Shown here: one piece after another, positions 1 through 64,000 of the stretch
How the letters are laid out: every line of letters starts with the position of its first letter
How positions within the stretch are numbered: the stretch's first letter is position 1
NCBI GenBank assembly: GCA_047495785.1
Contig: JBLDXI010000007.1
Location: 2,294,001 to 2,358,000, forward strand
Length of the DNA stretch: 64,000 nt
From: Lepidodermella squamata
Taxonomy: Eukaryota; Animalia; Gastrotricha
Direction: 5' to 3'
Program-made: the position numbers and the translations under genes
The notes under the pieces: model-generated
Told to the model about the DNA's origin: nothing
The model's input: the letters and a program-made list of their open reading frames with translations, nothing else
The model's database searches: none

Positions 1-399
1 GCTGATTTTAATGATTTTATTTTTGAGAATTTAAGCGGATAAGACTTTGTGAAGCAAGATTAGGGTGATCAATAAAATGATTTCACAGTACGAGACGTGA
101 TGAATTGTTCGTGTCATTTTGTAGCTCGCCTTCAGTCCCTTTCGGGCAGACAAGCTACCGGGGTACAAATTTTGTAACAGTGTGTTACTTTCACTTTAAC
201 ACTGAGCGAGAGGCTTTTTTTGAGAAAAGCAGAAAAAACCACTGATTAATTTGCATATTCACACACTATTACGCAGCACTATAAGTCAGCATGGAAAAAA
301 ATCATAAAAAATGCGCACGTAGATGATAATTATGCCTTATTCACTCTATTCACTGCACACGCGCCGGCCAAGGCGTTGGCCCGATCACGGCGGAGAACA

Positions 400-648
400 A
401 TGGGAACAAGCGCTATTGTTCAGCGCTGTACTCGGGCCGCCGACCTTGGACCGGGACTTGGTAACATTGCCGGGTTGTATAGGATGACCCAAGCCCGGCG
501 GCCCGATTCCAAAGGCCCGAGCCCGGCGGCCCGTGTGCGGCGTTGACAATAGCACGTCGCATACGGGCACGTTTTTAAGCGGCCCGAGCGTATGGGCCAG
601 CCGGGTCGCGCACGGGCCGAATTCGGACTCGGGCTCCAACACCAACAT
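400..648. mobile_element. Partial copy of a GC-rich non-autonomous TIR element (same family as 37281-37728)
   Basis: Shares CGTCGCATACGGGCACGTTT and a GAATTCGGACTCGGGCTCCAACA-type terminus with 37281-37728; the internal AGGATGACCCAAGCCCGGCGGCCCGATTCC occurs there inverted and diverged. Left boundary uncertain. Confidence 0.6.
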
Positions 649-1618
649 TTAAAATGCTCTATAAAAATTGACGCAGAATATGTAATAATTTACTAAGTTT
701 GTGTCGATCGTAAATCGTAACTGTGTCATGTTAAAGGTTACGCTAAACACTGTCAATAGGGATAATATGAATTGCCCATTTGCAATAGTTCTATTGAACA
801 CTGAATAACAACATAGAATGCTTAATGCAGGCTGATGATGCGCATTGAGCTCCGTAGCGACCGGGGCAGGTAGGGTAAAATTTTGAATGAAATACAGCCT
901 GCTCATAATAGGAGGGCAGAACGATTACTATTGTATCAAAAATCATATTTGGGTGATCAAATGGCATAATTCTCGAAGAAATTCTCATTCACTCGGTAAA
1001 ATTGTTACTCTTTTACGCTCTATCCGTTGATATACGACTCTAGTATTTCCAACTCATCCTGTAGTCAACATTTGGCAGTCAACTATTTTCAAAGATTGGG
1101 CAGCACATTCGGACGAAACTTCTACTCATTGTATTTTTGCGCTCAGCTATCAGCTATTGTTTCCTTTGTGATTGGTGGTATTCTAAACCTGCATCGTTAA
1201 GTTTTCAACGAACGAAATCTCCATTTGAATTGCTACTTGAACAGTTGTCTCTTTGACATCAAATCTTCCTTACTCGAGAATTTGAATTCTAACGTGGCAG
1301 TCCGCGAGGTTAGGTTGCTTGATTGCTGCTCACTTTTTGCAGTACGCAGATTATTACCCTCATCAAGTGATTTCTTCCAGCACCCGACGCAAAAAAGCAA
1401 AAAGATGAGTCATCCGTGATTCCGTGATGAGTCATCTCGGCACACATAAATGTACTAGCGTGTCGGATGTACTGTACTTATCTATCTATGCTTACCGGAC
1501 GATGTTCAACTATGTATTTCGTTTGTTGTGCCCAAAGCCCAACCGTGGCCGGTGCTTTATTATTTTGAAACAATGCAACATTTGTTTGCCTTTAAAGGCA
1601 ATTGCTATTTATACGAAC

Positions 1619-4600
1619 ATGAATTCAGCCGAAATAGCGTCAGCTTTCACCTCAATAAGCGAATTCAAAATAATTGAAACGTTAGGAAAAGGTGGCTTTG
1701 GTAGTGCATGGCTATGTCGACGGAAAGATGGCGATTTAGCTAACTATGTGGTTAAAGCTGTTAATCTCAACGAGATTCTAAGGAAATACCGAAATAAAGA
1801 TGGCGAAGTGGCTCTCGCATTGAAACTAATAGATCTGAGCTGCAAAGAGGTAAGGCATATACTTTCCAATTGCATAGGTATCTGATATTTTTCTTCAGCA
1901 CAAATTAATTGAGAGCTTGAAACATGATAACATCGTCGCTATCCGAGGCGCTTTTACAGGTATTATTACGCGACACACCCAATCGCTCACAACATTTTTT
2001 CTATGATAGAGTTTTGGCAACAAACGGTTGAAGGGCTAGAACACTGGAAACTGCTGGAGGATGAAATTTACTACTTGGTGATGGAGCATTGTTCAAATGG
2101 CGATTTGGAAAATTACATCAAACGGAAAAAAGAATTCCAAGCGATAATACCAGAGTGTCTCTTGCACGAATGGTCTTGCCAGTTGGTGTCCGCTGTCAAT
2201 AAGATTCACAGTCATGGCGCGATGCATCGGGACATCAAGCCTGCTAACATATTTTTGTGCATGGACGATAGGACTGTGAAACTTGGCGATTTCGGCTTAG
2301 CTAAATCCCCTGACATAGATGGCGGGTGAGTCTTTTTAGTTTCCAGGAAGCATATGAGAAAAGAAACTATTTGCCTTCGGCCAAGTTCGGCGAGCATGTT
2401 AGTTGCTTTTGGCACGAAATTGTACATGGCGCCTGAAACGTTCAGTAGCAAGAATTCAAAGGAGAGCGACTGGTGGTCGCTTGGCGTGACTTTATTCGAG
2501 CTGGCTAATTTCTACTTGCCGGTAAGCAAATCAGTCCCGCGAGCCCAATAAATAGATGTAGTTCTTTTTCAGTTTGATAATCAAGCTGATATCATCAAGT
2601 AAGTTTGAAGCATGAAAGCAGGTTAATTCTAGTTATGGATTAGATTTAGCTATGAATCGCTTTATTTGAATAGCCAAGCAAGACAAGTCGAATTAGCGGA
2701 GAGCGTCTTGAAATTGCTTATTTGCAGACAAGTGTGCGTAAAGTGAAGTACGTTCGACCCTTTAACGTAAATGCAAATTACGATCAGTAGGATCAGTGCT
2801 GGAATAAGCTGAACGCGTACTACATCATAATGTTAGGCTACTTCAAGTACTATCGAATGAGTCATCAAAGTGGTTGCTTTGGCGCTTCGCTCACACTATG
2901 TTGATTTTTTTATTTTCAGGGAAGAACCAAAATCCTTTGCCAAAGACCGGCCTTATTCAAATGAGTATCATTGCTTTGTTTTCTCGATGCTCGTTAAAGA
3001 CCCTTCCAATCGAGCTGACGCTGGTGCTCTCCTAAGCTGTCCTTTCATTAGACAAATGGAAATGACCGAAGAGCCCGCAGCTAAAGTTCGGAAGTTGGAA
3101 TTATTTTCCTCAATCCACGAGTTCAAGCGTGAAAAGGAGCTCGGAAGAGGCACCTTTGGCTCGACAATGCTATGCAGGCGATACAAAAACGTTGCCCGTT
3201 ATGTTGTCAAGGCTTACAACCAAAGTCTGATTCACCGGATTTATGACAAAGATCTTGATTTTGCAGAGCGACTAATCAATATAAGCCGAGACGAGGCAAA
3301 GCTTCATAGTTTATGAAAAATAATGCATATAAGCAGAGATGTTTTAACGTCTAGAATCTTAAACTCGTGGATTTATCACACGCAAACATCATTTCGATTT
3401 ACGGATCATTCGAGGGTGAGTCAGAGGCACTTATATCGTACTACCGCGCATCGAGTGCGTAATTCATGTCACTGTATCCCGTTCCACAATCGGGGGAATC
3501 CCAATTCAAATAATCATCTGCCACCCTAATCGAGATGACTCAAAAACGGTCAAATGCCATTTGCTATATAGCCGCATAATTCCTTCTCTTTTAATTGTTT
3601 GAAGAACATGGCTCTGCAGGTGCAATTTACTATTTGGTGATGGAATATTGTTCGGAAGGAAATTTGAATGATTACAAGAACAATTCAGCTGGGCCTATTC
3701 CCGAAAGTTTGTTGATGGATTGGTCACGACAGCTTGCTTCTGCGGTGGCCAAGCTGCACGAAAGCGGAATCCTCCATCGCGCAATAGAACCCAAGAATAT
3801 TTTTCTCAACAACGGCACTTCTGTCAAGGTTGGAGGGTTCGGGTTCGCGAAGGTTTACGAGAGGTAGGATCGATTTTGATGCAATATCCGCATGTAACAA
3901 TGATCGCAAAGAAGCAAGCAGCTACCAGTTAAAAACTTGGGACACGGTAAACAGCTTTACAAGGCTCCTGAACTATTTGCAAAGGTAGATCACTCGCACG
4001 CGAGCGACTGGTGGTCTTTGGGAGTCACTTTGTTCGAGTTGGCAAATTTCTACATGCCTGTAAGCTAATTCTCTGGGTGGAAATAATGTTTGTTAATACA
4101 AAATAATTTCAGTTTGATTCTACATTGGCTATCCTTTTGTAAGTTTCAATCGATAAGCCTTCGCGCAATTCACCCAATTACTTATAGCAATCCACTATTA
4201 CAGCAATCATCCGAAAAACTTTGATGATTCCCGTGGTTATTCGATTAAATTCCGAAACGCGATCATGGGGATGATTCGTGAAAAAACCAGCTCGAGGCGC
4301 GACTCGCCGCTAGCTTTGCTTAACGCAACGGATAATTCGTTAACAGAGGACCAAATCGCCAATCAGCTCATGAAAACAGCTTCCGATGGAAATCTTGCAA
4401 TCTCGGACCTGAGCGCGGGAGAAAAAGTAATCCACATTTTTCCTTGATCATCAATGAATTGCTATCATTTTATGTAGTTGCTTTTTCGCCTTATCAGACT
4501 GAACAAAGTCGAAGAAATCGAATCGCTTTTATCAACCACGGCTTTGAACATAAACGTTAACTGCGAGAACAGCGAAGGCGTGACCCCATTGTTTCTAGCT

Positions 4601-6979
4601 GCACAAGAAGGACATGATGAGATAGCAAAACTATTGGTAAATAGGTTCAATGCTAATCCGCTGTCTAAGGACCTATTGGGAAGAACTCCCATTTACATTG
4701 CTGCGAATAGCGGCAATTTACGTACGGTTAATATCCTTGGAACGGCTTCGAACGAAAGCATCGATGCTGCAACAAACAACGACGAAACTCCAATTTGGGC
4801 AGCAGTCAAGAATGGCCACGCTAAGGTTTTTAAATTATTAGCAGGTGCGATGAAGGCAAACGTGCAAAAGCAGGATGGGCGCAAAATGAATTTATTGCAT
4901 ATCGCAGCTGGGGAGGGTCAGGCCGAAGTGGTTCGACTTCTCGCAAACGAATACATCACAGTGAACAGTGCAATGGTGATGGGATTTACCCCTTTGCATC
5001 TCGCAGCACTGAATGGCTCCGTTGATGTTGTGAGAATGCTAGCAAACGATTTCAACAGCGACGTTAATGCCTCTGCGGAGGATGGCTGGACACCACTACA
5101 CATCGCTTCTCAAAATGGACACACCGAAGTCATCAGAATGCTTGCAGGGAAGTTCAACTGCAGCGTTGATGCCCCTGACGAGGATGGCTGGACGCCGTTG
5201 CACATAGCAGCTCAGAATGGTAACTTGGCAGTCGTTAGAATGCTTGCAGGGGAGTTCAAATGCAACGTTAACGCTTCTGTGAAGAGAGGGTGGACGCCGA
5301 TACACATCGCTGCTCAGAATGGACATGCAGAAGTCGTCAGAATGCTTGCAGAGGAGTTCAGCTGCAACGTTAATGCCTTTGAGAAAGATGGCTCGACGCC
5401 ACCGTTGCACCTCGCTGTCCTGAAGGGACAAGTGGAAGTGGTTAGGATGCTAGCAAGGGTGTTCAACTGCAACGTTAATGCGCCTGGGTTAGACGGCTCG
5501 ACGCCGTTGCACATCGCTGCTCAGGCGGGACACGCGGAAGTTATCAGACTACTGGCAGGGGAGTTCAAATGCGACGTAAATGCTTCTGTGAAGGAAGGCT
5601 GGACGCCGATACACTTCGCTGCGCAGGAGGGACATGCAGAAGTCGTCAGAATGCTTGCAGAGGAGTTCAACTGCAACATTAATACCTCAAGGCAAGATGG
5701 CTGGACGCCGATACACATCGCTGCTCAGAATGGACACACGGAAGTCGTCAGACTGCTAGCAGGGGAGTTCAGATGTGACGTTAATGCTCCTGAGGAGAAC
5801 GGCTTGACGCCGTTGCACATCGCTGCTCAGAATGGAAACACGGCAGTCGTCAGAATGCTAGCTGGGGAGTTCAGATGCAACGTTATTGCCTTGGATAACA
5901 GAGGCTGGACACCGTTGCACATTGCTGCTCAGAATGAACACCTGGAAATCGTTAGAATGCTAGCGGGGGAGTTCAACTCCGACGTTAACGCTTTTGCGAA
6001 GGATGGCTGTTCGCCGTTGCATATCGCTGCCGGGAATGGCCTTGCAGAAATCGTCAGAATTCTTGGGGGAGAGTTCAAATGCAACGTCAATGCTTCTGAT
6101 TTCGATGGCTGGACGCCGTTGCACATCGCTGTTCATCATGGTCACAGGGAGGTCGTCAGAATTCTGGCAGGGGAGTTCAAATGCGACGTTGATGCTCCTA
6201 CTGAGGATGGCTTGACGCCACTGCACATCGCTGCTCAGAATGGACACCTGGAAATTGTCAGATTGCTAGCGGGGGAGTTCAACTGCGACGTTAACGTCTT
6301 TGAGAAGGATGGCTTGTCACCGTTGCACATCGCTGCTCAGAATGGACACACGGAAGTCGTCAGACTGCTTGCAGGAGAGTTCGACTGCGGCGTTGATTTC
6401 CGAGATATCAGGGGCTGGGCGCCGATACACTTAGCTGCTCAGAACGGCCTTGCAGAAATCGTCAGAATGCTTGCAGGGGAGTTCAAGTGTGACGTCAATG
6501 CTTCAGATAAGGAGGGCTGGACGCCGTTGCATATCGCTGCTCAGAATGGCTCCGCGGAAGTCGTCAGAATGCTTGCAGGGGAGTTAAACTGCCACGTTAA
6601 TGTAGAAGATGAAGATGGAACTATGCCGTTACACGTTGCCGCTTATTGGGGCCACGCCGATATTGTGAAACTCCTAACTTCTCAATTTAAAGCAGATATC
6701 AATGCTTTGGACTATGAAACTGAAATAACAATGAAACTGGGAAATTCGTTTGATCCTCCATCTGAAAAATGGTGTTCAGTTCTCATGGGGGCATCCTTTA
6801 AAGGTCGCTATGATGTTGTTGACTTGCTCACACGTGTGCTCGGGGCCGATGTCAATTACAGAGTTCCGTCAACTGGCTGGACAGCCTTGTTCGCAGCCCA
6901 GAATTGCGATGACGATGTGTCGGATGAAGACAAACAAAAAACTGTAGACATTCTCATAGCAGCCGGTGCGATTTTGTAA
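1619..6979 (+). CDS. Multi-exon NEK-like Ser/Thr kinase + pseudokinase + about 23 ankyrin repeats
   Basis: Kinase 1 has [23 protein letters not shown] and APE. Kinase 2 has [17 protein letters not shown] and GFG. Short introns (e.g. 1850 GT, 3296 GC) join these exons in frame, and AAA|gtaatc...atgtag|TTG joins them to the ankyrin ORF 4478-6979. Confidence 0.8.
5080..6660 (+). repeat. Coding tandem array of about 15-16 near-identical 102-bp ankyrin units
   Basis: Recurring GGCTGGACGCCGTTGCACATCGCTGCTCAGAATGG...GTCAGAATGCTTGCAGGGGAGTTCAA with a 34-aa period. Confidence 0.9.
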
Positions 6980-7333
6980 CTTTGCGTCTATTTCGCAAAA
7001 TAAAGTAAAGGTTTTTCATTGTGACTTGTCATTTCGCCGTAATAATGTCGTGTTTTGCAGTCGAAAAACTGTGATACGTATCACCCATATATTCCTCTCT
7101 ATTTGCGACATAGAACTGAATTTCCAAATGCTTATGAGAAAGCCTGGAGCTGATCACCAGTTGCTATTTGGCCGTTATTCGAGGATGAAAACTGTCAAGT
7201 CTTTTTGACTGTAAGGAAAATCATTCGATTTCGCGAATTTCCGTAATGATTTTAGAGAAATAGGCACGCAACATAAAATCGATTGATTGGGTATAGGTGA
7301 AATTACCAAAATTATTTTACTAATAATTGAAAA

Positions 7334-9852
7334 TCAGAACGCGAAATAAAGATGTAGGATGACGATGATAAAAATGAAACCTAAATAATAGACAATAACT
7401 AGCCGCGTTGTTGCAGTTTTCGCGTAGAAAGACGGTATGTCGCTGCTAGAATGCGACAACCAATCATCGTGTTGAAACTGCACATAGACGCTATTCGACC
7501 CTGGCTTATTCATCGGCGGCCGAACTGGCGCTGTTTTCGCCGCAGCCGCGTGGTGCCGTCCTAGGGCCAACTCGTGTTGTTGGTTATGCAGCTTTTTATT
7601 ATCAGAGTTCAGCTGCAATTTACAGGTATCAGCGATGCGGGCCAAACTATCCTGGGCTAGGACAGTTTTTCGCCAAATCAATAAACAACTCATCGCATGG
7701 TCTTGGCCGCGGAGTAAATTCCCTATCGATAATTTGACGTAATCTCCAGATTCGCCATTTTCAGACGGTAACGATGACAGGGTTCTATTGAGCTGGACCC
7801 AGATGAAAGTTGCCAGCTCATCGCCGTGTTGATCAAAGCCGGTTAAGTGCATTTCTTTCGCGCTATAACTCAGCGCAAAAAAATGCCACATTTTCCCATC
7901 CATCTTGTAATTTAACGGTCGCGCTGTGAATTGCGCAATGGGCTGGCCATGGGTTGAAATGAGGATTTTATTCAATGGTTTATAGCTGATTGTTAGGTAG
8001 GGTGACTCCTCAGGTAGGACCATCAGTTTCCCATTGCGAGGATTTCGCGAGGTTTGATATTGCGTCAGGGAAAGAAATTCGCCGTACTGTTGTAGGTAAG
8101 GATCGATGAGTGGTGCTGAGAATAGGAAACTTAGGGTGAAAGTTCGGCTGAAATTCGCTATCAAATACTCGGCCATGGGTTCATCCTAAATAAAACGGGA
8201 TATAAAGTTTGTGATTACAAATTTGAAATTGGAAAAATCGGTAAATTTGTATAAAAATTAGAAAAAATAAAAAAAATTGAAGATTTGAAAAATTTGAATT
8301 TTCGAAGATTTGAAAAATTCAGAAAAAAATTGAAATCTTCACATTTTTTCCGACAACTCCGAATGATGTTCCAGGTCGATTGAAGGGTCCCAAGCCGAAG
8401 AAAACCCGTGCCGCTCGGCTGATTTTAGACGGTTTAACAGAATTTGTGACATCCCAAAGCCCACTTTGCCGATCCATCGGGACGAATAATTCGAGCTGGC
8501 GCCTTTTAGGCAGCTGCGAATACGGCATCACGTGACCATGGTCGCATTTCGCCCTCAGGCTATTACCCTTAGTTTTGCATAGGCAAGGCAATTGCGACAC
8601 CTCCAAGGTGTTAAGCGCCTTTCGGTAGAAGGTCAAACAAGCTATTCTATCCAACGGGCTCAATTGGCCGATGCGTAGGGCTAATTTAGGCAGCGGGCGA
8701 CCAGCTGCAATTATTTTACCGCTGTTGTGTTCGAAAATTGTGAAGTGGTGAAATTCAGCTATTAAATCGCCAGTTGAGCGGTGGATGCTGAGCAGGCTCT
8801 CGTTGTGCTGATAATTAAAGGCGAGGAAGGACCATTCACCGGGTAGGCTGTCACTTACCAGGGTGACATTATTGGCCGGATGTGATGCAACTGCTTTATG
8901 AGTCACCCTAAAATAAAATAAATAATTAAATTCGTGCAATTTCTCTGAAAATAAAATTAATTCCCTATAAATAATAATTAATTAATTAAAAATTTGTGAA
9001 ATATTCAAATTTTGAAAGTTTTAAAATTCGAAAAATAATGTATGGCAATTTAAAAAGTTCACTGGAGAAAAATCATACCTTGGATAAGTCCAAATTCGAA
9101 TTTCCCAGCCAGAGTAGGTTACTTGGAATATGATTCGATCTCCAATAACCAGGCTGAAAATGTCTCCCTCGTTGTCATTTCTATTGAAATAAAGCGAAAA
9201 TGTGAAATCGTTGATCGCCACGGGGAAATTTTGCAGCGGTTCGAGCTCAGAGTTTGTCACAGCTAGAACATAGTCGATGTGGCCGTAGTGACTAGAAGCC
9301 GTGTAGGATGAATTGAATCGGCCGAAAGGGTCTTTATATTCAGCGGCAAGTTTCATATTCGCCACCGAGCTCGGCTGGGTGTGATCGATTCCGAAGCCGT
9401 TGTACTTTGGTCCGGAGAGGAAATTAGTCAGGCCATTTGTCGAATCTAGCGGCCAGAATCCGACCAGGTAGAACGGCTGTGGGCCGATCAAGTTTTTAGG
9501 TCGGGAATCTTCTGTTAGGGGTACAATTTCACTGCCAAATGTAGAGCTGGGAAGATCATTTTCGCTTGTCACTACCACCCAGCTGGAATCCGTGTTATCT
9601 GTGAGAATCGAAAATACAGATTATATCTTGCGATTTTTTCAAAACTTTAATTTCAGAATTAATTTGAATAAATAATTCTGAAATTAGGAAGTTCAATAAG
9701 AATTCAAAAATTCAAATTCAAATCCGAAGCTTCAATTTTCATCCGCAAATTTTTTCTTAATTCAATTTTCAATATTTATTCATAGTTTTACCTTGTTGGG
9801 AAGATTGGCTTATGAAGAATAGCGCAAGAATGAGCCAATATACAGTAATCAT
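7334..9852 (-). CDS. Signal-peptide protein with two LamG/concanavalin-A-like domains and a C-terminal hydrophobic anchor (about 4 exons)
   Basis: Exon 1 encodes MITVYWLILALFFISQSSQQ (ATG 9852). ORFs 9021-9578, 8319-8939 and 7334-8176 carry LVGFWPLD, FTFSLYF, WSFLAFNY and WHFFALSY. The protein ends in LVIVYYLGFIFIIVILHLYFAF. Confidence 0.65.
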
Positions 9853-10366
9853 CAGCTGTCATGTGAAATTTGATCATCTATGACCAAAACAAGCAAGCAT
9901 GCTATCACCGCTATTAGGCGGATTTTCGCTCCGTATCTCTGGCAGAACTAAAGTGTTGTGCACTGAACCAGCGCCAAATTATAGATTCGGCCATGTGAGC
10001 GATTTTATTTTGAATTTTTTATTATTTGCCGGTTTTGTTTTTTTTTCTAATCATTGTGCTCTTGCGAAGTCATCATTTATCGCATAATAATCGCAGGTAC
10101 AATAAACAAAGCGGAGAGTGCTTATTGCGGTGATTATTGTCTTAGTGATGGCTATTTACTTTATCATTGTCAATTGTCACCTGTAAGCTCCGTGTGAAAA
10201 AATCAGTGCGAGTGCATTTTTCCACCCTCACTATTACAATCGATGGACCAAATAACCGAGGCATACAGCAGATTAAAGCCATGGAATTTTTTCAATTTTT
10301 TTTTAATTTTAGCATCAACGCCTTTATCGTTGGCTTCGAAGACTTCTGAAACATCATGGAAATCAG

Positions 10367-10857
10367 CCGGAGCGTGGGGTAACTTGGCCACATGGCTATT
10401 TCACTTGGCGATGAACCATCTGGCAGAAACTAGGGCGATGATTCATCACGCCCTCTCATGTCTAGGCCTCATTTTAGTGCGCATTTCGCACGTTAAAAAT
10501 CGGCCAAGTTACCCCACAAAATTCAGGTAATTACCGCTCGCGATTGCGACATCAGTTTTCCGAGTTCAAGGTGTCATTTGAAAGATATCACCGAGAGGAA
10601 TCTTTCTGTGAAATCGGCGTCTTCCTCCAATCCCAGAATTCCTTATTATAAATGCTCAAAATCTCAGCGCCTAAAATGAACGAGTTGGTACTGACCTTCC
10701 TTGTCATTGAAAAAACGATTTTCGAATTCGGTAAAAAGGGAGTTGTAGCTCAGGTGGCAAGGAATGTTCCTATGAAAACAATTTCGTGAAAAAGGTTTTT
10801 CTCGATGTGATATCGACCAGAAGGCGACTTTTACGGCCAAGTTACCCCACGCCACGG
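10367..10857. mobile_element. MITE with CCG(T/G)(G/A)GCGTGGGGTAACTTGGCC terminal inverted repeats (Tc1/mariner-pogo-like)
   Basis: GCGTGGGGTAACTTGGCC at left and GGCCAAGTTACCCCACGCCACGG-TA at right, with an internal third copy near 10502-10517. Confidence 0.7.
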
Positions 10858-11082
10858 TAAATTCCAAAAAACTTGAAAGCGAGTTTTTTCAGTTTTTTGG
10901 GATTTAATTAAAATAAAAAAAAAGCAAAATAAAATTACAATCGTCGGCTCAGTCTTTTTTTCCAAGAATTTCCTGTAAGAGGTAATCATATATTTATGTC
11001 TCGCTCAAATTCATTTTGGAGCATAGGTAATTTATTTAGTAATTTATTGAGTTTTTTCCGTACATTATTCATCAATCAGCAA

Positions 11083-13623
11083 TCATTTGTCTGCTATCTC
11101 GATAGAAAGCCTGTCATCAGAAATTTGAGCTTCGTTTTCAACTTCAGCCTTTGACACTCGAGAAGCTTTAGAGGCTCGCGATTTTCGCGATTGAGCGCCA
11201 TTCGCATAAGTGATCGTCACCGTCGGCGCATGCGAACTGCGTCTGCTGCGCCGCCTGGCTTCCGTCGCGCGAGTTCGCCGCGATGTCAGCCGATTCAGCG
11301 TCAAATGAAACCGAGCGAATACAACACTTGTCAGTGTTGAAATCAACAACAGACCAGCAGATAAAATAATCCCACAGACAACAATATCCTGAACTGCCAG
11401 TGAAATCAACGATCCAACAACGATAACAGCTAAGTTTTGAATCGCTGAAGTTTTGACGAATTGCTCGATTGTCATAAAGACAAAAACTTGCATCGTCCGC
11501 CATTTAACAGCCATGAGTAGGGTGGCTAATAGCTGAGCGACTTGAAGGAAACCGAATGTTAGCAACCAATGGAGTAAATACCGCCCGGAACATGACCAAG
11601 TTTTCGTGTCATGCCACGTGTCCGAATCTAGGTCATAATGTGACAAGGTCTGCGTGACCAATTGAAACTTCGGCCTATCATGAATCATCCAAGCAATCGC
11701 TACAGCAACGTTGGCGGTTATAAAAAATATACTCCCGACCAAATTGAGCGGGCTAGTCGCTGGGGCGAGAGGTCGGTGAGCCAACGAACTCCGCCTGCGA
11801 TCCCTCAGGTAAGCTTCAGTGGGTTGCGTTGGAACCTCCGGGATAAACCTCAGACTACCAACTAGATTACTTGTGTTCACCCTACGAAACCGGCCACCCT
11901 CAGGTAAAGGCCAGGAAATGTAGGCAAAAAGAGCCCCTGTAATGAATAGCAGTCCTAATACTCCTATGAAAGTAGTCATAGCACATAGAGTATTCATCGC
12001 AAGACCAGGGAAAGCTGTCAGCCCAAGCGTGGTTCCAGCAAAATTACCGAAAAAACACCCGAGTAATAACACAATCTCCCGTTGCCAGGCGTGTTTTTCG
12101 ATATGAAACTTGATCAGGACTAAAAGAGCGAAAATCACTTGAAGAATCATTCCAGTAACGCCTAGAGCGACCAACGACGTTCCAGCACTTTTCGGTATCA
12201 TTCTCAACCCGGTTTTGAATAATGGTTTGTCCCTGGGTAGGCGATTGATCAAGCTGTAAACAGAATCGCTAATCGCTTTCATTGCGTAACTTTCGAGATC
12301 TGACACCGATCTTCCATCTTGTAGAACAGCTTTGAATAACGGCTCTAGTTTTTGTTTTGCCGACGACCATTGAGCGACGTACATAGGTTCGTTATCCATT
12401 TCAAGTCTCCAGTAAGAGTATCGATTCCGACCGATTCTTAGACCAGTAAATTTGATGGTTGAAGCGCTTTGCTTAACAGCGTCGATAACCTCGCTTACGT
12501 TATCAGTAGATACATACCTTAGACTCAAATCGTTCTCAGCTAGTATAGCTTCGGCCCTGTCGAGAACCAAAGCGGCTTGAAGCATGTTATCATGGCATAG
12601 ATGCCGCATTGAGTAGTCCGGGTCTGATTTGGCCGACCTGTTGAACCTGGCTTCAAATTGGTCCAAGTCATAACCTAGCGACGTTGCTCCGTTGTCTTCG
12701 ATCGCTGAATTTGTAAAGCCGATCCAAATAGTTGAATCATACTGTTTGGCCAGCTTCTCGCGGCTGCATGGTTCTTGGTCACTCTGCGGCTCCGTGAATG
12801 CGTTAAGCTGGGTAATGAAGGTATACCTAGGTCCTGTCAGCCCCAAGTCGTAGGCCAGGCATAGAAACATGTGCAGCATTCGAACTTGGGAAATGTCGAT
12901 AATGATGACCCTCGAGTCACTGGACTTCAACGAATCGACGACATCTCGAGTAACGTCGCTAACCATGTTGAACCAGGTAACTGTAATACCATTGGATTGC
13001 AGCAGGTTCAAAGTCAGAATTGAGGTCATTCTGTCGTACAAATTGTTAACATTGGCAATCAACGCAACATTGGACCATTTCCCAAAAATTCGGATAAACT
13101 GAATTCTCGGATAGACGATATTTTCACCGGGAACTTGGCCGCGGTATAAATTCGGGAACTGCCCTCGGTTAGCGGTAAAAATCGGAGCTGCACATCCCAG
13201 AGCGACCATCACCGAATCCAGATGACGGGCTAATTGGCCTAATTTCTCGCAACCACTCGAAAGCAATGTGCCGGCTATCACCGGGGATCGATAGATTGTC
13301 GTATTATCGATTGGAGATTTCGGAAAGCCTCGAAGAAATTCGACCGTATTTTGCACTGATTTAGCACCTTGGCTGGTTTCGTCGCGGAATTCGAGGGAGA
13401 TCAAATAATCGGGTAAGATGTCCTGACGCAAATTTATCACATTGGCCACGTCTTGCATGACAGCTTGACATATCCGGGAGTTTCTCGGCTCCGTGCCCGT
13501 GAATGGTAGCAATACCAGGGTAGATAAAACATAGGGCTTCGGAGCAATCTCTGATTCCACATCTGTGAAATGATGGCCTGGTATGCAGGCCAGTATTGTT
13601 ATTGTTATCAATTCTAAATGCAT
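11083..13623 (-). CDS. Intronless class C GPCR, GABA-B-receptor-like (Venus flytrap + 7TM, no cysteine-rich domain)
   Basis: 846-aa ORF with a signal peptide, Venus-flytrap motifs (INLRQDILPDY, FPNLYR, LKSSDSRVIII, LCLAYDLGLTGPRY) and seven hydrophobic segments in the C-terminal half. Confidence 0.85.
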   Translation of the reverse strand: MHLELITITILACIPGHHFTDVESEIAPKPYVLSTLVLLPFTGTEPRNSRICQAVMQDVANVINLRQDILPDYLISLEFRDETSQGAKSVQNTVEFLRGFPKSPIDNTTIYRSPVIAGTLLSSGCEKLGQLARHLDSVMVALGCAAPIFTANRGQFPNLYRGQVPGENIVYPRIQFIRIFGKWSNVALIANVNNLYDRMTSILTLNLLQSNGITVTWFNMVSDVTRDVVDSLKSSDSRVIIIDISQVRMLHMFLCLAYDLGLTGPRYTFITQLNAFTEPQSDQEPCSREKLAKQYDSTIWIGFTNSAIEDNGATSLGYDLDQFEARFNRSAKSDPDYSMRHLCHDNMLQAALVLDRAEAILAENDLSLRYVSTDNVSEVIDAVKQSASTIKFTGLRIGRNRYSYWRLEMDNEPMYVAQWSSAKQKLEPLFKAVLQDGRSVSDLESYAMKAISDSVYSLINRLPRDKPLFKTGLRMIPKSAGTSLVALGVTGMILQVIFALLVLIKFHIEKHAWQREIVLLLGCFFGNFAGTTLGLTAFPGLAMNTLCAMTTFIGVLGLLFITGALFAYISWPLPEGGRFRRVNTSNLVGSLRFIPEVPTQPTEAYLRDRRRSSLAHRPLAPATSPLNLVGSIFFITANVAVAIAWMIHDRPKFQLVTQTLSHYDLDSDTWHDTKTWSCSGRYLLHWLLTFGFLQVAQLLATLLMAVKWRTMQVFVFMTIEQFVKTSAIQNLAVIVVGSLISLAVQDIVVCGIILSAGLLLISTLTSVVFARFHLTLNRLTSRRTRATEARRRSRRSSHAPTVTITYANGAQSRKSRASKASRVSKAEVENEAQISDDRLSIEIADK

Positions 13624-14074
13624 TAGTGTTTCGCTAACCCTTTAGCCCCTTGTTTGGTTTTTTGTGTGCTATGATTTTTTATCATCAGATGAGCCGGATG
13701 TGCATTAGAAAGGCTTTTTCAAGCTTAAGCTTCCGGTAATCAGCTATGCGAGCGTCAAGGCAAGTTCCTCTTCTTCTCTCGGATGTAATAAACACTTGAG
13801 CATAAGGAACAGGATCTGGACATTGCATTTTATTTCGGGTTCATACCGCTTAGTTACGCTCGCCAGCGCTCAAAATAAAATAATGACCTATTATCATTTG
13901 ACACTAACACAATAATTTAGCTACGCACACTCCCACAACTTGCAATATTGACAAATAAAAATGGGGCTTTTTGCCACGCACAACTGCTTACATGCAAAGC
14001 ATTGAAGCGGAAAAGACTAAAATAATCAGAAAATTTGTTGACTATTGCAGATTATAAGTATATGCGGTTTTCAC

Positions 14075-14374
14075 TTATCGTCGGCCCATGTTCATGATAA
14101 GCATGTCCATCATTCGGTCGCTGAACTGGCCTCCATCTTGGCCGCCAGAGTTCTGCTGCCGTTGTGGGTAGCCGGCAAAGTAATCGTCGTTGTAATAATC
14201 CGACGCAGACCTTACAACCCTCTGGAAATTTTATTAAAAAATAATTTATTCGGCTCATCTGACAACTCATCATACCTCAGCGGCTGGGTGAGAGCTGCAA
14301 AGTTGCAAGAGACAGCTTAATATGAAAATAGCTCCAAGGAAGAGCGCGCAGATGTTGCTTGTGAAACAGCTCAT
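14075..14374 (-). CDS. Putative amidated neuropeptide/hormone precursor, 81 aa, 2 exons (14374-14276, 14221-14075)
   Basis: Manual translation: MSCFTSNICALFLGAIFILSCLLQLCSSHPAAE|RVVR-SASDYYNDDYFAGYPQRQQNSGGQDGGQFSDRMMDMLIMNM-GRR*. It has a signal peptide, an RxxR site, a terminal Gly-Arg-Arg and a canonical gtatga...ttccag intron. Confidence 0.8.
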
Positions 14375-16297
14375 TTTAAGTGTTAAAAATCTGAAGCAAA
14401 AAGTCAAGCGTTTATTTCAAAATGTTTAACTTTTTCCTGAATTTTGAAAAGAGTGAGGGAGGTGATGAATCAAAACAAAGCGACGTTCGATAACAACACA
14501 CTTCCGGATTAAGTGTTTGAAAACAACTGAAAAGCAGTGACAACGGATGGAGATGGCTCAAGATGAGAGGCGGCTATTAGCGCAGAAAGTGGTAACGCAA
14601 TATCAGATTACAACATGCTGCACTGATGTCTGTTGCTTCATGTCGGAAAATTAAATATTTTGTCAAAAATTGCCGTCTCACTACTACGTTTCTCGAAGTG
14701 TTTGCGGAGTAAGGTTGAATGAGTCAGCGAGAAAGCCGATATTCAATTTGGCCTAATGCGATCACGAGCCTGCGATTCCTAGAATTGCGAATTCCATTAC
14801 TGTCTAAAAGCTATAATAAGGAATGTGACTTATGCATGATCTATTCCATGTTAATGAAAGAATGAAAGCAAGTTGAGGGGGATTCTCAAAATACGACACG
14901 TACTTTTTGAAATAAAACCTCTTGTCATCCCCTTAGGAATAATTGTACAAAATCGAAAGGCTACGATGTAGGTCATTCAACCATTTTACTATAACGAAGA
15001 CGATAATCATAAGAGCTTGATTAACATCCATAAATCGATCGCCAAGACGCATCACATCTAGGGATTAGATGACGGAAAGATCAGCGGTCCATCTTTACTT
15101 TGGTACGTTTCATCAGTGATGTTGTTCATTAAACGTGAAACCTTGGTAGGTACTTGGGACAAAGCGGCAGAAGTAGGCATCGGATTCATCGAGATTAAAG
15201 AGTGAGATTATTATAGATTAAAGAGTGAGGATGAACCTAGAATATTGGATGCAAGAATTTTAGGACATGAACATGAGAGTAGAAAGTAGAGCAGGCTCTG
15301 AGCTCAGGGTATCTACCCTGTAAATTAGGAAAGTTCCGGGGTATTATTGAGTGGCAGTCTCAATTTGATCATCAGCCTATTGTTTTGCACTGATTCGACC
15401 ACTTCGCGTGCCCACTCCGAAAAACATATGGCTCACAATTTGAAGTGAGCGCAAACTTTATTTTTTATTGACCACTCGCACTGAGCATAAAAAATCACAG
15501 CGCGAAAAATCACACAGATGTCACTTTTATGTGACTATAATACTTAATGTGGGCAGTAGAATCTCCGCAGGAAACACTGAAGTGGGTGCAGTAAACAAAG
15601 TGAAATTAACGATAAAAGTGAGACTGATCAGGTGGGCGTAAAGAGTTGTTGTCGAAGGAAAAATCGATACCCTCGGACGATTCCATCATGGTGAGATAAC
15701 TTATTCTGCACTGATTGCAATGCCATTATGCTATGTCCCCAATCGAAATACATATCACAGTGCAATGCAATGCAAATGCCATAGATACTTTCGGAGAACA
15801 ATTCCATCGGCAAAAATCGAGGGGTTAGAGCTATAAAACAACGAATCCATATATATACATTAGTCAAAGTTCGCTTTTCCTTCCCAAGAGACTACAAAAA
15901 ACATCGACTGGGGTCGACGCTATATAATGATTCATTGTTTATCAAACTTTTCTGCGACAGAATTGAAAGAAAGTGGAAAACCCGCATCTCATTATTCCAC
16001 TACGTTGCATTTTTCGCAAAGATATAAAGATATGACTGGTTGCTTGTTGAATAAAACGAAGCCAGGCTAAAAAACGAACTTTCGAGTGCAGGAGCATCAC
16101 TTTTCGCCGACCTTACACTGAGTTATGTGAAGGATAATTGCGCAAAACAATAGACTTAAATTAACAGTTCCAAAGCTGAAGACGCCCTGTATCTCTCTTC
16201 ACAATTCAATCTGCAGTTTATTCTCTTAAAAGATCTGTAATGATAAATGACAGTGGGAGCTAATAAAGCCCAAGGAAGTTGAACAATTTATTTTAAT

Positions 16298-18013
16298 TTA
16301 TAGCTCGATCATTCCACGAATCCATGGTATAACGCTGCAGACTCGCCTAGGAGAAGAGAAATAATTACAATTCACTAAGTTGACAAGCTTGGTATAAGAT
16401 TACCCGTAGATGCTGGGGATATTCTCCACTCCACATGCTTGGCTTGGACTTGAGGAAGTAACCCCAGTTAGGTAATACCGATCGTCCTTCAAGCACATCG
16501 CAGGTCCGCCTGAATCGCCAACACAAGTGTCCTTGCCTGGCTCCCCACCAGCACAGAATTCAAACTCGGTCAAATCCGACGCCACCTTTTTGCACTGGTC
16601 AAAAGACCAAACCGTCAAATTCACGTGACGAAGCTCATTCGGGAAAAGATTCGACATTTCAGTGATGCCCCAACCAGCTGCGATGACTTGGTCGCAACCA
16701 TCGATCAACTTAGCGCTGGCAGAGTACTGCAGATCGTCGCAAATTCGGCTGGGGTTATCCGGCAAACAAACTGGTTGAATTTCCCGACTTAGCGGTACTG
16801 AGCTGTTTAGTTCAACTAGTGCGAAATTGTAACGAAACGGTTGCGATTCGTCGTATCGTGGATGAACAACAATCGACTTGTACGTAGTTTCAAAGGGCTT
16901 GAAACCAGTCGATCTCGTACCAGGGTTTGGATTGCGGCGGTAATTCGAACCGAAATGAATCGCTGCTTTGAGGATATTTCTTCCGACAAGACGATTCGCG
17001 GTGGTCAAAACCCACTTCGGGGCGATTAATGTTCCGCCGAACATTGCAGTTCGGGTAACATCGTCGGCGTAGATTACCTCGAAACGGGCCATCCAAGGGT
17101 AACTTGCCGGGGAGCCGCCGTATATTTTGTAGCGGACACCCTGCCGCTGGCCATTTCCGTTTGCAAGTTCACGTTGGCCACACTCATAACTGACATCAGA
17201 CTGTGTCGTAGTTCTGCTTGGAGCAGGAGTAGCTATGAGTATATTCAAAATGATGCGATAATGAAATCGGTATTCAAATGTACCTGGGGCTCTGCTTGGT
17301 GGCGGTGGTTGTGTCTGAGCGGATTCCGTGCTGGAAACACAGCGACCGAGAATTGTTGACCATTGCCCACTCGATGTGCAAACGCTTGTCCGCGTTCCAC
17401 CAGCCAAGCGATAACCCGAGTCACAAATCAGAGCTACCATGGCTCCTTGGGGGACTACTGAAATCTCCTGAGCTCCAGGTGCCACCCCGTATGTCGAGAC
17501 ACGGCCATTCGTAATCGCTGGTACATTGCAAGACCTAACTCCTGTAGCAGCCTGTTTACAGACGGATCAAAATTAAGTTCTGATAATTCGTGAGGTTAGG
17601 AAGCTTGTTAAGGTGTTAGCTTTGCAGATTTACCGTTGTCGTTTGTGCAACACTAGTGGCCCCGCCAGGTGCCATACAGGTGCCTAAGGTGTTTGACCAA
17701 GCACCAGGCGGGTTGCATATTGCAGCCCTAGGGCCGTTAGCCACGGCATAGCCACGAGGACAAGTCAGGATGATTTGGCCATTAACAGCTATCTGACTAG
17801 GTGCCGATATGGTGTCACCGCCGCTAATCAGCCGAATCTCACCTGTGGCCACAACAGGCGTGTTACAAACCCGTGCTATCTAACACATCATCGTGCATCA
17901 ATCTTCACTCAATAAGGCTCGATGGGAAATCTTCACGAGCGGAATTGGCTTACATTTGTCTGTGCAGTGATCGATTGCAAAATTACAGTTAGGAAAATAA
18001 AACTGTTCATCAT
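16298..18013 (-). CDS. Secreted sushi(CCP)-sushi-trypsin-like serine protease homologue, probably inactive
   Basis: Signal exon MMNSFIFLTVILQSITAQTN, two CCP modules (C..GY...G....C...G.WS...G.C), activation motif K-IYGG and GDSGGP. The catalytic His site reads TTANR and the Asp site reads YNFALV. The last exon encodes GRVCSVIPWIRGMIEL*. Confidence 0.85.
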
Positions 18014-19029
18014 TTTTTACGACTAATTTTTCATAAAATTTGAATTTTAATGTTTTCTAAAGTAGTTGCTATTGAGATCTCGTAGATTTGTTGAGTAATG
18101 AAAGCGCACCTAGCTCTTATCAAAAAACATGATGAATTCTTCAACACAGCTATTGTTTACGAGCCGGCCCCCGCCCTCACGCTTTCACGAGTATATCAAT
18201 GAGTGGCTTCACATTCCAGCAACAAACAAGAACAAAAAGATGACCGGTTGTCAAATGCAGTAATGTTTTCATTATTCAGCATTTATCCAAAATTTCATGG
18301 TTGATTGATTCCCAACGACTGGGAAAACATGAAATTTTCCTAAAAACATAAAATTTCACTATCAGCAGTAATATGTTGCCATGAGTATTGACATCTCGAG
18401 TGAGTAATGAAGTGGTACTTGAACAATGAAATTGGGTAAGATGACAAATAATCAGGTTAAAATTTGCAGCAATGGATTTTCAACTATAAGTTTGCCACCA
18501 TTTTTGAACGGAAATTAATCTTATTCTTTGAATGGAGCCAACTGATAGAATCTTCCATCCTTTATCCACGATTTTACCGAAAAATCCTGATTAGCACTGG
18601 TACCTGGTTCGGTTATTTTCGGTTTTTACCTGGTTGGATCAAATTTCTTCGGATTTTAAATCCAATTCACAAGAGGCAAGAGAATTGAGTGCTATTCTAA
18701 AGGCGTTTATTCGACGATTTTTCTGGCCATGAGATATGACTTTGCCTCTCATCGAAGAGTTCCTGGTCACTTTTCCCCGCATTTTCTTTGTTCGCGTTAC
18801 TTATGGAACACGCTGGACAAAGTCAGAAACATGGTAGAGGACTCATCCGTGTCATATGAAATATGAGCCCTTCGGTTTTCCGCTCCTTTAATCAGCAAAA
18901 AAATAAGTTGAAACGTCAGGATTCAAAGGTTTGCTTATCGGTTTCAAAGAATGCCTTAATAGCCCGCAAGCATCCGCTGAATCATAACGAACAAATAATT
19001 TATCTGTCGAGGACGTACGACGTTGCTAA

Positions 19030-20164
19030 AGGTGGATTCACTAATGTGCGACAGGTACGACAAGTGTCGTACCGTCGCATGCGACTGTCGCAGCTCTGTC
19101 GCATCAAATCCGCGGACGACAGCCGAGGGATAGTCACAGTCGTATGCGCACAAAACAATGACACGCGCGGGCGCTGAGACAGTGTCGCGCGCGGCTGATT
19201 TTTATATGAAAGGAAACCAAATTTGCAAAAAACTTGTCCAACTAAGTTTTTAACCAGAAAAATCGTTATTTTCGACATCAGTTACCCCATTTCCGCGTAT
19301 TTTCATCGAAATTTGATAATTTTAATTATTTTCACCTAGCACGGCACCACCTCGCGGATTATTGAGGGCGCTAACGACTTTTTTATTTAAATTTACTAAG
19401 GAAGAAATTCGTAGTCATTTGATAGAGAATTGTTTCAGTTTTAATTTGGTAAAAAAGCCGCTATTGTTTTCGAAATTAGATTTTTGACATTTTAGTGCGC
19501 GGGGCCACCGTTTTGTTAAAAATTTTGATGTGGTGTTTCGCGCCTTAGAGTAATAGTGCGTTGTCTATTCCTCCAGGTTTCGCGCACAAGTCCACTGTTA
19601 TACTTCGATTGCGCGCTTGAAGTGGACCGAACTAGGACGTTGTTTTACCTGCTGTCGGACGATTCTAAGCTGTCGTGTCGCACACGCGAAATTCCACCAA
19701 AATCGCGCGTGCGATGCGACAGGCCAGGTCCATGCGACAAAATCCTTTGTTTGAGTGCGCGCGCCCTAGTCGAATCTTGTCGCACGTGCACATTGTTCTC
19801 TGACTAGCGTTTATGAACACTCGGCGTGACTGTCGTACGAAACGCTGATGCGACGGTACGACGCGCGACAACGTCGGATAGTATATCGTTAGCGACGTTG
19901 AATAACTCGGATTTAGGCTTGTTTATATCCGGTTGAAGGGCCCGGGTGACAAGTAAAAAGCGGCTTTTCAACATGAATGAAGAGGCAAAAACGAAGACTT
20001 TTTACTTGTCACCTATCACCTTGAAATGGAAGTAAACAAGCCTAAATCCGAGTTATTCAACGTCGCTAACGATATGAACAACGATGCGATTTTCGCACCC
20101 GACAGTGCGACGGTCGAATGCGAAATATTCGTATCCGAAAATTCGCACATTAGTGAATCCACCT
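19030..20164. mobile_element. PIF/Harbinger-type MITE
   Basis: Perfect 22-bp TIR AGGTGGATTCACTAATGTGCGA with a TAA target duplication at 19027-19029 and 20165-20167; many internal TGCGAC/GTCGCA motifs. Confidence 0.9.
19886..20072. mobile_element. Small TA-flanked MITE nested inside the Harbinger MITE
   Basis: About 40-bp perfect TIR TCGTTAGCGACGTTGAATAACTCGGATTTAGGCTTGTTTA, with TA on both sides. Confidence 0.85.
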
Positions 20165-20388
20165 TAAGTTGTCGATTTTGTATCACAGCTTCAACGGTGT
20201 TTCGTGAGGAAATTGCTCTACAAACAAACTCTTGGCATTTGCAGCAGAAAAGTGTATGAACTGTATAATAATTAGGCACTTGAGTGCGAAATTGAGGTTG
20301 AATATTCAGTGAATAATTCAGAAAAAACCTTGAGTTCATATTTTTTATTTTTAAAATATTCGCTCCCTTTAATATTCTAATAATCAGT

Positions 20389-20893
20389 CATTATAGGGCG
20401 ACTTTGCAGTCACATGACTAAGGTCAAAGTCCGTCTATTTTTTTCTGGTCTTGGTCGCGCGGTCGCGCAGTCGTTGTGGTCGGGCGGTCGTGTAAAAAAA
20501 TGCTCACTTAAAAATGAGAGAAAAAAACGATGCACCACCAGGAGTCGAACTAAGGATGTTGGAATAAAAAGCCATGTTTTTAATCCACTACGCCACCAAT
20601 TCATGGAAATTAAGAGTTACTATCAGTGGATCCGATTGGCAACAATATGGGTGTAAATATTTTCGCGGCCGATTTCTTCAACTGGTGGCGTAGTGGATCA
20701 AAAACATGGCTTTTTATTCCAACATCCTTAGTTCGACTCCTGGTGGTGCATCGTTTTTTTTCTCTCATTTTTAAGTGAGCATTTTTTTACACGACCGCCC
20801 GACCACAACGACTGCGCGACCGCGCGACCAAGACCAGAAAAAAATAGACGGACTTTGACCTTAGTCATGTGACTGCAAAGTCACCCTATAATG
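20389..20893. mobile_element. Foldback/palindromic element with about 210-bp near-perfect inverted arms
   Basis: 20389-20598 (CATTATAGGGCGACTTTGCAGTCACATGACTAAGG...) is the near-exact reverse complement of 20683-20893. A solo terminus also occurs at about 23970-23998. Confidence 0.9.
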
Positions 20894-21667
20894 GTACAAG
20901 GCAGGGAGTGACCGTTTTTCATAAGTTCCTGCGTTAAATCCTTTTCGTGCAACAATTCTTGAGAAAACTTAAATACCAGGAAATTAGCGAATTCAATCCT
21001 AATTGTTATGGGCGACAAAGATTTTCGTTATCAAATCATGCATTGAACCCAGCCACGTAATTTGTGCTCAGATGCACGTGCATATTTCAGCAATGACTAG
21101 CTGCCACCTTGATATAATATAATACCATTTAACATCCATATCAATACCATCCTAAATACTCGGCTAGTTGCGTACCACCCGCTCTTTTTATGGCCCACGC
21201 TCTTGAAAAAAATGCGCCGCGCCGCGTATTTTACGCGCGTGATGAATCAATAGCTTCGGGCATTCATATACCATCATCACCGGTGCCAGCGGTATCATAC
21301 ACCATCTCAAGCCTCGTGTTGACAGGGTGCCGGAACATATAAAAAAAACATCTACGACTACAAAACCGCGCGCGCGAGCAGGGCATTAGGTGCGAAAAGT
21401 TGTAATACAAATTGGCCAGCGGCCATGGTGAGAGATTACAAAAAATCTAGATGCCCCACCACGTCCACCTTATTAATTATTTATCTTTATAATTTACTAC
21501 CGCTGCTTAGTTTTTTCTCAGTCGTACGAGTCAGTAGACACAGCTGTACCGAAGAATTTGCGATATCTAATTTTTCTTATCTCCATGAGTAATACGCTAA
21601 CACCCACGATTTTTGTGTACCTAACTTGTATGTACCTACCTAATAAAATTGAATTGTTCACACCGAT

Positions 21668-23394
21668 ATGCTACGCCAGACTGCGGCTAATTTTATGACA
21701 GCTGCAAAAAACGGCGATTTACCAGCGTTACGGTTGTGCCTAGAAAAAGCTGCCGGTCAAGTTGATATTGGTGATGAGGAATCCTACGGCAAAACTGCTC
21801 TTATGTGGGCAGCGGCTAATGGTCATCGAGATGCTGTTGATTTGCTACTTCAGAAGGGAGCGAATATAAATGCGACCAGCAAATACGGCTGGACGGCGCT
21901 GATGTTCGCGGCGGAGAATGGTCGGTTGAATGTCGCCAAGCTTTTAATCGATCGCGGGGTAGATGTGAACGCGGCGAATGATTTCGGTTCCACAGCTTTG
22001 ATTCTCGCTGCATCTAATGGCCATTCAGATCTTATAAGATTGCTTATCAAAAGCCGAGCTAATCTCAGCTCTGGGAACAACTGTGGGAGAAACGCTCTCC
22101 ATTTTGCCGCCGAAAATTCTTTCTTCGAGGTGGCTGAGATTCTGGTGAGAAGCGATTACTCCCTAGTGAACCAAGCAGATTTCGACGGCTTTAGTCCTCT
22201 GGCGATAGTGGCGGAGAAAGGAAATTCGGAACTTGTCGAGCTTTTTCTAAAGAATGGCGCGGATCCTACGAAGCTTAGCAATTTCGGCTCCGTGCTCCAT
22301 CTCTCCGCGAAAAATGGGCATTCCAAAGTGATACAGTTGCTTCTGAAGTACAGGATTGATGTTGATGCGAGAAATCATGATGGCAACACGCCGCTGATGT
22401 TGGCGAGTGAAAATGGACATCTAGATGTTGTGAGGCAGCTGCTCATATCGGGGTCGAACGTTCATGTCAAGAATAATCATGGTCAATCTGCAATCCTACT
22501 GGCTACATGCCAAAATCGCGGTAAGGTTTCCCAGTTTCTATAGAAGTCCCTAAAATCGATGAATAAATGCTGTTCTCTGTTAAGCCTAAGAAAGCTTTGT
22601 TAACCTAATATCATTAGTCTTGCTGAAATTTTTAATGGACTATCCATTTCAAAAAAGCTTTTCCGTTTACAGGTCAGGTAGTTTTGGAACTTCTGACTCA
22701 AGGGGCAAATGTTAACGATGTTGACACTGCTGGAGTATCGAGTCTGATGTTTTCAGCTAGGAACGGCAACCGAACCTTAACGAGTCTCCTGCTACAACAC
22801 GGCGCTTTGGTGAATCAAAGCAATTCATGTCAATGGACGCCTTTACATTTCGCCGCGAAGTCTGGTCATCGGGAAATCGCATCTATATTATTAGAAAATG
22901 GCGCCGATGTAAACGCTAGGGACGCTAACGCAATGACGCCTTTGCTTCGAGCAGTTGGATCTGGGAATCTCTCAGTTGTGGAACTCCTTCTGAATCACGG
23001 AGCTGCCATCACAGCTTCGAACTCAAGCGAATGGTCGGCGATTGCTTACGCAGCGTATCGGGGGCAATTCGAAATTGCAGAAATTTTGATCAAAAAAGGG
23101 GCTGATGTTAATTCTGGCGCTGCGATTATTTTGGCTGCCGATCAAGGTTATCGAGATATTGTAGCCCTACTTATCACCAATGGCGCTGACGTGAATATTC
23201 GTAACCGAATGGGCCATTCCGCTATGATATGCGCAGCCGAGCGGGGATTTGTTGATGTGGTTGAGTTGCTGCTTCGAAGTGGGGCAGACGCCAATTTAAA
23301 GCAGTTGAATGGTGAAACTGCGTTCTCCTTGGCTTTGAAAATGGGCCATTCGTCCGTATTGGCTACGCTGCGATCCAAATCGATTCAGAACTAA
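21668..23394 (+). CDS. Ankyrin-repeat-only protein, 2 exons (intron 22521-22672)
   Basis: About 15 G.TAL..AA..G....V..LL..GA.VN repeats; the GT-AG intron joins the two ORFs in frame. Confidence 0.9.
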
Positions 23395-24485
23395 TAAATT
23401 ATATTTTACTGATACTATCTCACGGTGATCTTTCATTTTCCCGATTTGATTTGTGCTGACCCTTCTCAATAAAAACATCGCTGAATCTATGTTATGTTCT
23501 CATGTTATACAGAGTGTAAAAGAAATCGAGTTCAAAGTTATTTACCTGATTTTTCATCACTTCGAGAAGCTTATCCATGAGGCTACATCTGGCATTGAAA
23601 TGACATCTGAAATCTGTCATTTCGAACGGTTTTTCATGTGTGCGAAAATCATAAATGATACGTGAAAATCGTTGTTTTCAGCTGTCTTTAAAATTGGGGT
23701 TGTAGCCCTGTTGCCAACTGTTGATCGCGCGGCAATGAGCAATGTCTAACAGGCGAGAATCCCCTTTCCTCTTCTGCCCAACCTCATATAATTTATGGAA
23801 AAAATCCTTGAATTGATGAAAAAACAGCTTTGACCTCAATTTCTTGGACACACTGTAATATCATGGGCTGTGTTTCATTCATATGCGGCTGGAAAAGCCT
23901 CCGGTCTTTTTTGTTGATTAGGTATTTTTTGCATTGTTCCTTGTCCCAAAATCTTTCAAATCTTTCAGATCACATGACTGCAAAGTCGCCCTATAATGAA
24001 CATGTGTTTTTGTCATTCATGATGTTACGGCATTGCTGGAATTCCTACTCGTGATTGATTATTAGGTGCCGTTTGAGTGACTGGTGCTGAAAATGATTAG
24101 CAGGCAGTGAATAGCTCGGTTTGCTGGCATACTCGATCGAACTACACGAGACTCACGAGTTGCCTTGGTCACTGCTCCTATGCGCACCTACCTTCATTCG
24201 ATGAACAAAGATTACCAATAAAAGTACACAGTATTATTTAGGAATGAAGAAAACGCTTTCGTGATGTGTAGAAATGTTATTAACAGCAGTTTAGATCGAT
24301 CGAGATGATAGGCAGCTTATTTATTGACCTGATCGTTAGAATTTACATTCACATTTTACCGCCGCAGAAGGCTTCATCAATGAATTAATGACTTGCTGAT
24401 CGTATAACTGCTACCTCAAAATGAAACGACAGTCTTTTCTCTTTTACCTTCGCTCTTTTTTAGTTAGGATTGAAATACGCTAAAA

Positions 24486-27369
24486 ATGCTTCAACACATT
24501 ATCCTTCTATTAATCACCATGCATGAAGTACGGGGACAAGATTACGGCACTCAGTTCGCCCTTAACCAGTTGAATTTTTCTAATATCATTGGGTATTGGC
24601 CACTGAATTCACTGTTCGGACTAAAAGACATTTCGGCAAATCTAATCCATGCGACTTCTGCGCCATCTTCTTCGCCGGTGGCCGTTGGTCCCTTTGGGCA
24701 GCCTGGCACCGCGATCGAAACTCACGCTAACAGCACCGGAAATTACCTATACATAACTTCGGACCTTCTGAATGTTGGCGCATCATCAGTAACCATAGCC
24801 GGCTTCGTGCTTACCTCAATAAGAGGTCCGATCTACGAATTCGAGGACGCCACGATCAATTACGCTCATCTTTGGAGGCTTGTGTCCGACACCAGTATTA
24901 TGCAGCCAAATTCTATTTACGTCTCACCCGGACCAGGGTCCGAAATAATTCAGAACTGCGACATGTCTGGTTGGCGCTTTGTTGCGCAAGTTTTCGACTC
25001 TACCACTACGAAAATGACAGCAGTTTGCGACGATCAAATAAGTTCACCCCTTACGACCTCGTTGATTAGTACTTATAGGACCCTTTACCTTGGAACGAGG
25101 TTAGTAATACGTATCACCTCATAACCATAAATTCTCTGCCTTTACAGGAAACTCCCAGGTGACGCGTTGTCTGGGCCGTACAACAACAAATACGCGTGCT
25201 TATCAATTCATAAAACAGCGCTCAACGCAGCGCAGTTGGCTCTTCTTCGCAATCAATGCCAACTTATTAATCGTGAGACTCTTTTTTTTAGTACTGCAAT
25301 ATTATGTTGAACCCGTTATGATTTATGATACCACTGCAGAAATCACCTGTTCGACCAAATGTCAGTCTGGAACATGCGTTGGGGATCTTTTAATTCCAGG
25401 AGGTTATCGATGCATTTGTCAATCCGGTTGGACAAACTGGGATTGCAGCATTCGTATGTCCCATTCAAAACGAATATTACGTTCGAATTGTATTATTTAA
25501 CCGTTCCGATCAGCCGTTTGTGATCCTACCTGCGGTGTTGGCGGCCGATGTACTGCTCCTAATACCTGTTCTTGTTATAATGGCTGGACTGGTTCTCTCT
25601 GCACAACTCGTGAGAATTAACTAATTTATACCCTTGATAGATAGTTAGACCAGGCAAATAAAGTTTCCTTTCGGGGAAGAAAATTCTTCTTCCCCAGTAT
25701 AGCCCAATCATTCAATACCAGTCTATCTTCGGGCATAATATGTGCTATCAATTATAATTTTAAAGCCCCGCTGGTGTTTTCAGAATTGACGTCCGGCCGA
25801 GATAATGTCCAACAATTTATCACGAACCAGGCAAGTTTGCCTAGCCTTCTCGGATATTGGCCATTGAATGATCTGTTTCGGAATCGAGATATATCTGGCA
25901 ATGGAATTGATGCCACATTTGAGCCAACCCCTTGCCCCGCGGCCATTGGACCCTACGAGCAACTGAACACTTCGCTACAGACTGGAACCGCTGGAAATTG
26001 GATAAATATCCCATCAGGCGTCCTAACGACTTCTTTCACAATTACTGTTTTTGCAAACTTGCCACGGCGAGGCCCAGTTTTCGAGTACGGCGATGGGACC
26101 AGTGGATTTGCATCATTGTGGCGTTTCAGCACAACTAATGGAAACGACCTACAACCAACCGACTTGGTCGGCTACTCTTCTTACAATGGCCCTTGGAAAT
26201 ATTTGCAAGCTAATATGACGGGTTGGCGATTCTACGCTATGATTTGGAACGCAAACAGCTCTCAAATGACAATTCTCTGCGACGATCAATTCAGTGTTCC
26301 CCTGAAGATATCGGCTATATATACGGCATCCACTCTTTACCTGGGAGCAAGGCGAGTTAATAAGCTTTTTTAATGTAAACCATACCAAGAATAGAGTCAC
26401 AGATTTGAGATTTGAGATATTCGACTAATTTGGTCCATTTTCAGGCGAATACCTTCAACTAGTTTCAATGGGGCGTTTAACAATACATACGCCTGCATGT
26501 CGATTTACAAAACGGTTCTGACATCGAACGAGCTTTCAAAGCTCAAGGAACAATGCAGGCTGATAAACCGTAAATTTCACTCTGGTGAATATTTTATACA
26601 TCAAAACTGTCTTCGCCAGAAATAACTTGTCCCACTAACTGTCTGGTTGAATCTTGCGTTGGAGATCTGAATAGTTTAGGAGGGTTTCGCTGCACGTGTC
26701 AGACTGGCTGGGGAGGCTGGGATTGTACTACCCGTATTATATTGTCGATTATTAATCTCTAAGACCTTTTCGCATCTTTTTGTCCTTTACAGCTGTATGC
26801 AACCCAGGATGCGGCACTGGAGGCAGATGCTTGGCGCCGAACTCTTGCACTTGTACTCCAGGCTGGGCTGGGGTGTTGTGTGATACCCGTAAGCGATACT
26901 TGAATAATCCATACAGTTGCAAAGCCTTCTATTTCCCAGCTGTCTGCCCATCCGGATGTCCGAATGGAGGAACGTGCATCAGACCTAACCGCTGTTCCTG
27001 CACATCATCTTGGATGGCCCCAGATTGTACTACTCGTAAATTTTTCCTCGCAGCTCTAAAATTTAATTTGAATTTTCTTACATCTATCTATGATACTGAA
27101 CTTCAATCTCATCAATAGCCATCTGTCCGGCAAGTTGTTTCCTTCGGGGTACTTGTGCCGCCCCCAATCAATGCGTCTGCAATGCTGGCTGGACGGGCTC
27201 TGATTGCTCAACTAGTAATTTTTAATTTATCTATCAATTAGTAATTCTTTTTTTGCTGTTTCTTTTGTCCTAGGAACTCAGGGTAAGTTCGAATTCAAAT
27301 TTTATTTTTCTTGCTTGCTTGATCGTGTTTTATTTATTAGCTTGCATCGCTCCAGGTTGCGCCCTTTGA
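24486..27369 (+). CDS. Secreted LamG/pentraxin-like + EGF protein, paralogue 1 (SP-LamG-EGF2-LamG-EGF4-short Cys tail)
   Basis: Signal peptide; two domains with GYWPLN...GPF/YG...RGPV/I.E..., GWRF and NN.YAC.SI.K; EGF exons (C...C..GG.C..PN.C.C..GW.G..C) separated by about 50-nt introns. Confidence 0.8.
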
Positions 27370-28395
27370 TTTTCACGCCCAGCGCCAACGCTGAATCAGC
27401 TGATCACTAAGCCCCTCTATTCCTTTCTTACAAAAATTGTTGTGTTAAACGTCAATAGTTCTACAATTTTCTAAACGAATTAGTAATGCAGTATTCCGTT
27501 GAATAAATCAATGCGGGATTCGAAGTGCGGGAATATAAATGAGCTTGCCGTGATATCATTGTGAACAGAACGGAAGTTGAAGCGATCCAGAAACGATCGT
27601 GTAATCCGTTACAAGCTCGAACAACAGAGCGTCCATCTACACTTACTTATGCTGTCTGATTTTAGTCGGGTTCTTGACGAAATTCGACTTGGGCTAACTT
27701 CCCAAACGTCCTATATATCTTTCCGAAATTTGTAAGTTAAGCAATCGGCAGGGGCTGCCTAAAAAGTACAAATTTGATTGAACTACCAGCTTGGAACAAC
27801 TTTGGGTACCATCAACCATCAAATATGAAATAATTCCATCTAACTGGTTTTTATCAACGTTGAATGCGTCTCTGATTCAAACGGGTGAGGCGACGCCAGA
27901 ATCTCATCCGGACTCTGGATTCAGGAGAGTGTAAAGTGAACAGGAAGGTTTAAATATAAGTATCTTCCACAATAGCGCTTCCGATGAAGAGGCAAACCAC
28001 GCTGTATCATCATTATTAAATCATTAAATCATTAAATCATTAAATCATTGTTAAATCCATCATGCTATCCCAGGCCCTAATCGCTATAAAGCGCTCGAAA
28101 TTATTCTACAATCTCACCAAGGACTGAGGCGAACAATCATTTCTGAAATCGATAACAACTTTAAATCGTTCACCCTGGACGAATAATAAATAATAAGCAA
28201 GACCACGTGATCTGTAAGGACTAGACGCTGAAATGCAGGAAATATCAGACTCATCTGGCTTGCAGTCAATCGAATGAAGTCACAATAATTCACGTCTTTC
28301 CGCATAGGATTTTGTAGAGAAAAGTGTTGGAACTGTAACTATTGTTGTACTGGCTAATGTTGACAGGAACTATTATAGGGCGTTAGTAAAGAATA

Positions 28396-29042
28396 CAGTA
28401 AAACCTGTTATCTCGAAGGCTCACGGTGCCATTCGACCCATTCGACTTCCAGAGAGATTCGAGATAGAGGGAGACTGACATATATCGCATGAAATCACCC
28501 CTGGGCCTATTTTAAAGCTTAAAGCCTTCATTTCATCACCCCAATATTTTAGAGCACAAATAGCAACATTTTATTGAATATTAGCGCTAGATTTGAAATA
28601 TTCTGTAATTACCCAAGTCACAAGCCGCGTTGTCGGCCTTAAATGCGCTGGGATAGGCCGCGTGACCTGAAATAAAGTGTTGAAGTAGGATTACGCAACG
28701 CGGGGGTTGACGATTACGAGCAGATTTAGCGTTTCGCCGAGAGCGCTGCAGGTAGGTAAACAACACGCTGAGACCCTCTTTAGCCACTTCACGCCTTGCC
28801 TTGCGCGCGCGGTATCGCTCAAAATTGAGAAAGAGCTTCGAACCTTCGACTTCAAAGAGTCACAATAATGCACCATATGGCTACCGTTCCTTTCCCGCCC
28901 TTCGACTTTCGAGATAGACAGAGTTCGACTTCACAGAGTGAATAATATGGGCTACATGCTGAAAAACCCACGGTTCCTCGGCAAGACTTCGACATACACA
29001 GGTTTTCGAGATACACAGAGTTCGAGATAACAGGTTTTACTG
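28396..29042. mobile_element. pogo/Tigger-type MITE
   Basis: TA-CAGTAAAACCTGTTATCTCGAA ... TTCGAGATAACAGGTTTTACTG-TA: perfect 22-bp TIR, TA duplication and repeated subterminal TTCGAG/TTCGAC motifs. Confidence 0.92.
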
Positions 29043-29269
29043 TAGCAGGGAAACGTCAACAATGTCTATTTAGAACAAAGTAATTCTGATCGGCACTGAA
29101 TTTGCTGCAAGGAAGGCTTGAGACTAGTTACTGTCTTACTTCTTATTCATCTGCAATGAACTTGCACCAGACCTAACCGCAGTTCCTGCACTGCATCTTT
29201 TCGGTGCGGTGACCGACTGATGACTTGGTATATTAATGATCTAGGCAAATCACGTAAGAATCATCACTT

Positions 29270-29560
29270 ATTAATTTGCAGCGTCATTTTGTTGCCGACG
29301 GCGGCTCATTAATTTATAGATGAGCTAGTTCCGTGAAAACCATTCTTTGCACCTTCGCTTTTGAAGAATATCCACCAAAAACCATCCAACTATCAACATT
29401 AACTGCAGCGGCAATTACGCTCGTCTGTTGGTGCGATATTTGCAATATTGGAGGAGACGAACTTCGAGAAATTATTCACCTATAAATTAATTAGCCACCC
29501 AAAACTGTTCGATAAGATGACAATGACTAAATGATTTAGATGAGCAGGCATTTTTTATAT
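29270..29560 (+). promoter_or_regulatory. Conserved upstream block of the LamG-EGF paralogues
   Basis: AATTTGCAGCGTCATTTTGTTG...GCGGCTCATTAATTTATAGATGAGCTAGTTCCGTGAAAACCATTC...TTCACCTATAAATTAA recurs at about 35558-35815 and in part at about 42565-42860, each time upstream of a paralogue. It may reflect duplication rather than selection. Confidence 0.45.
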
Positions 29561-29611
29561 TGTCAAACAACCTCATTTGATTTTACTTGCTGAAGAATAA
29601 CTTCGAAGAAT

Positions 29612-32600
29612 ATGGAAAACCTATTTCTATTCCTCATCACCGTGCTTGTAGCGCATGAGTTGAATGGGCAGGACTATGGTTCCCAGTATGCGGTGAATCA
29701 GTTGAATTTGACAAACATCCTAGGCTATTGGCCGCTTAATTCGCTATTCGGTCTGCGAGATATTTCAAGCAACCGAATTGATGCTGTCTCACAGCCGACC
29801 TCCTCTCCGGTTACACAGGGCCCCTTTGGACAACCAGGTTCAGCTATCGAAACGCATGCTAACAACGCCGGAAACTTCCTAAACATAACCTCCGACGCTC
29901 TAATTATTGGCTGGTCATCAGTTACCTTAGCCGTCTATGTCTACACCTCGAAAAGAGGCCCGATCTTCGAATTCCAAAACGCGACGAATAATTACGCTCT
30001 TCTTTGGAGGCTTGTAGCCGACACTACAATCATGCAGCCAAATGCGATCTACGCCGGCCCAGGACAAGGTGCACAAATAATTCAGAACTGCGACATGTCC
30101 GGCTGGCGCTTTGTGGCCCAAGTTTTCGACGCTAGCACTTCGAAGATGACAACAGCATGCGACGACCAAATCAGTTCGCCTCTTACCGTTTCGTCTTTCG
30201 ATACCTATAAATACCTTTACCTGGGAGCAAGGTCGGTTCATCCGGTTATTAGACGAGTTTCATAATACCCCATACTTTCCATAATCAGGAATCTTCCGAG
30301 TCCCAATAACGCGTTGTCTGGGCCGTACAACAACAAATACGCTTGCTTTTCAATTCATAAAACAGCATTCAATGCAGCGCAACTGGCTCTCCTTCGCAGT
30401 CAGTGTCAAATGATAAATCGTAAATAAATAAATAAATCCCTTTGATGATCAACAGTTTATAATTGCAGAGATTACGTGTTCGTCGAATTGCCAACCTGGA
30501 ACGTGCATTGGCGATATTACCACCACGGGAGGTTACCGTTGCTCTTGCCAATCCGGCTGGACAAATTTGGACTGCAACATTCGTATGTTCCCATTCTACT
30601 TCAATATTGAAGGGTCAGAGTCCATCGTACACTATTCACTAGCCATGTGTGACCCTGATTGCGGCGTTGGCGGTCGATGCACAGGCCCTAACACCTGCAC
30701 TTGTTTTAACAGCTGGACTGGTGCTTCATGCAATTCACGTGAGATTTATTGCCTCTTGCCAGCGAACAGTTAATGAAGTGTCTAGTTGGGTAGAAGTTCG
30801 GAGCATCTCTTGAACATATGTGTCATTTTCAAATACCTAGCTCATTCGATTTCAATTAAATCTTGCAGAGTTCAAGTGAGAAATCTTTGACGATTGCGAG
30901 ACCTAAAGGCTAAACCTGTCTTTTTTGAACGCCGGATATATTTCAAAAGTCAAAACATTACCTGCTTTGCATTGCCGTATAACGTTTCAGGGCAACCCAA
31001 TGGGCGAGACCATTTGTATCAATTTATCAGCAACCAAGCAAGCTTACCCAGCCTCCTCGGATATTGGCCGTTAAACAGTCTGTTTCGGAATCGAGACATA
31101 TCTGGCAATGACATGGACGCAACCTATCAACCAACTTCTTGCCCAAATGCAGTCGGACCATTTGGACAGCCGGACACCGCAGTTGAGACTGGCACTGCTA
31201 GCAATTGGATAAACATAACAGCGGACGCTCTTAACGTTACGACATCTTCGCTCACAATTTCCGTGTTCGCAAATCTGCCGATGCGAGGCCCTGTATTTGA
31301 ATTCGGCGACGGAACAACTGGATTCGCGGCTATTTGGCGTTACAGTGCAACTAATGGAAACGACTTACAAACAAATGACTTGTTCGGATACCCTTCTCCT
31401 TCTGGTCCACCAGCTTATTTTCCGACTAACCTAACTGGGTGGCATTTCTATGCCATGATTTGGAACGCTAGTAGTTCGCAGTTCTATATTGCTTGTGATG
31501 ATCAATTCAGCCCACCTGTTGCTCCAACAGCTGTGATCACTCATCGCACGCTATTTCTAGGGGCCAGGCAAGTTTTTAAGTAGAATCCATGTCAATCTTT
31601 AATTCGAGTTAACAGCTCGAAACAACTTGAACTTGCTTTGTCAATTCTCTTAAATTGTATACCTATCATGTATTTTATTCGACAAATTTATGAATCTCAG
31701 ACGTATCCCCAATGGTGGTTCATTGAATACAGCGTACAACAACAAGTACGCTTGTTTTTCAATTCACAAAGCCGCCCTGTCCTCGAGGCAGCTTTCAAAG
31801 CTAAAGGATCAGTGCAAGCTGATAAACCGTAATACCGTCTGACCCATCTGTATGCCTTCACATTACTTTCTCACCAGATATAACCTGTGCTGCCAACTGC
31901 CAATCTGAAACTTGCGTTGGAGATATGAATAGTTCGGGAGGTTCTCGCTGCACGTGTCAGCCTGGTTGGGGCGGCTTGGATTGCACCATCCGTAAACCAT
32001 TTTCGATTTTCAATCTCTAACACCTTTTCGCAGCTTTTCGTCCTTTACAGCTGTATGCAACCCAGGATGCGGCATTGGAGGAAGATGCTTGGCGCCGACT
32101 GCACCGAACTGCACCTGTTCTCCAGGCTGGACAGGGGTGTTGTGCGATACTCGTAACAATAACATTCGTCTATAAGTCACATTTAAAGCTTTCAAATCTA
32201 TAGCTGCCTGTCCATCTGGTTGCCCAAATGGTGGAACATGCATCAGACCTAACCGCTGTTCCTGCACAGCATCTTGGATGGCTCCGGATTGTACTGCGCG
32301 TACGTTTTCTTCTCAGTTACCTCTGATCACTGTGTAATCAGAGGTAACCATCTATCTTCATAATAGCTACCTGCCCCGCGGGTTGTTATCTTCGAGGTAC
32401 ATGTGTTGCGCCAAATCAATGCGTCTGCATTGCTGGCTGGACGGGAGCTGATTGCTCTACAAGTAAATTATCTGTTTTAATTGTTTCCGAATTTCTTTTC
32501 ATATTCTTCTTGCATCAGGAACCTAAAGTAAGTTAGAAGCGATAAGTCTTTCACGCTTGCAGGATGCCACTTTACATTTTCAGCTTGCATGGCTCCTGAT

Positions 32601-32612
32601 TGCACTATCTGA
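29612..32612 (+). CDS. Secreted LamG-like + EGF protein, paralogue 2
   Basis: Same exon layout and motifs as 24486-27369; ends ...CMAPDCTI*. Confidence 0.8.
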
Positions 32613-33671
32613 TTTTCGGATCTCTTGACCCAGCCACCGATTTCACTCATTTTCTCGATTCTAATATTTGATTTCACGCGTTGATAATTCGATTTCTTAA
32701 ATACCGAGGGTTGTGCTTTTTCCTGTTTTTGCAATGGCCTGAAAAAATTCCCAAGCTTTATAGGAGGGCTCATTTTCTGGTTCATAAAATGTCTAACTGC
32801 TTAAGTTCTATGTTTTATCTCCAATCTGAAATCCTATATAAAGTGAAAGGGGCAGTTAATCGAAGGCTCTTTATTTTTATCGTTCATTCATCTTCGGATC
32901 GTCATTTAGCTGTTTTCTAATTTTAGAAGGGTGAACATATAAATAAGTACGTAAATCAAGTAAATCAAGTACGTAATAAATAAATAATGAACGTTAACGT
33001 AAAGAACCTTCGATCAACTGCCCCTAAACTATTGGTTTAATCGGTGTAATGTTATTGGCCTGCCCTTGTAATCCTAAGTAATTTCGAAATAAAATAATTA
33101 TTAGGTAACATTTAATCTGTCGTCATTGATTTACGTTTCACGTCGGCTGAGGTGATGGGAGACGAAAAAAATATTGGCGTTACGTGAATGGGGGAGGGGC
33201 GAAAGCAAATTACGTTTTCTTGGCATAATTCATCTTGAAACTTGAAATAGGTGCGATTTCAGGAACTTAAGGAGTTGCAAGAGCGCAAGGAGCGCACGGG
33301 CCAATTTTCTCTTATCGGCCTTATTTGGGCGTCCTCTTGGCGTATGCCTCTTTATTGGCTGAGCTCCAGGAAAACCCATAAGAAGTCGGCCGTTTGACAT
33401 CGACGAAACGCGGCTGGCCCATCGTGTTCAACGTAAACGAGCTGAAGTCCGAGTCGTCCATTCCACGCCGATGGAATGTAGAATGGCTACCATCTGAATG
33501 GCTGGCATAAAATGACCGTTCACCGTAATAAATGTTCAGTGCGTTATCGATTGCCTTACATTGAAGGACGACTCGAGCAGTGCACATCAAATTTCGGTGC
33601 ACAAATAGTAAAAAATTTGAAAAATCGCTGACATTGAACCTTGAAGCCGCAATTGAAATGAACAACGTTCA

Positions 33672-34200
33672 ATGCTTCCGTATTGCAGGATCAAAGTCCA
33701 CGTGGTCACGTGGTATGAATAGCTAGTTCTGAGGCGTTATTTTTTTCGTTGCTTCGTCGTTTCGTCGTTTCGTCACTTCGTCATCTTATACAAAAAAAAC
33801 TTACGAAAAGAAAAAAAGGGAGCAAAAGGAGGATTTGAACTCAGAACCTTAAGGATCAGAACCATGGATTTGAGCCACTATACAATAGGAGGCTTTCTAT
33901 CTGCAACCGGCAAAAAACGCTTAAGTGCAGCGTTCGTTTAGTATATAAAAATGCCGAACGAGGATGACTACCATGACCCAGCAGTATTGCTCAGTGGTTT
34001 CGCCTTGTGCGTCAAAACCCAGTGGTCCCGGGTTCGAATCCTCCTTTTACCCCATTTTTTTTTCTTTTCTTCAGTTTTTTGTATAAGATGACGAAGTGAC
34101 GATACGACGAAACGACGAAGCAACGAAAAAAATAACGCCTCAGAACTAGCTATTCATACCACGTGACCACGTGGACTTTGATCCTGCAATACGGAAGCAT
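33672..34200. mobile_element. Palindromic non-autonomous element with about 125-bp TIRs and two internal tRNA-like segments
   Basis: ATGCTTCCGTATTGCAGGATCAAAGTCCACGTGGTCACGTGG... is inverted at both ends. The interior has TTGCTCAGTGG...GGTTCGAATCC (+, about 33981-34050) and TATAGTGG...GAGTTCAAATCC (-, about 33820-33886). Confidence 0.85.
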
Positions 34201-34260
34201 AATGCCGAGCGCTTGCGCGTTAATGCAGATTATTTCTTTGACATTTTTCTGTTAATTTTG

Positions 34261-34400
34261 ATGCGACTTCTACCTATTTCGCATTCGACCGCTATTCTCG
34301 GAACTTGATTCGGGCATACATGTGAGTGAGTGAGTTTAGTGGGGAAATCAACCCCAAACTGTGATTTTCCATTTTGGGTAAATAAATACTAGGTGTCAGC
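34261..34400 (+). pseudogene. Truncated relic of the Cys-loop channel gene at 39797
   Basis: ATGCGACTTCTACCTATTTCGCATTCGACCGCTATTCTCGGAACTTGATTCGGGCA matches ATGCGAATTTTATCTATTCCGTTTTTGACCGCTATTCTCGGATCTTGCTTCGGGCA, with an indel and TGC to TGA. The upstream sequence is also homologous. Confidence 0.75.
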
Positions 34401-34986
34401 CAGCATTGGGAAAATACAGTGACAGTCAAAAGATCCGCACGGTGGAATTGAGGCGATGCTAGTTGAAATTCTTCGCACGTGCGAAATGAGGCTCTTTATT
34501 CCCAGCAATACGGACCAAAATGACGCCTTTTTCACGATCTCCAAAAATAGCTCCAAGGAAATGGGGATAGTTTCAATAGTATGAATATATTCATGAGATG
34601 TCATGAAACTAGAACATTCTTAGTTAAGAGCCAAAAATTGCAGAAAAATTTGAGCACTTAGAGTAAGGTTATAACAAATCAAAAATAATTGTTCCATAAT
34701 TTTTCTGATATAATTATCAACTTTGAGGGCTCCGGAATATTAATTAGCACCTTATGAATATTCATATTTTTAAAACTATTAAAAACCTCTTGGTGTGTCC
34801 GAGTTACACTTTTTGTTTTTAGCTGAGTTTAACCTAAGCTTGGAGCTAAAAATAGTTCGGGCGCGTGTGAGATATTTTTTGCTTCAACTCAGCAAATCCC
34901 TGACCGTGCGTAACTTTTGATTTTCACTGTACAAGAAAATACTCGAGCAGTACGATAATTAAATTACCAAGCCACAGAAATGGGAG

Positions 34987-35155
34987 CGTTAGCTTCGTGT
35001 TGAATAACTCGGATTTGCGCTTGTTTGCACCTGTTACAATGTGAAAAGTAAGACCAGAGTTTGCGTGGATGAATAGCGGAAAAAATGACTCTTTACTTGT
35101 CACCCGTCACATCTTAGCTGACGTAAACAAGCCCAAGTTATTCAACGACGCTAAT
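34987..35155. mobile_element. Diverged copy of the 19886-20072 MITE
   Basis: CGTTAGC...GTTGAATAACTCGGATTTGCGCTTGTTT at left and TAAACAAGCCCAAGTTATTCAACGACGCTAA at right. Confidence 0.8.
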
Positions 35156-35887
35156 GACTACGAAACAGTGATGGCGATTTATTCTGCTTCGACAGCTATG
35201 GTATGCAGAAAATAACAAGTAAGGGGTGGCAAACGAGACAGCCGGGCCTACGACGGAAGGCGGGTAGACGATAGGAACAAAAGACGGTGCAGACTGCAGA
35301 CGGTTGGAGGCATTGCAGGCAGTAAGACAGCTCCGGAAGAAGCTCGAGACGGGCACAATTGACGATTTCGGGTTGCACGATCATCGACTGCCATTTTCAC
35401 TCTGCAAGGCTCTTCTTCTCTAGGCTTCTGGCGGAACGAGTACATCGAACTGGGTAGTTAGTAGTTCAGTTTGAAACACTATTGGCTGGTGCATGGCCCT
35501 GGCTTTACTACAGATTACCCTGGTTCGAACACGTTTCGTGAGAATGATTGATAAATAAATTTGCAGCGTCATTTTGTTGCAGACCGCGGCTCATTAATTT
35601 ATAGATGAGCTAGTTCCGTGAAAACCATTCTTTGCGCCTTCGCTGTTGCAGCTGCAGTCACGCTCGCCTGTTGGTGCGATATTTGCAATATAGGTTTAGA
35701 CGAAAATGTATTTAGTTCGAGAATTGATTCACCTATAAATTAACTAGTCACACCACAATTGCTGCAGACGAGAATGTATATATTATTTAGATGAGGAGAC
35801 ATTTTTTATTTTGCCCAACAACACATACAGCTTACTTTTATTTCTCGGGCTGTAAAAATAGATAAAATTTCTATACTCGAGAAAGGT

Positions 35888-38800
35888 ATGAAAAAAACAT
35901 TTCTATTCCTCGTCGCCCTGTTTGCAGTGCACGAGTTGAATGGGCAGGACTATGGTTCTCAGTATGCGGTGAATCAGTTGAATTTGACGAACATCCTAGG
36001 TTACTGGCCGCTTAATTCGCTATTCGGTCTGCGAGATATTTCCAGCAACCGAATTGATGCCGTCTCGCAGCCCACCCCCTCACCGGTGACGCAAGGCCCC
36101 TTCGGACAACCAGGCACAGCTATTGAAACCCATGCTAACAATGCTGGAAACTACCTGAACATAACATCGGATGCTCTAAGTATCGGCTCGTCATCGGTCA
36201 CCTTAGCCGTCTATGTCTACACCTCGAAAAGAGGCCCGATCTTCGAATTCCAAAACGCGACGAACAATTACGCTCTTCTCTGGAGGCTTGTAGCCGACAC
36301 TACAATCATGCAGCCAAATGCGATCTTCGCCGGCCCAGGACAAGGTGCACAAATAATTCAGAACTGCGACATGTCTGGTTGGCGCTTTGTTGCCCAAGTT
36401 TTTGACGCTAGCACTTCGAAAATGACAACAGCATGCGACGACCAAATCAGTTCGCCTCTTACCGTTTCGTCTTTCGATACCTATAAATACCTTTACCTGG
36501 GAGCAAGGTCGGTTCATCCGGCTATTAGACGAGTTCCATGATACCCCAACCTTTCCATTATCAGGAATCTTCCGAGTCCCAATAACGCGTTGTCTGGGCC
36601 TTACAACAACAAATACGCCTGCTTTTCAATTCATAAAACAGCGTTCAATGCAGCGCAACTCGCTCTCCTTCGCAGTCAGTGCCAAATGATAAATCGTAAA
36701 TTACGGTATCAAACATCAATCCCTTGGATGATGAATAATTATTAATTGCAGAAATTACATGTGCGTCTAATTGTCAATATGGAACATGCGTTGGCGATAT
36801 TACCACAACGGGGGGTTACCGTTGCACTTGCCAATCCGGCTGGACAAATTGGGACTGCAGCATTCGTAGGTTCCCTTTCAACTCCTGACGAGTATGATTA
36901 CCTTTCCATCCTCAACTAGCTACGTGTGACCCTGATTGCGGCGTTGGTGGTCGATGCACAGCTCCTAACACCTGCACTTGTTTTAACAGTTGGACTGGTG
37001 CTTCATGCAATTCACGTGAGATATAATTATAATTGACTCTCGTCGTCGAACATTTAATGAAGTGTCAAGTTTGGGTTGAGGTTCGGGGATCTCAAATGTT
37101 AGTTGTCATTGTCTCGAGAACGATAATTATTCAGTCAATTGTGAGTTAATCTTGCAGCAATATCCGCGTTCAACGTAGGAATACACTTGAAGGATTTAAC
37201 TTTTTCTGAAAATGATATTTAATGAAAGCTGGTATATACTAGCGCGGGCGGATAAAATCTCGCACATTTCCTCTTAGTATTTGTTGTGGCCCGAGTTTGA
37301 ATTCTACCCGTACGCGCTCCGGCCGGCCCGTACGCAGACGGGTAACATTTATTCGCTGCTTTAAAACATGCCCGTATGCGACGTTTACTGTAAATTTAAC
37401 AAATTCGAAAGAATAATCGCAAACGGACTACCGAATGGGTACCAGTGCTATTATTCAGAGCCGAATTGAGGTCGCTGGAATCGGGTCGCCGGGCTGGGGT
37501 CATCCTGCAACTAACGCCCTACCCGATGACTATATCAAGCACCGGCCCCAGCCGGCAGTCCGAGTACGGCAAACACTCCTGGTTCCCCTTGTTGAAATTC
37601 GTTGAAATTCGTTGTTAAACTTGTGGTTAACGTCGCATACGGGCACGTTTAGACCGGCCCGAGCGCGGAGTGGTAAAGTGCTGTTACCTGATGGCATAGG
37701 GGTCGAAATTGGGCTCGGGCATCAACAGCATGTCTCAAAACACCATTTGGAAAACCACCGCGAGAAAAAAAGTGAAGAAAATAATATTATATTGGTATTC
37801 ATTTATGCTTTCTGACCTTGGTTCAATAACCTTTCAGAGCAATCCACTGGCCGAGATCATTTGTATGAGTTCATCAATAACCAAGCGAGCCTTCCTAATC
37901 TACTTGGGTACTGGCCGTTAAATGGTTTGTTTCGAAATAGAGACATATCTGGCAATAGGATTGACGCAGCCTATCAACCTACTCCCTGTCCTAATGCAGT
38001 TGGGCCATTTGGTCAACCGGACACTGCCGTGGAGACCGGCAATGCTAGCAATTTCATAAGCATAACTGCGGACGCTCTCGATCTATCTCCGTCGACTCCT
38101 TTTACCGTTTCAGTGTTCGCGAATTTGCCCCAGAGAGGACCTGTTTTCGAGTACGCTAACGAGACGAACGTATTAGCTTCGATATGGCGTGTAAGCCGAG
38201 CTGATCCATACAACTTGCAAATTAACGAATCGATAGGCATCTCTAATTACAATGGCCCCGTAACACAAATCACTACTAATCTCACGGGCTGGCGATTCTA
38301 CGCAATGATCCGCAATCCAAGTGCTTCACAATTGGTAACAATATGCGATGATCAATACAGTATTCCTTTGACGACCCAATATGTGCCCACTTGTCGCAAT
38401 CTATTTCTCGGAATGAGGCGAGTCAAACTTGTCAACCTAAGCTTCCTACTGGCCTACTTATCATTTTTGTACATCTATAGGAACAAGTCCGCAAATGCAT
38501 TAAGTGGAATTTATAACAACAAGTATGCCTGTTTGTCAATTCACACCGCCGTCCTAACCCCGAGCCAGATTTCAACTCTCAAGGATCAGTGCAAATTGAT
38601 TAACCGTAATAAGCAATCCTTTAAACATTTATCTGTATTCCTTCAAGTAAGCATCACGATAGAGATAACGTGCCCAGCTAACTGCCAGGCTGGTACTTGC
38701 GTCGGAGATCTGACCAACGTTGGAGGGTTTCGCTGCACGTGTCAGACTGGTTGGGGAGGCTGGGATTGTACTATCCGTAAAGAATTAATGATTGAGAAAC

Positions 38801-39385
38801 TTTTCGCAGCAATCGTATTTTACAGCTGCATGCAACCCAGGATGCGGCACTGGAGGTAGATGCTTAGCGCCGACTGCACCGAACTGTACCTGTTCCCCAG
38901 GCTGGACAGGGGTGTTGTGCGATACTCGTAAGCGATGCTTAGCCCATTTACAGCCCACAGTTAACACTTCCCACTTTTTAGCTATCTGTCCATCTGGTTG
39001 CCCAAATGGTGGAACGTGTATCAGGCCTAACCGCTGTTCCTGCACAGCATCTTGGATGGCTCCGGATTGTGCTACTCGTACGTTTACTTTTTGCTTATCT
39101 TTGATCAGTGTGGATTTTGATAGCAACTTTCGTTATTAGCGGCCTGTTCGGCGGGTTGCTACCTTCGAGGTACATGTGTTGCGCCAAATCAATGCGTCTG
39201 CAATGCTGGCTGGACTGGAGCTGACTGTTTAACAAGTAATTTATCTGGTTTTATTCTTCAGAACTTTCTCTAATCGTTTTCTTGCTTCAGGAACCCAAAG
39301 TTAGAATACATCAAGCTTTTTTCTACGCTTGCAGATTATCACCTTGAATTTTTCAGCTTGCAGCGACCCGGGTTGCGCCATCTGA
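35888..39385 (+). CDS. Secreted LamG-like + EGF protein, paralogue 3
   Basis: First domain nearly identical to paralogue 2; same exon layout; ends ...CSDPGCAI*. Confidence 0.8.
37281..37728. mobile_element. Intronic GC-rich TIR element with degenerate ends
   Basis: TGTTGTGGCCCGAGTTTGAATTC versus GAAATTGGGCTCGGGCATCAACA; internal inverted TGCCCGTATGCGACG/CGTCGCATACGGGCA; related copy at 400-648. Confidence 0.65.
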
Positions 39386-39796
39386 ATTTCCGATTACGCA
39401 CTATCAAACTACTTATTGCAATGTTTTCTCTAATCAAGTTCTAGGGTCTATAATTCTGTTTTTCAATGGTCGATTGCTGCGCTTTTGTCTCCTTGTTGCA
39501 ACGCCCTAATAAAAACCTTTCACGTTATGCCGATTACTTTTGTCTGAATGATAGGCCGATTGCGTTATCGATTGCTGTACAACAGAGGCCAACTCGAGCA
39601 GTACACATGTCATGAAATTACGGGTGCACAAATAGTGAATCATTTGAAAAATCGCGGCTTCGGCATAACCTGAGAGCCGAATTGCAATTGAAATAAATAA
39701 TTTAACATTTTTCAAATAAAGCCCACTCCGGCTTCCATCGATCGTAACGCATGCGTTATTACAGATTATTTCAGCGACGTTACTATTTTACTTTCA

Positions 39797-40978
39797 ATGC
39801 GAATTTTATCTATTCCGTTTTTGACCGCTATTCTCGGATCTTGCTTCGGGCAAGAATGTGAGTGTAACAGCCCGGATGATCAGGAAATCAACCCACCAAT
39901 TTCAACAATATTTCGCCGCGAAATTCGCGCCAGGTGTCTCTTGTCAACCGAGGCCATGAGCCCGCAAGAGGACGAGCAAGTTGCGACCCAAGTCAAGGTC
40001 TACGTCACAGTCGACCGATTTCAAAATATTGATGATGTGAAAGGAGCCATGAGCATCACAGCTGGGGTGTCAATGCATTACTTTGTGCCCTGTGTTCGTC
40101 AAATCGCTCGGGAATTGAACTATAGCACAGACGGGGTAACGATAATGCTTAATGAAACGCAGTATTGGAAGCCGCAACTTGTCAATCGCAACTCACTTCT
40201 GAGCATGGGAATGACCGAGAAGACTACGAGAATCATGATGCTTCAACCTGAGACTGGAATGTTTGAATATATGATAGTCGGTGATCTGCTAACAAGCTGC
40301 GAACTCGACCTATCCGAATTCCCGTTCGATTCGCAGTCATGCCCGATCACGATTACTTCATTCGTTCTATCGAAATTTCTCGAAATCAGCAACGAAAGTC
40401 AGATTATGCAACTGGGAGGCGCAGTTTTTCCAACGTCGTCGAGTTGGGATTTTAAAGGCTTCGAGACAAAAACGAAACGCGACTTTTTCGGGCCTTACAG
40501 CTATGATGAAGTCACCTTTCACATTAAAATGAAGAGATTGCCTTGGTACTACGTCTCTAGCATTATGTTAATGAACGCGATACTGTCATCGCTGATCAGT
40601 ATAGCCTCACTCATCCCGCCGGATTCTACAAAACGAGCGCAATATGCCGTGACTATACTACTAGCGTTCGTTATGCAACACGACCAAGTTCTGGAAATAA
40701 CCCCACATACGTCGCAAAGTGTCTTCATGACGAATTACATTATGAACGAAATCGTATTGGCGCTTTTTGTTTCGATTTACTCTGTTATTATGGCTGGCGT
40801 TATTGATTTCTTTGGCGATGAGGCTCGTCGGAAAATTCTGGTTTACAAACGTCATGGCCAGCCTAAGTACATTAGTTTTTGCCGATTTATCGATACAGGA
40901 GCTTTTTTCGTGTTCCTAGTGTGGATGCTAGGTCTCCAATCATATGCTATGTATGTCTCGGCCAAAAGTAGTGACTGA
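39797..40978 (+). CDS. Intronless divergent Cys-loop (pentameric) ligand-gated ion channel subunit
   Basis: Signal peptide, WKPQL, Cys loop CELDLSEFPFDSQSC, pre-M1 MKRLPWYYV, four TM segments and IDT before M4. Confidence 0.9.
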   Translation: MRILSIPFLTAILGSCFGQECECNSPDDQEINPPISTIFRREIRARCLLSTEAMSPQEDEQVATQVKVYVTVDRFQNIDDVKGAMSITAGVSMHYFVPCVRQIARELNYSTDGVTIMLNETQYWKPQLVNRNSLLSMGMTEKTTRIMMLQPETGMFEYMIVGDLLTSCELDLSEFPFDSQSCPITITSFVLSKFLEISNESQIMQLGGAVFPTSSSWDFKGFETKTKRDFFGPYSYDEVTFHIKMKRLPWYYVSSIMLMNAILSSLISIASLIPPDSTKRAQYAVTILLAFVMQHDQVLEITPHTSQSVFMTNYIMNEIVLALFVSIYSVIMAGVIDFFGDEARRKILVYKRHGQPKYISFCRFIDTGAFFVFLVWMLGLQSYAMYVSAKSSD

Positions 40979-41020
40979 AACATTTTTCGTTTGCATTTTT
41001 CTCCAAATCACTCCTATAAT

Positions 41021-41183
41021 CAGTGTGCAAAGTAGCATCTGGGAGCTGAGGTGTTTTCTACCTGTTTTCTAGGACCTAGCCGAAGAAACCAAAGGTCCCC
41101 CCTCGTGGATTATTCAGCCTTCCTCTGGTTGGAGTCACGGAGCTGTGGTGTCGCACCCCAGCACCCCAGTACTTCGCACCCTG
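41021..41183. mobile_element. hAT-type MITE
   Basis: 8-bp direct repeat CCTATAAT at 41013-41020 and 41184-41191; imperfect TIR CAG(T/G)GTGC(A/G)AAGTA. Confidence 0.85.
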
Positions 41184-41550
41184 CCTATAATATAACGGTG
41201 AAAATATTGATGATGTGACTCAGTAAGAAAAAAATGTTTCTTGCTAATAATATTTCACCGCATGAAATAGAAACTACAATAAAAACGCATAAATATATCA
41301 ACCTTTCACCGAATCCGAGAAAACGGCAAAGTGGAGTGAAAATATACGCCACAGGAAAAAAACTCGAACTGAATATCGAACTAGAATGCGCTTGATGCTT
41401 AATGCTACCAGAAAATCACACCAGCCCGTTGTTGCGATGCTGAGGTATTTCATAATATATTGAGGTTCATCAATAAATGAATGAGTTGTACGAAAATCAT
41501 GATATCCTTGCCGTTGCGCGCAACTAGTAGAAATCGCGAAAAGGAAAAGC

Positions 41551-41970
41551 ATGCTTGCTTGGATTTTTATTCTTCTCTCAGCTCATGAGGTATTGGGGCA
41601 GGATTTTTGCGTTCAATTCGCCTTAAATAAAGTGGCTATGCCAAATATCGTTGGATCTATGTTGTCTCCACACCATCTTCTTACCCAGTGGTCCAAGGCC
41701 CATTCGGCCAGCCGGGTACAGCTACACCTTTTTTCCTTTGCAATTTCACTATTTTTATTAAAGAAACACGTGTTTATTTTTTCATGATTCTCAGCTTCTT
41801 CATTTTATTCATTTTTTTACTTTTTTCTACCTAAGGATTTACTCGATCTTCGAAGGTTCGCTGTATGCGAATACGAAACCCGAATTGGATGAAAATGGAA
41901 ATGAAAATGAAATTGCAAAGGAAAAAATGTGTATAGAGACACACGCTAACAATTCTGACAACTATTGACA
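41551..41970 (+). pseudogene. Truncated LamG-EGF paralogue interrupted by a MITE
   Basis: MLAWIFILLSAHEVLGQDFCVQFALN..NIVG, then a deletion/frameshift. The QGPFGQPGTA|IETHANN sequence is split by the insertion at 41725-41931. Confidence 0.8.
41725..41931. mobile_element. TA-flanked MITE
   Basis: TA-CACCTTTTTCCTTTGCAATTTCA ... TGAAATTGCAAAGGAAAAAATGTG-TA; removing it restores the codons GCT ATA GAG ACA CAC GCT AAC. Confidence 0.85.
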
Positions 41971-42920
41971 ACTGGAAGGAAGTAAGAGAGTAAAAGAAGA
42001 ATTCATTAATTAAGAGCGCAATTGGATATTGAATAGAACTTTGACCGACGCTAATAACATTTCTCCGTGAAATGATGCTGCATTTTTTTATCTATTTTAG
42101 AAATTATAGCAAAAGAAGTGGGATAGAGTGGGAAGTTATGTTAGGCCTTGCTAGTTTGCGTTCGAGAATCTACGATAGTGGAACTTCCATTGGAATTTCA
42201 AGGTGGATGTTCAGGGCATTGCGTCTGGTGTTGTTTGTAAAATGGGTTTTCGAAGCAGTCGAAAGCGGGTAAATCCTGTCGGTTAATACTGATTTGAAGC
42301 TGAATTCGGAGAAATTAAATTCATTTTCCTGGCAGACAATGGCTTTTCAATTTGAAGAATGAAATATGGGAATTTAGAAATCTTTATAGCCACCCTTTTG
42401 CTCATGAGCTGCTTCCCGATGCTAAGCGAGGTCTCATAGCGATACTGCTCCGAGGCATGTAAATCAATGTATTTGATTTTTTATCATTTTTAATTGTTAT
42501 GTGAAAACAAAATGGCGTGTGGAATGTTGGGTATTTTACCTTTACATGATAAATGGCTCACACCTTGTTATATTATTGATCTAGAGAAAATGCGGGAAAT
42601 TTATTCACCTATCAATTAATTCGGTTTACCGTCGTTGCCATCGGGCCTTGGGCGTTGAAAAAATTATATGCGAATTTATCAACATTATTTTCGATCGTTA
42701 GCAAGTTGGCGATGAAACCAGTCATAAATCACGCTAGCCCATGGGTGCAATGCGTATGCTGCATTGATCCAGACGAACTGCGAGGCGAATTGATAGGCCT
42801 ATTAATCAAGTAATAACATGACGGGGGTCCATCAATAAATAGATGAGCTGGTTTTCCATAAAGTTACACGCAAGACATGCTAATCTCGCAGTTGCGCATT
42901 TTATGAAACCAAGTAAAAAA

Positions 42921-45900
42921 ATGTATTTTTTGTATGTGAACCTCATCGTCCTGCTTGTGGTGCATGAGTTGAATGGGCAGGACTATGGTACCCAGTTCGC
43001 GGCGAATCAATTTTCAAATTTGACAAACCTCGTTGGATACTGGCCGCTTAATTCGATGTTCGGTCTGCGAGATATCTCGCGCAGCCGAATCGATGCCGTC
43101 TCACAGCCGACCTCCTCTCCGGTGACGCAAGGACCCTTCGGACAGCCAGGTACGGCAATTGAAACTCATGCTAACAGCACCGGAAACTACCTAAATCTAA
43201 CGTCGGGTTATCTGAATATTGGTTCTTCATCGGTAACCATAGCTGTTTACGTTTTGACCTCAAAAAGAGGTCCGATATACGAATTCGAGGACGCCACGAT
43301 CAATTACGCTCATCTTTGGAGGCTTGTTTCCGACACCAGTATTATGCAGCCAAATTCCATTTACGTCTCACCCGGACCGGGGTCCGAAATAATTCAGAAC
43401 TGCGACATGTCTGGTTGGCGCTTTGTTGCGCAAGTTTTTGACGCTAGCACTACGAAAATGACAGCAGTGTGCGACGATCAAATCAGTTCGCAACTTACCA
43501 CATCGTCTGTCAGCACTTATAAGACCCTTTACCTCGGAGCGAGGTTGGTATATATCGTAACAGTCAAAAACATTAATACTCTGCCTTGACAGAAATCTCC
43601 CAAATGACGCGCTGTCCGGGCCGTACAACAACAAATACGCTTGCTTTTCCATTCATAAAACAGCGTTCAATGCAGCGCAACTGGGTCTTCTTCGCAGTCA
43701 GTGTCAAATGATAAATCGTGAGTAGCGAATCTTATTTATGTTTCATTTAAAATGTGAAAAAATTGCAGAAATTACATGTCTATCAAGCAAATGTCAACCA
43801 GGGACGTGCGCTGGTGATATTACCACCACAGCGGGCTACCGATGCACTTGTCAAGCTGGCTGGACAAATTGGGACTGCAGCATTCGTAGGCTCACATTGC
43901 ATTCTAGAAGAGTAGGATAACTATGTCAACCCTTTATACCAGCTACCTGTGATCCTGATTGCGGCGTTGGTGGTCGTTGTACTGCCCCTAACACCTGCGC
44001 ATGTTTTACCGGCTGGACTGGCGTTTCATGCAATACACGTGAGACAAGAATTATCGATACTTTCGATCAATCAGTTGCTCTGTCTTCCCAATTCAGGACT
44101 TTCAATCTTAACTGGGGCTTAACTGGGGAAAATAGTGTGACGTATATTATGAGTGATGACAGCCGCAGCTCGGAGGCTCGGAATTTCCTTTGGGCTCAGC
44201 AAGGCTACAGCGATCTTACTCAATAATAATTCAAGGCTCGAACATGAGTTTTCGATCCATAAATCAAGAATTAATATTACCAAAAGTAAACCAAAATCGC
44301 GGATTTTTACATATAATATTAAAGAGCCAAGTTAGCATTTGTACCTCAAGCACGATATTCTGTACCATCGATCGGTACATCTTAGGTACATCTCAATGAA
44401 ATGTATTCATTTTAAGTTGGGATGCTTGGCGAAAACAGCTTCATTTTAAGGCCTGGGCTGGTTTTTTTGCCTGTTAAGACACCTTCAGTATTTTGACACT
44501 TTTGTTACCGTTATTTCTCAGAACGAGCATAACCCTCAATTTAAAATGTATAGTGGCAATAATGTCCGATTGGTAGCAAGAAAACTCGAATTAGTAATAG
44601 TGCGTTCACAAACTACTTCGGAGAGGCGTCCGAAGTTTTCGGCCACCGAAGTTTCGTAATCGCTGCCCGAAGTTTAGATTTTCGTTCACAAACGCGCGCA
44701 TTTCGGCCAGCGCGGCCGAAGTTTTAACAATAGGCGGTGCGCGCGCACAGAACAAAGGACGCGCACAAACTTCGGTTCGGAGAGCCCCAAAACTGCTCTC
44801 CGAAGTGCCTCCGAACCGAAGTTTGAGCGCGTCCGAAGTTATTACGCACGCACGCAAACACGCGCGCGCGCACACAGCCACTTGACCACACTGTACCAGG
44901 CGCCTCAAATTTGTCTTTCCGGTGATATTTGCATTGACAATGCGATCCGTTTCATTAGCCATTAAAAATTACATAGCAATAGTGATAAGCATTTAGATAC
45001 TGAGAAATTAATATTGCAAAAATGTCCGGTTTCTATGACGAATTTTTAAATCTAGAAATAGCGCGGCTCGTATGGAAAAAGTGGCTTTGATGAGAATGCG
45101 CGAGAATATTTAACAAATATTTTTTTATAGCGAATCTGGTGAACTGAGCGCTGAAATGTAGCTTCTTTTTATCCTCATCGGAGAATTAAGGTAAAATGGA
45201 AAAAAATTGCATTGACCCTGAGTACCCGCGCGCGGTGTGTGAGCGAGCGGCCAAACTTCGGCCGCGAACAATAGAAACTTCGGTCGTCACGCTGCGCGCG
45301 CGCGTAGAAAATGCCACTGATAAGGCCGCCGATTTTTGCTATTTCTCTCCGAAGTTTCTACTTCGCTCTCCGAAGCGGTCGGTCTCCGAAGTAGTTTGTG
45401 AACGCACTATAAGCCTCGTTTTGGTGACGACGAGACCGATTTAGTGGCAAGAAACAATATTTTGGTGGCAATTTTTGGATTTTCATATTAGGTGGTAGTA
45501 AACCCGAAATTTTGTGGCTGAAAGCATTTCTGGCTATTAGCTTTTTTCAGCTTTTTTATGCATTCTGACCTTGGTTGAATAAATTTTCAGAGCAATCCAG
45601 TGGTAGAGATAATTTGCAGCAGTTCACCAGTAACCAAGCAAGCTTGCCCAGTCTCCTGGGATATTGGCCGTTAAACAGTCTATTTCGGAATCGAGACATA
45701 TCGGGTAATGGGTTGGATGCAACCTTTCAACCGACTCCTTGTCCTAATACAACCGGACCATTTGGGCAACCGAACACTGCCGTGCAGACCGGCAGTGCCG
45801 GCAACTATATAGACATAACTGCGGACGCTCTCAATCTCACAGCGTCATCTTTCACCATTTCGTTGTTCGCGATTCTGCCCCGGATAGGACCTGTTTTTGA

Positions 45901-47138
45901 GTTCGGGGATGGAACGACAGGATTTGCGGCCTTGTGGCGCTTTAGCATGACTGACGTACTAACAAATGACTTGTACGGGTACGCGACCTATGGTAACCCG
46001 GCTGCTTATATGCCGACTAACCTGACTGGGTGGCATTTCTATGCTATGATTTGGAACGCTAGTAGTTTGCAGTTGACTATCGTTTGTGATGATCAATACA
46101 GCGTGCCTGCTTGGCCAACAGCAGTGGTCACTTATCGTACGCTGTTTCTCGGTGCCAGGCAAGTTCAGAACTAGATTTGATATTTATATGTTTGACCGAT
46201 TGAGGGATATGATATTATTAACCTTTAATATTGCGCATTTTGTTCTCAGACGGGTTCTCTCTGATCCGAACAGTGGGACGTATAACAACACGTACGCTTG
46301 TTTGTCCATTCACAAAGCCGCCCTGTCTTCGAGCCAAATTTCGAAGCTTAAGGACCAGTGCAAATTGATAAACCGTAAACAAGTCCGACCTTTCTATATA
46401 TGTCTTCACATTATCGCCTCGCCAGATATAACCTGTGCTGCCAACTGCCAGGCTGATACTTGCGTAGGAGATATGAACAACGTTGGAGGGTTTCGCTGCA
46501 CGTGTCAGCCTGGTTGGAGAGGCTGGGATTGTACTATCCGTAAATAATTCCCAAATTTAACCTTAAGCACCTCATTGCAGCTTGGCGTGCTTTACAGCTG
46601 TCTGCAATCCACAATGCGGCACTGGAGGTAGATGCTTGGCGCCGAATGCTTGCACATGTGCTCCAGGCTGGGCTGGGGTGTTGTGCGATACTCGTATGTG
46701 ATACTCATAGACCCTTTGCAAATCACCTTTGACTATTCCTACTATTCAGCCATTTGCCCATCTGGTTGTCCAAATGGAGGAACTTGCATCAGACCTAACC
46801 GATGTTCCTGCACAGCATCTTGGATGGCTCCAGATTGTACCATACGTACGTTTTCTACTCACTTATCACTTTCCATCAAGCAACTTTCCATATAAATATT
46901 AGCGACCTGTCCGACGGGTTGTTACCTTCGAGGTACATGCGTTGCGCCGAATCAATGCGTCTGCAATGCTGGCTGGACGGGAGCTGATTGCGCGACAAGT
47001 AAATTATCTGTTTTCCTTGCTTCAAAATTTCCTCATTTTTTTTACGTCAGGAACCCAGTGTAAGTTTGAGAATTTGCTCGCTTGCAGTTAATCATGATTA
47101 AATTATTAGCTTGCACCGCCCCTGGTTGTACTGCGTGA
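42921..47138 (+). CDS. Secreted LamG-like + EGF protein, paralogue 4
   Basis: Signal peptide MYFLYVNLIVLLVVHELNG; same exon layout; the central intron is enlarged by a MITE; ends ...CTAPGCTA*. Confidence 0.8.
44598..45409. mobile_element. PIF/Harbinger-type MITE in the paralogue 4 intron
   Basis: Perfect 27-bp TIR TAGTGCGTTCACAAACTACTTCGGAGA, TAA duplication at 44595-44597 and 45410-45412, many CCGAAG subterminal motifs. Confidence 0.92.
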
Positions 47139-48329
47139 TTTTTCGATCACGCGAAAATCTGCTAAATACCAGACGTTTAATGTTTTCCTTTATCTTATGC
47201 TTTTTAAAATCGATTGTTTCCGCCTATAATTTTATTCGAAGCGAATATTTCTTCTTTTCTTCGGCCATGTATTATAGCAACGTACGAAAGATGGGGTCAC
47301 GTCTCGCATACATCTATATATGTAAATTTAATAATTTTTCATCATCTGTCTATCAAACGTTAGTATTTTGCTGAATAAATCGAAGTGCGAAAAGCGCAGC
47401 TTGTTTTCGACAAACGTTGTCATGGTTGATCTAATACTGCACAACAGCAAAATACACATCGCGAGGTGTACGCCGCAGCTACAATGTGTCCAAGAAATTT
47501 AGGTGAAAGTTATTCAAGTACACGCCGTTCCGCCATTTCATGGAATTTTTTCAGGTGGGTTCATTCCTTAGAGAGAGGAAATTGGCCAGATTTTTGTGAA
47601 CAATGGCCCGTTTCCATGCCTGAGCTGAAATTAGTTGTCAACACCGCACAATAGTCATAGTCAACACCGAGAAAGAGTCATTGTTAACTCATTGACTGCC
47701 AAGGCCCCGATACATCGGTTTCTCCCAGGAGAAACACTAATACCTCCACTAATATTTGAAATGTGCTGGTCCACTGTGTAAACAACGGGCGCGCATGCAT
47801 GCGCGGGGTAACAATGTAAACAGTAAACACGCAATGTGCGCTGCAGTCACGTGACGGCGTTCGCTTTGTAAAAATGAGAAATCAATCAGAGAGAAATAAT
47901 TCGAATTATCACGCCTTTTATGGCGAGAATGGTGCCTGGAATTTTCAATATAATATTTTGAGGATTCTAATTTCGGATTTTTTATTATGGCACTAACTAT
48001 TCACTATGATTTAGAAAGAGTTTTCTGCCAGTTTTGCTTTGCCGCTGTCATGTTCTCATTTTTGAAGACCGCTTCAAAGTAATAATTTTATCTGTAGACG
48101 ATGTAAAAAAACTCAGCTTACTTCAGCATGAAAGCATTTTACTTCGACAATTTCAGAGCGAAGAGCGATAGCTGATGATTTATTTCGATGAATTATTTCT
48201 AAATTGTGTTTCTTTGCTTTATTCCGAATGCAACCCGCAAATAATTTCCAAATGCTACAACAAATACAATATAAACCATAAAAACAGACAAAAATAAAGC
48301 AAGACAGAGTAGATGAACTGCTCAGAAAA

Positions 48330-48800
48330 TGACGCCTCAGAAGTCCGTGAAGAGGCGAATCCGGAGACAGGCCTTGCGAGTTCTCGGCTAGAAACATGAA
48401 AAGAGGAAGCGGCGGCGGTGCGGCGATGACGGCCGGTTCAAAAGCTGATAGCTCAACCGGAGTAATGGCAGGATAGAAGGACGTGGTCGAGAATAAACAC
48501 GACGTCGGCCTGCGGTATGGGCAACAACGCCACCAACAGCGAATAGGCAGCGCTCAGCAGCGCAGTTGTTGGGAATGAGCTTTCGAGCGGCGCAAAAAAT
48601 GACGCCGTAGGCGAGGGCGATCACAGCCAAGGTCGTGACAAAACCACCAGGCAATGTAGCAACAATTCCGACGAAATCGCCGCTCATTTTTCGGCAGCGA
48701 CCGTCGATGCTGTTGGCAATTTTATCGCGCCGATGTAGTCGCGCAGAACAAGTCGTTGTAGTAATTTTCGTTGTATTCGTCGATGATCATGACATTTCGA
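48330..48800 (-). pseudogene. Frameshifted paralogue of the membrane/AT-hook cargo gene at 51882-52514
   Basis: STNTTKITTTTCSA ~ STTTTTTTTTAWSA; DFVGIVATLPGGFVTTLAVIAL ~ DFGNVLMALAAGFGAALSMLAL; PNNCAAERCLFAVGGVVA ~ PGNGTAEQGLIAVGAVVA; after a frameshift, AVIAAPPPLPLFMFLA ~ AIVAPPPPVFVFRA. Confidence 0.75.
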
Positions 48801-48850
48801 GCAGTACTGCAAATCTGGCAGTAACCGGGCGTTCGGAATCAATAGTTGAT

Positions 48851-51431
48851 TTATCGCTTGTTGAACACATTCATCTGGTGCCATTTGTTGAAGCAGGTGT
48901 TCATGTGAAAAGCAGGATGAGAACCGTCCTCTTTCGGTTGGCAAGCCAGGCACCAATGTGAAACCCTGCCGCCGCAGTTCATACAAGGGCGCTCTTTTTT
49001 ACCAGGCATTTTGGTAAGGTCATGAATCTCGGCTTTTGAGCTGCTGCTGGAAGAATCGTTGCTTTTTGATGAATCGAAGGACTCAGAACTCGCCACTGAG
49101 CCATCCTCTCCGATCATTCCGATCAGAGCTCTAATGACTGCTAAGCGAAATTCAAGAAGCGACATCCGAGAGGTATTTCCGCTTTGCAACTTGAAGAATT
49201 GATGGGCAGCAATCATGCCGCTCTCAAGAATCCTGAAGAAAATTTTTCGATACCATTTATACGACTTCCTATTTGCATCATAGTACGCGGCCTGAAAAAA
49301 TGTGAAAAGATAAAATATTTACGAATAGCTCAAATATGTTTGCTCACATTTTGATCGTGACAATCCACCGCATTCATTGATTTATTGTATTGATCGACAA
49401 TGAGAGGTTTCATGACAGTCTTGATCCTTTTAGCCGGTGGCTCGCCCATACGCGGTGCCGCATCGTCATCGTCGTCGAGTTTGCGCTTCAGGCCGGTTTC
49501 AGACTCAACATCCTCCTCCTCTCCATCTTCGCTATCGCCCTCTGAATCCGAAGCTAGGAAGTACTTGGACATGGCAGAATCGTTGTCGCCGCTATCATCG
49601 CCGTCAAATTCGGCTTCTGAATCCACTTCCACTCCGGTAGAATCTGCCTCAATCTCTTGATATACCGAACTTTGCCCTGTTTGCGTTTCATTGTGCTCGA
49701 TGACCCGTTGAATTCGAGCCGGAAGGGTAATCGGAATCATTTCTGGGGCAAACTCAGTCGATAGCATAAGTACTTCGCGATTGTCCTTCCACTTGAGTAC
49801 ATTGATATCGTCTTGTCTTCGGCAAATTATTTCACCTGTCTTCAAGCTAGCTTGAACCACTTCGGGCGGGTTTCCGACACGGTTTTTTTTCAGTGTTCCG
49901 GTTAGGTGAGTTAGATTAGCCAATAGGTATTTAGCGAGTTCGACGGAAGTGTAAAAATTGTCGACAAAAAGCGAGTGTCCCTTGCCAAGAAGGTATTTGA
50001 TGAGTGATTTCACGACTGAAAATGTGTGGCCTTTGCCAGAAATAATATCATCTTGAACATTATCCGCGCCTGAGTAGACATGGAAGCGAAGAGGGATTCC
50101 AGTTGATGACTCACATAGCATATAGATCTGTAAAATAGCAGATTGAAAACCAAGGTTTTCACACTAGTCTCTAGTCTCACTAGATCGAACCTTCGAAATT
50201 TAAAATTTTAGCTTCGAAATTAAAATTGTGGCTTCAAAAAGTAAAATCCTAGCTTCGAAATTAAAACTGTGGCTTCAAAATGTAAAATCCTAGCTTCGAA
50301 ATTAAAATTTTAGCTTCGAAAAGTAAAATCCTAGCTTCGAAATTAAAATTATGGCTTCGAAAGTAAAATATTGGCAAGAGTTCTATTCCGATAGAATCCG
50401 AGATTTGGGTATTATAATTTTCAAGAATATCACTTCACGCATATACGGATTTTTTTGTTATTTTTCTGAGCCGTTATTCTGCTCCAGAATTCCAGAAATA
50501 ACGGCTACTTATTCTATGTCTTTTATAGCCAAAATATAAGTCGTAAAATGACAGCAAAGCTGAAAGTAAAGGGAGTAAAGGAAGTAAAGGAAAGGTTCTC
50601 CAGATATTTTGATATTTTCGAATTTTTTCATTTTTTTATTTTCATTGCCTAGCGTTTTGATGAAAAATTAAAGAAAAACGGTTTTATGATTTTTGTGGGG
50701 TTCTGTCTCAAGTAAAACATGGCCATAAATTGTCTCAAAAATGCCGCTTTAAAATTAAAATTGCATTCCGATTTTGATATATATATATTTCATTTTATAG
50801 AACCTTTGACCTATCTTACCTTTATACCGAACTTCGCCTTTTTCGCCTTGTTGTACGACTTGAATGCCAGCCTTCCCTTGAAAAGCACTTGAGATTCATC
50901 GATTGCCAGATTTTTGCCAGGTGAATAAAGGTCATTCATCCGATTTTGATAGAAGTTTAGAACAGGTCTGATTTTATAGAGGCGATCGGTTTTGATGTTT
51001 TGCGCCAGAAATTGGTTGTTGTTGAAATGAAGATTTGACAAAATCGCTTCAAATCGATTTCGAGACATCGTCAAATTGAATATCGGTGTTGCCATCAGTT
51101 TGTCCTCCGTCCAGTAGCTTGCGATTGTTGGCTTTCGAATCACTCCCATTAGCAGCCATAAACCGAAAAATCGCTCAAGCTCCGGAACTGTCAATGGCAC
51201 CCAGTCGTTGATTCTGGCGTTGGGTTTAAGCCCAATTTGACGTAATTTTTGATTGGCATATCTATTCGTTTCCTTGCATACCATTTCGAGAAACTCGATG
51301 GTGAAAATTAGCCGGAAAAAGCTAACTGGTGACAATCGACCGCAATCAGGCTGGATTTTAAGTTTTTGGGTTCCGGTGAACGGAAAAGATAGAGGAGGTT
51401 CATCAGAATTGATCCACTCGCTGGCATCCAT
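48851..51431 (-). CDS. piggyBac (PGBD4-like) transposase, 3 exons (51431-50820, 50127-49348, 49291-48851), about 610 aa, apparently intact
   Basis: MSRNRFEAILSNLHF, DRLYKIRP, IDES, KFGIK|IYMLCES, VDNFYTS, WKDNREV, YNKSMNAVDCHDQN|AAYY, KWYRKIFF and a C-terminal Cys/His domain. Both introns are GT-AG and phase 0. Confidence 0.95.
50191..50370. repeat. Minisatellite (about 20-21-bp unit GCTTCGAAATTAAAATTTTA) in transposase intron 1
   Basis: About nine degenerate tandem copies. Confidence 0.85.
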
Positions 51432-51881
51432 GAAATTAGAGACAAAAATCTGAAATCTTTAATTCGAAGTTTGAAAATTCTAAATTGTGTGCCTTTCAGT
51501 GCTAAAGCCCGGGCCGTCAGGAATTCACCGCTTCACCGCACGCGGAAGCATATGTAAACAAAACTGCGTGGTCGAAAAACAAACAAATCCGGAGGCGAGT
51601 TCCTGCAAGATACCGCACCGCGCTATAGGTGAAAATTTCAGGATAATTCCCGGATCAAACAAAAGTGGAACAAAACACAAGACCGAAAATCCGCCAATTA
51701 ATTATTTTATTGCATCATTGCAAAGTCAGAAAAGCCAGAAGCGAAATACAACAATACAATACAAAACGAGTCATCAATCAACAACAATACAAAATTCGCA
51801 ATACTGAGAACTGAGAATACAAAAAACAGCGATAGAAAAATTGTCAGTAATTTACGAAATGTTCAACAGGTAAACAGCAGC

Positions 51882-52514
51882 TCACGCGCGCCTTGGACGG
51901 CCGCGGCCGCGACGAGGCGCCACCGGAGCTGGCGCAACAGGTGGCGCTGCCGGAACGGGCGCTCGAAACACGAAAACAGGAGGCGGCGGTGCGACGATTG
52001 CGGGAATGGCGGCAGGCTGAATGGTGGCTTCGATCGGAGGCGGTGGCAGAATCGGAGGAAGATTCGGCAGAATCGGCCCGGCTCGAGACAGAACAGCCGG
52101 CGGAGGAGGTCGAGCAGGTACCTGCCGCTGAGCAACAACAGCGCCAACTGCGATTAGGCCTTGTTCTGCAGTGCCGTTGCCTGGCTTGTAGGGCACAGGG
52201 TATCTGCGGCGAAAGCAGCACCACCAGATGAAGAAAATAAAAACAGAACACGTCAGCGCTAACATCGACAATGCCGCCCCAAAACCGGCCGCCAACGCCA
52301 TGAGCACATTGCCGAAGTCGGGAGTAGCCGGGGTCGTTGTAGTCGCACTTGTCGCAGTTGTCGGCAATGTCGCCGTCGAAGTACCAGGCGCAGACCAAGC
52401 GGTTGTTGTCGTCGTTGTCGTTGTTGTGGATAGAGCAAGCAAACCCGGCCGCGCTGAACGGGTGACGATGCCGTATCCTGGCTGATAATAAATATCGAAG
52501 TCAAAAGTCGACAT
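51882..52514 (-). CDS. Transposon cargo: single-pass membrane protein with Thr-rich N-terminus, Pro-rich tail and terminal AT-hook
   Basis: 210 aa: poly-Thr region, hydrophobic VLMALAAGFGAALSMLALTCSVFIFFIWW, CCFRRRY, Pro/Ala-rich tail and C-terminal PRRGRGRPRRA. Confidence 0.7.
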   Translation of the reverse strand: MSTFDFDIYYQPGYGIVTRSARPGLLALSTTTTTTTTTAWSAPGTSTATLPTTATSATTTTPATPDFGNVLMALAAGFGAALSMLALTCSVFIFFIWWCCFRRRYPVPYKPGNGTAEQGLIAVGAVVAQRQVPARPPPPAVLSRAGPILPNLPPILPPPPIEATIQPAAIPAIVAPPPPVFVFRAPVPAAPPVAPAPVAPRRGRGRPRRA

Positions 52515-52599
52515 TATTCAGAAATTTGTTAGCTCGAATTTACTTATTTTTATTTTCTTTCCTCCTTTTGTAGTCACCTTTCAACCGTTTTACTGTATC

Positions 52600-52860
52600 A
52601 TTACGTCGGCGTCGTCACAGCCGACCGCGGTCTCGCTGTCTGCCAAAACAGCCGAGCGGCTCCAAGGGCATGTTAACCGGCCGCGACGCCCACCGGCGCC
52701 GTTTCAAAGTCTGTAATTACTGACCGCGCACTACAACCGCCCGCCTCGCCACAGGTGCGCGCGCGCGCTTTCTCCACAGGTGCGCGCCCGGTGCGCGCCC
52801 GGTGCGTAATCACACGCTCGAGTGAGGATCACGTATTTTATGTCAACGGCGTGGGACTAG
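52600..52860. promoter_or_regulatory. GC-rich putative bidirectional promoter between divergent cargo genes
   Basis: CpG-rich island with repeated CCACAGGTGCGCGC and CCGGTGCG motifs between ATG 52514 (-) and ATG 53001 (+). Confidence 0.45.
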
Positions 52861-53000
52861 AAAGGAATTAAATTGAAATGAAAATATTTGCCAAAGCCAT
52901 TTCCGGATACCTGATGAGCCGTTCAAGCAATATATAGCCAGCTCCAAAAAGTCACCAGTCACCAGATAAATTTTTCAAACAGAATTTCCGTCATTTTGTA

Positions 53001-53951
53001 ATGAAAGGCTTTTTTCATGTATTTTTTGCGGCGGCGCTTATTATGCCTGCGTGCTGCTTGGAAATAACTGAAATATCGCCAACTCAGGTCATTTCAGGTC
53101 GATACTATTATGACCAGCTGAAAGCTCAGAACAATTCTTGTGTCGATAGATGGCTTGAACACGCGAAAAAGTTGTGCGCAAACTCAGTGATGTCGTGGCA
53201 AAATGTCGCCGAGTCAGCTCTCAAATGCTATCTGTCGGCCAAAAACTCTACAAAAGCTATAAATTGTCCTATGACACAGCCTACAGAATTCGCCAGCCAA
53301 ATTAATTGCTTGAAAAATTCTCTCGAAGTTTTAGACTGGCTCACTTACATGATTTTCGTTGGCGAAATTCGCGAAATATGTAGCTATTTTTTATTTTTCA
53401 AGGAAGAAAATTCTCCTCTCTACATACTCGCTAGACACTTTGTTCAGGCAGTAGTTGATTGCTTTCCAATTGAAGGCCCCGTGATTGATTTTTTCTCATA
53501 TTTCAAAGAGTCGACGCTTTTCGTCGCTGTTACTTCTCAAGTCTTTTACAACTCTTCGCTTGAACAGTCTTTCTTGAGGTATCGAGTCTCATTCTACATA
53601 TTTCACAGTGTTTTCCTGACATTATTTCGACGAAAAAAATTCCTAATATCTTTGTATCTTGTTGCCTTCGCCGAGTTCGCTCTCCAAATTTTTCTCAAAT
53701 CAAAAAGTGGGTTTGAATGGCGATATTTTCTTGGAGAGTATCTATTGATTATTTTGCTTCGCTGGCTATTCATCATCCATTTCTTGATTTTTGGAGAAAT
53801 ATGGTCGCCTGTTCATAATTTATGGAAAAGGCTTAGCCATTGCTGGGACTACAGTTCAACTTATCTCTGCAAACTAGGACGCGATCTAACCCCGCGAAAA
53901 ACTGATGTTGCATCTGTCAAAACAAGGTCGAAAAAGAAATCCGAGGATTGA
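53001..53951 (+). CDS. Transposon cargo: Kar5/GEX1/Brambleberry-like membrane protein (signal peptide, 6-Cys domain, 2-3 C-terminal TMs)
   Basis: CVDRWLEHAKKLC...QNVAESALKCYL...NC...NCLKNSLEVLDWLTYMIFVGEIREICSYF matches by eye the Cys spacing and the W/F-x-x-Y...IC end of the family's cysteine-rich domain. Hydrophobic segments and a basic tail follow. Confidence 0.65.
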   Translation: MKGFFHVFFAAALIMPACCLEITEISPTQVISGRYYYDQLKAQNNSCVDRWLEHAKKLCANSVMSWQNVAESALKCYLSAKNSTKAINCPMTQPTEFASQINCLKNSLEVLDWLTYMIFVGEIREICSYFLFFKEENSPLYILARHFVQAVVDCFPIEGPVIDFFSYFKESTLFVAVTSQVFYNSSLEQSFLRYRVSFYIFHSVFLTLFRRKKFLISLYLVAFAEFALQIFLKSKSGFEWRYFLGEYLLIILLRWLFIIHFLIFGEIWSPVHNLWKRLSHCWDYSSTYLCKLGRDLTPRKTDVASVKTRSKKKSED

Positions 53952-54324
53952 TCTGAACCTTTTCGATTTTTTCTATGCCGGAAGGAAATTTTTTAATTTG
54001 TTGCGCTACTTTGGGAATTTCGACATAAAATTTGTGAAAAATTTGCAAAATTGGGATAACTTGAAAATAATTGACCCTTCAGTATTTTACGGTAGCGAGA
54101 AACAATTTCCTTTCGGCAGCAGCCTTTTTCTTCAACTCGTCCGTCTCATTCATTCGCGACGATGTTTTTTACATTTTGATTATTGGCTTTGCCTGAATTT
54201 CGTTCATTTCATTTATTCATTGAAGGCTAAATTTGAGTACCTCTTTTCAATAATTGCTGATTGTATCGTTTAGCTCCAGTAAAACAAAGTCTGATGCTGT
54301 ACTATTTTGTTTTTTATTTTAGGA

Positions 54325-55096
54325 ATGCAAGTATTTACGAATTTAGTTTCTACTGTGGTCGAGAGGCATCGCCTAGCTGTTCGGGAGACAAACCGAGAAT
54401 TCTATGGAACCAGCCGATTTGAAGAGAGCGGTTCAACGGCCGATGTAAGTCGCTTGAAAAATTAGATCCGTCAGCATTTTCGTATTTTTTCCACATTCGT
54501 AGAGCGATTCTCGAATTGGCGTGTATGACTTCGGCAGCGAGTCGGAATCGATCTCCGTCTCAAGCTCTTCAACGCCATTGCAACAAAGCACCACGTCGGC
54601 TTTAGCGCCGCCAACAGCTGTATCCGCAATTCTACCGTTCAAAGACGCAGCGTCTAAAATTACGCCGCTTCGACAGGTTCATCGGCTCGTTTTTCGGCGT
54701 GACGCGCGTCAATCGGAAACAAATGAAAATCACTCCCACGCTCAATGGATCGCAAGAAGTTTCGCCGACCTGCCTGGTGATAATGACACAAATAGCATGA
54801 TATTGTTAGGTTCGCATGTGCTGGAGCAAGAAATCATAAAATCGGCTTATGAAATGCATAAAGATAAACCTTGTTTGTTTGCGAAAAGAATTTTGAAAGA
54901 ATGTGAAAGTCGGTCCCGGCAATTTAGCAATGCGTCAGTTTGGAATGATGCGGATTTGATTGACGATGTAACAAAACTTGTAATGCAAAAATACGATCAT
55001 TTTTTCCTAATTCGACGTGCTATTTGCCAAAATTTCGCAGAGTGTAATCGTAAAAAGAAAGCATACGAGTCGAAGAAAAAATCGGCGAAAAATTAG
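54325..55096 (+). CDS. Transposon cargo: putative BEN-domain DNA-binding protein, 2 exons (54325-54444, 54503-55096), about 237 aa
   Basis: In-frame gtaagt...cgtag intron; Ser-rich N-terminal part; C-terminal PCLFAKRIL...SV..DADLIDDVTKLVMQKY...IRRAICQNFAECNRKKK resembles the BEN helices; Lys-rich NLS-like tail. Confidence 0.55.
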
Positions 55097-55696
55097 CAAT
55101 TTGTGCTTTGTGCGTGGTGATCAGTTTTTTGTTCTTGTTGCTTGAAATAAATGTTTTTGTTCCAATGATTTTTGATAACTCCTGAATTATTTTCACCTGA
55201 ATTTTCACTACTTGGCGGTTTGCGCAAATAATAACGTTTCGAAAACAGGCTTCAAGTTTGATTTACGCATTCAACAGCGAGGGCGAAGACCGCGTCTTTG
55301 TTTACTGGTCGCACTTGAGAGTCACCCAAGGCGCGCCCGATTTGTTTGCATAACAGCTAACAGCGGCGATAAACGCGCATGTTTTGTTTATTTTAAACCT
55401 TGAACAAACATAACACAAAACGCGAAATCGCTATTCCAGCATCTCGCTAGGTGAAAGTTGGGTTTCTCCGGGGAGAAAAACTCACGTGAGAAAAAAATCT
55501 CCGGGAGAAAACTCTGGCAGTGAAAGAGTTAAGGAACAGTCATCTTTATTACACATTCTGCCTCGATGTTTTCAGTTATTCTGCAGTTGTCCAGAGTTGT
55601 GTAATTGTATATAAGCGAAAGAAAATTAAGAAAATCATGAGAGATTCAACGACATTTGCAATAGCTATAACAAAAACCACAACGGCGACAAACAAA

Positions 55697-58600
55697 TCAC
55701 AACAAAAATTCGGAGCAAACAACAGCATTAGCAGCTCGCATTTCGAAGCAAGAGAAGTCGTTGCACAGCTTCTTGAACTCCCTGAGTGTCTCGTTAAACT
55801 TGTTCCGTTTAGCCACATCAAGCGCCATCTTGAACTGCTCGACGTGATCTTCGATTTCGTCACACTTTGCGAGATATTTAAATACTGAAGCGAGATTCTT
55901 TTCAGCTGCAACGACCAGAGCGGACTTGCCATTCCTCGCCGACCATTTGACAGGTTCATTTGAGTATTTTTGAAACATCATCAAGGTAACAACTCGTTGC
56001 CGCTCTGAAATCGACCCGCTAAGTGTCTGGAACCAAGCGTCATAGACGTTGTAGGAATTGATGAACTTTTTGGCCAATTCACTTCGCCCAAATCTAGCTG
56101 CCAGCATCAGTGGATTGAACTGCACTTCATCGTCGAAATCGAGCCTGATGGTGGCGTTAACATCAGCATCATTTTTGAGCAGCACTTCGAAAAACTCGAC
56201 GTCAAAGTCGCTCATCACCGCAAAGTTGAGGCAATCCATTCGCAAGAGCCCAGACTCGACAATTTTAACCACGCTGACATTCGGATTGGCGCCTCTCTTC
56301 AGTAGAAGCTTGAAGTTATCCAACTTCTTACAGGCCAAAGCTCGGAATAACGCGGATTGGTTGCTGAACACACCGGTATCGCAAGCTTCTGCAGCTTTGG
56401 CATCTTGCCAATTGACGTTGTAGCCTTGAGCCAGCACTTTTTCAAGCGTTTCAGCGCCGTTTTCGAGCCCGGCCGCTTCGATAAGTTCGCGCTGTTTAAC
56501 AACGACATTTGCAGAGGGTTCGCAGGATCCGGCTGGTTCCCACCTCCCGAAGCCGAACGGGCAGTCGAGTTTTTCCGAACCGACCAAAGAGAACCCGTTG
56601 TAGCACTTGAGAAGCGGCTCGATGTGGTCGCCAGCGACGTAGCCGTTTTCGATGTTGGACGGGTGTCCATAGCACGGTTTCACTTGTCGGCATAGTTCGC
56701 CGCCCAAAACCCGGTAACCGACCGATTCGCATAGAGATTTAAAGAATGCTGATCCAAATGATTTAACGTCTTGTGCAATGTAGTTCGGGTTGATCTTGCC
56801 GAACTCAGCAGCGATTTTGAAGCTGTCCTGTTCGAGTTTGTGCGGGTCTACTCTAGTTGTCGGCGATTCGATAGTTGAAACGTCGGTCTCAGGGTTCTGG
56901 TTTTCGAATTCAATTCGGTTCGATGCGGTTGTAGTTGTTGACGTAGTAGATGAGTCGCATTCAGTTTTCAAGCAGGCGTTTGATAGATCAATTGACCACG
57001 AACCGCTTTGCAAGCATTCAGCCACTACGCTTTCGAGCTCAAAATCTGAACAGATCACTTTGACTTTCTGGCGAGTGAGAAAGGTTTTCCGATCGTTGGC
57101 TGGTGGCCATGTTAATATTCCAGGCTTTTGAGGCGCCACAAAGACTTCGCCTCCGGTAACTAACGGCAAGTCGCATGCCTGAAGTCAAAATGTAGGAATC
57201 AATGATTACGTTGATCAAGAAAATCAAGATTTTTAAAGGGTCTTACTTTTAGCGGAACCAAATTTGCCTGTTACCGGAACCAAATTTTGGAATTTTCAAT
57301 GGGTGGTTTTCTCGAAGCGGTTTTGTCGATGTTAAGACCAAACTGGGTATAGACCTGGTTTCATGTAGACCAAATCAAATTAGCATTTGGTTTTAGGATT
57401 GTCCACGAATTTTTGTCGATTGTTCTTTTGGTACATTCAATTGTTATGAAACACAGACGTTGGGACAAACGGCTAAAATAGCTGTTAATCCGGCGATGGA
57501 TGGCTTTCTTTAAAACCAAGTTTTAAATTTTAAAACCGAACTGTTTCAAACCCCCCGTTAAAACCGCCTGTTCAGCCCCAATTTACCCATGAGCTGTAGA
57601 CCCGCACCCTACCGGGTCTACACATTTGGAGTTTATTTTCTAGAAAAATCTGGTTTCAGCTTCTCATGAACGAGACAACTGAAACCCGAGTTCTAAAAGT
57701 GATATTTAGAACCCAAGAATAGCCCCGCGTGAATACGGACCAGTTCGACAGTTTGCATAGATGAAGTAACGAGTACTCTATACCGATACAAGACTAAGGA
57801 CAGGATCTAACATCGGCTAAATGGCGATGAAACTTTACGCATTAGCGAAAAACAAACTTCATGAAAAACTCTGAAACCACCTCTTCCGATGAGCGTAATT
57901 TAAGATGGATGATTAATTTGCATATTCCAATATTTTATTCATCCGCGTTATTACATGGAAATGCACATGAATATTTTCAGCAGGATTTTTTTGAGGGGAT
58001 TTCCTGCCTGGGTGTAAAAATAGAAAATAGTTGACCAATTATTCATCAAAAGGAGCCGATTTGAATATCTGAATATTTCTCATATGAAACGATTAGTGCA
58101 TTTTGCGGATTCATATTGAGTACCTTTCGTTTTCATTGGCTAATAAATTCACCATCTCGCTAATTTTACCTATCAATAATTTTCGCTATCAAGAAATGTT
58201 ACCCTATTTTTCTGAAAATAATTTATTTAGTACTTGCGCTACAACCTGCATTCTGCATTCACATTTCAAAATGTTAAATTTAAGGTAGATAAGTGATCAA
58301 CTTCAGGCTGAGATTAATGTGGCATTACTATATCCAAATTCTGGGATCGTAAAATAATGCCGATTTCACAGCCGAAGTCATTCGACTCGAAATAAGCAAA
58401 TGAACTGTGGTTACCTGAAAATCTAAGGTAACCCGGCCGATTTCACGTGTAAAATGCGCGAAAAAATTGTGGCAATTTAAATGGAATGAAGCAATAAATC
58501 ATCATGTTAGTTTCTGCCAGATGGTTCATATATTCGAGTCAAAGAAATGCGGCCATGTTAAATCCTTGGTTAAATCACGTGTCAGACAAGCTACCCAATT

Positions 58601-60171
58601 TCGTCAAGGTCGCTGCTACCTCCAAGAAATCGGTATTGATTTTATCTGTTTTGGACGGTGTTTTGATTTAGAGGAATCTCCGGGTATACATCAATTTAGT
58701 ATGGCAGTCATTTTCCCGGCCAGGTGGTTAGATAAAGGGGTAATAATTTGGAAAATCATGGCTTTCATGAAAAAATCGCCGAGAACTTTTAATTAACTTC
58801 GAAATGATCGCATTATTGAACTACAGACAGCCGGAAATTCATTTAATATTGACCTGCCAATTTTTCATTTTTGGCAAAGGGCTCGGGTTAGCCGAGGAGA
58901 AAATGTTCCCCAGCATCACAGTTAACCAGGCTGTACCGCCCATTTTTCGAAGAGCAGGAATCCCTAAATTTGGTCGCTGCGGCTTAACTTCGGCCACTGG
59001 CCGAAATTCGGACACTAAGTGCTGTGCAGCAAAAAAAAATTCTAAATTCAGGCGAGGGGGCCATGTCGCTTCTCGAGTGCTTTGTACCATAAACACCCGA
59101 ATTTCAGGCATCATGTCGTCAAGGATAAGCTCTCAGGTAAAGCAACAAAGGCCATTTCCACGTTAGGCGAATTACCGAGGCGAATTTAACGGTATCAAAC
59201 TTAAGGTATTAGTGTAACTGGATGAGGTGGCCGAAATTAGGGCACCCGGTTCCCTATTCCAACAATTCCACATTTTCCAACATATTCTAATTTCAAAGTT
59301 AATTTCCAAATTTTTCGTAATTTTAACGTGATTGTTACGCAACCTAATTAGTCTAATAAAGTCTACAGTTAATCCCCGATCAGAAACTGAACTCGTTTTA
59401 TATACGCAAGAATAAGCTCTTGGTCTTGTTCAGACCGAAAATGTTTTTGGTTTGGTCTTATAAAACTTGGTTTTAATGTAAACTGCTTCGAGAATACCAC
59501 CCAATGTGCCTGAAACCACTTTTCGAACCTTTTCAGGATGACATGATTGATCAGCCAAATTCCAAATAAATCATCTTTAAATTCAGCCTGAAATTCTGTG
59601 TAAGACGCGTTCATCGCTATAGAATTCAGACATTGCCCCAATTTCGTAGAAATATTCGAAAAGTGACCTTTTTCTCATCTAAAATTATGTTCCGCAACAG
59701 GCAAATTCGGTTCCGCTAAAAGATATTCTGATTTTTAAATAGGTTTGATAACAAGGTTTGATTTTTCATTAAAATTACCTTAGAAACCTCGAAATATAGC
59801 ATTTTTTCAAAATAAATAATAACAAAAATACTGTTGGAATTCAAACAACTCGATATCAAAAGAATTCGAAGCAAAAATAAAAAAAACCAACAGTTGCTCC
59901 CAAATTTTCCCAATGGATTCAAAGCATGTTTCTTTGAAGTATGTTGCAATTGGGAATCCAGGACATTTGAAATGATGTTTGGGGTGCCGTCAAGGACGAA
60001 TGTTGGTAATTATTGGGAAAAAAAATTTATTTCGACTAAAATTTTAATTTTAAATTTTAAACATTTTTAAAGGCTGGTAATATTTTTAAGAAATTTCAAA
60101 CTCACTTGAAAGCTTGGCTGGCTGCAAATAACAACAACGCCAAGCAAGGAGAAGACAATTTTCGAAAACAT
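55697..60171 (-). CDS. Putative secreted sushi(CCP)x2 + ankyrin-repeat protein, 2 exons (60171-60106, 57178-55697)
   Basis: Exon 1 MFSKIVFSLLGVVVICSQPSFQ|gtgagt joins in phase 0 to ttcag|ACDLPLV. CCP motifs (ECLQSGSWS, IENG...CYNGFSLVGS...C...GRW...C) are followed by ANK motifs (KLLLKRGANPN, LLKNDADVN, NPLMLAARFG, GKSALVVAAE). The exon 1 link is inferred. Confidence 0.65.
58420..58560 (-). mobile_element. Degenerate internal fragment of the 10367-10857 MITE family
   Basis: TAGTTTCTGCCAGATGGTTCAT is the reverse complement of ATGAACCATCTGGCAGAAACTA at about 10410; GGTAACCCGGCCGATTT mirrors AAATCGGCCAAGTTACC. Confidence 0.65.
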
Positions 60172-61002
60172 GATGACCTATTTACGATGAGCGAAAACTG
60201 CTAATGACTCGTCCCTTACTACTTTAAAGTGGAACACCCATCTCAACGCACGTGGTGACAGGTGCCATATTGCTCGGCTGTAATTTAATTCGCGGCAATC
60301 TCAGTAAACATTTTATTAAGGTGGCCCGCGAACACGCGCGAAAATTATTATGTACGTCACAGATGACGCGAGACAATTCTCTGGTTCCAGGATCCAGGAT
60401 GCTAAAAGAATAAAGCTGAATGGTAACCATAATGCTGAATACTCTAAGCTGATCATTCAACAATTTGCAGGAATTTATTTTCTGGCTAGCCTTCAGTGGT
60501 TTTACGTCCCATTCTTTGTCTTCACGCGTCATGTTCTAGTTTCATGAAAGAAATGAAATAGTTCTGCTCAATCCAGGATAAATGCTCCTTATCAATTTAT
60601 CTCCATCGGAATGAATCTATAAATACACAAAGTGACCAAAACACGAAAGTTGAATGAGAAAATACTCGAAGTAAAAAAAACAGTGAGATAAAAGGGTGCA
60701 TATGAAAGCTTCATGAACCGTCGTTGAATGAAACCCCATGGGCATTCAGCTCGCTTATAGATATTGAAAAGTGCGCGACGTTGCTGCGATACGGCGACGA
60801 GAGTCTGCGAACAAAAAAATACCTAATCAGGGGAAAAAACACTATAGCCACCCTATAATACTTCGAATTCGATTTGAATACTACTTCAGCCATCCTGCTC
60901 TTCAACCCGATTTTTCCTTTAAAGCTCAAATTACATGATTTTTTATCGCAAAATTGCTTTTGTTTATTTCTGAAAAATTATGTCGCTTTTTTTAGACCGA
61001 AA

Positions 61003-62368
61003 AATGACGCTGGTCTCAGCGGCGAGTAGTGGCGAGGCGGGCCCAGGCGTTATAGTCGATTTTCAAGCACAAGACAAATTTCGAGCAGCTAGCGAGCATC
61101 AATTACGCCGTAGTAAGACCAACCCATTCGCAGCGAGTGTCCCGTGCTTGAAAGCCGCGTGTTCGAAGCTAAGCGGCGACCACCAGCGCCGAAATCGCCT
61201 CAACAACGAGCCCGACTACAACATCCACGCTTACGACCCTATTCAAACAGTTCGGCGGTACAACTTCCTGAGGCGACGGCCTATGTTGCTAGCGGCCCAA
61301 CAGGGTGACCAAGCCAGTGTGGCCGCGGAAGCGCCCGGTCCAGCGAATGCGGCTAGGTCGGGGCCGAAAATTGAAAAATTCGAGAGTCCTAGATTTGAAG
61401 CTCAGGAAATTGCGTTGTTACGCCTCCCTATTCCAGCTAACGGCCCTGTGGCTAAGAAGTTATCTTCGATCCAGGACTTGAAGAGTGTCCACGATTTTAA
61501 CGAAGCCGAGGAGGAACGGGCGAAGATGAATGAGTTTAAAACTCGGTTTCGGAAGGTTTTTATTCACGACGAGCATGTTCGGGGTGTTCGCGAGAATGCG
61601 GGCACCCTGGGTCCTTATACTGGTTTGAAGCCGTATGTACCCAGGCCGACTACGCCGAAGCCCAATCCTTATGATCCTTTGATTGTCGATCGGCATCCAG
61701 TTGATGACATCAAATTTCGAACTGATCGCCTCGATTATTGTAAGTTAGGAGCATAAAAAAAATTCAAAAATTCAAATCAAAGTTTAAATTTTAAAATTTA
61801 TTTAAATTAAAACAAAAAAATAATTTAAATTTCAAATTTCAAATTGGAGATTTATTTCAATTTTTTATTCCATTGTTTTTACATTTTTGCAGTTCATTTC
61901 CCGGTTGATGCCGTGGCGTTCCGAGATTTTCTTAACGAAGGCCAAACTTGGTTCAGTACTCAGATTTTTCACGAGCCAAAGTGGGTCAAGCGAAATTACC
62001 TCCCGAAAAAACAGCCAAAGCCTTTCCCACATCTCGAAGACGTCTCTTATACGGTAAAAATTGTCATATTATTTAATCAATTTTTTAGGTATTTTTTTTA
62101 ATTATTTTTCTAGCGCTATCCTCGACCTCGTACTCCGTACTCTCGGTACTTGGAGAAAGTTGCGACCGAGCTTCAATTACCCGGCCCGTTCGACGAGCAG
62201 GACGATAACGCACGTGTGTTAGTTGAGATTGAAGCGAGGTTGCGGCGGCAAAAAACTGAAATAATGGCGGCGACGCGCATCGAACGGCGCCGGGCCGCTC
62301 GTGAAGTGCGCGATGTTGGCGATGACGACGACCTTACATCCCAATCCACACCCGTGTCGAGAAACTAA
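61003..62368 (+). CDS. Uncharacterised Pro/Arg-rich protein, 3 exons (61003-61739, 61893-62053, 62114-62368)
   Basis: GC-richer exons separated by AT-rich GT-AG introns that keep the frame; no domain recognised. Confidence 0.7.
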
Positions 62369-62916
62369 AATAGCCTAATTACAAATTTTAATGTACAAAA
62401 AAATATCGAAAAATCAGTAAAATGGAACAGAGAAATCAAACTGTCTGGGAAAAAGTTTGAGGAGCGCAAATAAAAAAACCATAAAAATCAGAAAAGATTA
62501 AGGAAACTAGCCAAACTTAGTAAACTGAGTCTTTTATTCGTTGCAATTAAGTAATTAATTCTTAATTTGTTTAATATCGTGCAGAAAGGCATAATATATA
62601 TCGAGTTAATTATCGGCTAAATTAAGGTTTCCAGCACTTTCAAGGTTTCCAATCCTTGTTAGACCCCATCAAGTATAATTTAAAACTTTTTTTGAAAATT
62701 CAAAAAGTAATTTGAAAAAATTTAAATTTGAAATCATTTGCGATTTTGGGATATCTGAAAAATCGGAATATTTTAAGAATTTCTGGACTCAAAGTGTCCG
62801 AAATCCCGAGCATTTCGAAAAATTGAGTGCTGATACCTTAATTTTTATAGTGAAATAAAATGTATTGACAGTTTTATGATGACACCAAAGGCTAATTGCT
62901 GTCGGCTAATAATGTG

Positions 62917-63201
62917 TCATTTTTTATGCGTTGCCTGATGATGTTGAGACAGTTCGTTGCGGTACTTGACCTTGCAGCAACAGTCAATTGAGCAATTGCA
63001 CGCATCGTTCGCACATTTGCAATTATTGGCCGAGCAACAGCAATGGCAGTTCAGCTGATCGTCCGATTTGCTTTTCGACATTTTCCGACTCAGCCGGCGT
63101 TCCAGCCTAGGGCTGTATGCTGCTTTCGGGTGGTCCTTTGGCGCAAGTTTTACGCAACACGTAGAAATACCGTTGGCGCAAGTTTCACATTCGCACGGCA
63201 T
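62917..63201 (-). CDS. Metallothionein-like Cys-rich protein (94 aa from ATG 63201)
   Basis: MPCECETC...CC, then a Cys-free linker, then CHCCC...CKC...CNC..CCC and a His-rich tail; 16 Cys. An upstream exon cannot be excluded. Confidence 0.55.
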   Translation of the reverse strand: MPCECETCANGISTCCVKLAPKDHPKAAYSPRLERRLSRKMSKSKSDDQLNCHCCCSANNCKCANDACNCSIDCCCKVKYRNELSQHHQATHKK

Positions 63202-64000
63202 GTTCTCGTTAGGATTTTGGCAGAAATTCAAAAAAATAATAAAAACGGATAGGTTGTGAGAAATTGTTAAAATAATATTATATTATCAACAGAGTTATTT
63301 TAATGATTTTCACTTGAGGTAATCGCTTCTTTTAAGATTATAATGTAAAATCTCTCAAGTTCAAGTATGATGGTTATATTTTGACGTAGTAATTAGAACC
63401 GGCACAATTTCGATTTTTATCCATTCCAGCGCTTGAAACCGCGTTCATTTCATTAATTGTCGGAGGTAGCCAAGATTCGGATGATGAATCTCCGTTTGAA
63501 TAACAATTCTTTGCATCGCTATTGATTTTCGAAGAGGGTATCAGCTTCAGATAGCGAAATACACTGCTTTCTTGCCTCGTGTGATGTAAAAGCGGAATTT
63601 TATCCATTGTGAAAATTGTTAAAATATTGTTTGAATATTTCGGCATTTAAAATCAAACATCAGCTTTTGCGGTTTTATAGACACCTCGCCGGCGTTTATA
63701 TATGTAGAGGTCTGGCAAGTAAAACATCATCACGTGATCCTTCGGCCCAGTCCGTCATGTAAACACGGCTGTAAGCATGTAGTGATTAGCTTATATAATA
63801 ATAATAAAAACGTCGGTCAGGTGAGCGCAGAAAAAAACGAGACGCACGTGATAAGGTGAGTGCTAAATAACATCGGAAAAAAAATTAGAAAAAACATCAC
63901 CTATCAACGCTCAGGAAATTTTCATTGATTGTCAAAAAATTACAGTAAATTCGAAGTAAAATATTTTTGTAATTTTCCGATAAGATTTGAAACGTAACAA

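Follow-up and report, generated by a model that had tools for sequence, protein, structure and literature searches.

A probable 7.8-kb piggyBac-like element with an intact transposase and three additional open reading frames

Animal cut-and-paste transposons almost always encode the transposase as their sole product. A locus in the 64-kb stretch of DNA analyzed here (the window) raises the question of whether a single element of this kind carries several further genes: Two TTAA copies enclose a piggyBac-like unit of 7,841 bp (~7.8 kb) with an intact transposase, and three more ORFs and a decayed duplicate lie inside the same ends (Table 1). Our preferred answer, which we consider probable, is an autonomous 7,841-bp piggyBac-like element, inserted between convergent host genes and carrying passenger or accessory ORFs.

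Table 1. Features of the element, in window positions
Feature	Position	Strand	Basis
TTAA target-site copy, window-left	47684..47687	.	Direct reading of sequence
14-bp TIR CTCATTGACTGCCA, transposase-3′ end	47688..47701	+	12/14 match to other end
Subterminal palindrome TTTCTCC-CA-GGAGAAA	47719..47734	.	TCTCC core at offset 38 from TTAA
Decayed, frameshifted ORF210 paralog (includes ORF 48388-48687), just 3′ of transposase stop	48387..48774	-	DNA and protein similarity
Transposase exon 3, 146 aa + stop, Cys/His-rich C-terminal domain	48851..49291	-	Translation; acceptor and frame read from sequence
Transposase exon 2, 260 aa, second and third catalytic Asp contexts, ~100-aa acidic insertion	49348..50127	-	Pfam DDE_Tnp_1_7 positions 160-280
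Transposase intron 1, 692 bp, GT-AG; 41-bp tandem repeats 50191-50374	50128..50819	-	Sequence reading
Transposase exon 1, 204 aa, first catalytic Asp (LAIDE)	50820..51431	-	Pfam DDE_Tnp_1_7, E 5e-46
ORF210, 210 aa: Thr-rich N-terminal part, one TM segment (residues 67-102), Pro-rich tail ending RGRGRPRR	51882..52514	-	Translation
Divergent intergenic spacer, GC-rich core ~52590-52830	52515..53000	.	Sequence, GC profile
ORF316, 316 aa: N-terminal signal/anchor, two C-terminal TM segments, basic tail	53001..53951	+	Translation
Two-exon ORF, 237 aa ("BEN-like"), 54325-54444 + 54503-55096	54325..55096	+	58-bp GT-AG intron, frame preserved
Two subterminal palindromes, 55465-55476 and 55498-55508	55465..55508	.	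Offsets 57 and 25 from TTAA, transposase-5′ end
14-bp TIR, reverse complement CTCTTTCACTGCCA, transposase-5′ end	55515..55528	-	Pairs with left TIR
TTAA target-site copy, window-right	55529..55532	.	Direct reading of sequence

The ends have the attributes of the piggyBac superfamily, namely a TTAA target-site duplication and short TIRs starting with C. Both TTAA copies named in the preliminary description are in place, at 47684 and 55529, and a 14-bp TIR is present inside each, although the pair—CTCATTGACTGCCA and CTCTTTCACTGCCA—is imperfect rather than identical, agreeing at 12 of 14 positions. Across the window, TTAA-flanked pairs reaching this agreement number two, against 0.05 expected from shuffles, and no third match to the 18-nt TTAA-plus-TIR pattern occurs in the 64 kb even with three mismatches allowed. 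Fourteen base pairs is the published mean TIR length for piggyBac-like elements, and the opening hexanucleotide, CTC(A/T)TT, conforms to the motif given in the same survey (PMC5381638). The matching subterminal palindromes reported earlier are likewise there: TTTCTCC-NN-GGAGAAA is confined, within the window, to the two element ends, and all three instances of the looser TCTCC-N0-3-GGAGA in the 64 kb lie no more than 60 bp from an element end. Between the two ends, no inner end or palindrome remnant was found.

The transposase is complete, comprising 610 aa in three exons joined across two GT-AG introns. It matches Pfam DDE_Tnp_1_7 at E-values of 5e-46 and 1e-25. Exon 1 matches piggyBat (PDB 9c0f; E 1e-33), exon 2 aligns with piggyBat residues 272–423, and the junction of these exons is unbroken in the alignment, which passes from residue 268 to residue 272; exon 3 is continuous with the relatives L007–L010 by tblastn. 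The LAIDE, FVDNFY, and AVD contexts align to conserved catalytic positions and leave the DDD triad intact, and exon 3 retains a Cys/His cluster. With its DDE_Tnp_1_7 domain and three catalytic Asp residues, the predicted protein belongs to the piggyBac superfamily, and on these Pfam and piggyBat matches, with the Cys-rich tail kept, the earlier claim of an intact transposase holds. A library search with exon 1 returned 13,760 matches, the best of them merely 39–48% identical; named relatives are spread across mosquito, dragonfly, and fishes at ~40% identity.

The nearest transposase with recoverable DNA, 45–47% identical over exons 1–2, lies on Logan contig ERR6927214_90509 (L007), where a complete element of 2,546 bp is bounded by perfect 14-bp TIRs and flanked by TTAA; the contigs of relatives L011–L013 are too short to reach element ends. 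The single gene of L007 begins 221 nt inside the 5′ end, has no introns, and encodes a 580-aa transposase; cargo is absent. It shares with the window element the TTAA site, a 14-bp TIR with the core TTGACTGCC, and two palindromes near the transposase-5′ TIR, at offsets of 23 and 65 compared with 25 and 57 here. The common TIR core and two-palindrome layout indicate that both window ends are cognate, and, because the 5′-end design of L007 matches, the window-right end is of the correct type for the orientation of the transposase. The two elements differ in content—2,546 bp with a single ORF and no introns vs. 7.8 kb with cargo—and comparison with this compact relative shows ~4 kb of additional DNA separating the 5′ end from the transposase. 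Read from the sequence, these features support a single piggyBac-type unit with cognate ends and extra intact ORFs between those ends and the transposase.

The gene content agrees with the preliminary description, which had listed three further intact ORFs and one decayed paralog arranged as two divergent units around a GC-rich spacer. The ORFs, of 210, 316, and 237 aa, have lengths above those in shuffled sequence, marginally so for ORF210, which lies upstream of the transposase on the shared strand. None of 500 dinucleotide shuffles reached the length of ORF210, but narrowly (shuffle maximum 207), and the stretch is 60% GC, with other frames open there too. Its frame is supported because the decayed copy is homologous to it: Three collinear DNA blocks are 67–73% identical, the protein alignment scores 83 against 29 ± 4.6 for shuffles, and tblastn gives E 3e-6, with a frameshift after which the alignment resumes in another frame. 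At this level of identity, the position of the two copies on either side of the transposase and inside the TIRs points to long residence in the element lineage.

For ORF316, in 39% GC DNA, none of 500 dinucleotide shuffles attained the observed length (maximum 186); behind the signal/anchor, a stretch of ~190 aa contains 7 Cys and 3 N-x-S/T sites, and strong TM segments follow at residues 213–233 and 242–269. The 237-aa ORF, basic overall, is Ser-rich and acidic in its N-terminal part and helical in its C-terminal part, with a Lys-rich tail. The stop-free frame of its exon 2 (197 aa) was equaled in 1 of 500 dinucleotide shuffles, and an AATAAA at 55146, the sole plus-strand one in the cargo unit, lies 50 nt past its stop. 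In a codon-usage log-likelihood trained on host ORFs, a probably noncoding 122-aa ORF scored like the cargo ORFs. Acceptor-like sites lie a short way 5′ of the ATGs. The spacer core reaches 59% GC and includes CACAGGTGCGCGC twice in direct orientation, at 52750 and 52775; the spacer may act as a bidirectional promoter. In the search for a nested element bounding the cargo, just a 22-nt inverted pair (82%) without a target duplication emerged, which we took as chance.

Size alone does not set the element apart. Published sizes of 157 surveyed piggyBac-like elements run from 1,721 to 8,451 bp (PMC5381638), and 7.8 kb falls within this range, which weakens the earlier claim of exceptional size. 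Relative to canonical piggyBac-like elements (T. ni piggyBac, bat piggyBat; SG4, Bouallegue et al. 2017), the window element has the same DDE_Tnp_1_7 domain, DDD triad, Cys-rich tail, TTAA site, ~14-bp TIR starting with C, and asymmetric palindromic subterminal repeats, but at 7.8 kb it exceeds the 2.8-kb mean, holds three extra ORFs and a decayed duplicate, and has a transposase with two introns and a ~100-aa acidic insertion. Teratorn, a piggyBac fused to an alloherpesvirus in teleosts whose transposase and TIRs mobilize many extra genes (PMC6431247), likewise sets a piggyBac transposase and TIRs around additional genes. It spans 41–182 kb with recognizable herpesvirus genes, whereas the cargo here is 4 kb with no recognizable domain, and Pfam and viral-contig comparisons found no Teratorn-like viral replication or structural genes inside the TIRs. 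An additional ORF or captured sequence inside TIRs is also seen in the PIF/Harbinger, CACTA, and MULE/Pack-MULE groups of other transposase superfamilies; PIF/Harbinger, CACTA, and MULE are cut-and-paste TIR elements with a second ORF or captured host sequence. Pack-type elements usually carry gene fragments without a transposase, in contrast to the autonomous element here, whose ORFs appear complete. Captured host sequence inside TIRs is described for Pack-MULEs (PMC6431247).

What the cargo encodes is a separate matter. The preliminary description saw in it a nuclear-envelope/chromatin module, in which an AT-hook membrane tether and a BEN protein accompany a Kar5/GEX1/Brambleberry-like fusion factor and which could aid movement between nuclei or bias transmission, a model we regard as very unlikely. 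Its starting points exist: ORF316, with C-terminal TM segments preceded by a signal peptide and a luminal region containing Cys, resembles the Kar5 family generically in topology, ORF210 has a literal, Arg-flanked RGRP at its C terminus, and the 237-aa ORF has its helical part and Lys-rich tail. Pfam searches at E ≤ 10 with the cargo ORFs, whole and as sub-fragments, nonetheless gave nothing relevant, with no Tht1/Kar5, BEN, or AT_hook match; the lone match for ORF316 and its two halves was Mac-1 (E 0.15, N-terminal fragment), and no BEN profile matched the 197-aa exon or its C-terminal 108 aa. Neither ORF316 nor the BEN-like exon had homologs among 5.8 billion proteins. Against PDB sequences, ORF316 returned nothing meaningful (best E 0.72, an unrelated protein) and the BEN-like exon no match. 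Single-sequence AlphaFold models were unusable (pLDDT 44 for ORF316, 41 for the BEN-like ORF), the ORF316 model, of too low confidence to assess such a feature, showed no long coiled coil, and Kar5/GEX1/Brambleberry proteins are about twice as long as its 316 aa. The signal peptide of ORF316, its 7 Cys, and its pair of TM segments near the C terminus form a generic topology. The single literal RGRGRPRR at the extreme C terminus of ORF210 is a short motif in a compositionally biased ORF with a TM segment; by our own estimate, one RGRP has a ~1% chance from composition in such a Pro/Arg/Gly-rich ORF, before allowing for the many motifs that might be noticed. The Kar5-like and BEN-like labels find no backing in these searches, and a nuclear-envelope/chromatin function of the cargo is not supported.

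Relatives of ORF316, the BEN-like exon, and transposase exon 1 were absent from viral contigs, and an exact look-up of ten window ORFs in a 15-billion-protein collection found none present. The orphan status of the cargo says little and is not an element-specific mark, because a host ORF, the 846-aa ANF-receptor ORF, is likewise without relatives at E ≤ 1e-10. Self-comparison of the 64-kb window revealed no second element copy or MITE and no cargo paralogs besides the internal decayed ORF210 copy, and no empty site was found. Metagenome, viral, and prokaryote-genome collections yielded no further copies: Scans with the TIR pattern gave six matches in metagenome contigs, three in prokaryote genomes, and zero in viral contigs, counts near the chance expectation (calculated at ~4 matches in the 596-Gb prokaryote collection), and the matches showed no likeness to the element outside the 21-mer.

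These results bear on two accounts in which the extra ORFs are not genes of a mobile unit. The locus could be composite, or a founder: A compact piggyBac would have lost its 5′ end, the end at 55532 would come from a second, mostly deleted copy or from a MITE, and the three ORFs would be resident host genes that never moved. We judge this unlikely. A single copy is seen, as such an account would have it, the host genes are as orphan as the cargo, and the TTAA flanks are uninformative on one insertion vs. two, since every piggyBac end sits at TTAA. Against it stand the lack of an inner end or palindrome remnant between the two ends, the lack of any other family copy or MITE in the 64 kb, and a distal end with the proper 5′-end palindrome geometry for the transposase orientation; the decayed ORF210 paralog, moreover, sits past the transposase stop but short of the 3′ TIR, a position that this account would assign to the original compact element.

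It is also improbable, in our view, that the extra DNA is junk within a transposon—remnants of nested insertions or internal duplications whose open frames are neither expressed nor functional. Such debris would fit the cargo ORFs' want of homologs, domains, and confident folds, the length of ORF210 barely above the shuffles with overlapping frames open, the decay already visible in one paralog, and codon-usage scores that do not discriminate the cargo from a probably noncoding ORF. It fits poorly with a 316-codon ORF that shuffling 39% GC DNA never produced, with the clean, frame-preserving 58-bp intron of the 237-aa ORF and the AATAAA that follows it, with a signal peptide, TM segments, and charged tails arranged like those of real membrane proteins, and with the lack of any nested-element TIR/TSD signature at the borders of the region.

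We return to the autonomous element with passenger or accessory ORFs, for which the observed points are the ends, the transposase, the ORFs, the paralogy of ORF210, and the matching end layout of a compact relative. Canonical piggyBac has palindromic internal repeats, arranged asymmetrically at its two ends, to which the Cys-rich domain binds (PMC5861402). By analogy, the core of the 610-aa DDD transposase would bind the 14-bp TIRs, its Cys-rich C-terminal domain may bind the palindromic subterminal repeats, and excision would be followed by reinsertion at TTAA sites. Measured against the compact clade architecture, the element would have gained ~4 kb upstream of the transposase start, as far as the 5′ subterminal region, and another 0.4 kb after the transposase stop, bringing in three lineage-specific ORFs that appear intact, along with the decayed duplicate. 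ORF210 would encode a mucin-like single-pass membrane protein, ORF316 a signal/Cys/2-TM protein, and the 237-aa ORF a basic soluble protein. Most likely, the mobile unit harbors these ORFs as passenger or accessory genes, and each transposition would take them along; engineered piggyBac constructs mobilize far larger cargo than this (PMC6431247). The cargo could, as a counterpoint, have joined this copy after its insertion here.

The cargo may benefit the element. A stronger version—true accessory genes kept by selection over many rounds of transposition in a nonviral, multigene piggyBac whose membrane/secretory and basic products serve the element, e.g., in its transmission or the control of transposition—has a small chance of being correct, and the old internal ORF210 duplicate hints at the long residence this would entail. 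If other genomic copies carry the same three ORFs under purifying selection, the element would be a rare natural piggyBac with accessory genes, intermediate between compact piggyBacs and the giant virus fusion Teratorn, and would show how additional genes are gained and expressed by such elements. Were the cargo confined to this locus, the element would be simply an oversized or rearranged copy within the known range of 1.7–8.5 kb.

The insertion site lies between two convergent host genes. Rfam and tRNA scans gave no matches. Similarity among the units of a paralogous gene array ends ~530 bp before the element, and cutting out exactly the TTAA-to-TTAA segment brings the end of the fourth array gene (~47150) to ~700 bp from the stop of the ankyrin/Sushi ORF (55697).

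The element at 47684–55532 encodes an intact piggyBac transposase of 610 aa after splicing. The first two of its three ORFs match Pfam DDE_Tnp_1_7 (positions 1–158, then 160–280). Exon 1 aligns with piggyBat (PDB 9c0f) over residues 75–268 (E 1e-33), exon 2 resumes that alignment at residue 272, and exon 3 carries the alignment on in the relatives at loci L007–L010. All three catalytic Asp contexts (LAIDE, FVDNFY, and AVD) and a Cys/His cluster at the terminus are present. Between the second and third Asp, within the catalytic region, exon 2 carries an Asp/Glu/Ser-rich insertion of ~100 aa (49348–49750; exon residues ~135–235) that the piggyBat and L007 transposases lack. A full HMMER scan of 1.84 billion representatives returned 13,760 matches, the top ones at just 39–48% identity; named matches came from mosquito, dragonfly, and fishes. 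On these comparisons, the protein is an isolated branch among ordinary animal piggyBac transposases.

The preliminary description gave the element TTAA duplications, 14-bp TIRs, and matching subterminal palindromes. All three are there, but the TIRs are imperfect, agreeing at 12 of 14 bases. Of the TTAA-flanked pairs that the window's 337 TTAA sites form at distances of 1.5–12 kb, only two reach 12/14, against 0.05 in Markov shuffles, and the 64-kb window holds no third TTAA+TIR match at up to three mismatches. A window scan found the palindrome half-sites TTTCTCC/GGAGAAA confined to the element ends; the looser form TCTCC-N0-3-GGAGA has three instances in the window, with offsets of 38 from the left TTAA and of 25 and 57 from the right. 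Both subterminal regions also contain 10-nt palindromes centered on CACGTG (47846–47855 and 55481–55490; GTCACGTGAC and CTCACGTGAG), and the left one a GC-rich 16-nt palindrome (47790–47805); these may be additional binding sites.

The closest relative with recoverable DNA, protein P0029 (46% identity), lies in a compact element on the Logan contig L007, which serves as the reference architecture for the transposase clade. Its perfect 14-bp TIRs (CAGGTTGACTGCCG) share the nine-base core TTGACTGCC with the left TIR of the window element, and its only gene, which has no introns, begins 221 nt from the end and encodes a 580-aa transposase. The L007 subterminal palindrome CTCCGATCGGAG occurs twice at the transposase-5′ end (offsets 23 and 65), and its copies on the 3′ side are more distant; the window element has the same design, with the palindromes at 25 and 57 on the transposase-5′ (right) side and one on the 3′ side. 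Canonical piggyBac likewise combines a 13-bp TIR with a 19-bp palindromic internal repeat, spaced asymmetrically between the ends, an arrangement bound by its Cys-rich domain (PMC5861402). Given the likeness to L007 and the canonical end design, the right end at 55532 is the type that this transposase should have on its 5′ side, despite standing 4.1 kb from the ATG, compared with 0.2 kb in the compact design. Because that end fits the transposase, which is our strongest evidence, the architecture supports reading the whole 7.8 kb as one transposon-type unit with internally added DNA.

Features of the window element and of its compact relative
Feature	Position	Strand	Details
TTAA	both outer ends of 47684–55532		read from sequence
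Left TIR	directly inside left TTAA		CTCATTGACTGCCA
Right TIR	directly inside right TTAA		CTCTTTCACTGCCA as reverse complement
Decayed ORF210 paralogue	48774–48387	same as transposase	begins 77 nt past transposase stop
Transposase ORFs (three)	50811–51431, 49330–50121, 48851–49216	minus	
Transposase exons 1/2/3	51431–50820, 50127–49348, 49291–48854	minus	
Transposase intron 1	50819–50128	minus	692 bp, GT-AG, contains 41-bp tandem repeats
Transposase intron 2	49347–49292	minus	56 bp, GT-AG
ORF210	51882–52514	minus	upstream of transposase
Spacer	52515–53000		core up to 59% GC; two CACAGGTGCGCGC copies
ORF316	53001–53951	plus	
237-aa ORF	54325–54444 + 54503–55096	plus	two exons; 58-bp intron keeps frame
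L007 element	L007 1–2549 (Logan ERR6927214_90509)		complete, compact, 2,546 bp, TTAA ends

The three further intact ORFs of the preliminary description were recovered, in two divergent units around a GC-rich spacer. None of 500 dinucleotide shuffles gave an ORF as long as ORF316 (maximum 186) or ORF210 (maximum 207, hence marginal), and one in 500 matched the 197-codon second exon of the 237-aa ORF. The ORF210 region is 60% GC with additional frames open, and its frame is backed mainly by the paralogue. ORF210 runs from a Thr-rich start through a strong hydrophobic segment (residues 67–102) and basic residues to a Pro-rich tail ending in RGRGRPRR. In ORF316, an N-terminal signal/anchor precedes a stretch of ~190 residues that contains seven Cys and three N-x-S/T sites, followed by two strong TM segments and a tail of basic character; the 237-aa ORF starts acidic and Ser-rich, is helical in its C-terminal part, and has a tail rich in Lys. 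The only plus-strand AATAAA of the cargo unit lies 50 nt past the last stop, with none after ORF316, suggesting that the two plus-strand ORFs may share one transcript. Sites resembling 3′ splice acceptors (a T-rich run plus CAG/TAG) precede, by 2–25 nt, the start codons of the transposase, of ORF316, and of the 237-aa ORF (51432–51455, 52975–52985, and 54310–54322), as well as those of several host ORFs (39770–39780, 24455–24462, and 8186–8195); they are compatible with putative 5′-UTR introns or with spliced-leader trans-splicing and operon-like expression.

The decayed ORF210 paralogue described inside the element is real. It is collinear with 52424–51961 in three blocks of 67–73% identity; the protein alignment scores 83 (shuffles 29 ± 4.6), spanning the TM segment and further, and tblastn gives E 3e-6 before the alignment shifts to a different frame. 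Neutral decay could account for this divergence, which is uninformative on selection. The transposase is thus flanked by intact and decayed copies of one gene, both within the TIRs, an arrangement that fits an old internal duplication. Because the copies bracket the transposase, they argue that ORF210-type sequence is a long-standing part of the element and not neighboring host DNA.

Two other histories are possible though disfavored: a composite of two elements, or cargo gained after insertion. Since every piggyBac end sits at TTAA, matching flanks are no proof of one insertion event; the 64-kb window contains no second copy, and scans of sequence collections with TIR-pattern 21-mers gave only chance-level matches. 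Against both stand the lack of inner ends (not even weaker relics of either terminus occur inside the element), the absence of further family members nearby, the fact that the distal end has the right polarity, and the presence of the ORF210 paralogue inside the 3′ region. The structural reading, in which the element is an oversized piggyBac that contains intact ORFs besides the transposase, is supported. Separately, metagenome contig Ga0209366_1085829 contains a 212-bp TTAA-to-TTAA segment (258–469) with inverted ends CTCTTTCGTTGCCG and CTCTTTCACTGCCA, which could represent a piggyBac-type MITE, from an unrelated sample, whose TIR resembles that of the window element, or could match by chance.

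Among 157 surveyed piggyBac-like elements, TIRs measure 14 ± 2 bp and one class has palindromic subterminal repeats; the window element fits the survey's motif for the first six TIR nucleotides (PMC5381638). Since surveyed sizes span 1,721–8,451 bp (mean 2,813; PMC5381638), it is still within the known range, at the top end. That piggyBac can carry many genes is known from Teratorn (PMC6431247); its cargo is viral, whereas viral contigs contain no relative of either ORF316 or the 197-aa exon. The literature searched held no description of a piggyBac with non-viral multi-gene cargo, which is absence of evidence only.

The proposed nuclear-envelope/chromatin theme of the cargo is unsupported, and no proposed identity passed any test run. 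Pfam searches with whole cargo proteins and sub-fragments returned nothing beyond noise at E ≤ 10. For ORF316, suggested to be Kar5-like, the topology is compatible but generic; its best PDB sequence match is an unrelated protein (E 0.72), and prokaryote genome contigs hold no relative. The BEN-like label of the 237-aa ORF likewise lacks a Pfam match, and its exon 2 has none in PDB; neither that exon nor ORF316 has a homologue among 5.8 billion proteins. The AT-hook of ORF210 reduces to a single RGRP in a tail of biased composition. Alignment-free AlphaFold models reached pLDDT 44 for ORF316 and 41 for the 237-aa ORF, too low for comparing folds. Being orphans says little for or against the cargo, because host ORFs are equally isolated: a search of the 5.8 billion proteins with an 846-aa ORF that contains an ANF-receptor domain (11083–13623) gave nothing at E ≤ 1e-10, and a 15-billion-protein collection lacks all ten window ORFs that were looked up. 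The source lineage seems to be animal-like and poorly sampled, and its introns are very short (56–58 bp).

Trypsin+Sushi, ANF-receptor, and Cys-loop ligand-binding domains and many ankyrin repeats make the window resemble animal genomic DNA; Rfam and tRNA scans of it were empty. To the left of the element lies the fourth gene of a tandem array, whose similarity to its paralogues ends near 47150, and to the right a minus-strand ankyrin/Sushi ORF with its stop at 55697; taking out the TTAA-to-TTAA segment leaves ~700 bp between these convergent genes. The array (24479–47150) comprises four diverged multi-exon paralogues with an EGF-like Cys motif, in units of ~5.1–7.8 kb at 60–87% identity in blocks, with a Cys-loop ligand-binding-domain ORF (39797–40978) between units 3 and 4. 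An 833-aa ankyrin-repeat ORF (4478–6979) contains at least 13 tandem 102-bp units at 63–78% identity. A separate 2.5-kb unit (57246–59722) has 42-nt inverted repeats, 81% complementary and beginning CTTTTAGCGGAACC, and an inner TTAA-flanked pair (57510/59473) whose 14-mers match at 13/14 (AACCAAGTTTTAAA); it holds no ORF of at least 150 aa and has the appearance of a non-autonomous TIR element from another family. Three foldback/MITE-like units lie at 20389–20893, 33672–34200, and 19883–20075. Arms near 33806–34066 hold a tRNA-like motif (GGTTCGAATCC), but ARAGORN called no tRNA. Two units have arms of 126–139 nt (99% complementary) and the third arms of 78 nt (87%), with related sequence at 34999–35136.

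Follow-up and report, generated by a model that had tools for sequence, protein, structure and literature searches.

ORF210, an open reading frame of 210 codons in the 64-kb window (the whole stretch of DNA analysed here), may be a real, or until recently real, cargo or accessory gene of a piggyBac-like transposon of about 7.8 kb, flanked by TTAA, in a metazoan genome. We give this interpretation about an even chance of being right. The product would be a small, mucin-like bitopic membrane protein of orphan status, and the gene appears to have been duplicated within the element, with the copy beyond the transposase having since decayed. On the simplest view, ORF210 is captured or de novo cargo without a role in transposition; its expression and any function we infer from sequence.

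The putative transposon around ORF210

Two TTAA sequences, at 47684-47687 and 55529-55532, form the putative target-site duplication. They enclose terminal inverted repeats of 14 nt at 47688-47701 (plus strand) and 55515-55528 (minus strand) that are identical at 12 of 14 positions. Of 676 TTAA pairs lying on either side of the transposase, only the one at 47684 and 55529 reaches an inverted-repeat match of at least 12/16, and 0.03-0.05 such TTAA-anchored pairs are expected by chance. Independent support comes from the palindrome TTCTCCCNGGAGAA, whose only two sites in the 64 kb (47720-47733 and 55464-55477) fall inward of the element ends by 36 and 65 nt. The TTAA pair with its inverted repeats and the palindrome restricted to the ends thus place a putative piggyBac-like element of about 7.8 kb at 47688-55528. 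The TTAA sequences that flank the element, with outer limits at 47684 and 55532, bear out the claim of an earlier note on this DNA that ORF210 lies inside a transposon. An alternative pair of ends, near 47790 and 52790, was rejected for want of a terminal repeat.

The piggyBac-type transposase gene (48851-51431, minus strand) consists of three open pieces (51431-50811, 50121-49330, and 49216-48851), none of which is interrupted by a stop codon or frameshift. Searched separately and unjoined, the first two pieces match the Pfam family DDE_Tnp_1_7 (E=5e-46 and 1e-25), and the profile positions that they cover (1-158 and 160-280) are contiguous over the first gap. Both gaps start with GT, end with AG, and have consensus-like neighbouring bases, and they appear to be introns.

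Several other features belong to the element. GC-rich direct repeats upstream of ORF210 (52740-52810, minus strand) include two exact copies of CGGGCGCGCA; a third exact copy is found at 47786, near the left end, and the motif is confined to the element. ORF316 (53001-53951, plus strand), which is oriented divergently from ORF210, is hydrophobic at its N-terminus and has two further hydrophobic spans downstream, and its AlphaFold2 model has a mean pLDDT of 44. ORF191 lies farther right (54521-55096, plus strand). Both are orphans, with no family match in Pfam. Neighbouring open reading frames carry ANF_receptor, Trypsin plus Sushi, Neur_chan_LBD, and ankyrin domains, which indicates a metazoan host. 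Scans of the window against Rfam and for tRNA genes gave no hits, and no other copies of the element were found in a scan of metagenome contigs.

Alternatively, although this is improbable in our view, ORF210 and its decayed copy could be host genes, paralogues in tandem, on either side of a transposase that derives from piggyBac and is resident in the genome, perhaps domesticated. The repeats at 47688 and 55528 would then be coincidental, or would frame a composite that includes host genes. The two canonical-looking introns of the transposase are of a kind often seen in domesticated copies, the 12/14 terminal repeat taken alone has the chance expectation given above, the window holds no second copy of the element, and the first bases of the element are unlike what we take to be typical piggyBac termini. 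Against this, TTAA is present on both sides, the only two TTCTCCCNGGAGAA sites in 64 kb sit just inside the two ends, and the exact CGGGCGCGCA motif does not occur outside the element.

Evidence that ORF210 is coding

ORF210 was taken from the open reading frame list and runs from ATG to TGA on the minus strand (51882-52514, 210 codons plus the stop). An in-frame stop is located two codons ahead of the ATG, which is the very start of the open stretch. The probable 3' untranslated region (51705-51881, minus strand) contains an AATAAA (51706-51711) 171 nt beyond the stop codon. A reading of ORF210 as a 5' exon of the transposase was rejected, because ORF210 has its own stop codon and AATAAA and lies 450 nt from the transposase ATG.

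The GC content of the ORF210 patch is 56-68%, versus about 40% nearby, so stop codons are scarce in it. Dinucleotide-preserving shuffles of ORF210 kept a given frame free of stops in 1.3% of trials and at least one of the six frames in 5%, and the other five frames of the actual sequence contain 3, 1, 4, 6, and 6 stops. Given the shuffles and the GC-rich setting, openness alone is modest to weak evidence of coding. Base composition across codon positions shows a strong three-base periodicity (chi-square 52, p=1.5e-9), comparable to that of a transposase exon. No periodicity was detected in the GC-rich non-ORF stretch just upstream of ORF210 (p=0.23) or in the downstream spacer (p=0.77). The GC content of the part encoding the tail is 84%, 66%, and 49% at codon positions 1, 2, and 3, so it is the encoded amino acids, and not a GC bias spread evenly over the DNA, that make it GC-rich. 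Pro, Ala, and Thr are each encoded by all four of their synonymous codons, which distinguishes the sequence from a plain trinucleotide repeat. Pro codon preference in ORF210 is like that of the host and transposase genes; synonymous codon usage did not tell the frames of the ORF210 stretch apart. The periodicity, together with the internal paralogue described below, is stronger evidence of coding than openness.

A second, decayed copy of the gene

A decayed second copy of the ORF210 gene, spanning the Thr run through the 3' flank, is found at 48209-48774, just downstream of the transposase and on the same (minus) strand as ORF210. It includes a 99-aa open reading frame (48388-48687) that keeps the membrane core. 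In a tblastn search of the window with ORF210, the only match apart from ORF210 itself was at 48427-48684 (E=3.7e-4). Residues 65-138 of ORF210 align with residues 3-70 of the 99-aa frame with a protein alignment score of 83, compared with 29 +/- 4.9 (maximum 60) in 2000 composition-preserving shuffles. This score is the highest among 36 frame pairs, the runner-up being 57. At the DNA level, bases 90-608 of ORF210 align locally with 48774-48345 at a score of 128, where the control maxima were 45 for triplet shuffles and 46 for 262 other tiles of the window. The 3' flanks are weakly similar as well (51817-51705 and 48327-48209). With alignments that reach from the Thr run to approximately the poly(A) signal, we conclude that the ORF210 gene was duplicated within the element.

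Three indels within the membrane core leave the two copies in a common frame. Over the 63 codons of this in-frame alignment, the differences per site at codon positions 1, 2, and 3 are 0.41, 0.32, and 0.59, with pN of 0.37 and pS of 0.63, values from a protein-guided codon alignment that is biased towards apparent constraint. When the DNA-guided alignment is taken in full, the third codon position exceeds the others only slightly (0.257, 0.257, and 0.355). With this caveat, the pattern of differences in the membrane core is a coding signature. The earlier note had proposed asking which frame is conserved among copies of the element, and it is the ORF210 frame that is best conserved in the decayed copy, through the helix and the short hydrophobic helix that follows.

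Outside the membrane core the second copy has deteriorated. The first part of its frame is no longer coding, and the similarity in the tail carries on in another frame, which implies at least one frameshift. Of 28 gaps in the DNA alignment, 19 are not multiples of three, a count that depends on the alignment. At least this copy was thus not maintained.

These observations bear on the possibility, which we consider unlikely although it deserves more weight than the host-paralogue reading, that ORF210 has no function as a gene and instead stems from a GC-rich repeat internal to the transposon, or is a captured relic that once was coding, left open by chance. Its resemblance to a membrane protein would then reflect translated Pro, Ala, Thr, Gly, and Arg codons beside one hydrophobic stretch. 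Such an origin would fit the orphan status of ORF210 in every search, the lack of a record of its exact product as a called gene, the few stops in alternative frames and the 5% chance that any of six is open, the decay of the sister copy, and the uninformative codon usage. It accounts poorly for a periodicity that is strong and specific to ORF210, for the frame-specific conservation of the membrane core with its third-position excess, and for an ATG at the start of the open stretch with a poly(A) signal after its end.

Predicted protein

The earlier note described a Thr-rich start, a hydrophobic segment, a CC-F-RRR motif, a Pro-rich spacer, and a basic end, and we find this layout exactly as claimed. 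Residues 1-66 include 22 Thr, with a run of nine at residues 30-38 that is encoded by mixed synonymous codons (52401-52427, minus strand, as for the other ORF210 features given here). Residues 4-17 are rich in aromatic residues and were modelled by AlphaFold2 as a hairpin at low confidence. A transmembrane helix is predicted at residues 67-101 (52212-52316) from hydropathy and AlphaFold2. The sole 19-residue hydropathy window above 1.4 spans residues 67-103, so ORF210 has no N-terminal segment resembling a signal peptide, in agreement with the claim that a cleavable one is absent. From the single sequence, AlphaFold2 predicts one confident helix (residues 67-104, pLDDT 79-93) and a weak helix (116-128), and models nothing else confidently. 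With one hydrophobic span and one confident helix, ORF210 has the look of a single-pass membrane protein, as the note had proposed, with a predicted topology.

The helix ends in WWCCFRRR (residues 97-104), in which the cysteine pair is at 99-100 and the Arg triplet at 102-104; basic residues thus flank its C-terminal side. The juxtamembrane CC-F-RRR motif (residues 99-104) is encoded at 52203-52220. The tail of 106 residues contains 30 Pro, 19 Ala, and three PPPP runs. Most of it is a Pro/Ala-rich region of 95 residues that is predicted to be disordered (105-199; 51918-52202), and the short second hydrophobic helix within it (116-128) is kept in the second copy. A cluster of Arg, Gly, and Pro that includes RGRP forms the C-terminus (residues 200-210; 51885-51917).

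In the arrangement that we propose, residues ~1-66 would be an unstructured, Thr-rich, and probably O-glycosylated end that is translocated across the membrane, with the long helix inserting as a reverse signal anchor. The cysteine pair, possibly palmitoylated, and the Arg triplet would lie at the cytosolic face. The short second hydrophobic helix, the disordered Pro/Ala tail of about 95 residues, and the Arg-rich end would follow, and the tail may offer PxxP and PPPP docking sites.

The C-terminal RGRP motif

The earlier note interpreted the terminal RGRP as an AT-hook. The core RGRP flanked by Arg is indeed common to ORF210 and the AT-hooks of HMGA-type chromatin proteins (PF02178). ORF210 differs from these proteins in having one copy, at the end of a membrane protein. 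The GRP occupies residues 205-207, within the last 11 residues, with Arg on either side. The AT_hook profile had no match at E<=10 to ORF210 or to its last 30 residues, with the caveats that the motif spans very few residues and that weak matches are discarded by HMMER filters. None of the AT-hook proteins in the PDB matches the tail, and GRP is missing from every frame of the matching stretch in the decayed copy. The expectation that the motif would be retained thus failed in the sole comparator copy, and because this copy is decayed the loss is weak evidence. As an AT-hook, the motif is unsupported.

The note further suggested a tethering role in which the protein would link AT-rich DNA to a membrane, for example the inner nuclear one; this finds no support beyond the match of four residues. 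RGRP somewhere in the protein would be expected by chance at about 1%, as estimated from the composition of ORF210 for one motif in one open reading frame, whereas the first reading of this DNA scanned many. The basic residues after the helix would direct the tail to the cytoplasm or nucleoplasm, and a tail this small could diffuse to the inner nuclear membrane. The motif is nonetheless a single one, its Arg-Gly-Arg-Gly is encoded by a doublet of the hexamer CGCGGC in a CpG-rich stretch, and ORF210 has no other nuclear or chromatin feature. We regard a working AT-hook that tethers DNA as very unlikely.

Most likely, RGRP is part of a basic low-complexity end that arose from the CGCGGC doublet and is not a DNA hook. 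This end contains three overlapping R-x-R triplets. In the cytosolic tails of membrane proteins, R-x-R motifs are Arg-based signals for retention in, or retrieval to, the ER. If the basic end of ORF210 acts at all, a sorting signal of this RXR type would, by analogy, be a more ordinary role.

Resemblance to FAST proteins

The comparison with the FAST cell-fusion proteins of reoviruses, drawn in the earlier note, holds for the layout and fails for sequence and profile matches. FAST proteins are small (~100-200 residues), lack a signal peptide, and combine an ectodomain-TM-endodomain order with hydrophobic patches, a polybasic motif, and polyproline (PMC12945298). They carry palmitoylated cysteine pairs or are N-terminally myristoylated, and they show little sequence similarity between groups (PMC12945298). 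ORF210 resembles the FAST proteins of orthoreoviruses and aquareoviruses in its size, its bitopic form without a signal peptide, the juxtamembrane CC, the polybasic and polyproline motifs, and a hydrophobic patch in the endodomain, its topology and modification being predicted.

No FAST member matches ORF210 by sequence, profile, or PDB search, a weak test given how little sequence the members share. The initiator Met of ORF210 is not followed by Gly, leaving no N-terminal site for myristoylation, and its ectodomain is long (~66 residues) and mostly a Thr-rich stalk. FAST ectodomains are not known to be this long. ORF210 also sits in a DNA transposon of a metazoan genome and not in a fusogenic virus of the FAST group. 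Because the FAST motifs are generic to many bitopic proteins, the likeness is one of layout only, and we consider it extremely unlikely that a DNA transposon carries a FAST-like membrane-fusion protein here.

Search for relatives

Pfam yielded nothing for ORF210 at E<=0.01 and, at E<=10, only sub-threshold, composition-type matches. They involved a DUF and a sialomucin family and fell on the part comprising the Thr run and the helix; the sialomucin MGC-24/CD164 profile (PF05283) scored 12.5 bits, under its cut-off of 28.5. Neither the whole frame nor its last 30 residues matched any PDB sequence, a word-indexed search of 5.8 billion proteins found no relatives, and a translated scan of metagenome contigs found nothing. 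A full HMMER search of 1.84 billion representatives returned one match, to a 248-aa protein (P0012, E=8.8e-4), which we rejected as a relative given that composition-adjusted BLASTP was not significant. The exact ORF210 product was not among the called genes of an assembly collection that apparently lacks the source genome.

Small mucin-like bitopic proteins such as PF05283 members and P0012 share with ORF210 a Ser/Thr-rich stalk, one helix, and basic juxtamembrane residues, the part covered by these weak, composition-driven matches. ORF210 differs from them in its tail and in lacking a signal peptide. For the transposase, the nearest relatives found in a word search with the N-terminal piece are 32-51% identical; those set beside the element as its closest piggyBac relatives are 37-46% identical and have no counterpart of ORF210. 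The contigs of two of these (L001 and L002) contain no ORF210-like frame; a 209-aa frame upstream in L001 was examined and is an acidic stretch unrelated to ORF210. As relatives of ORF210 were not found, it has no independent conservation.

Implications for piggyBac-like elements

The element shares with the piggyBac superfamily (DDE_Tnp_1_7) the transposase domain, TTAA on both sides, and short terminal inverted repeats. Known single-gene members of the superfamily are 2-3 kb long, and to our knowledge piggyBac elements normally carry the transposase and nothing else. This element differs in its length of about 7.8 kb, its three or more extra orphan open reading frames, its internal gene duplication, and a transposase apparently split by two introns. 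It is an unusually large piggyBac-like variant with orphan open reading frames and an internal duplication, and the ORF210 protein has no family.

The reviewed precedent for cargo is Teratorn, a piggyBac-herpesvirus fusion element of teleosts that is 41-182 kb long and has recognisable herpesvirus genes (PMC6431247). Both elements are of piggyBac type and have genes besides the transposase, but the cargo here amounts to about 4 kb of orphan open reading frames with no family match. A compact piggyBac element with several orphan frames would differ from Teratorn.

There is a slim chance that a gene for a bitopic protein active on membranes entered this piggyBac transposon, was duplicated there, and has been retained by selection; the protein would be either FAST-like or a nuclear-envelope tether with its basic end on DNA. 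If so, a cut-and-paste DNA transposon would encode a membrane protein in the service of its own spread or targeting. More generally, ORF210 is duplicated inside the element and bears a trace of purifying selection. Should other copies fail to confirm the gene, ORF210 would be an orphan frame arising or decaying in a mobile element, and a caution against inferring function from a motif of four residues. Should they confirm it, the element would stand out among DNA transposons for its membrane-protein gene, be it accessory or captured.

Repeats and orphan ORFs within the element

Besides the transposase gene, the putative piggyBac-like transposon carries a ten-base motif, CGGGCGCGCA, whose exact copies are confined to the element when all 64 kb are scanned. 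They occur at 47786, near the left end of the element, and at 52781 and 52792, upstream of ORF210 (the ORF for a predicted single-pass membrane protein), and a near-copy with one mismatch lies at 55330, close to the right end. These copies may serve as binding sites or be the remnant of an internal element end.

Two further ORFs are encoded on the forward strand of the element. ORF316 (53001-53951, 316 aa) has a hydrophobic N-terminus and further hydrophobic spans later in the sequence, and ORF191 (54521-55096, 191 aa) has a Ser-rich start. Both are orphans, with no match in Pfam, PDB or protein searches. ORF316 and ORF210 are divergently oriented, separated by a GC-rich spacer of 490 nt.

We also observed a tandem repeat with a period of 41 nt (50191-50374, ~4.5 units), which sits in an AT-rich stretch read as the first transposase intron.

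Genomic surroundings of the element

To the left of the element, a multi-exon gene of ~5-7.7 kb is present as four tandem, diverged copies (24400-47100; identity 60-87%), the final copy stopping ~650 nt short of the left end of the transposon. One segment of this gene appears to code for an EGF-like Cys motif. Elsewhere, an 833-aa ORF (4478-6979, forward strand) is built almost entirely from ankyrin repeats; it contains 13 or more 102-nt units in tandem, which share 71-78% identity.

Two long, near-perfect hairpins, at 20389-20893 and 33672-34200 (arms of 139 and 126 nt, respectively; complementarity 99%), probably represent small mobile elements of the foldback or MITE-like type. Short repeats adjoining them are common to 19.9-20.1 kb and 35.0-35.2 kb. 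Immediately past an ankyrin/Sushi ORF, a 42-nt inverted repeat (57246-57287 and 59681-59722, 81% complementary) encloses 2.4 kb that may represent another mobile element.

The CpG observed/expected ratio is 1.16 across the whole window and 1.25-1.5 inside the element, and CpG depletion is therefore absent. Many host ORFs in the window are long and unbroken (e.g., 846 aa and 833 aa). Together, the CpG ratio and these ORFs point to a compact metazoan genome in which methylation is weak or absent.

Follow-up and report, generated by a model that had tools for sequence, protein, structure and literature searches.

Two questions are raised by an open reading frame at positions 53001-53951 of the 64-kb stretch of DNA analysed here (the window): whether it is carried by a transposon and whether its product belongs to the Kar5/GEX1/Brambleberry family of nuclear-fusion proteins. 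A first-pass annotation of this DNA had proposed both. The family is reportedly defined by the work of Ning et al. 2013 and Abrams et al. 2012, and to our knowledge Brambleberry is its sole characterised animal member. The explanation that we prefer, at a probability of roughly 0.45, is that the intact single-exon ORF is a lineage-restricted accessory gene or a captured gene for a membrane glycoprotein, located in a 7.85-kb piggyBac-like transposon. In what appears to be the most likely reading, the Kar5/GEX1-like cysteine framework of its product cannot at present be told from convergence. The features on which the argument is built are compiled in Table 1.

Table 1. Features of the candidate element and of the ORF 53001-53951, in window coordinates.
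Feature	Position	Strand	Remarks
Candidate piggyBac-like DNA transposon	47684-55532		7,849 bp including both TTAA
Candidate left end	47684-47701	+	TTAA (47684-47687) and 14-nt TIR; TTAA-anchored pair search, terminal 18-mer
Left internal palindromic repeat	47717-47735		about 15-18 nt inside the TIR
piggyBac-type transposase gene	48851-51431	-	DDE_Tnp_1_7 plus C-terminal Cys/His-rich stretch
Orphan accessory ORF, 210 aa	51882-52514	-	Thr-rich stretch, one TM segment, Pro-rich tail
GC-rich central region	52600-52830		66% GC, CpG o/e 1.44, between the divergent gene pairs
TATA-like heptamer	52931-52937	+	read by eye, 64 nt upstream of the ATG; function putative
Kar5-like candidate ORF	53001-53951	+	ATG start, 316 codons plus stop, intron unnecessary
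Predicted signal peptide, aa 1-19	53001-53057	+	hydropathy and -3/-1 rule
Six-Cys framework, predicted lumenal, aa 47-127	53139-53381	+	C47, C59, C76, C89, C103, C127
Predicted lumenal linker, aa 128-190	53382-53570	+	aromatic-rich, Pro/Gly-interrupted, with C154 and sequon N184
Three predicted TM helices	53571-53795	+	aa 191-209, 214-232, 247-265
Basic C-terminal tail	53796-53948	+	net +6; predicted cytosolic or nucleoplasmic
Third accessory ORF, orphan	54325-55096	+	191-aa open frame ending at 55096
Right internal repeats	55461-55509		left-end palindrome present twice, the copies separated by a CACGTG palindrome
Candidate right end	55515-55532	-	14-nt TIR and TTAA (55529-55532); TTAA-anchored pair search, terminal 18-mer

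The ORF is a real, intact single-exon gene. Its stop-to-stop segment comprises 337 amino acids, and by chance the six frames of the window would hold only about 4e-5 open frames of 316 codons or more. The codon-usage score is positive in the annotated frame only, in both halves of the ORF, and lies 1.8-2.3 z units above stop-free Markov nulls. The possibility that the C-terminal half represents an open intron or UTR was rejected, as both halves are codon-positive and the pattern of TM segments and charges is coherent. The protein can be read through 316 uninterrupted codons, in agreement with the earlier statement that the gene has no introns. A quite different explanation is that the frame is a silent relic, recently inactivated or never expressed in a decaying element, and gives rise to no product. 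Such a fate would fit the codon score of 0.074, a value that most ORFs with Pfam support in the window exceed (0.14-0.25), the GC content of 39.5%, which is below that of host coding ORFs, and the interruption of the transposase of the same element. A product with no homologue anywhere and the fact that no canonical AATAAA was seen downstream of the ORF point in the same direction. The chance expectation and the restriction of the codon signal to this one frame argue against it, and signal peptide, sequons, TM segments and charges form a single coherent topology that would not be preserved under decay. We consider a silent relic very unlikely.

Analysis of the deduced protein revealed the layout of a membrane glycoprotein. 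The N-terminal hydrophobic stretch (aa 4-22) has a Wimley-White sum of 6.9 and a KD value of 1.99 and is followed by small residues at -3 and -1 before aa 20, so that aa 1-19/20 resemble a signal peptide by these heuristic rules. Three N-glycosylation sequons (N44, N82 and N184) all fall within the predicted lumenal part. This part contains seven cysteines including C154; two further cysteines each are found in the signal peptide and in the tail. The interval of 63 residues between the sixth cysteine and the first TM segment is broken by P138, P156, G159 and P160, is rich in aromatic residues, serine and threonine and has few charges. It offers neither the room nor the composition for a coiled coil, and none was found in aa 128-190. 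Wimley-White octanol sums of 10.9, 10.1 and 18.0 were obtained for the three consecutive TM candidates. The loop between the first two reads RRKK, and together with the basic tail it fits the positive-inside rule for a protein with its N-terminus in the lumen and its C-terminus in the cytosol. Additional TM segments at aa 115-182 were considered and rejected; their Wimley-White sums reach only 2-3 and they are charged, which led us to read them as lumenal helices. AF2 had to be run without an alignment because the product has no relatives, and the models were unusable (pLDDT 43.7 with the whole protein as input, 42.9 with aa 21-170). In this poor model the linker shows only short broken helices at low confidence. 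Much of the protein layout in the first-pass annotation was borne out: the signal peptide, the basic tail, the short form without a long coiled coil and, with three strong candidates, the "two to three" C-terminal TM segments. The string given as the end of the cysteine domain does run into C127. The description as a six-Cys lumenal domain holds for the six positions of the framework but overlooks the seventh lumenal cysteine, C154.

Searches for relatives of the product returned nothing that could place it in a family. No Pfam family, Tht1 (PF04163) included, matched the whole protein or the cysteine domain alone at E ≤ 10. The first-pass annotation had tied its family assignment to a profile or structural match, and on Tht1 a profile match does not exist at that threshold. 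When the protein was divided into four pieces, Pfam reported a single line, Galaxin_repeat (E 0.079, 13 bits), which was treated as chance. PDB sequences contained no relative and no structure of the family, and word-indexed protein searches with the whole protein and with aa 21-170 gave no match at E ≤ 10. An exhaustive phmmer search of 1.84e9 protein representatives likewise yielded no relative; its sole match, P0001, was rejected after reading and alignment as a translated tandem repeat that owes its score to repeated weak matches. Viral and metagenome contig scans contained nothing like the product, exact look-ups were empty, and no Kar5, GEX1 or Brambleberry member appeared among the matches of any protein search. 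Orphan status is common in this window, since about half of its other long ORFs also have no Pfam match.

With respect to the family, these negative searches weigh little, because its members have diverged to a point where BLAST does not connect even the fungal ones (PMC5720818). The spacing of the cysteines was compared as well. The six cysteines of the ORF are separated by 12, 17, 13, 14 and 24 positions, those of Kar5p by 12, 23, 14, 11 and 25 (PMC4291462) and those of AtGEX1 by 12, 20, 13, 9 and 23. In Kar5p and in the ORF they extend over about 80-85 residues, and gaps one, three and five are nearly the same (12/12, 14/13 and 25/24). The L1 distance between the gap vectors is 11 for the ORF and Kar5p and 9 for the ORF and AtGEX1, compared with 8 between the two family members. 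Among 177 six-Cys windows in the 64 kb only one, that of the ORF itself, exhibits this type of spacing, and the probability of matching two distant family members by chance is 0.1-1.8% under simple nulls.

Residues around the cysteines were compared by eye with the plant GEX1 alignment in the supplement of PMC7586128. The stretch between the fifth and the sixth cysteine begins with C-L-K as in plants and, counting back from the sixth cysteine, shares I (-1), E (-5), F (-8, invariant in plants) and Y (-11). Before this cysteine, 5 of 12 positions lie within the plant residue sets, while 1.8 are expected. The corresponding segment is the most conserved one in yeast, where it is the 'conserved domain' at 116-167 (PMC4291462). 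The remainder of the domain shows a different picture. None of the conserved plant positions after the first cysteine and only one after the third are matched; the ORF lacks W and A-Y, invariant in plants behind Cys1, and S-G-R, likewise invariant behind Cys3. From these residues we derived a rough likelihood ratio for kinship, which lies anywhere between about 1 and about 150 according to the set of columns taken as conserved throughout the family.

Taken at face value, the spacing and the residues between Cys5 and Cys6 favor true kinship over convergence and thus speak against our preferred explanation. The ORF would then be a very divergent Kar5/GEX1/Brambleberry member without the coiled-coil hairpin, captured from the host or evolved within the transposon, and its cysteine-rich domain would directly adjoin the three TM segments in the perinuclear or ER lumen. 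Signal peptide, six cysteines and three C-terminal TM segments are arranged as in GEX1 and agree with the family layout in everything save the coils (PMC4291462, PMC7586128). The family is defined in part by its coils, one to three regions between the cysteine-rich domain and the TM segments, and yeast Kar5p needs both of its own (PMC4291462); their absence from the ORF argues against membership. In AF2 models of GEX1 the coiled coil forms an antiparallel hairpin that returns the cysteine-rich domain to the membrane (PMC9324357, which names the AlphaFold entries Q681K7 for AtGEX1 and Q67UU1 for OsGEX1), so that deletion of the coil would be geometrically tolerable. The unmatched Tht1 profile, the lack of family members in every search, the missing plant-invariant residues and the seventh lumenal cysteine all count against kinship, as does a low prior: a genome has one gene of this family and thousands of secreted, cysteine-containing membrane proteins. 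The label Kar5/GEX1/Brambleberry-like hence describes a resemblance of architecture. Membership is unproven and in our estimate doubtful, although possible. What stands of the original assignment is the signal peptide, the six-Cys spacing, the three TM segments and a few residues, whereas the kinship it implied is not borne out by the empty searches.

Comparison with the individual proteins gives a similar balance. Kar5p of Saccharomyces cerevisiae, which represents the Pfam family Tht1, resembles the ORF product in its N-terminal signal peptide, in being mostly lumenal and in a short-looped pair of TM segments near the C-terminus. In contrast, Kar5p has 504 amino acids with essential coiled coils at 186-215 and 401-436, two TM segments and no tail, while the ORF encodes 316 amino acids, no coil, three TM segments and a basic 50-aa tail, lies in a candidate transposon and does not match the Tht1 profile. 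GEX1 of Arabidopsis and other plants, Chlamydomonas and Plasmodium shares the signal peptide, the six-Cys CRD and three C-terminal TM segments, but is about 590-640 aa long, and its two or three coiled coils fold into a hairpin (PMC9324357). Zebrafish Brambleberry has the same family architecture according to published descriptions (PMC4291462, PMC7586128), and the likeness is stated here at that level; this protein is reported with two TM segments and coiled coils instead of three TM segments and no coil.

The surroundings of the ORF were inspected for transposon ends. Of the TTAA-anchored inverted pairs that flank the transposase, only the one at 47684 and 55532 matches at 12 or more of 16 positions, and its 14-nt TIRs are identical at 12 of 14 positions. 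The terminal 18-mer occurs in the window at these two sites only, in inverted orientation. On the strength of generic repeat scans, and with the 12/16 TTAA pair taken as chance, the ORF had been judged not to be transposon-borne; this judgement was overturned by extending both arms. The 124-nt arms align with a score of 29, compared with 15.5 +/- 2.7 for the null, and only 3 of 1500 random TTAA-anchored pairs reached this value (empirical p = 0.002). Furthermore, a palindromic 14-mer was detected in the whole window, with up to two mismatches, only at the left internal repeat and at 55464-55477. One copy of the internal palindrome is located on the left and two on the right, at unequal spacing, so that the motif lies within 60 nt of both candidate ends. 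A canonical piggyBac end consists of TTAA followed by a 13-14-nt TIR and then by a palindromic internal repeat, with unequal spacing (PMC5861402).

The same region could also be read as an ordinary host locus, in which the ORF lies off any transposon, the TTAA ends are a chance pair or relics of different insertions and the adjoining transposase gene has been domesticated or is a remnant of its own. By our estimate, chance would yield about 0.3 pairs this good in the set of TTAA pairs examined, and the TIR identity is only 12/14, but the internal palindrome, which has no other occurrence in the 64 kb, provides independent evidence, and the arm-to-arm alignment is difficult to obtain from random pairs. 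The 64-kb window holds a single copy of the element, and the homology to the transposase breaks off at two or more points; the candidate ends nevertheless bracket a transposase of the piggyBac type and follow the canonical order of TTAA, TIR and unequally spaced palindrome. Finally, 7.85 kb is large for piggyBac, and natural piggyBac-like elements normally contain the transposase only (PMC6431247). We regard an ordinary host gene as unlikely. The end structure, with one copy visible, supports the view that the ORF is carried by a TTAA-flanked piggyBac-like transposon, as first proposed, with transposase and ORF enclosed by the TTAA/TIR pair and the internal palindromes. It has to be held against the preferred explanation that mobile carriage is argued from this structure alone.

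Within these ends, the candidate element combines the transposase gene, the ORF 53001-53951 and two other orphan ORFs around a GC-rich centre. Pfam DDE_Tnp_1_7 matched two ORFs of the transposase (E 4.9e-46 and 3.8e-25) at profile positions 1-280 of 349. The homology is distributed over at least three reading-frame segments, which corresponds to at least two frame changes due to introns or lesions, and the transposase carries one long acidic insertion relative to the profile. An uninterrupted transposase frame, as expected of an autonomous copy, was not found at 48851-51431. Its C-terminal ORF with the Cys/His pattern had no Pfam match. The neighboring ORF at 51882-52514 gave only composition-level matches to sialomucin-like families (E ≥ 0.06). 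The 191-aa frame of the third accessory ORF may be preceded by a short ATG exon at 54325-54444 that ends at a predicted GTAAGT splice donor. None of the three accessory ORFs contains a viral hallmark. In the centre, GC-rich motifs with a CAGGTG core are repeated, and we infer from the arrangement that the region 52600-52830 acts as a divergent promoter.

Canonical piggyBac of Trichoplusia ni and piggyBac-like elements share with the candidate the TTAA duplication, the TIR and the unequally spaced palindromes (PMC5861402) as well as a DDE_Tnp_1_7 transposase with a Cys/His-rich C-terminus. They differ in their size of 2-3 kb and in encoding a transposase only, compared with 7.85 kb, three further ORFs around a GC-rich centre and an interrupted transposase homology. 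Teratorn of teleost fish is similar insofar as a piggyBac-type transposase and TIRs move many non-transposase genes (PMC6431247). Teratorn, however, measures 41-182 kb and transports a herpesvirus genome, whereas the cargo of the candidate element is three small orphan ORFs.

According to our preferred explanation, the ORF 53001-53951 would be one of three accessory genes of an element that lies between genes of an animal-like host. Two gene pairs would start from the putative divergent promoter in the centre, the Thr/Pro-rich membrane ORF and the transposase leftward, the ORF 53001-53951 and the other orphan rightward. The product is predicted to enter the ER by means of a cleaved signal peptide. 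Its lumenal part of about 170 aa would be N-glycosylated and probably disulfide-bonded, with the six-Cys framework and one extra cysteine. Three helices would hold the protein in the membrane, TM1 and TM2 as a tight hairpin and TM3 behind them, and the basic 50-aa tail is predicted to face the cytosol or nucleoplasm. The lumenal domain could share the compartment of the Kar5, GEX1 and Brambleberry cysteine-rich domains, given that the ER lumen opens into the perinuclear space. The ORF, the ends of the element and the domain layout are established here; signal peptide, topology and glycosylation sites are sequence predictions; residence in the ER or nuclear envelope, disulfide bonds, expression from the centre and any effect on the host are inferences.

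Natural piggyBac-like elements are expected to encode the transposase alone, the known exception being the herpesvirus fusion Teratorn. For the piggyBac superfamily, a compact element in which three accessory genes are arranged about a promoter in the centre would represent a different way of carrying genes. If the kinship were true, the ORF would be the first Kar5/GEX1/Brambleberry gene seen on a mobile element, which would thereby encode a perinuclear-lumen protein related to the machinery for fusion of pronuclei or karyomeres. It would also be the first natural coil-less member, a 'minimal' version of a family in which every domain was thought to be essential, and would bear on what the cysteine-rich domain does alone. 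The full combination, a piggyBac-type transposon with its own central divergent promoter that carries a coil-less member of the family, is distinctly doubtful. If unrelated, the product is an orphan transposon-borne membrane glycoprotein of modest interest, mainly for transposon researchers.

Rfam detected no RNA gene in the window. A search with its 846-aa ANF-receptor ORF and a metagenome scan with its tandem-array family gave no matches. The DNA does not resemble that of humans: the window contains invertebrate-type domains and compact genes, and CpG is not depleted.

A piggyBac-type transposase is encoded on the minus strand (DDE_Tnp_1_7 in Pfam, E 4.9e-46 and 3.8e-25). Generic repeat scans around it detected no long inverted repeats, and a scan of all flanking TTAA pairs displayed a single pair at 12/16. 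This pair was initially taken for mere chance, a reading overturned by extending both arms, which revealed inverted repeats and, a few tens of bases inside each end, a palindromic internal repeat (Table). The terminal 18-mer has no further occurrence in the window, and the palindromic repeat is present in the 64 kb only at these two sites, the right side having in addition a second copy and a CACGTG palindrome. Of 1500 random TTAA-anchored pairs, 3 reached the arm-to-arm alignment score. Canonical piggyBac ends consist of TTAA, a short terminal inverted repeat (TIR) and a palindromic internal repeat with unequal spacing on the two sides (PMC5861402). As the ends show the same layout, including the unequal internal-repeat spacing, we read the region as one piggyBac-like element with a probability of about 0.8, a value limited by the single visible copy. 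TTAA, TIRs and palindromic repeats bracket both the transposase and the focal ORF, and this structure bears out the description of the latter as transposon-borne. Directly outside the left end lie 2.3 copies of a 23-nt unit, which reach into the TTAA. The closing hexamer of the unit recurs just inside the TIR, which may be a coincidence or a trace of the insertion site.

Coordinates of the candidate element, the focal ORF and neighboring features in the window
Feature	Position	Strand	Remarks
Candidate piggyBac-like element	47684-55532		7,849 bp
Element ends	47684-47701 and 55515-55532		TTAA + 14-nt inverted repeat each
Palindromic internal repeat	47720-47733 and 55464-55477
23-nt repeat	47637-47688
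Transposase	within 48851-51431	-	leftward from central region, beyond Thr/Pro-rich ORF
Thr/Pro-rich membrane ORF	51882-52514		210 aa; leftward from central region
Central region	52600-52830		66% GC; CpG observed/expected 1.44; repeated motifs
CAGGTG motif copies	52746-52806		in central region
Focal ORF	53001..53951	+	rightward; TATA-like heptamer 64 nt upstream of ATG
Framework Cys of focal ORF	aa 47, 59, 76, 89, 103, 127		from translation
Strong TM candidates of focal ORF	aa 191-209, 214-232, 247-265		recomputed from window
Sequons of focal ORF	N44, N82, N184		from translation
Further orphan ORF	ends 55096		rightward; possible short upstream exon
Tandem array	24400-47200		paralogous secreted-protein genes; one side of element
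Ankyrin/Sushi gene	55697-57169	-	other side of element
Cys-loop-receptor-like ORF	39797-40978		393 aa
Foldback- or MITE-like structure	44597-45410		nested hairpins 44757-44834
Inverted repeat pair	57246-59722		nested pair 57505-57540 / 59446-59481
Cys-rich ORF	62917-63231	-	104 aa

None of the three accessory ORFs of the element matched a Pfam family or carried a viral hallmark. The transposase homology changes frame at least twice and thus falls into three or more frame segments, the interruptions representing either introns or lesions; it also contains one long acidic insertion compared with the Pfam profile. A 41-bp tandem unit (about four copies, 89% matches) lies in the transposase region. 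In the central region, three GC-rich motif copies with CAGGTG overlap an 11-nt perfect tandem repeat; the copies may be sites for transcription factors in a divergent promoter.

The ORF listing of the window contained the focal ORF as an ATG-initiated frame of 316 aa with exactly the annotated coordinates. About 4e-5 open frames of this length are expected by chance in the six frames of the window. Codon-usage log-odds, trained on 14 other long ORFs of the window (7 with Pfam matches), were positive only in the annotated frame, which held for both halves, and the score exceeded stop-free Markov nulls by z = 1.8-2.3. Recomputation from the window sequence showed that the N-terminus (aa 1-19/20) is hydrophobic and has small residues at -3/-1, that an RRKK turn joins the first and second transmembrane segments (TMs), and that the tail has a net charge of +6. 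ORF coordinates, predicted signal peptide, six cysteines, two to three C-terminal TMs and basic tail of the first-pass annotation were all recovered, the TM candidates numbering three. Its six-cysteine lumenal domain stands as far as the framework is concerned, but the predicted lumenal part harbors a seventh cysteine, C154, absent from that count. All features fit a predicted topology with lumenal N-terminus, three TMs and a cytosolic or nucleoplasmic tail.

Common features of the Kar5/GEX1/Brambleberry nuclear-fusion family include one to three coiled coils and two or three C-terminal TMs (PMC4291462, PMC7586128, PMC9324357). The conserved cysteines of yeast Kar5p (C56, C68, C91, C105, C116 and C141) are spaced by 12,23,14,11,25 residues (PMC4291462) and those of AtGEX1 (79, 91, 111, 124, 133 and 156) by 12,20,13,9,23 (alignment of the lumenal cysteine-rich domain, CRD; supplement of PMC7586128). 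The corresponding gaps in the focal ORF are 12,17,13,14,24. With summed absolute gap differences of 11 to Kar5p and 9 to AtGEX1, compared to 8 between Kar5p and AtGEX1, the focal ORF is about as distant from these proteins as they are from each other. The probability of such a match to Kar5p was 0.2% for uniform cysteine placement, 1.8% with a minimum gap of 8, and 0.1-1.3% when any six of the seven cysteines were allowed. Stop-to-stop segments of 60 aa or more in the 64 kb contained 177 windows of six consecutive cysteines in all, of which only that of the focal ORF came within 15 of Kar5p.

Residues were compared by eye with a printed alignment of GEX1 from nine plants (PMC7586128 supplement). 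The Cys5-Cys6 stretch, which is the best kept part between budding and fission yeast ('conserved domain' 116-167, PMC4291462), begins with C-L-K as in several plant GEX1 proteins. Counted back from Cys6, the focal ORF shares I(-1), E(-5), F(-8) and Y(-11) with plant GEX1, F(-8) being invariant in all nine plants, whereas M replaces an invariant L at -10. Altogether, 5 of the 12 positions before Cys6 fell within the plant residue sets, with about 1.8 expected. In contrast, the plant-invariant W and A-Y following Cys1 and the S-G-R following Cys3 are missing. The resulting residue likelihood ratio for kinship is rough, and the choice of columns taken as conserved outside plants moves it between ~1 and ~150.

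Searches with the whole protein detected no Pfam family at E <= 10. In particular, Pfam Tht1, the Kar5p profile, matched neither the whole product nor the lumenal domain or the halves on their own. The sole Pfam line for these pieces, Galaxin_repeat (E 0.079), is at chance level. PDB sequences contained nothing relevant, word-indexed protein searches gave no match for the whole protein or for aa 21-170 alone (E <= 10), viral and metagenome contigs yielded no relatives, and exact look-up found no record of the sequence. An exhaustive phmmer search, in which 1.84 billion protein representatives were read with no length window, returned one protein (P0001, E 5.9e-4). This hit was rejected as a relative, its score being the sum of repeated weak matches to the query: the 397-aa 'protein' is built from ~62-aa repeats and is evidently a translated satellite. 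Repeats can thus push a chance match past an E-value threshold. The empty searches carry limited weight, because divergence within the family is high enough to defeat BLAST even between fungi (PMC5720818). AF2 without an alignment reached a pLDDT of 43.7 for the whole protein and 42.9 for aa 21-170.

The 63 residues between Cys6 and the first TM are rich in aromatic residues, Ser and Thr, and are interrupted by three Pro and one Gly, so that no coiled coil fits. As a description, the proposed short form without the long coil is correct. In yeast Kar5p both coils are essential (PMC4291462). For GEX1, AF2 models show the coils as an antiparallel hairpin that returns the CRD to the membrane (PMC9324357), so that a hairpin-less family form is geometrically conceivable. 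The resemblance to the Kar5/GEX1/Brambleberry framework and layout is real and statistically unusual; kinship is not demonstrated, because profile similarity and the coiled coil, two defining testable features, are absent. Hence, we do not class the focal ORF as a member and consider true membership rather unlikely. It is most safely described as an intact gene that a piggyBac-like element carries as an accessory. The predicted product is a glycoprotein inserted into the ER with three TMs, and its lumenal cysteine framework mimics the one seen in the nuclear-fusion family.

The element is located between two host gene sets, the tandem array and the ankyrin/Sushi gene. The array comprises at least five paralogous units with 72-77% DNA identity over ~0.9 kb. 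Each contains two ~200-aa ORFs with a common G-Y-W-P-L-N motif, the first with a signal peptide, followed by an EGF-like Cys-rich exon; the main domain matched no Pfam family, and EGF matches were weak. Within the array, a perfect 28-nt inverted repeat with arms 758 nt apart is accompanied by nested near-perfect hairpins and another 14-nt pair, a foldback- or MITE-like structure. The window also codes for ankyrin-repeat proteins, an ANF-receptor protein and a trypsin/Sushi protein (Pfam), and about half of its long ORFs have no Pfam family. For the 846-aa ANF-receptor ORF, protein searches found no relative at E <= 1e-10. The Cys-loop-receptor-like protein (Neur_chan_LBD, E 5.9e-16), encoded in a single ORF, has a very short membrane part with no space for a long M3-M4 loop.

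Genes are tightly packed (0.4-0.6 kb gaps), many with long single exons, and CpG is not depleted (observed/expected 1.16 across 64 kb). The window is a compact, animal-like chromosome region that does not resemble human DNA, and these properties suggest that the genome is compact and sparsely methylated at CpG. To the right of the ankyrin/Sushi gene, two 42-46-nt inverted repeats with 81-87% complementarity are separated by 2.4 kb and hold another, nested pair. The stretch encloses short ORFs only and looks like a non-autonomous DNA transposon. Finally, a very Cys-rich ORF with CC/CCC runs and C-x-C has a metallothionein-like composition.
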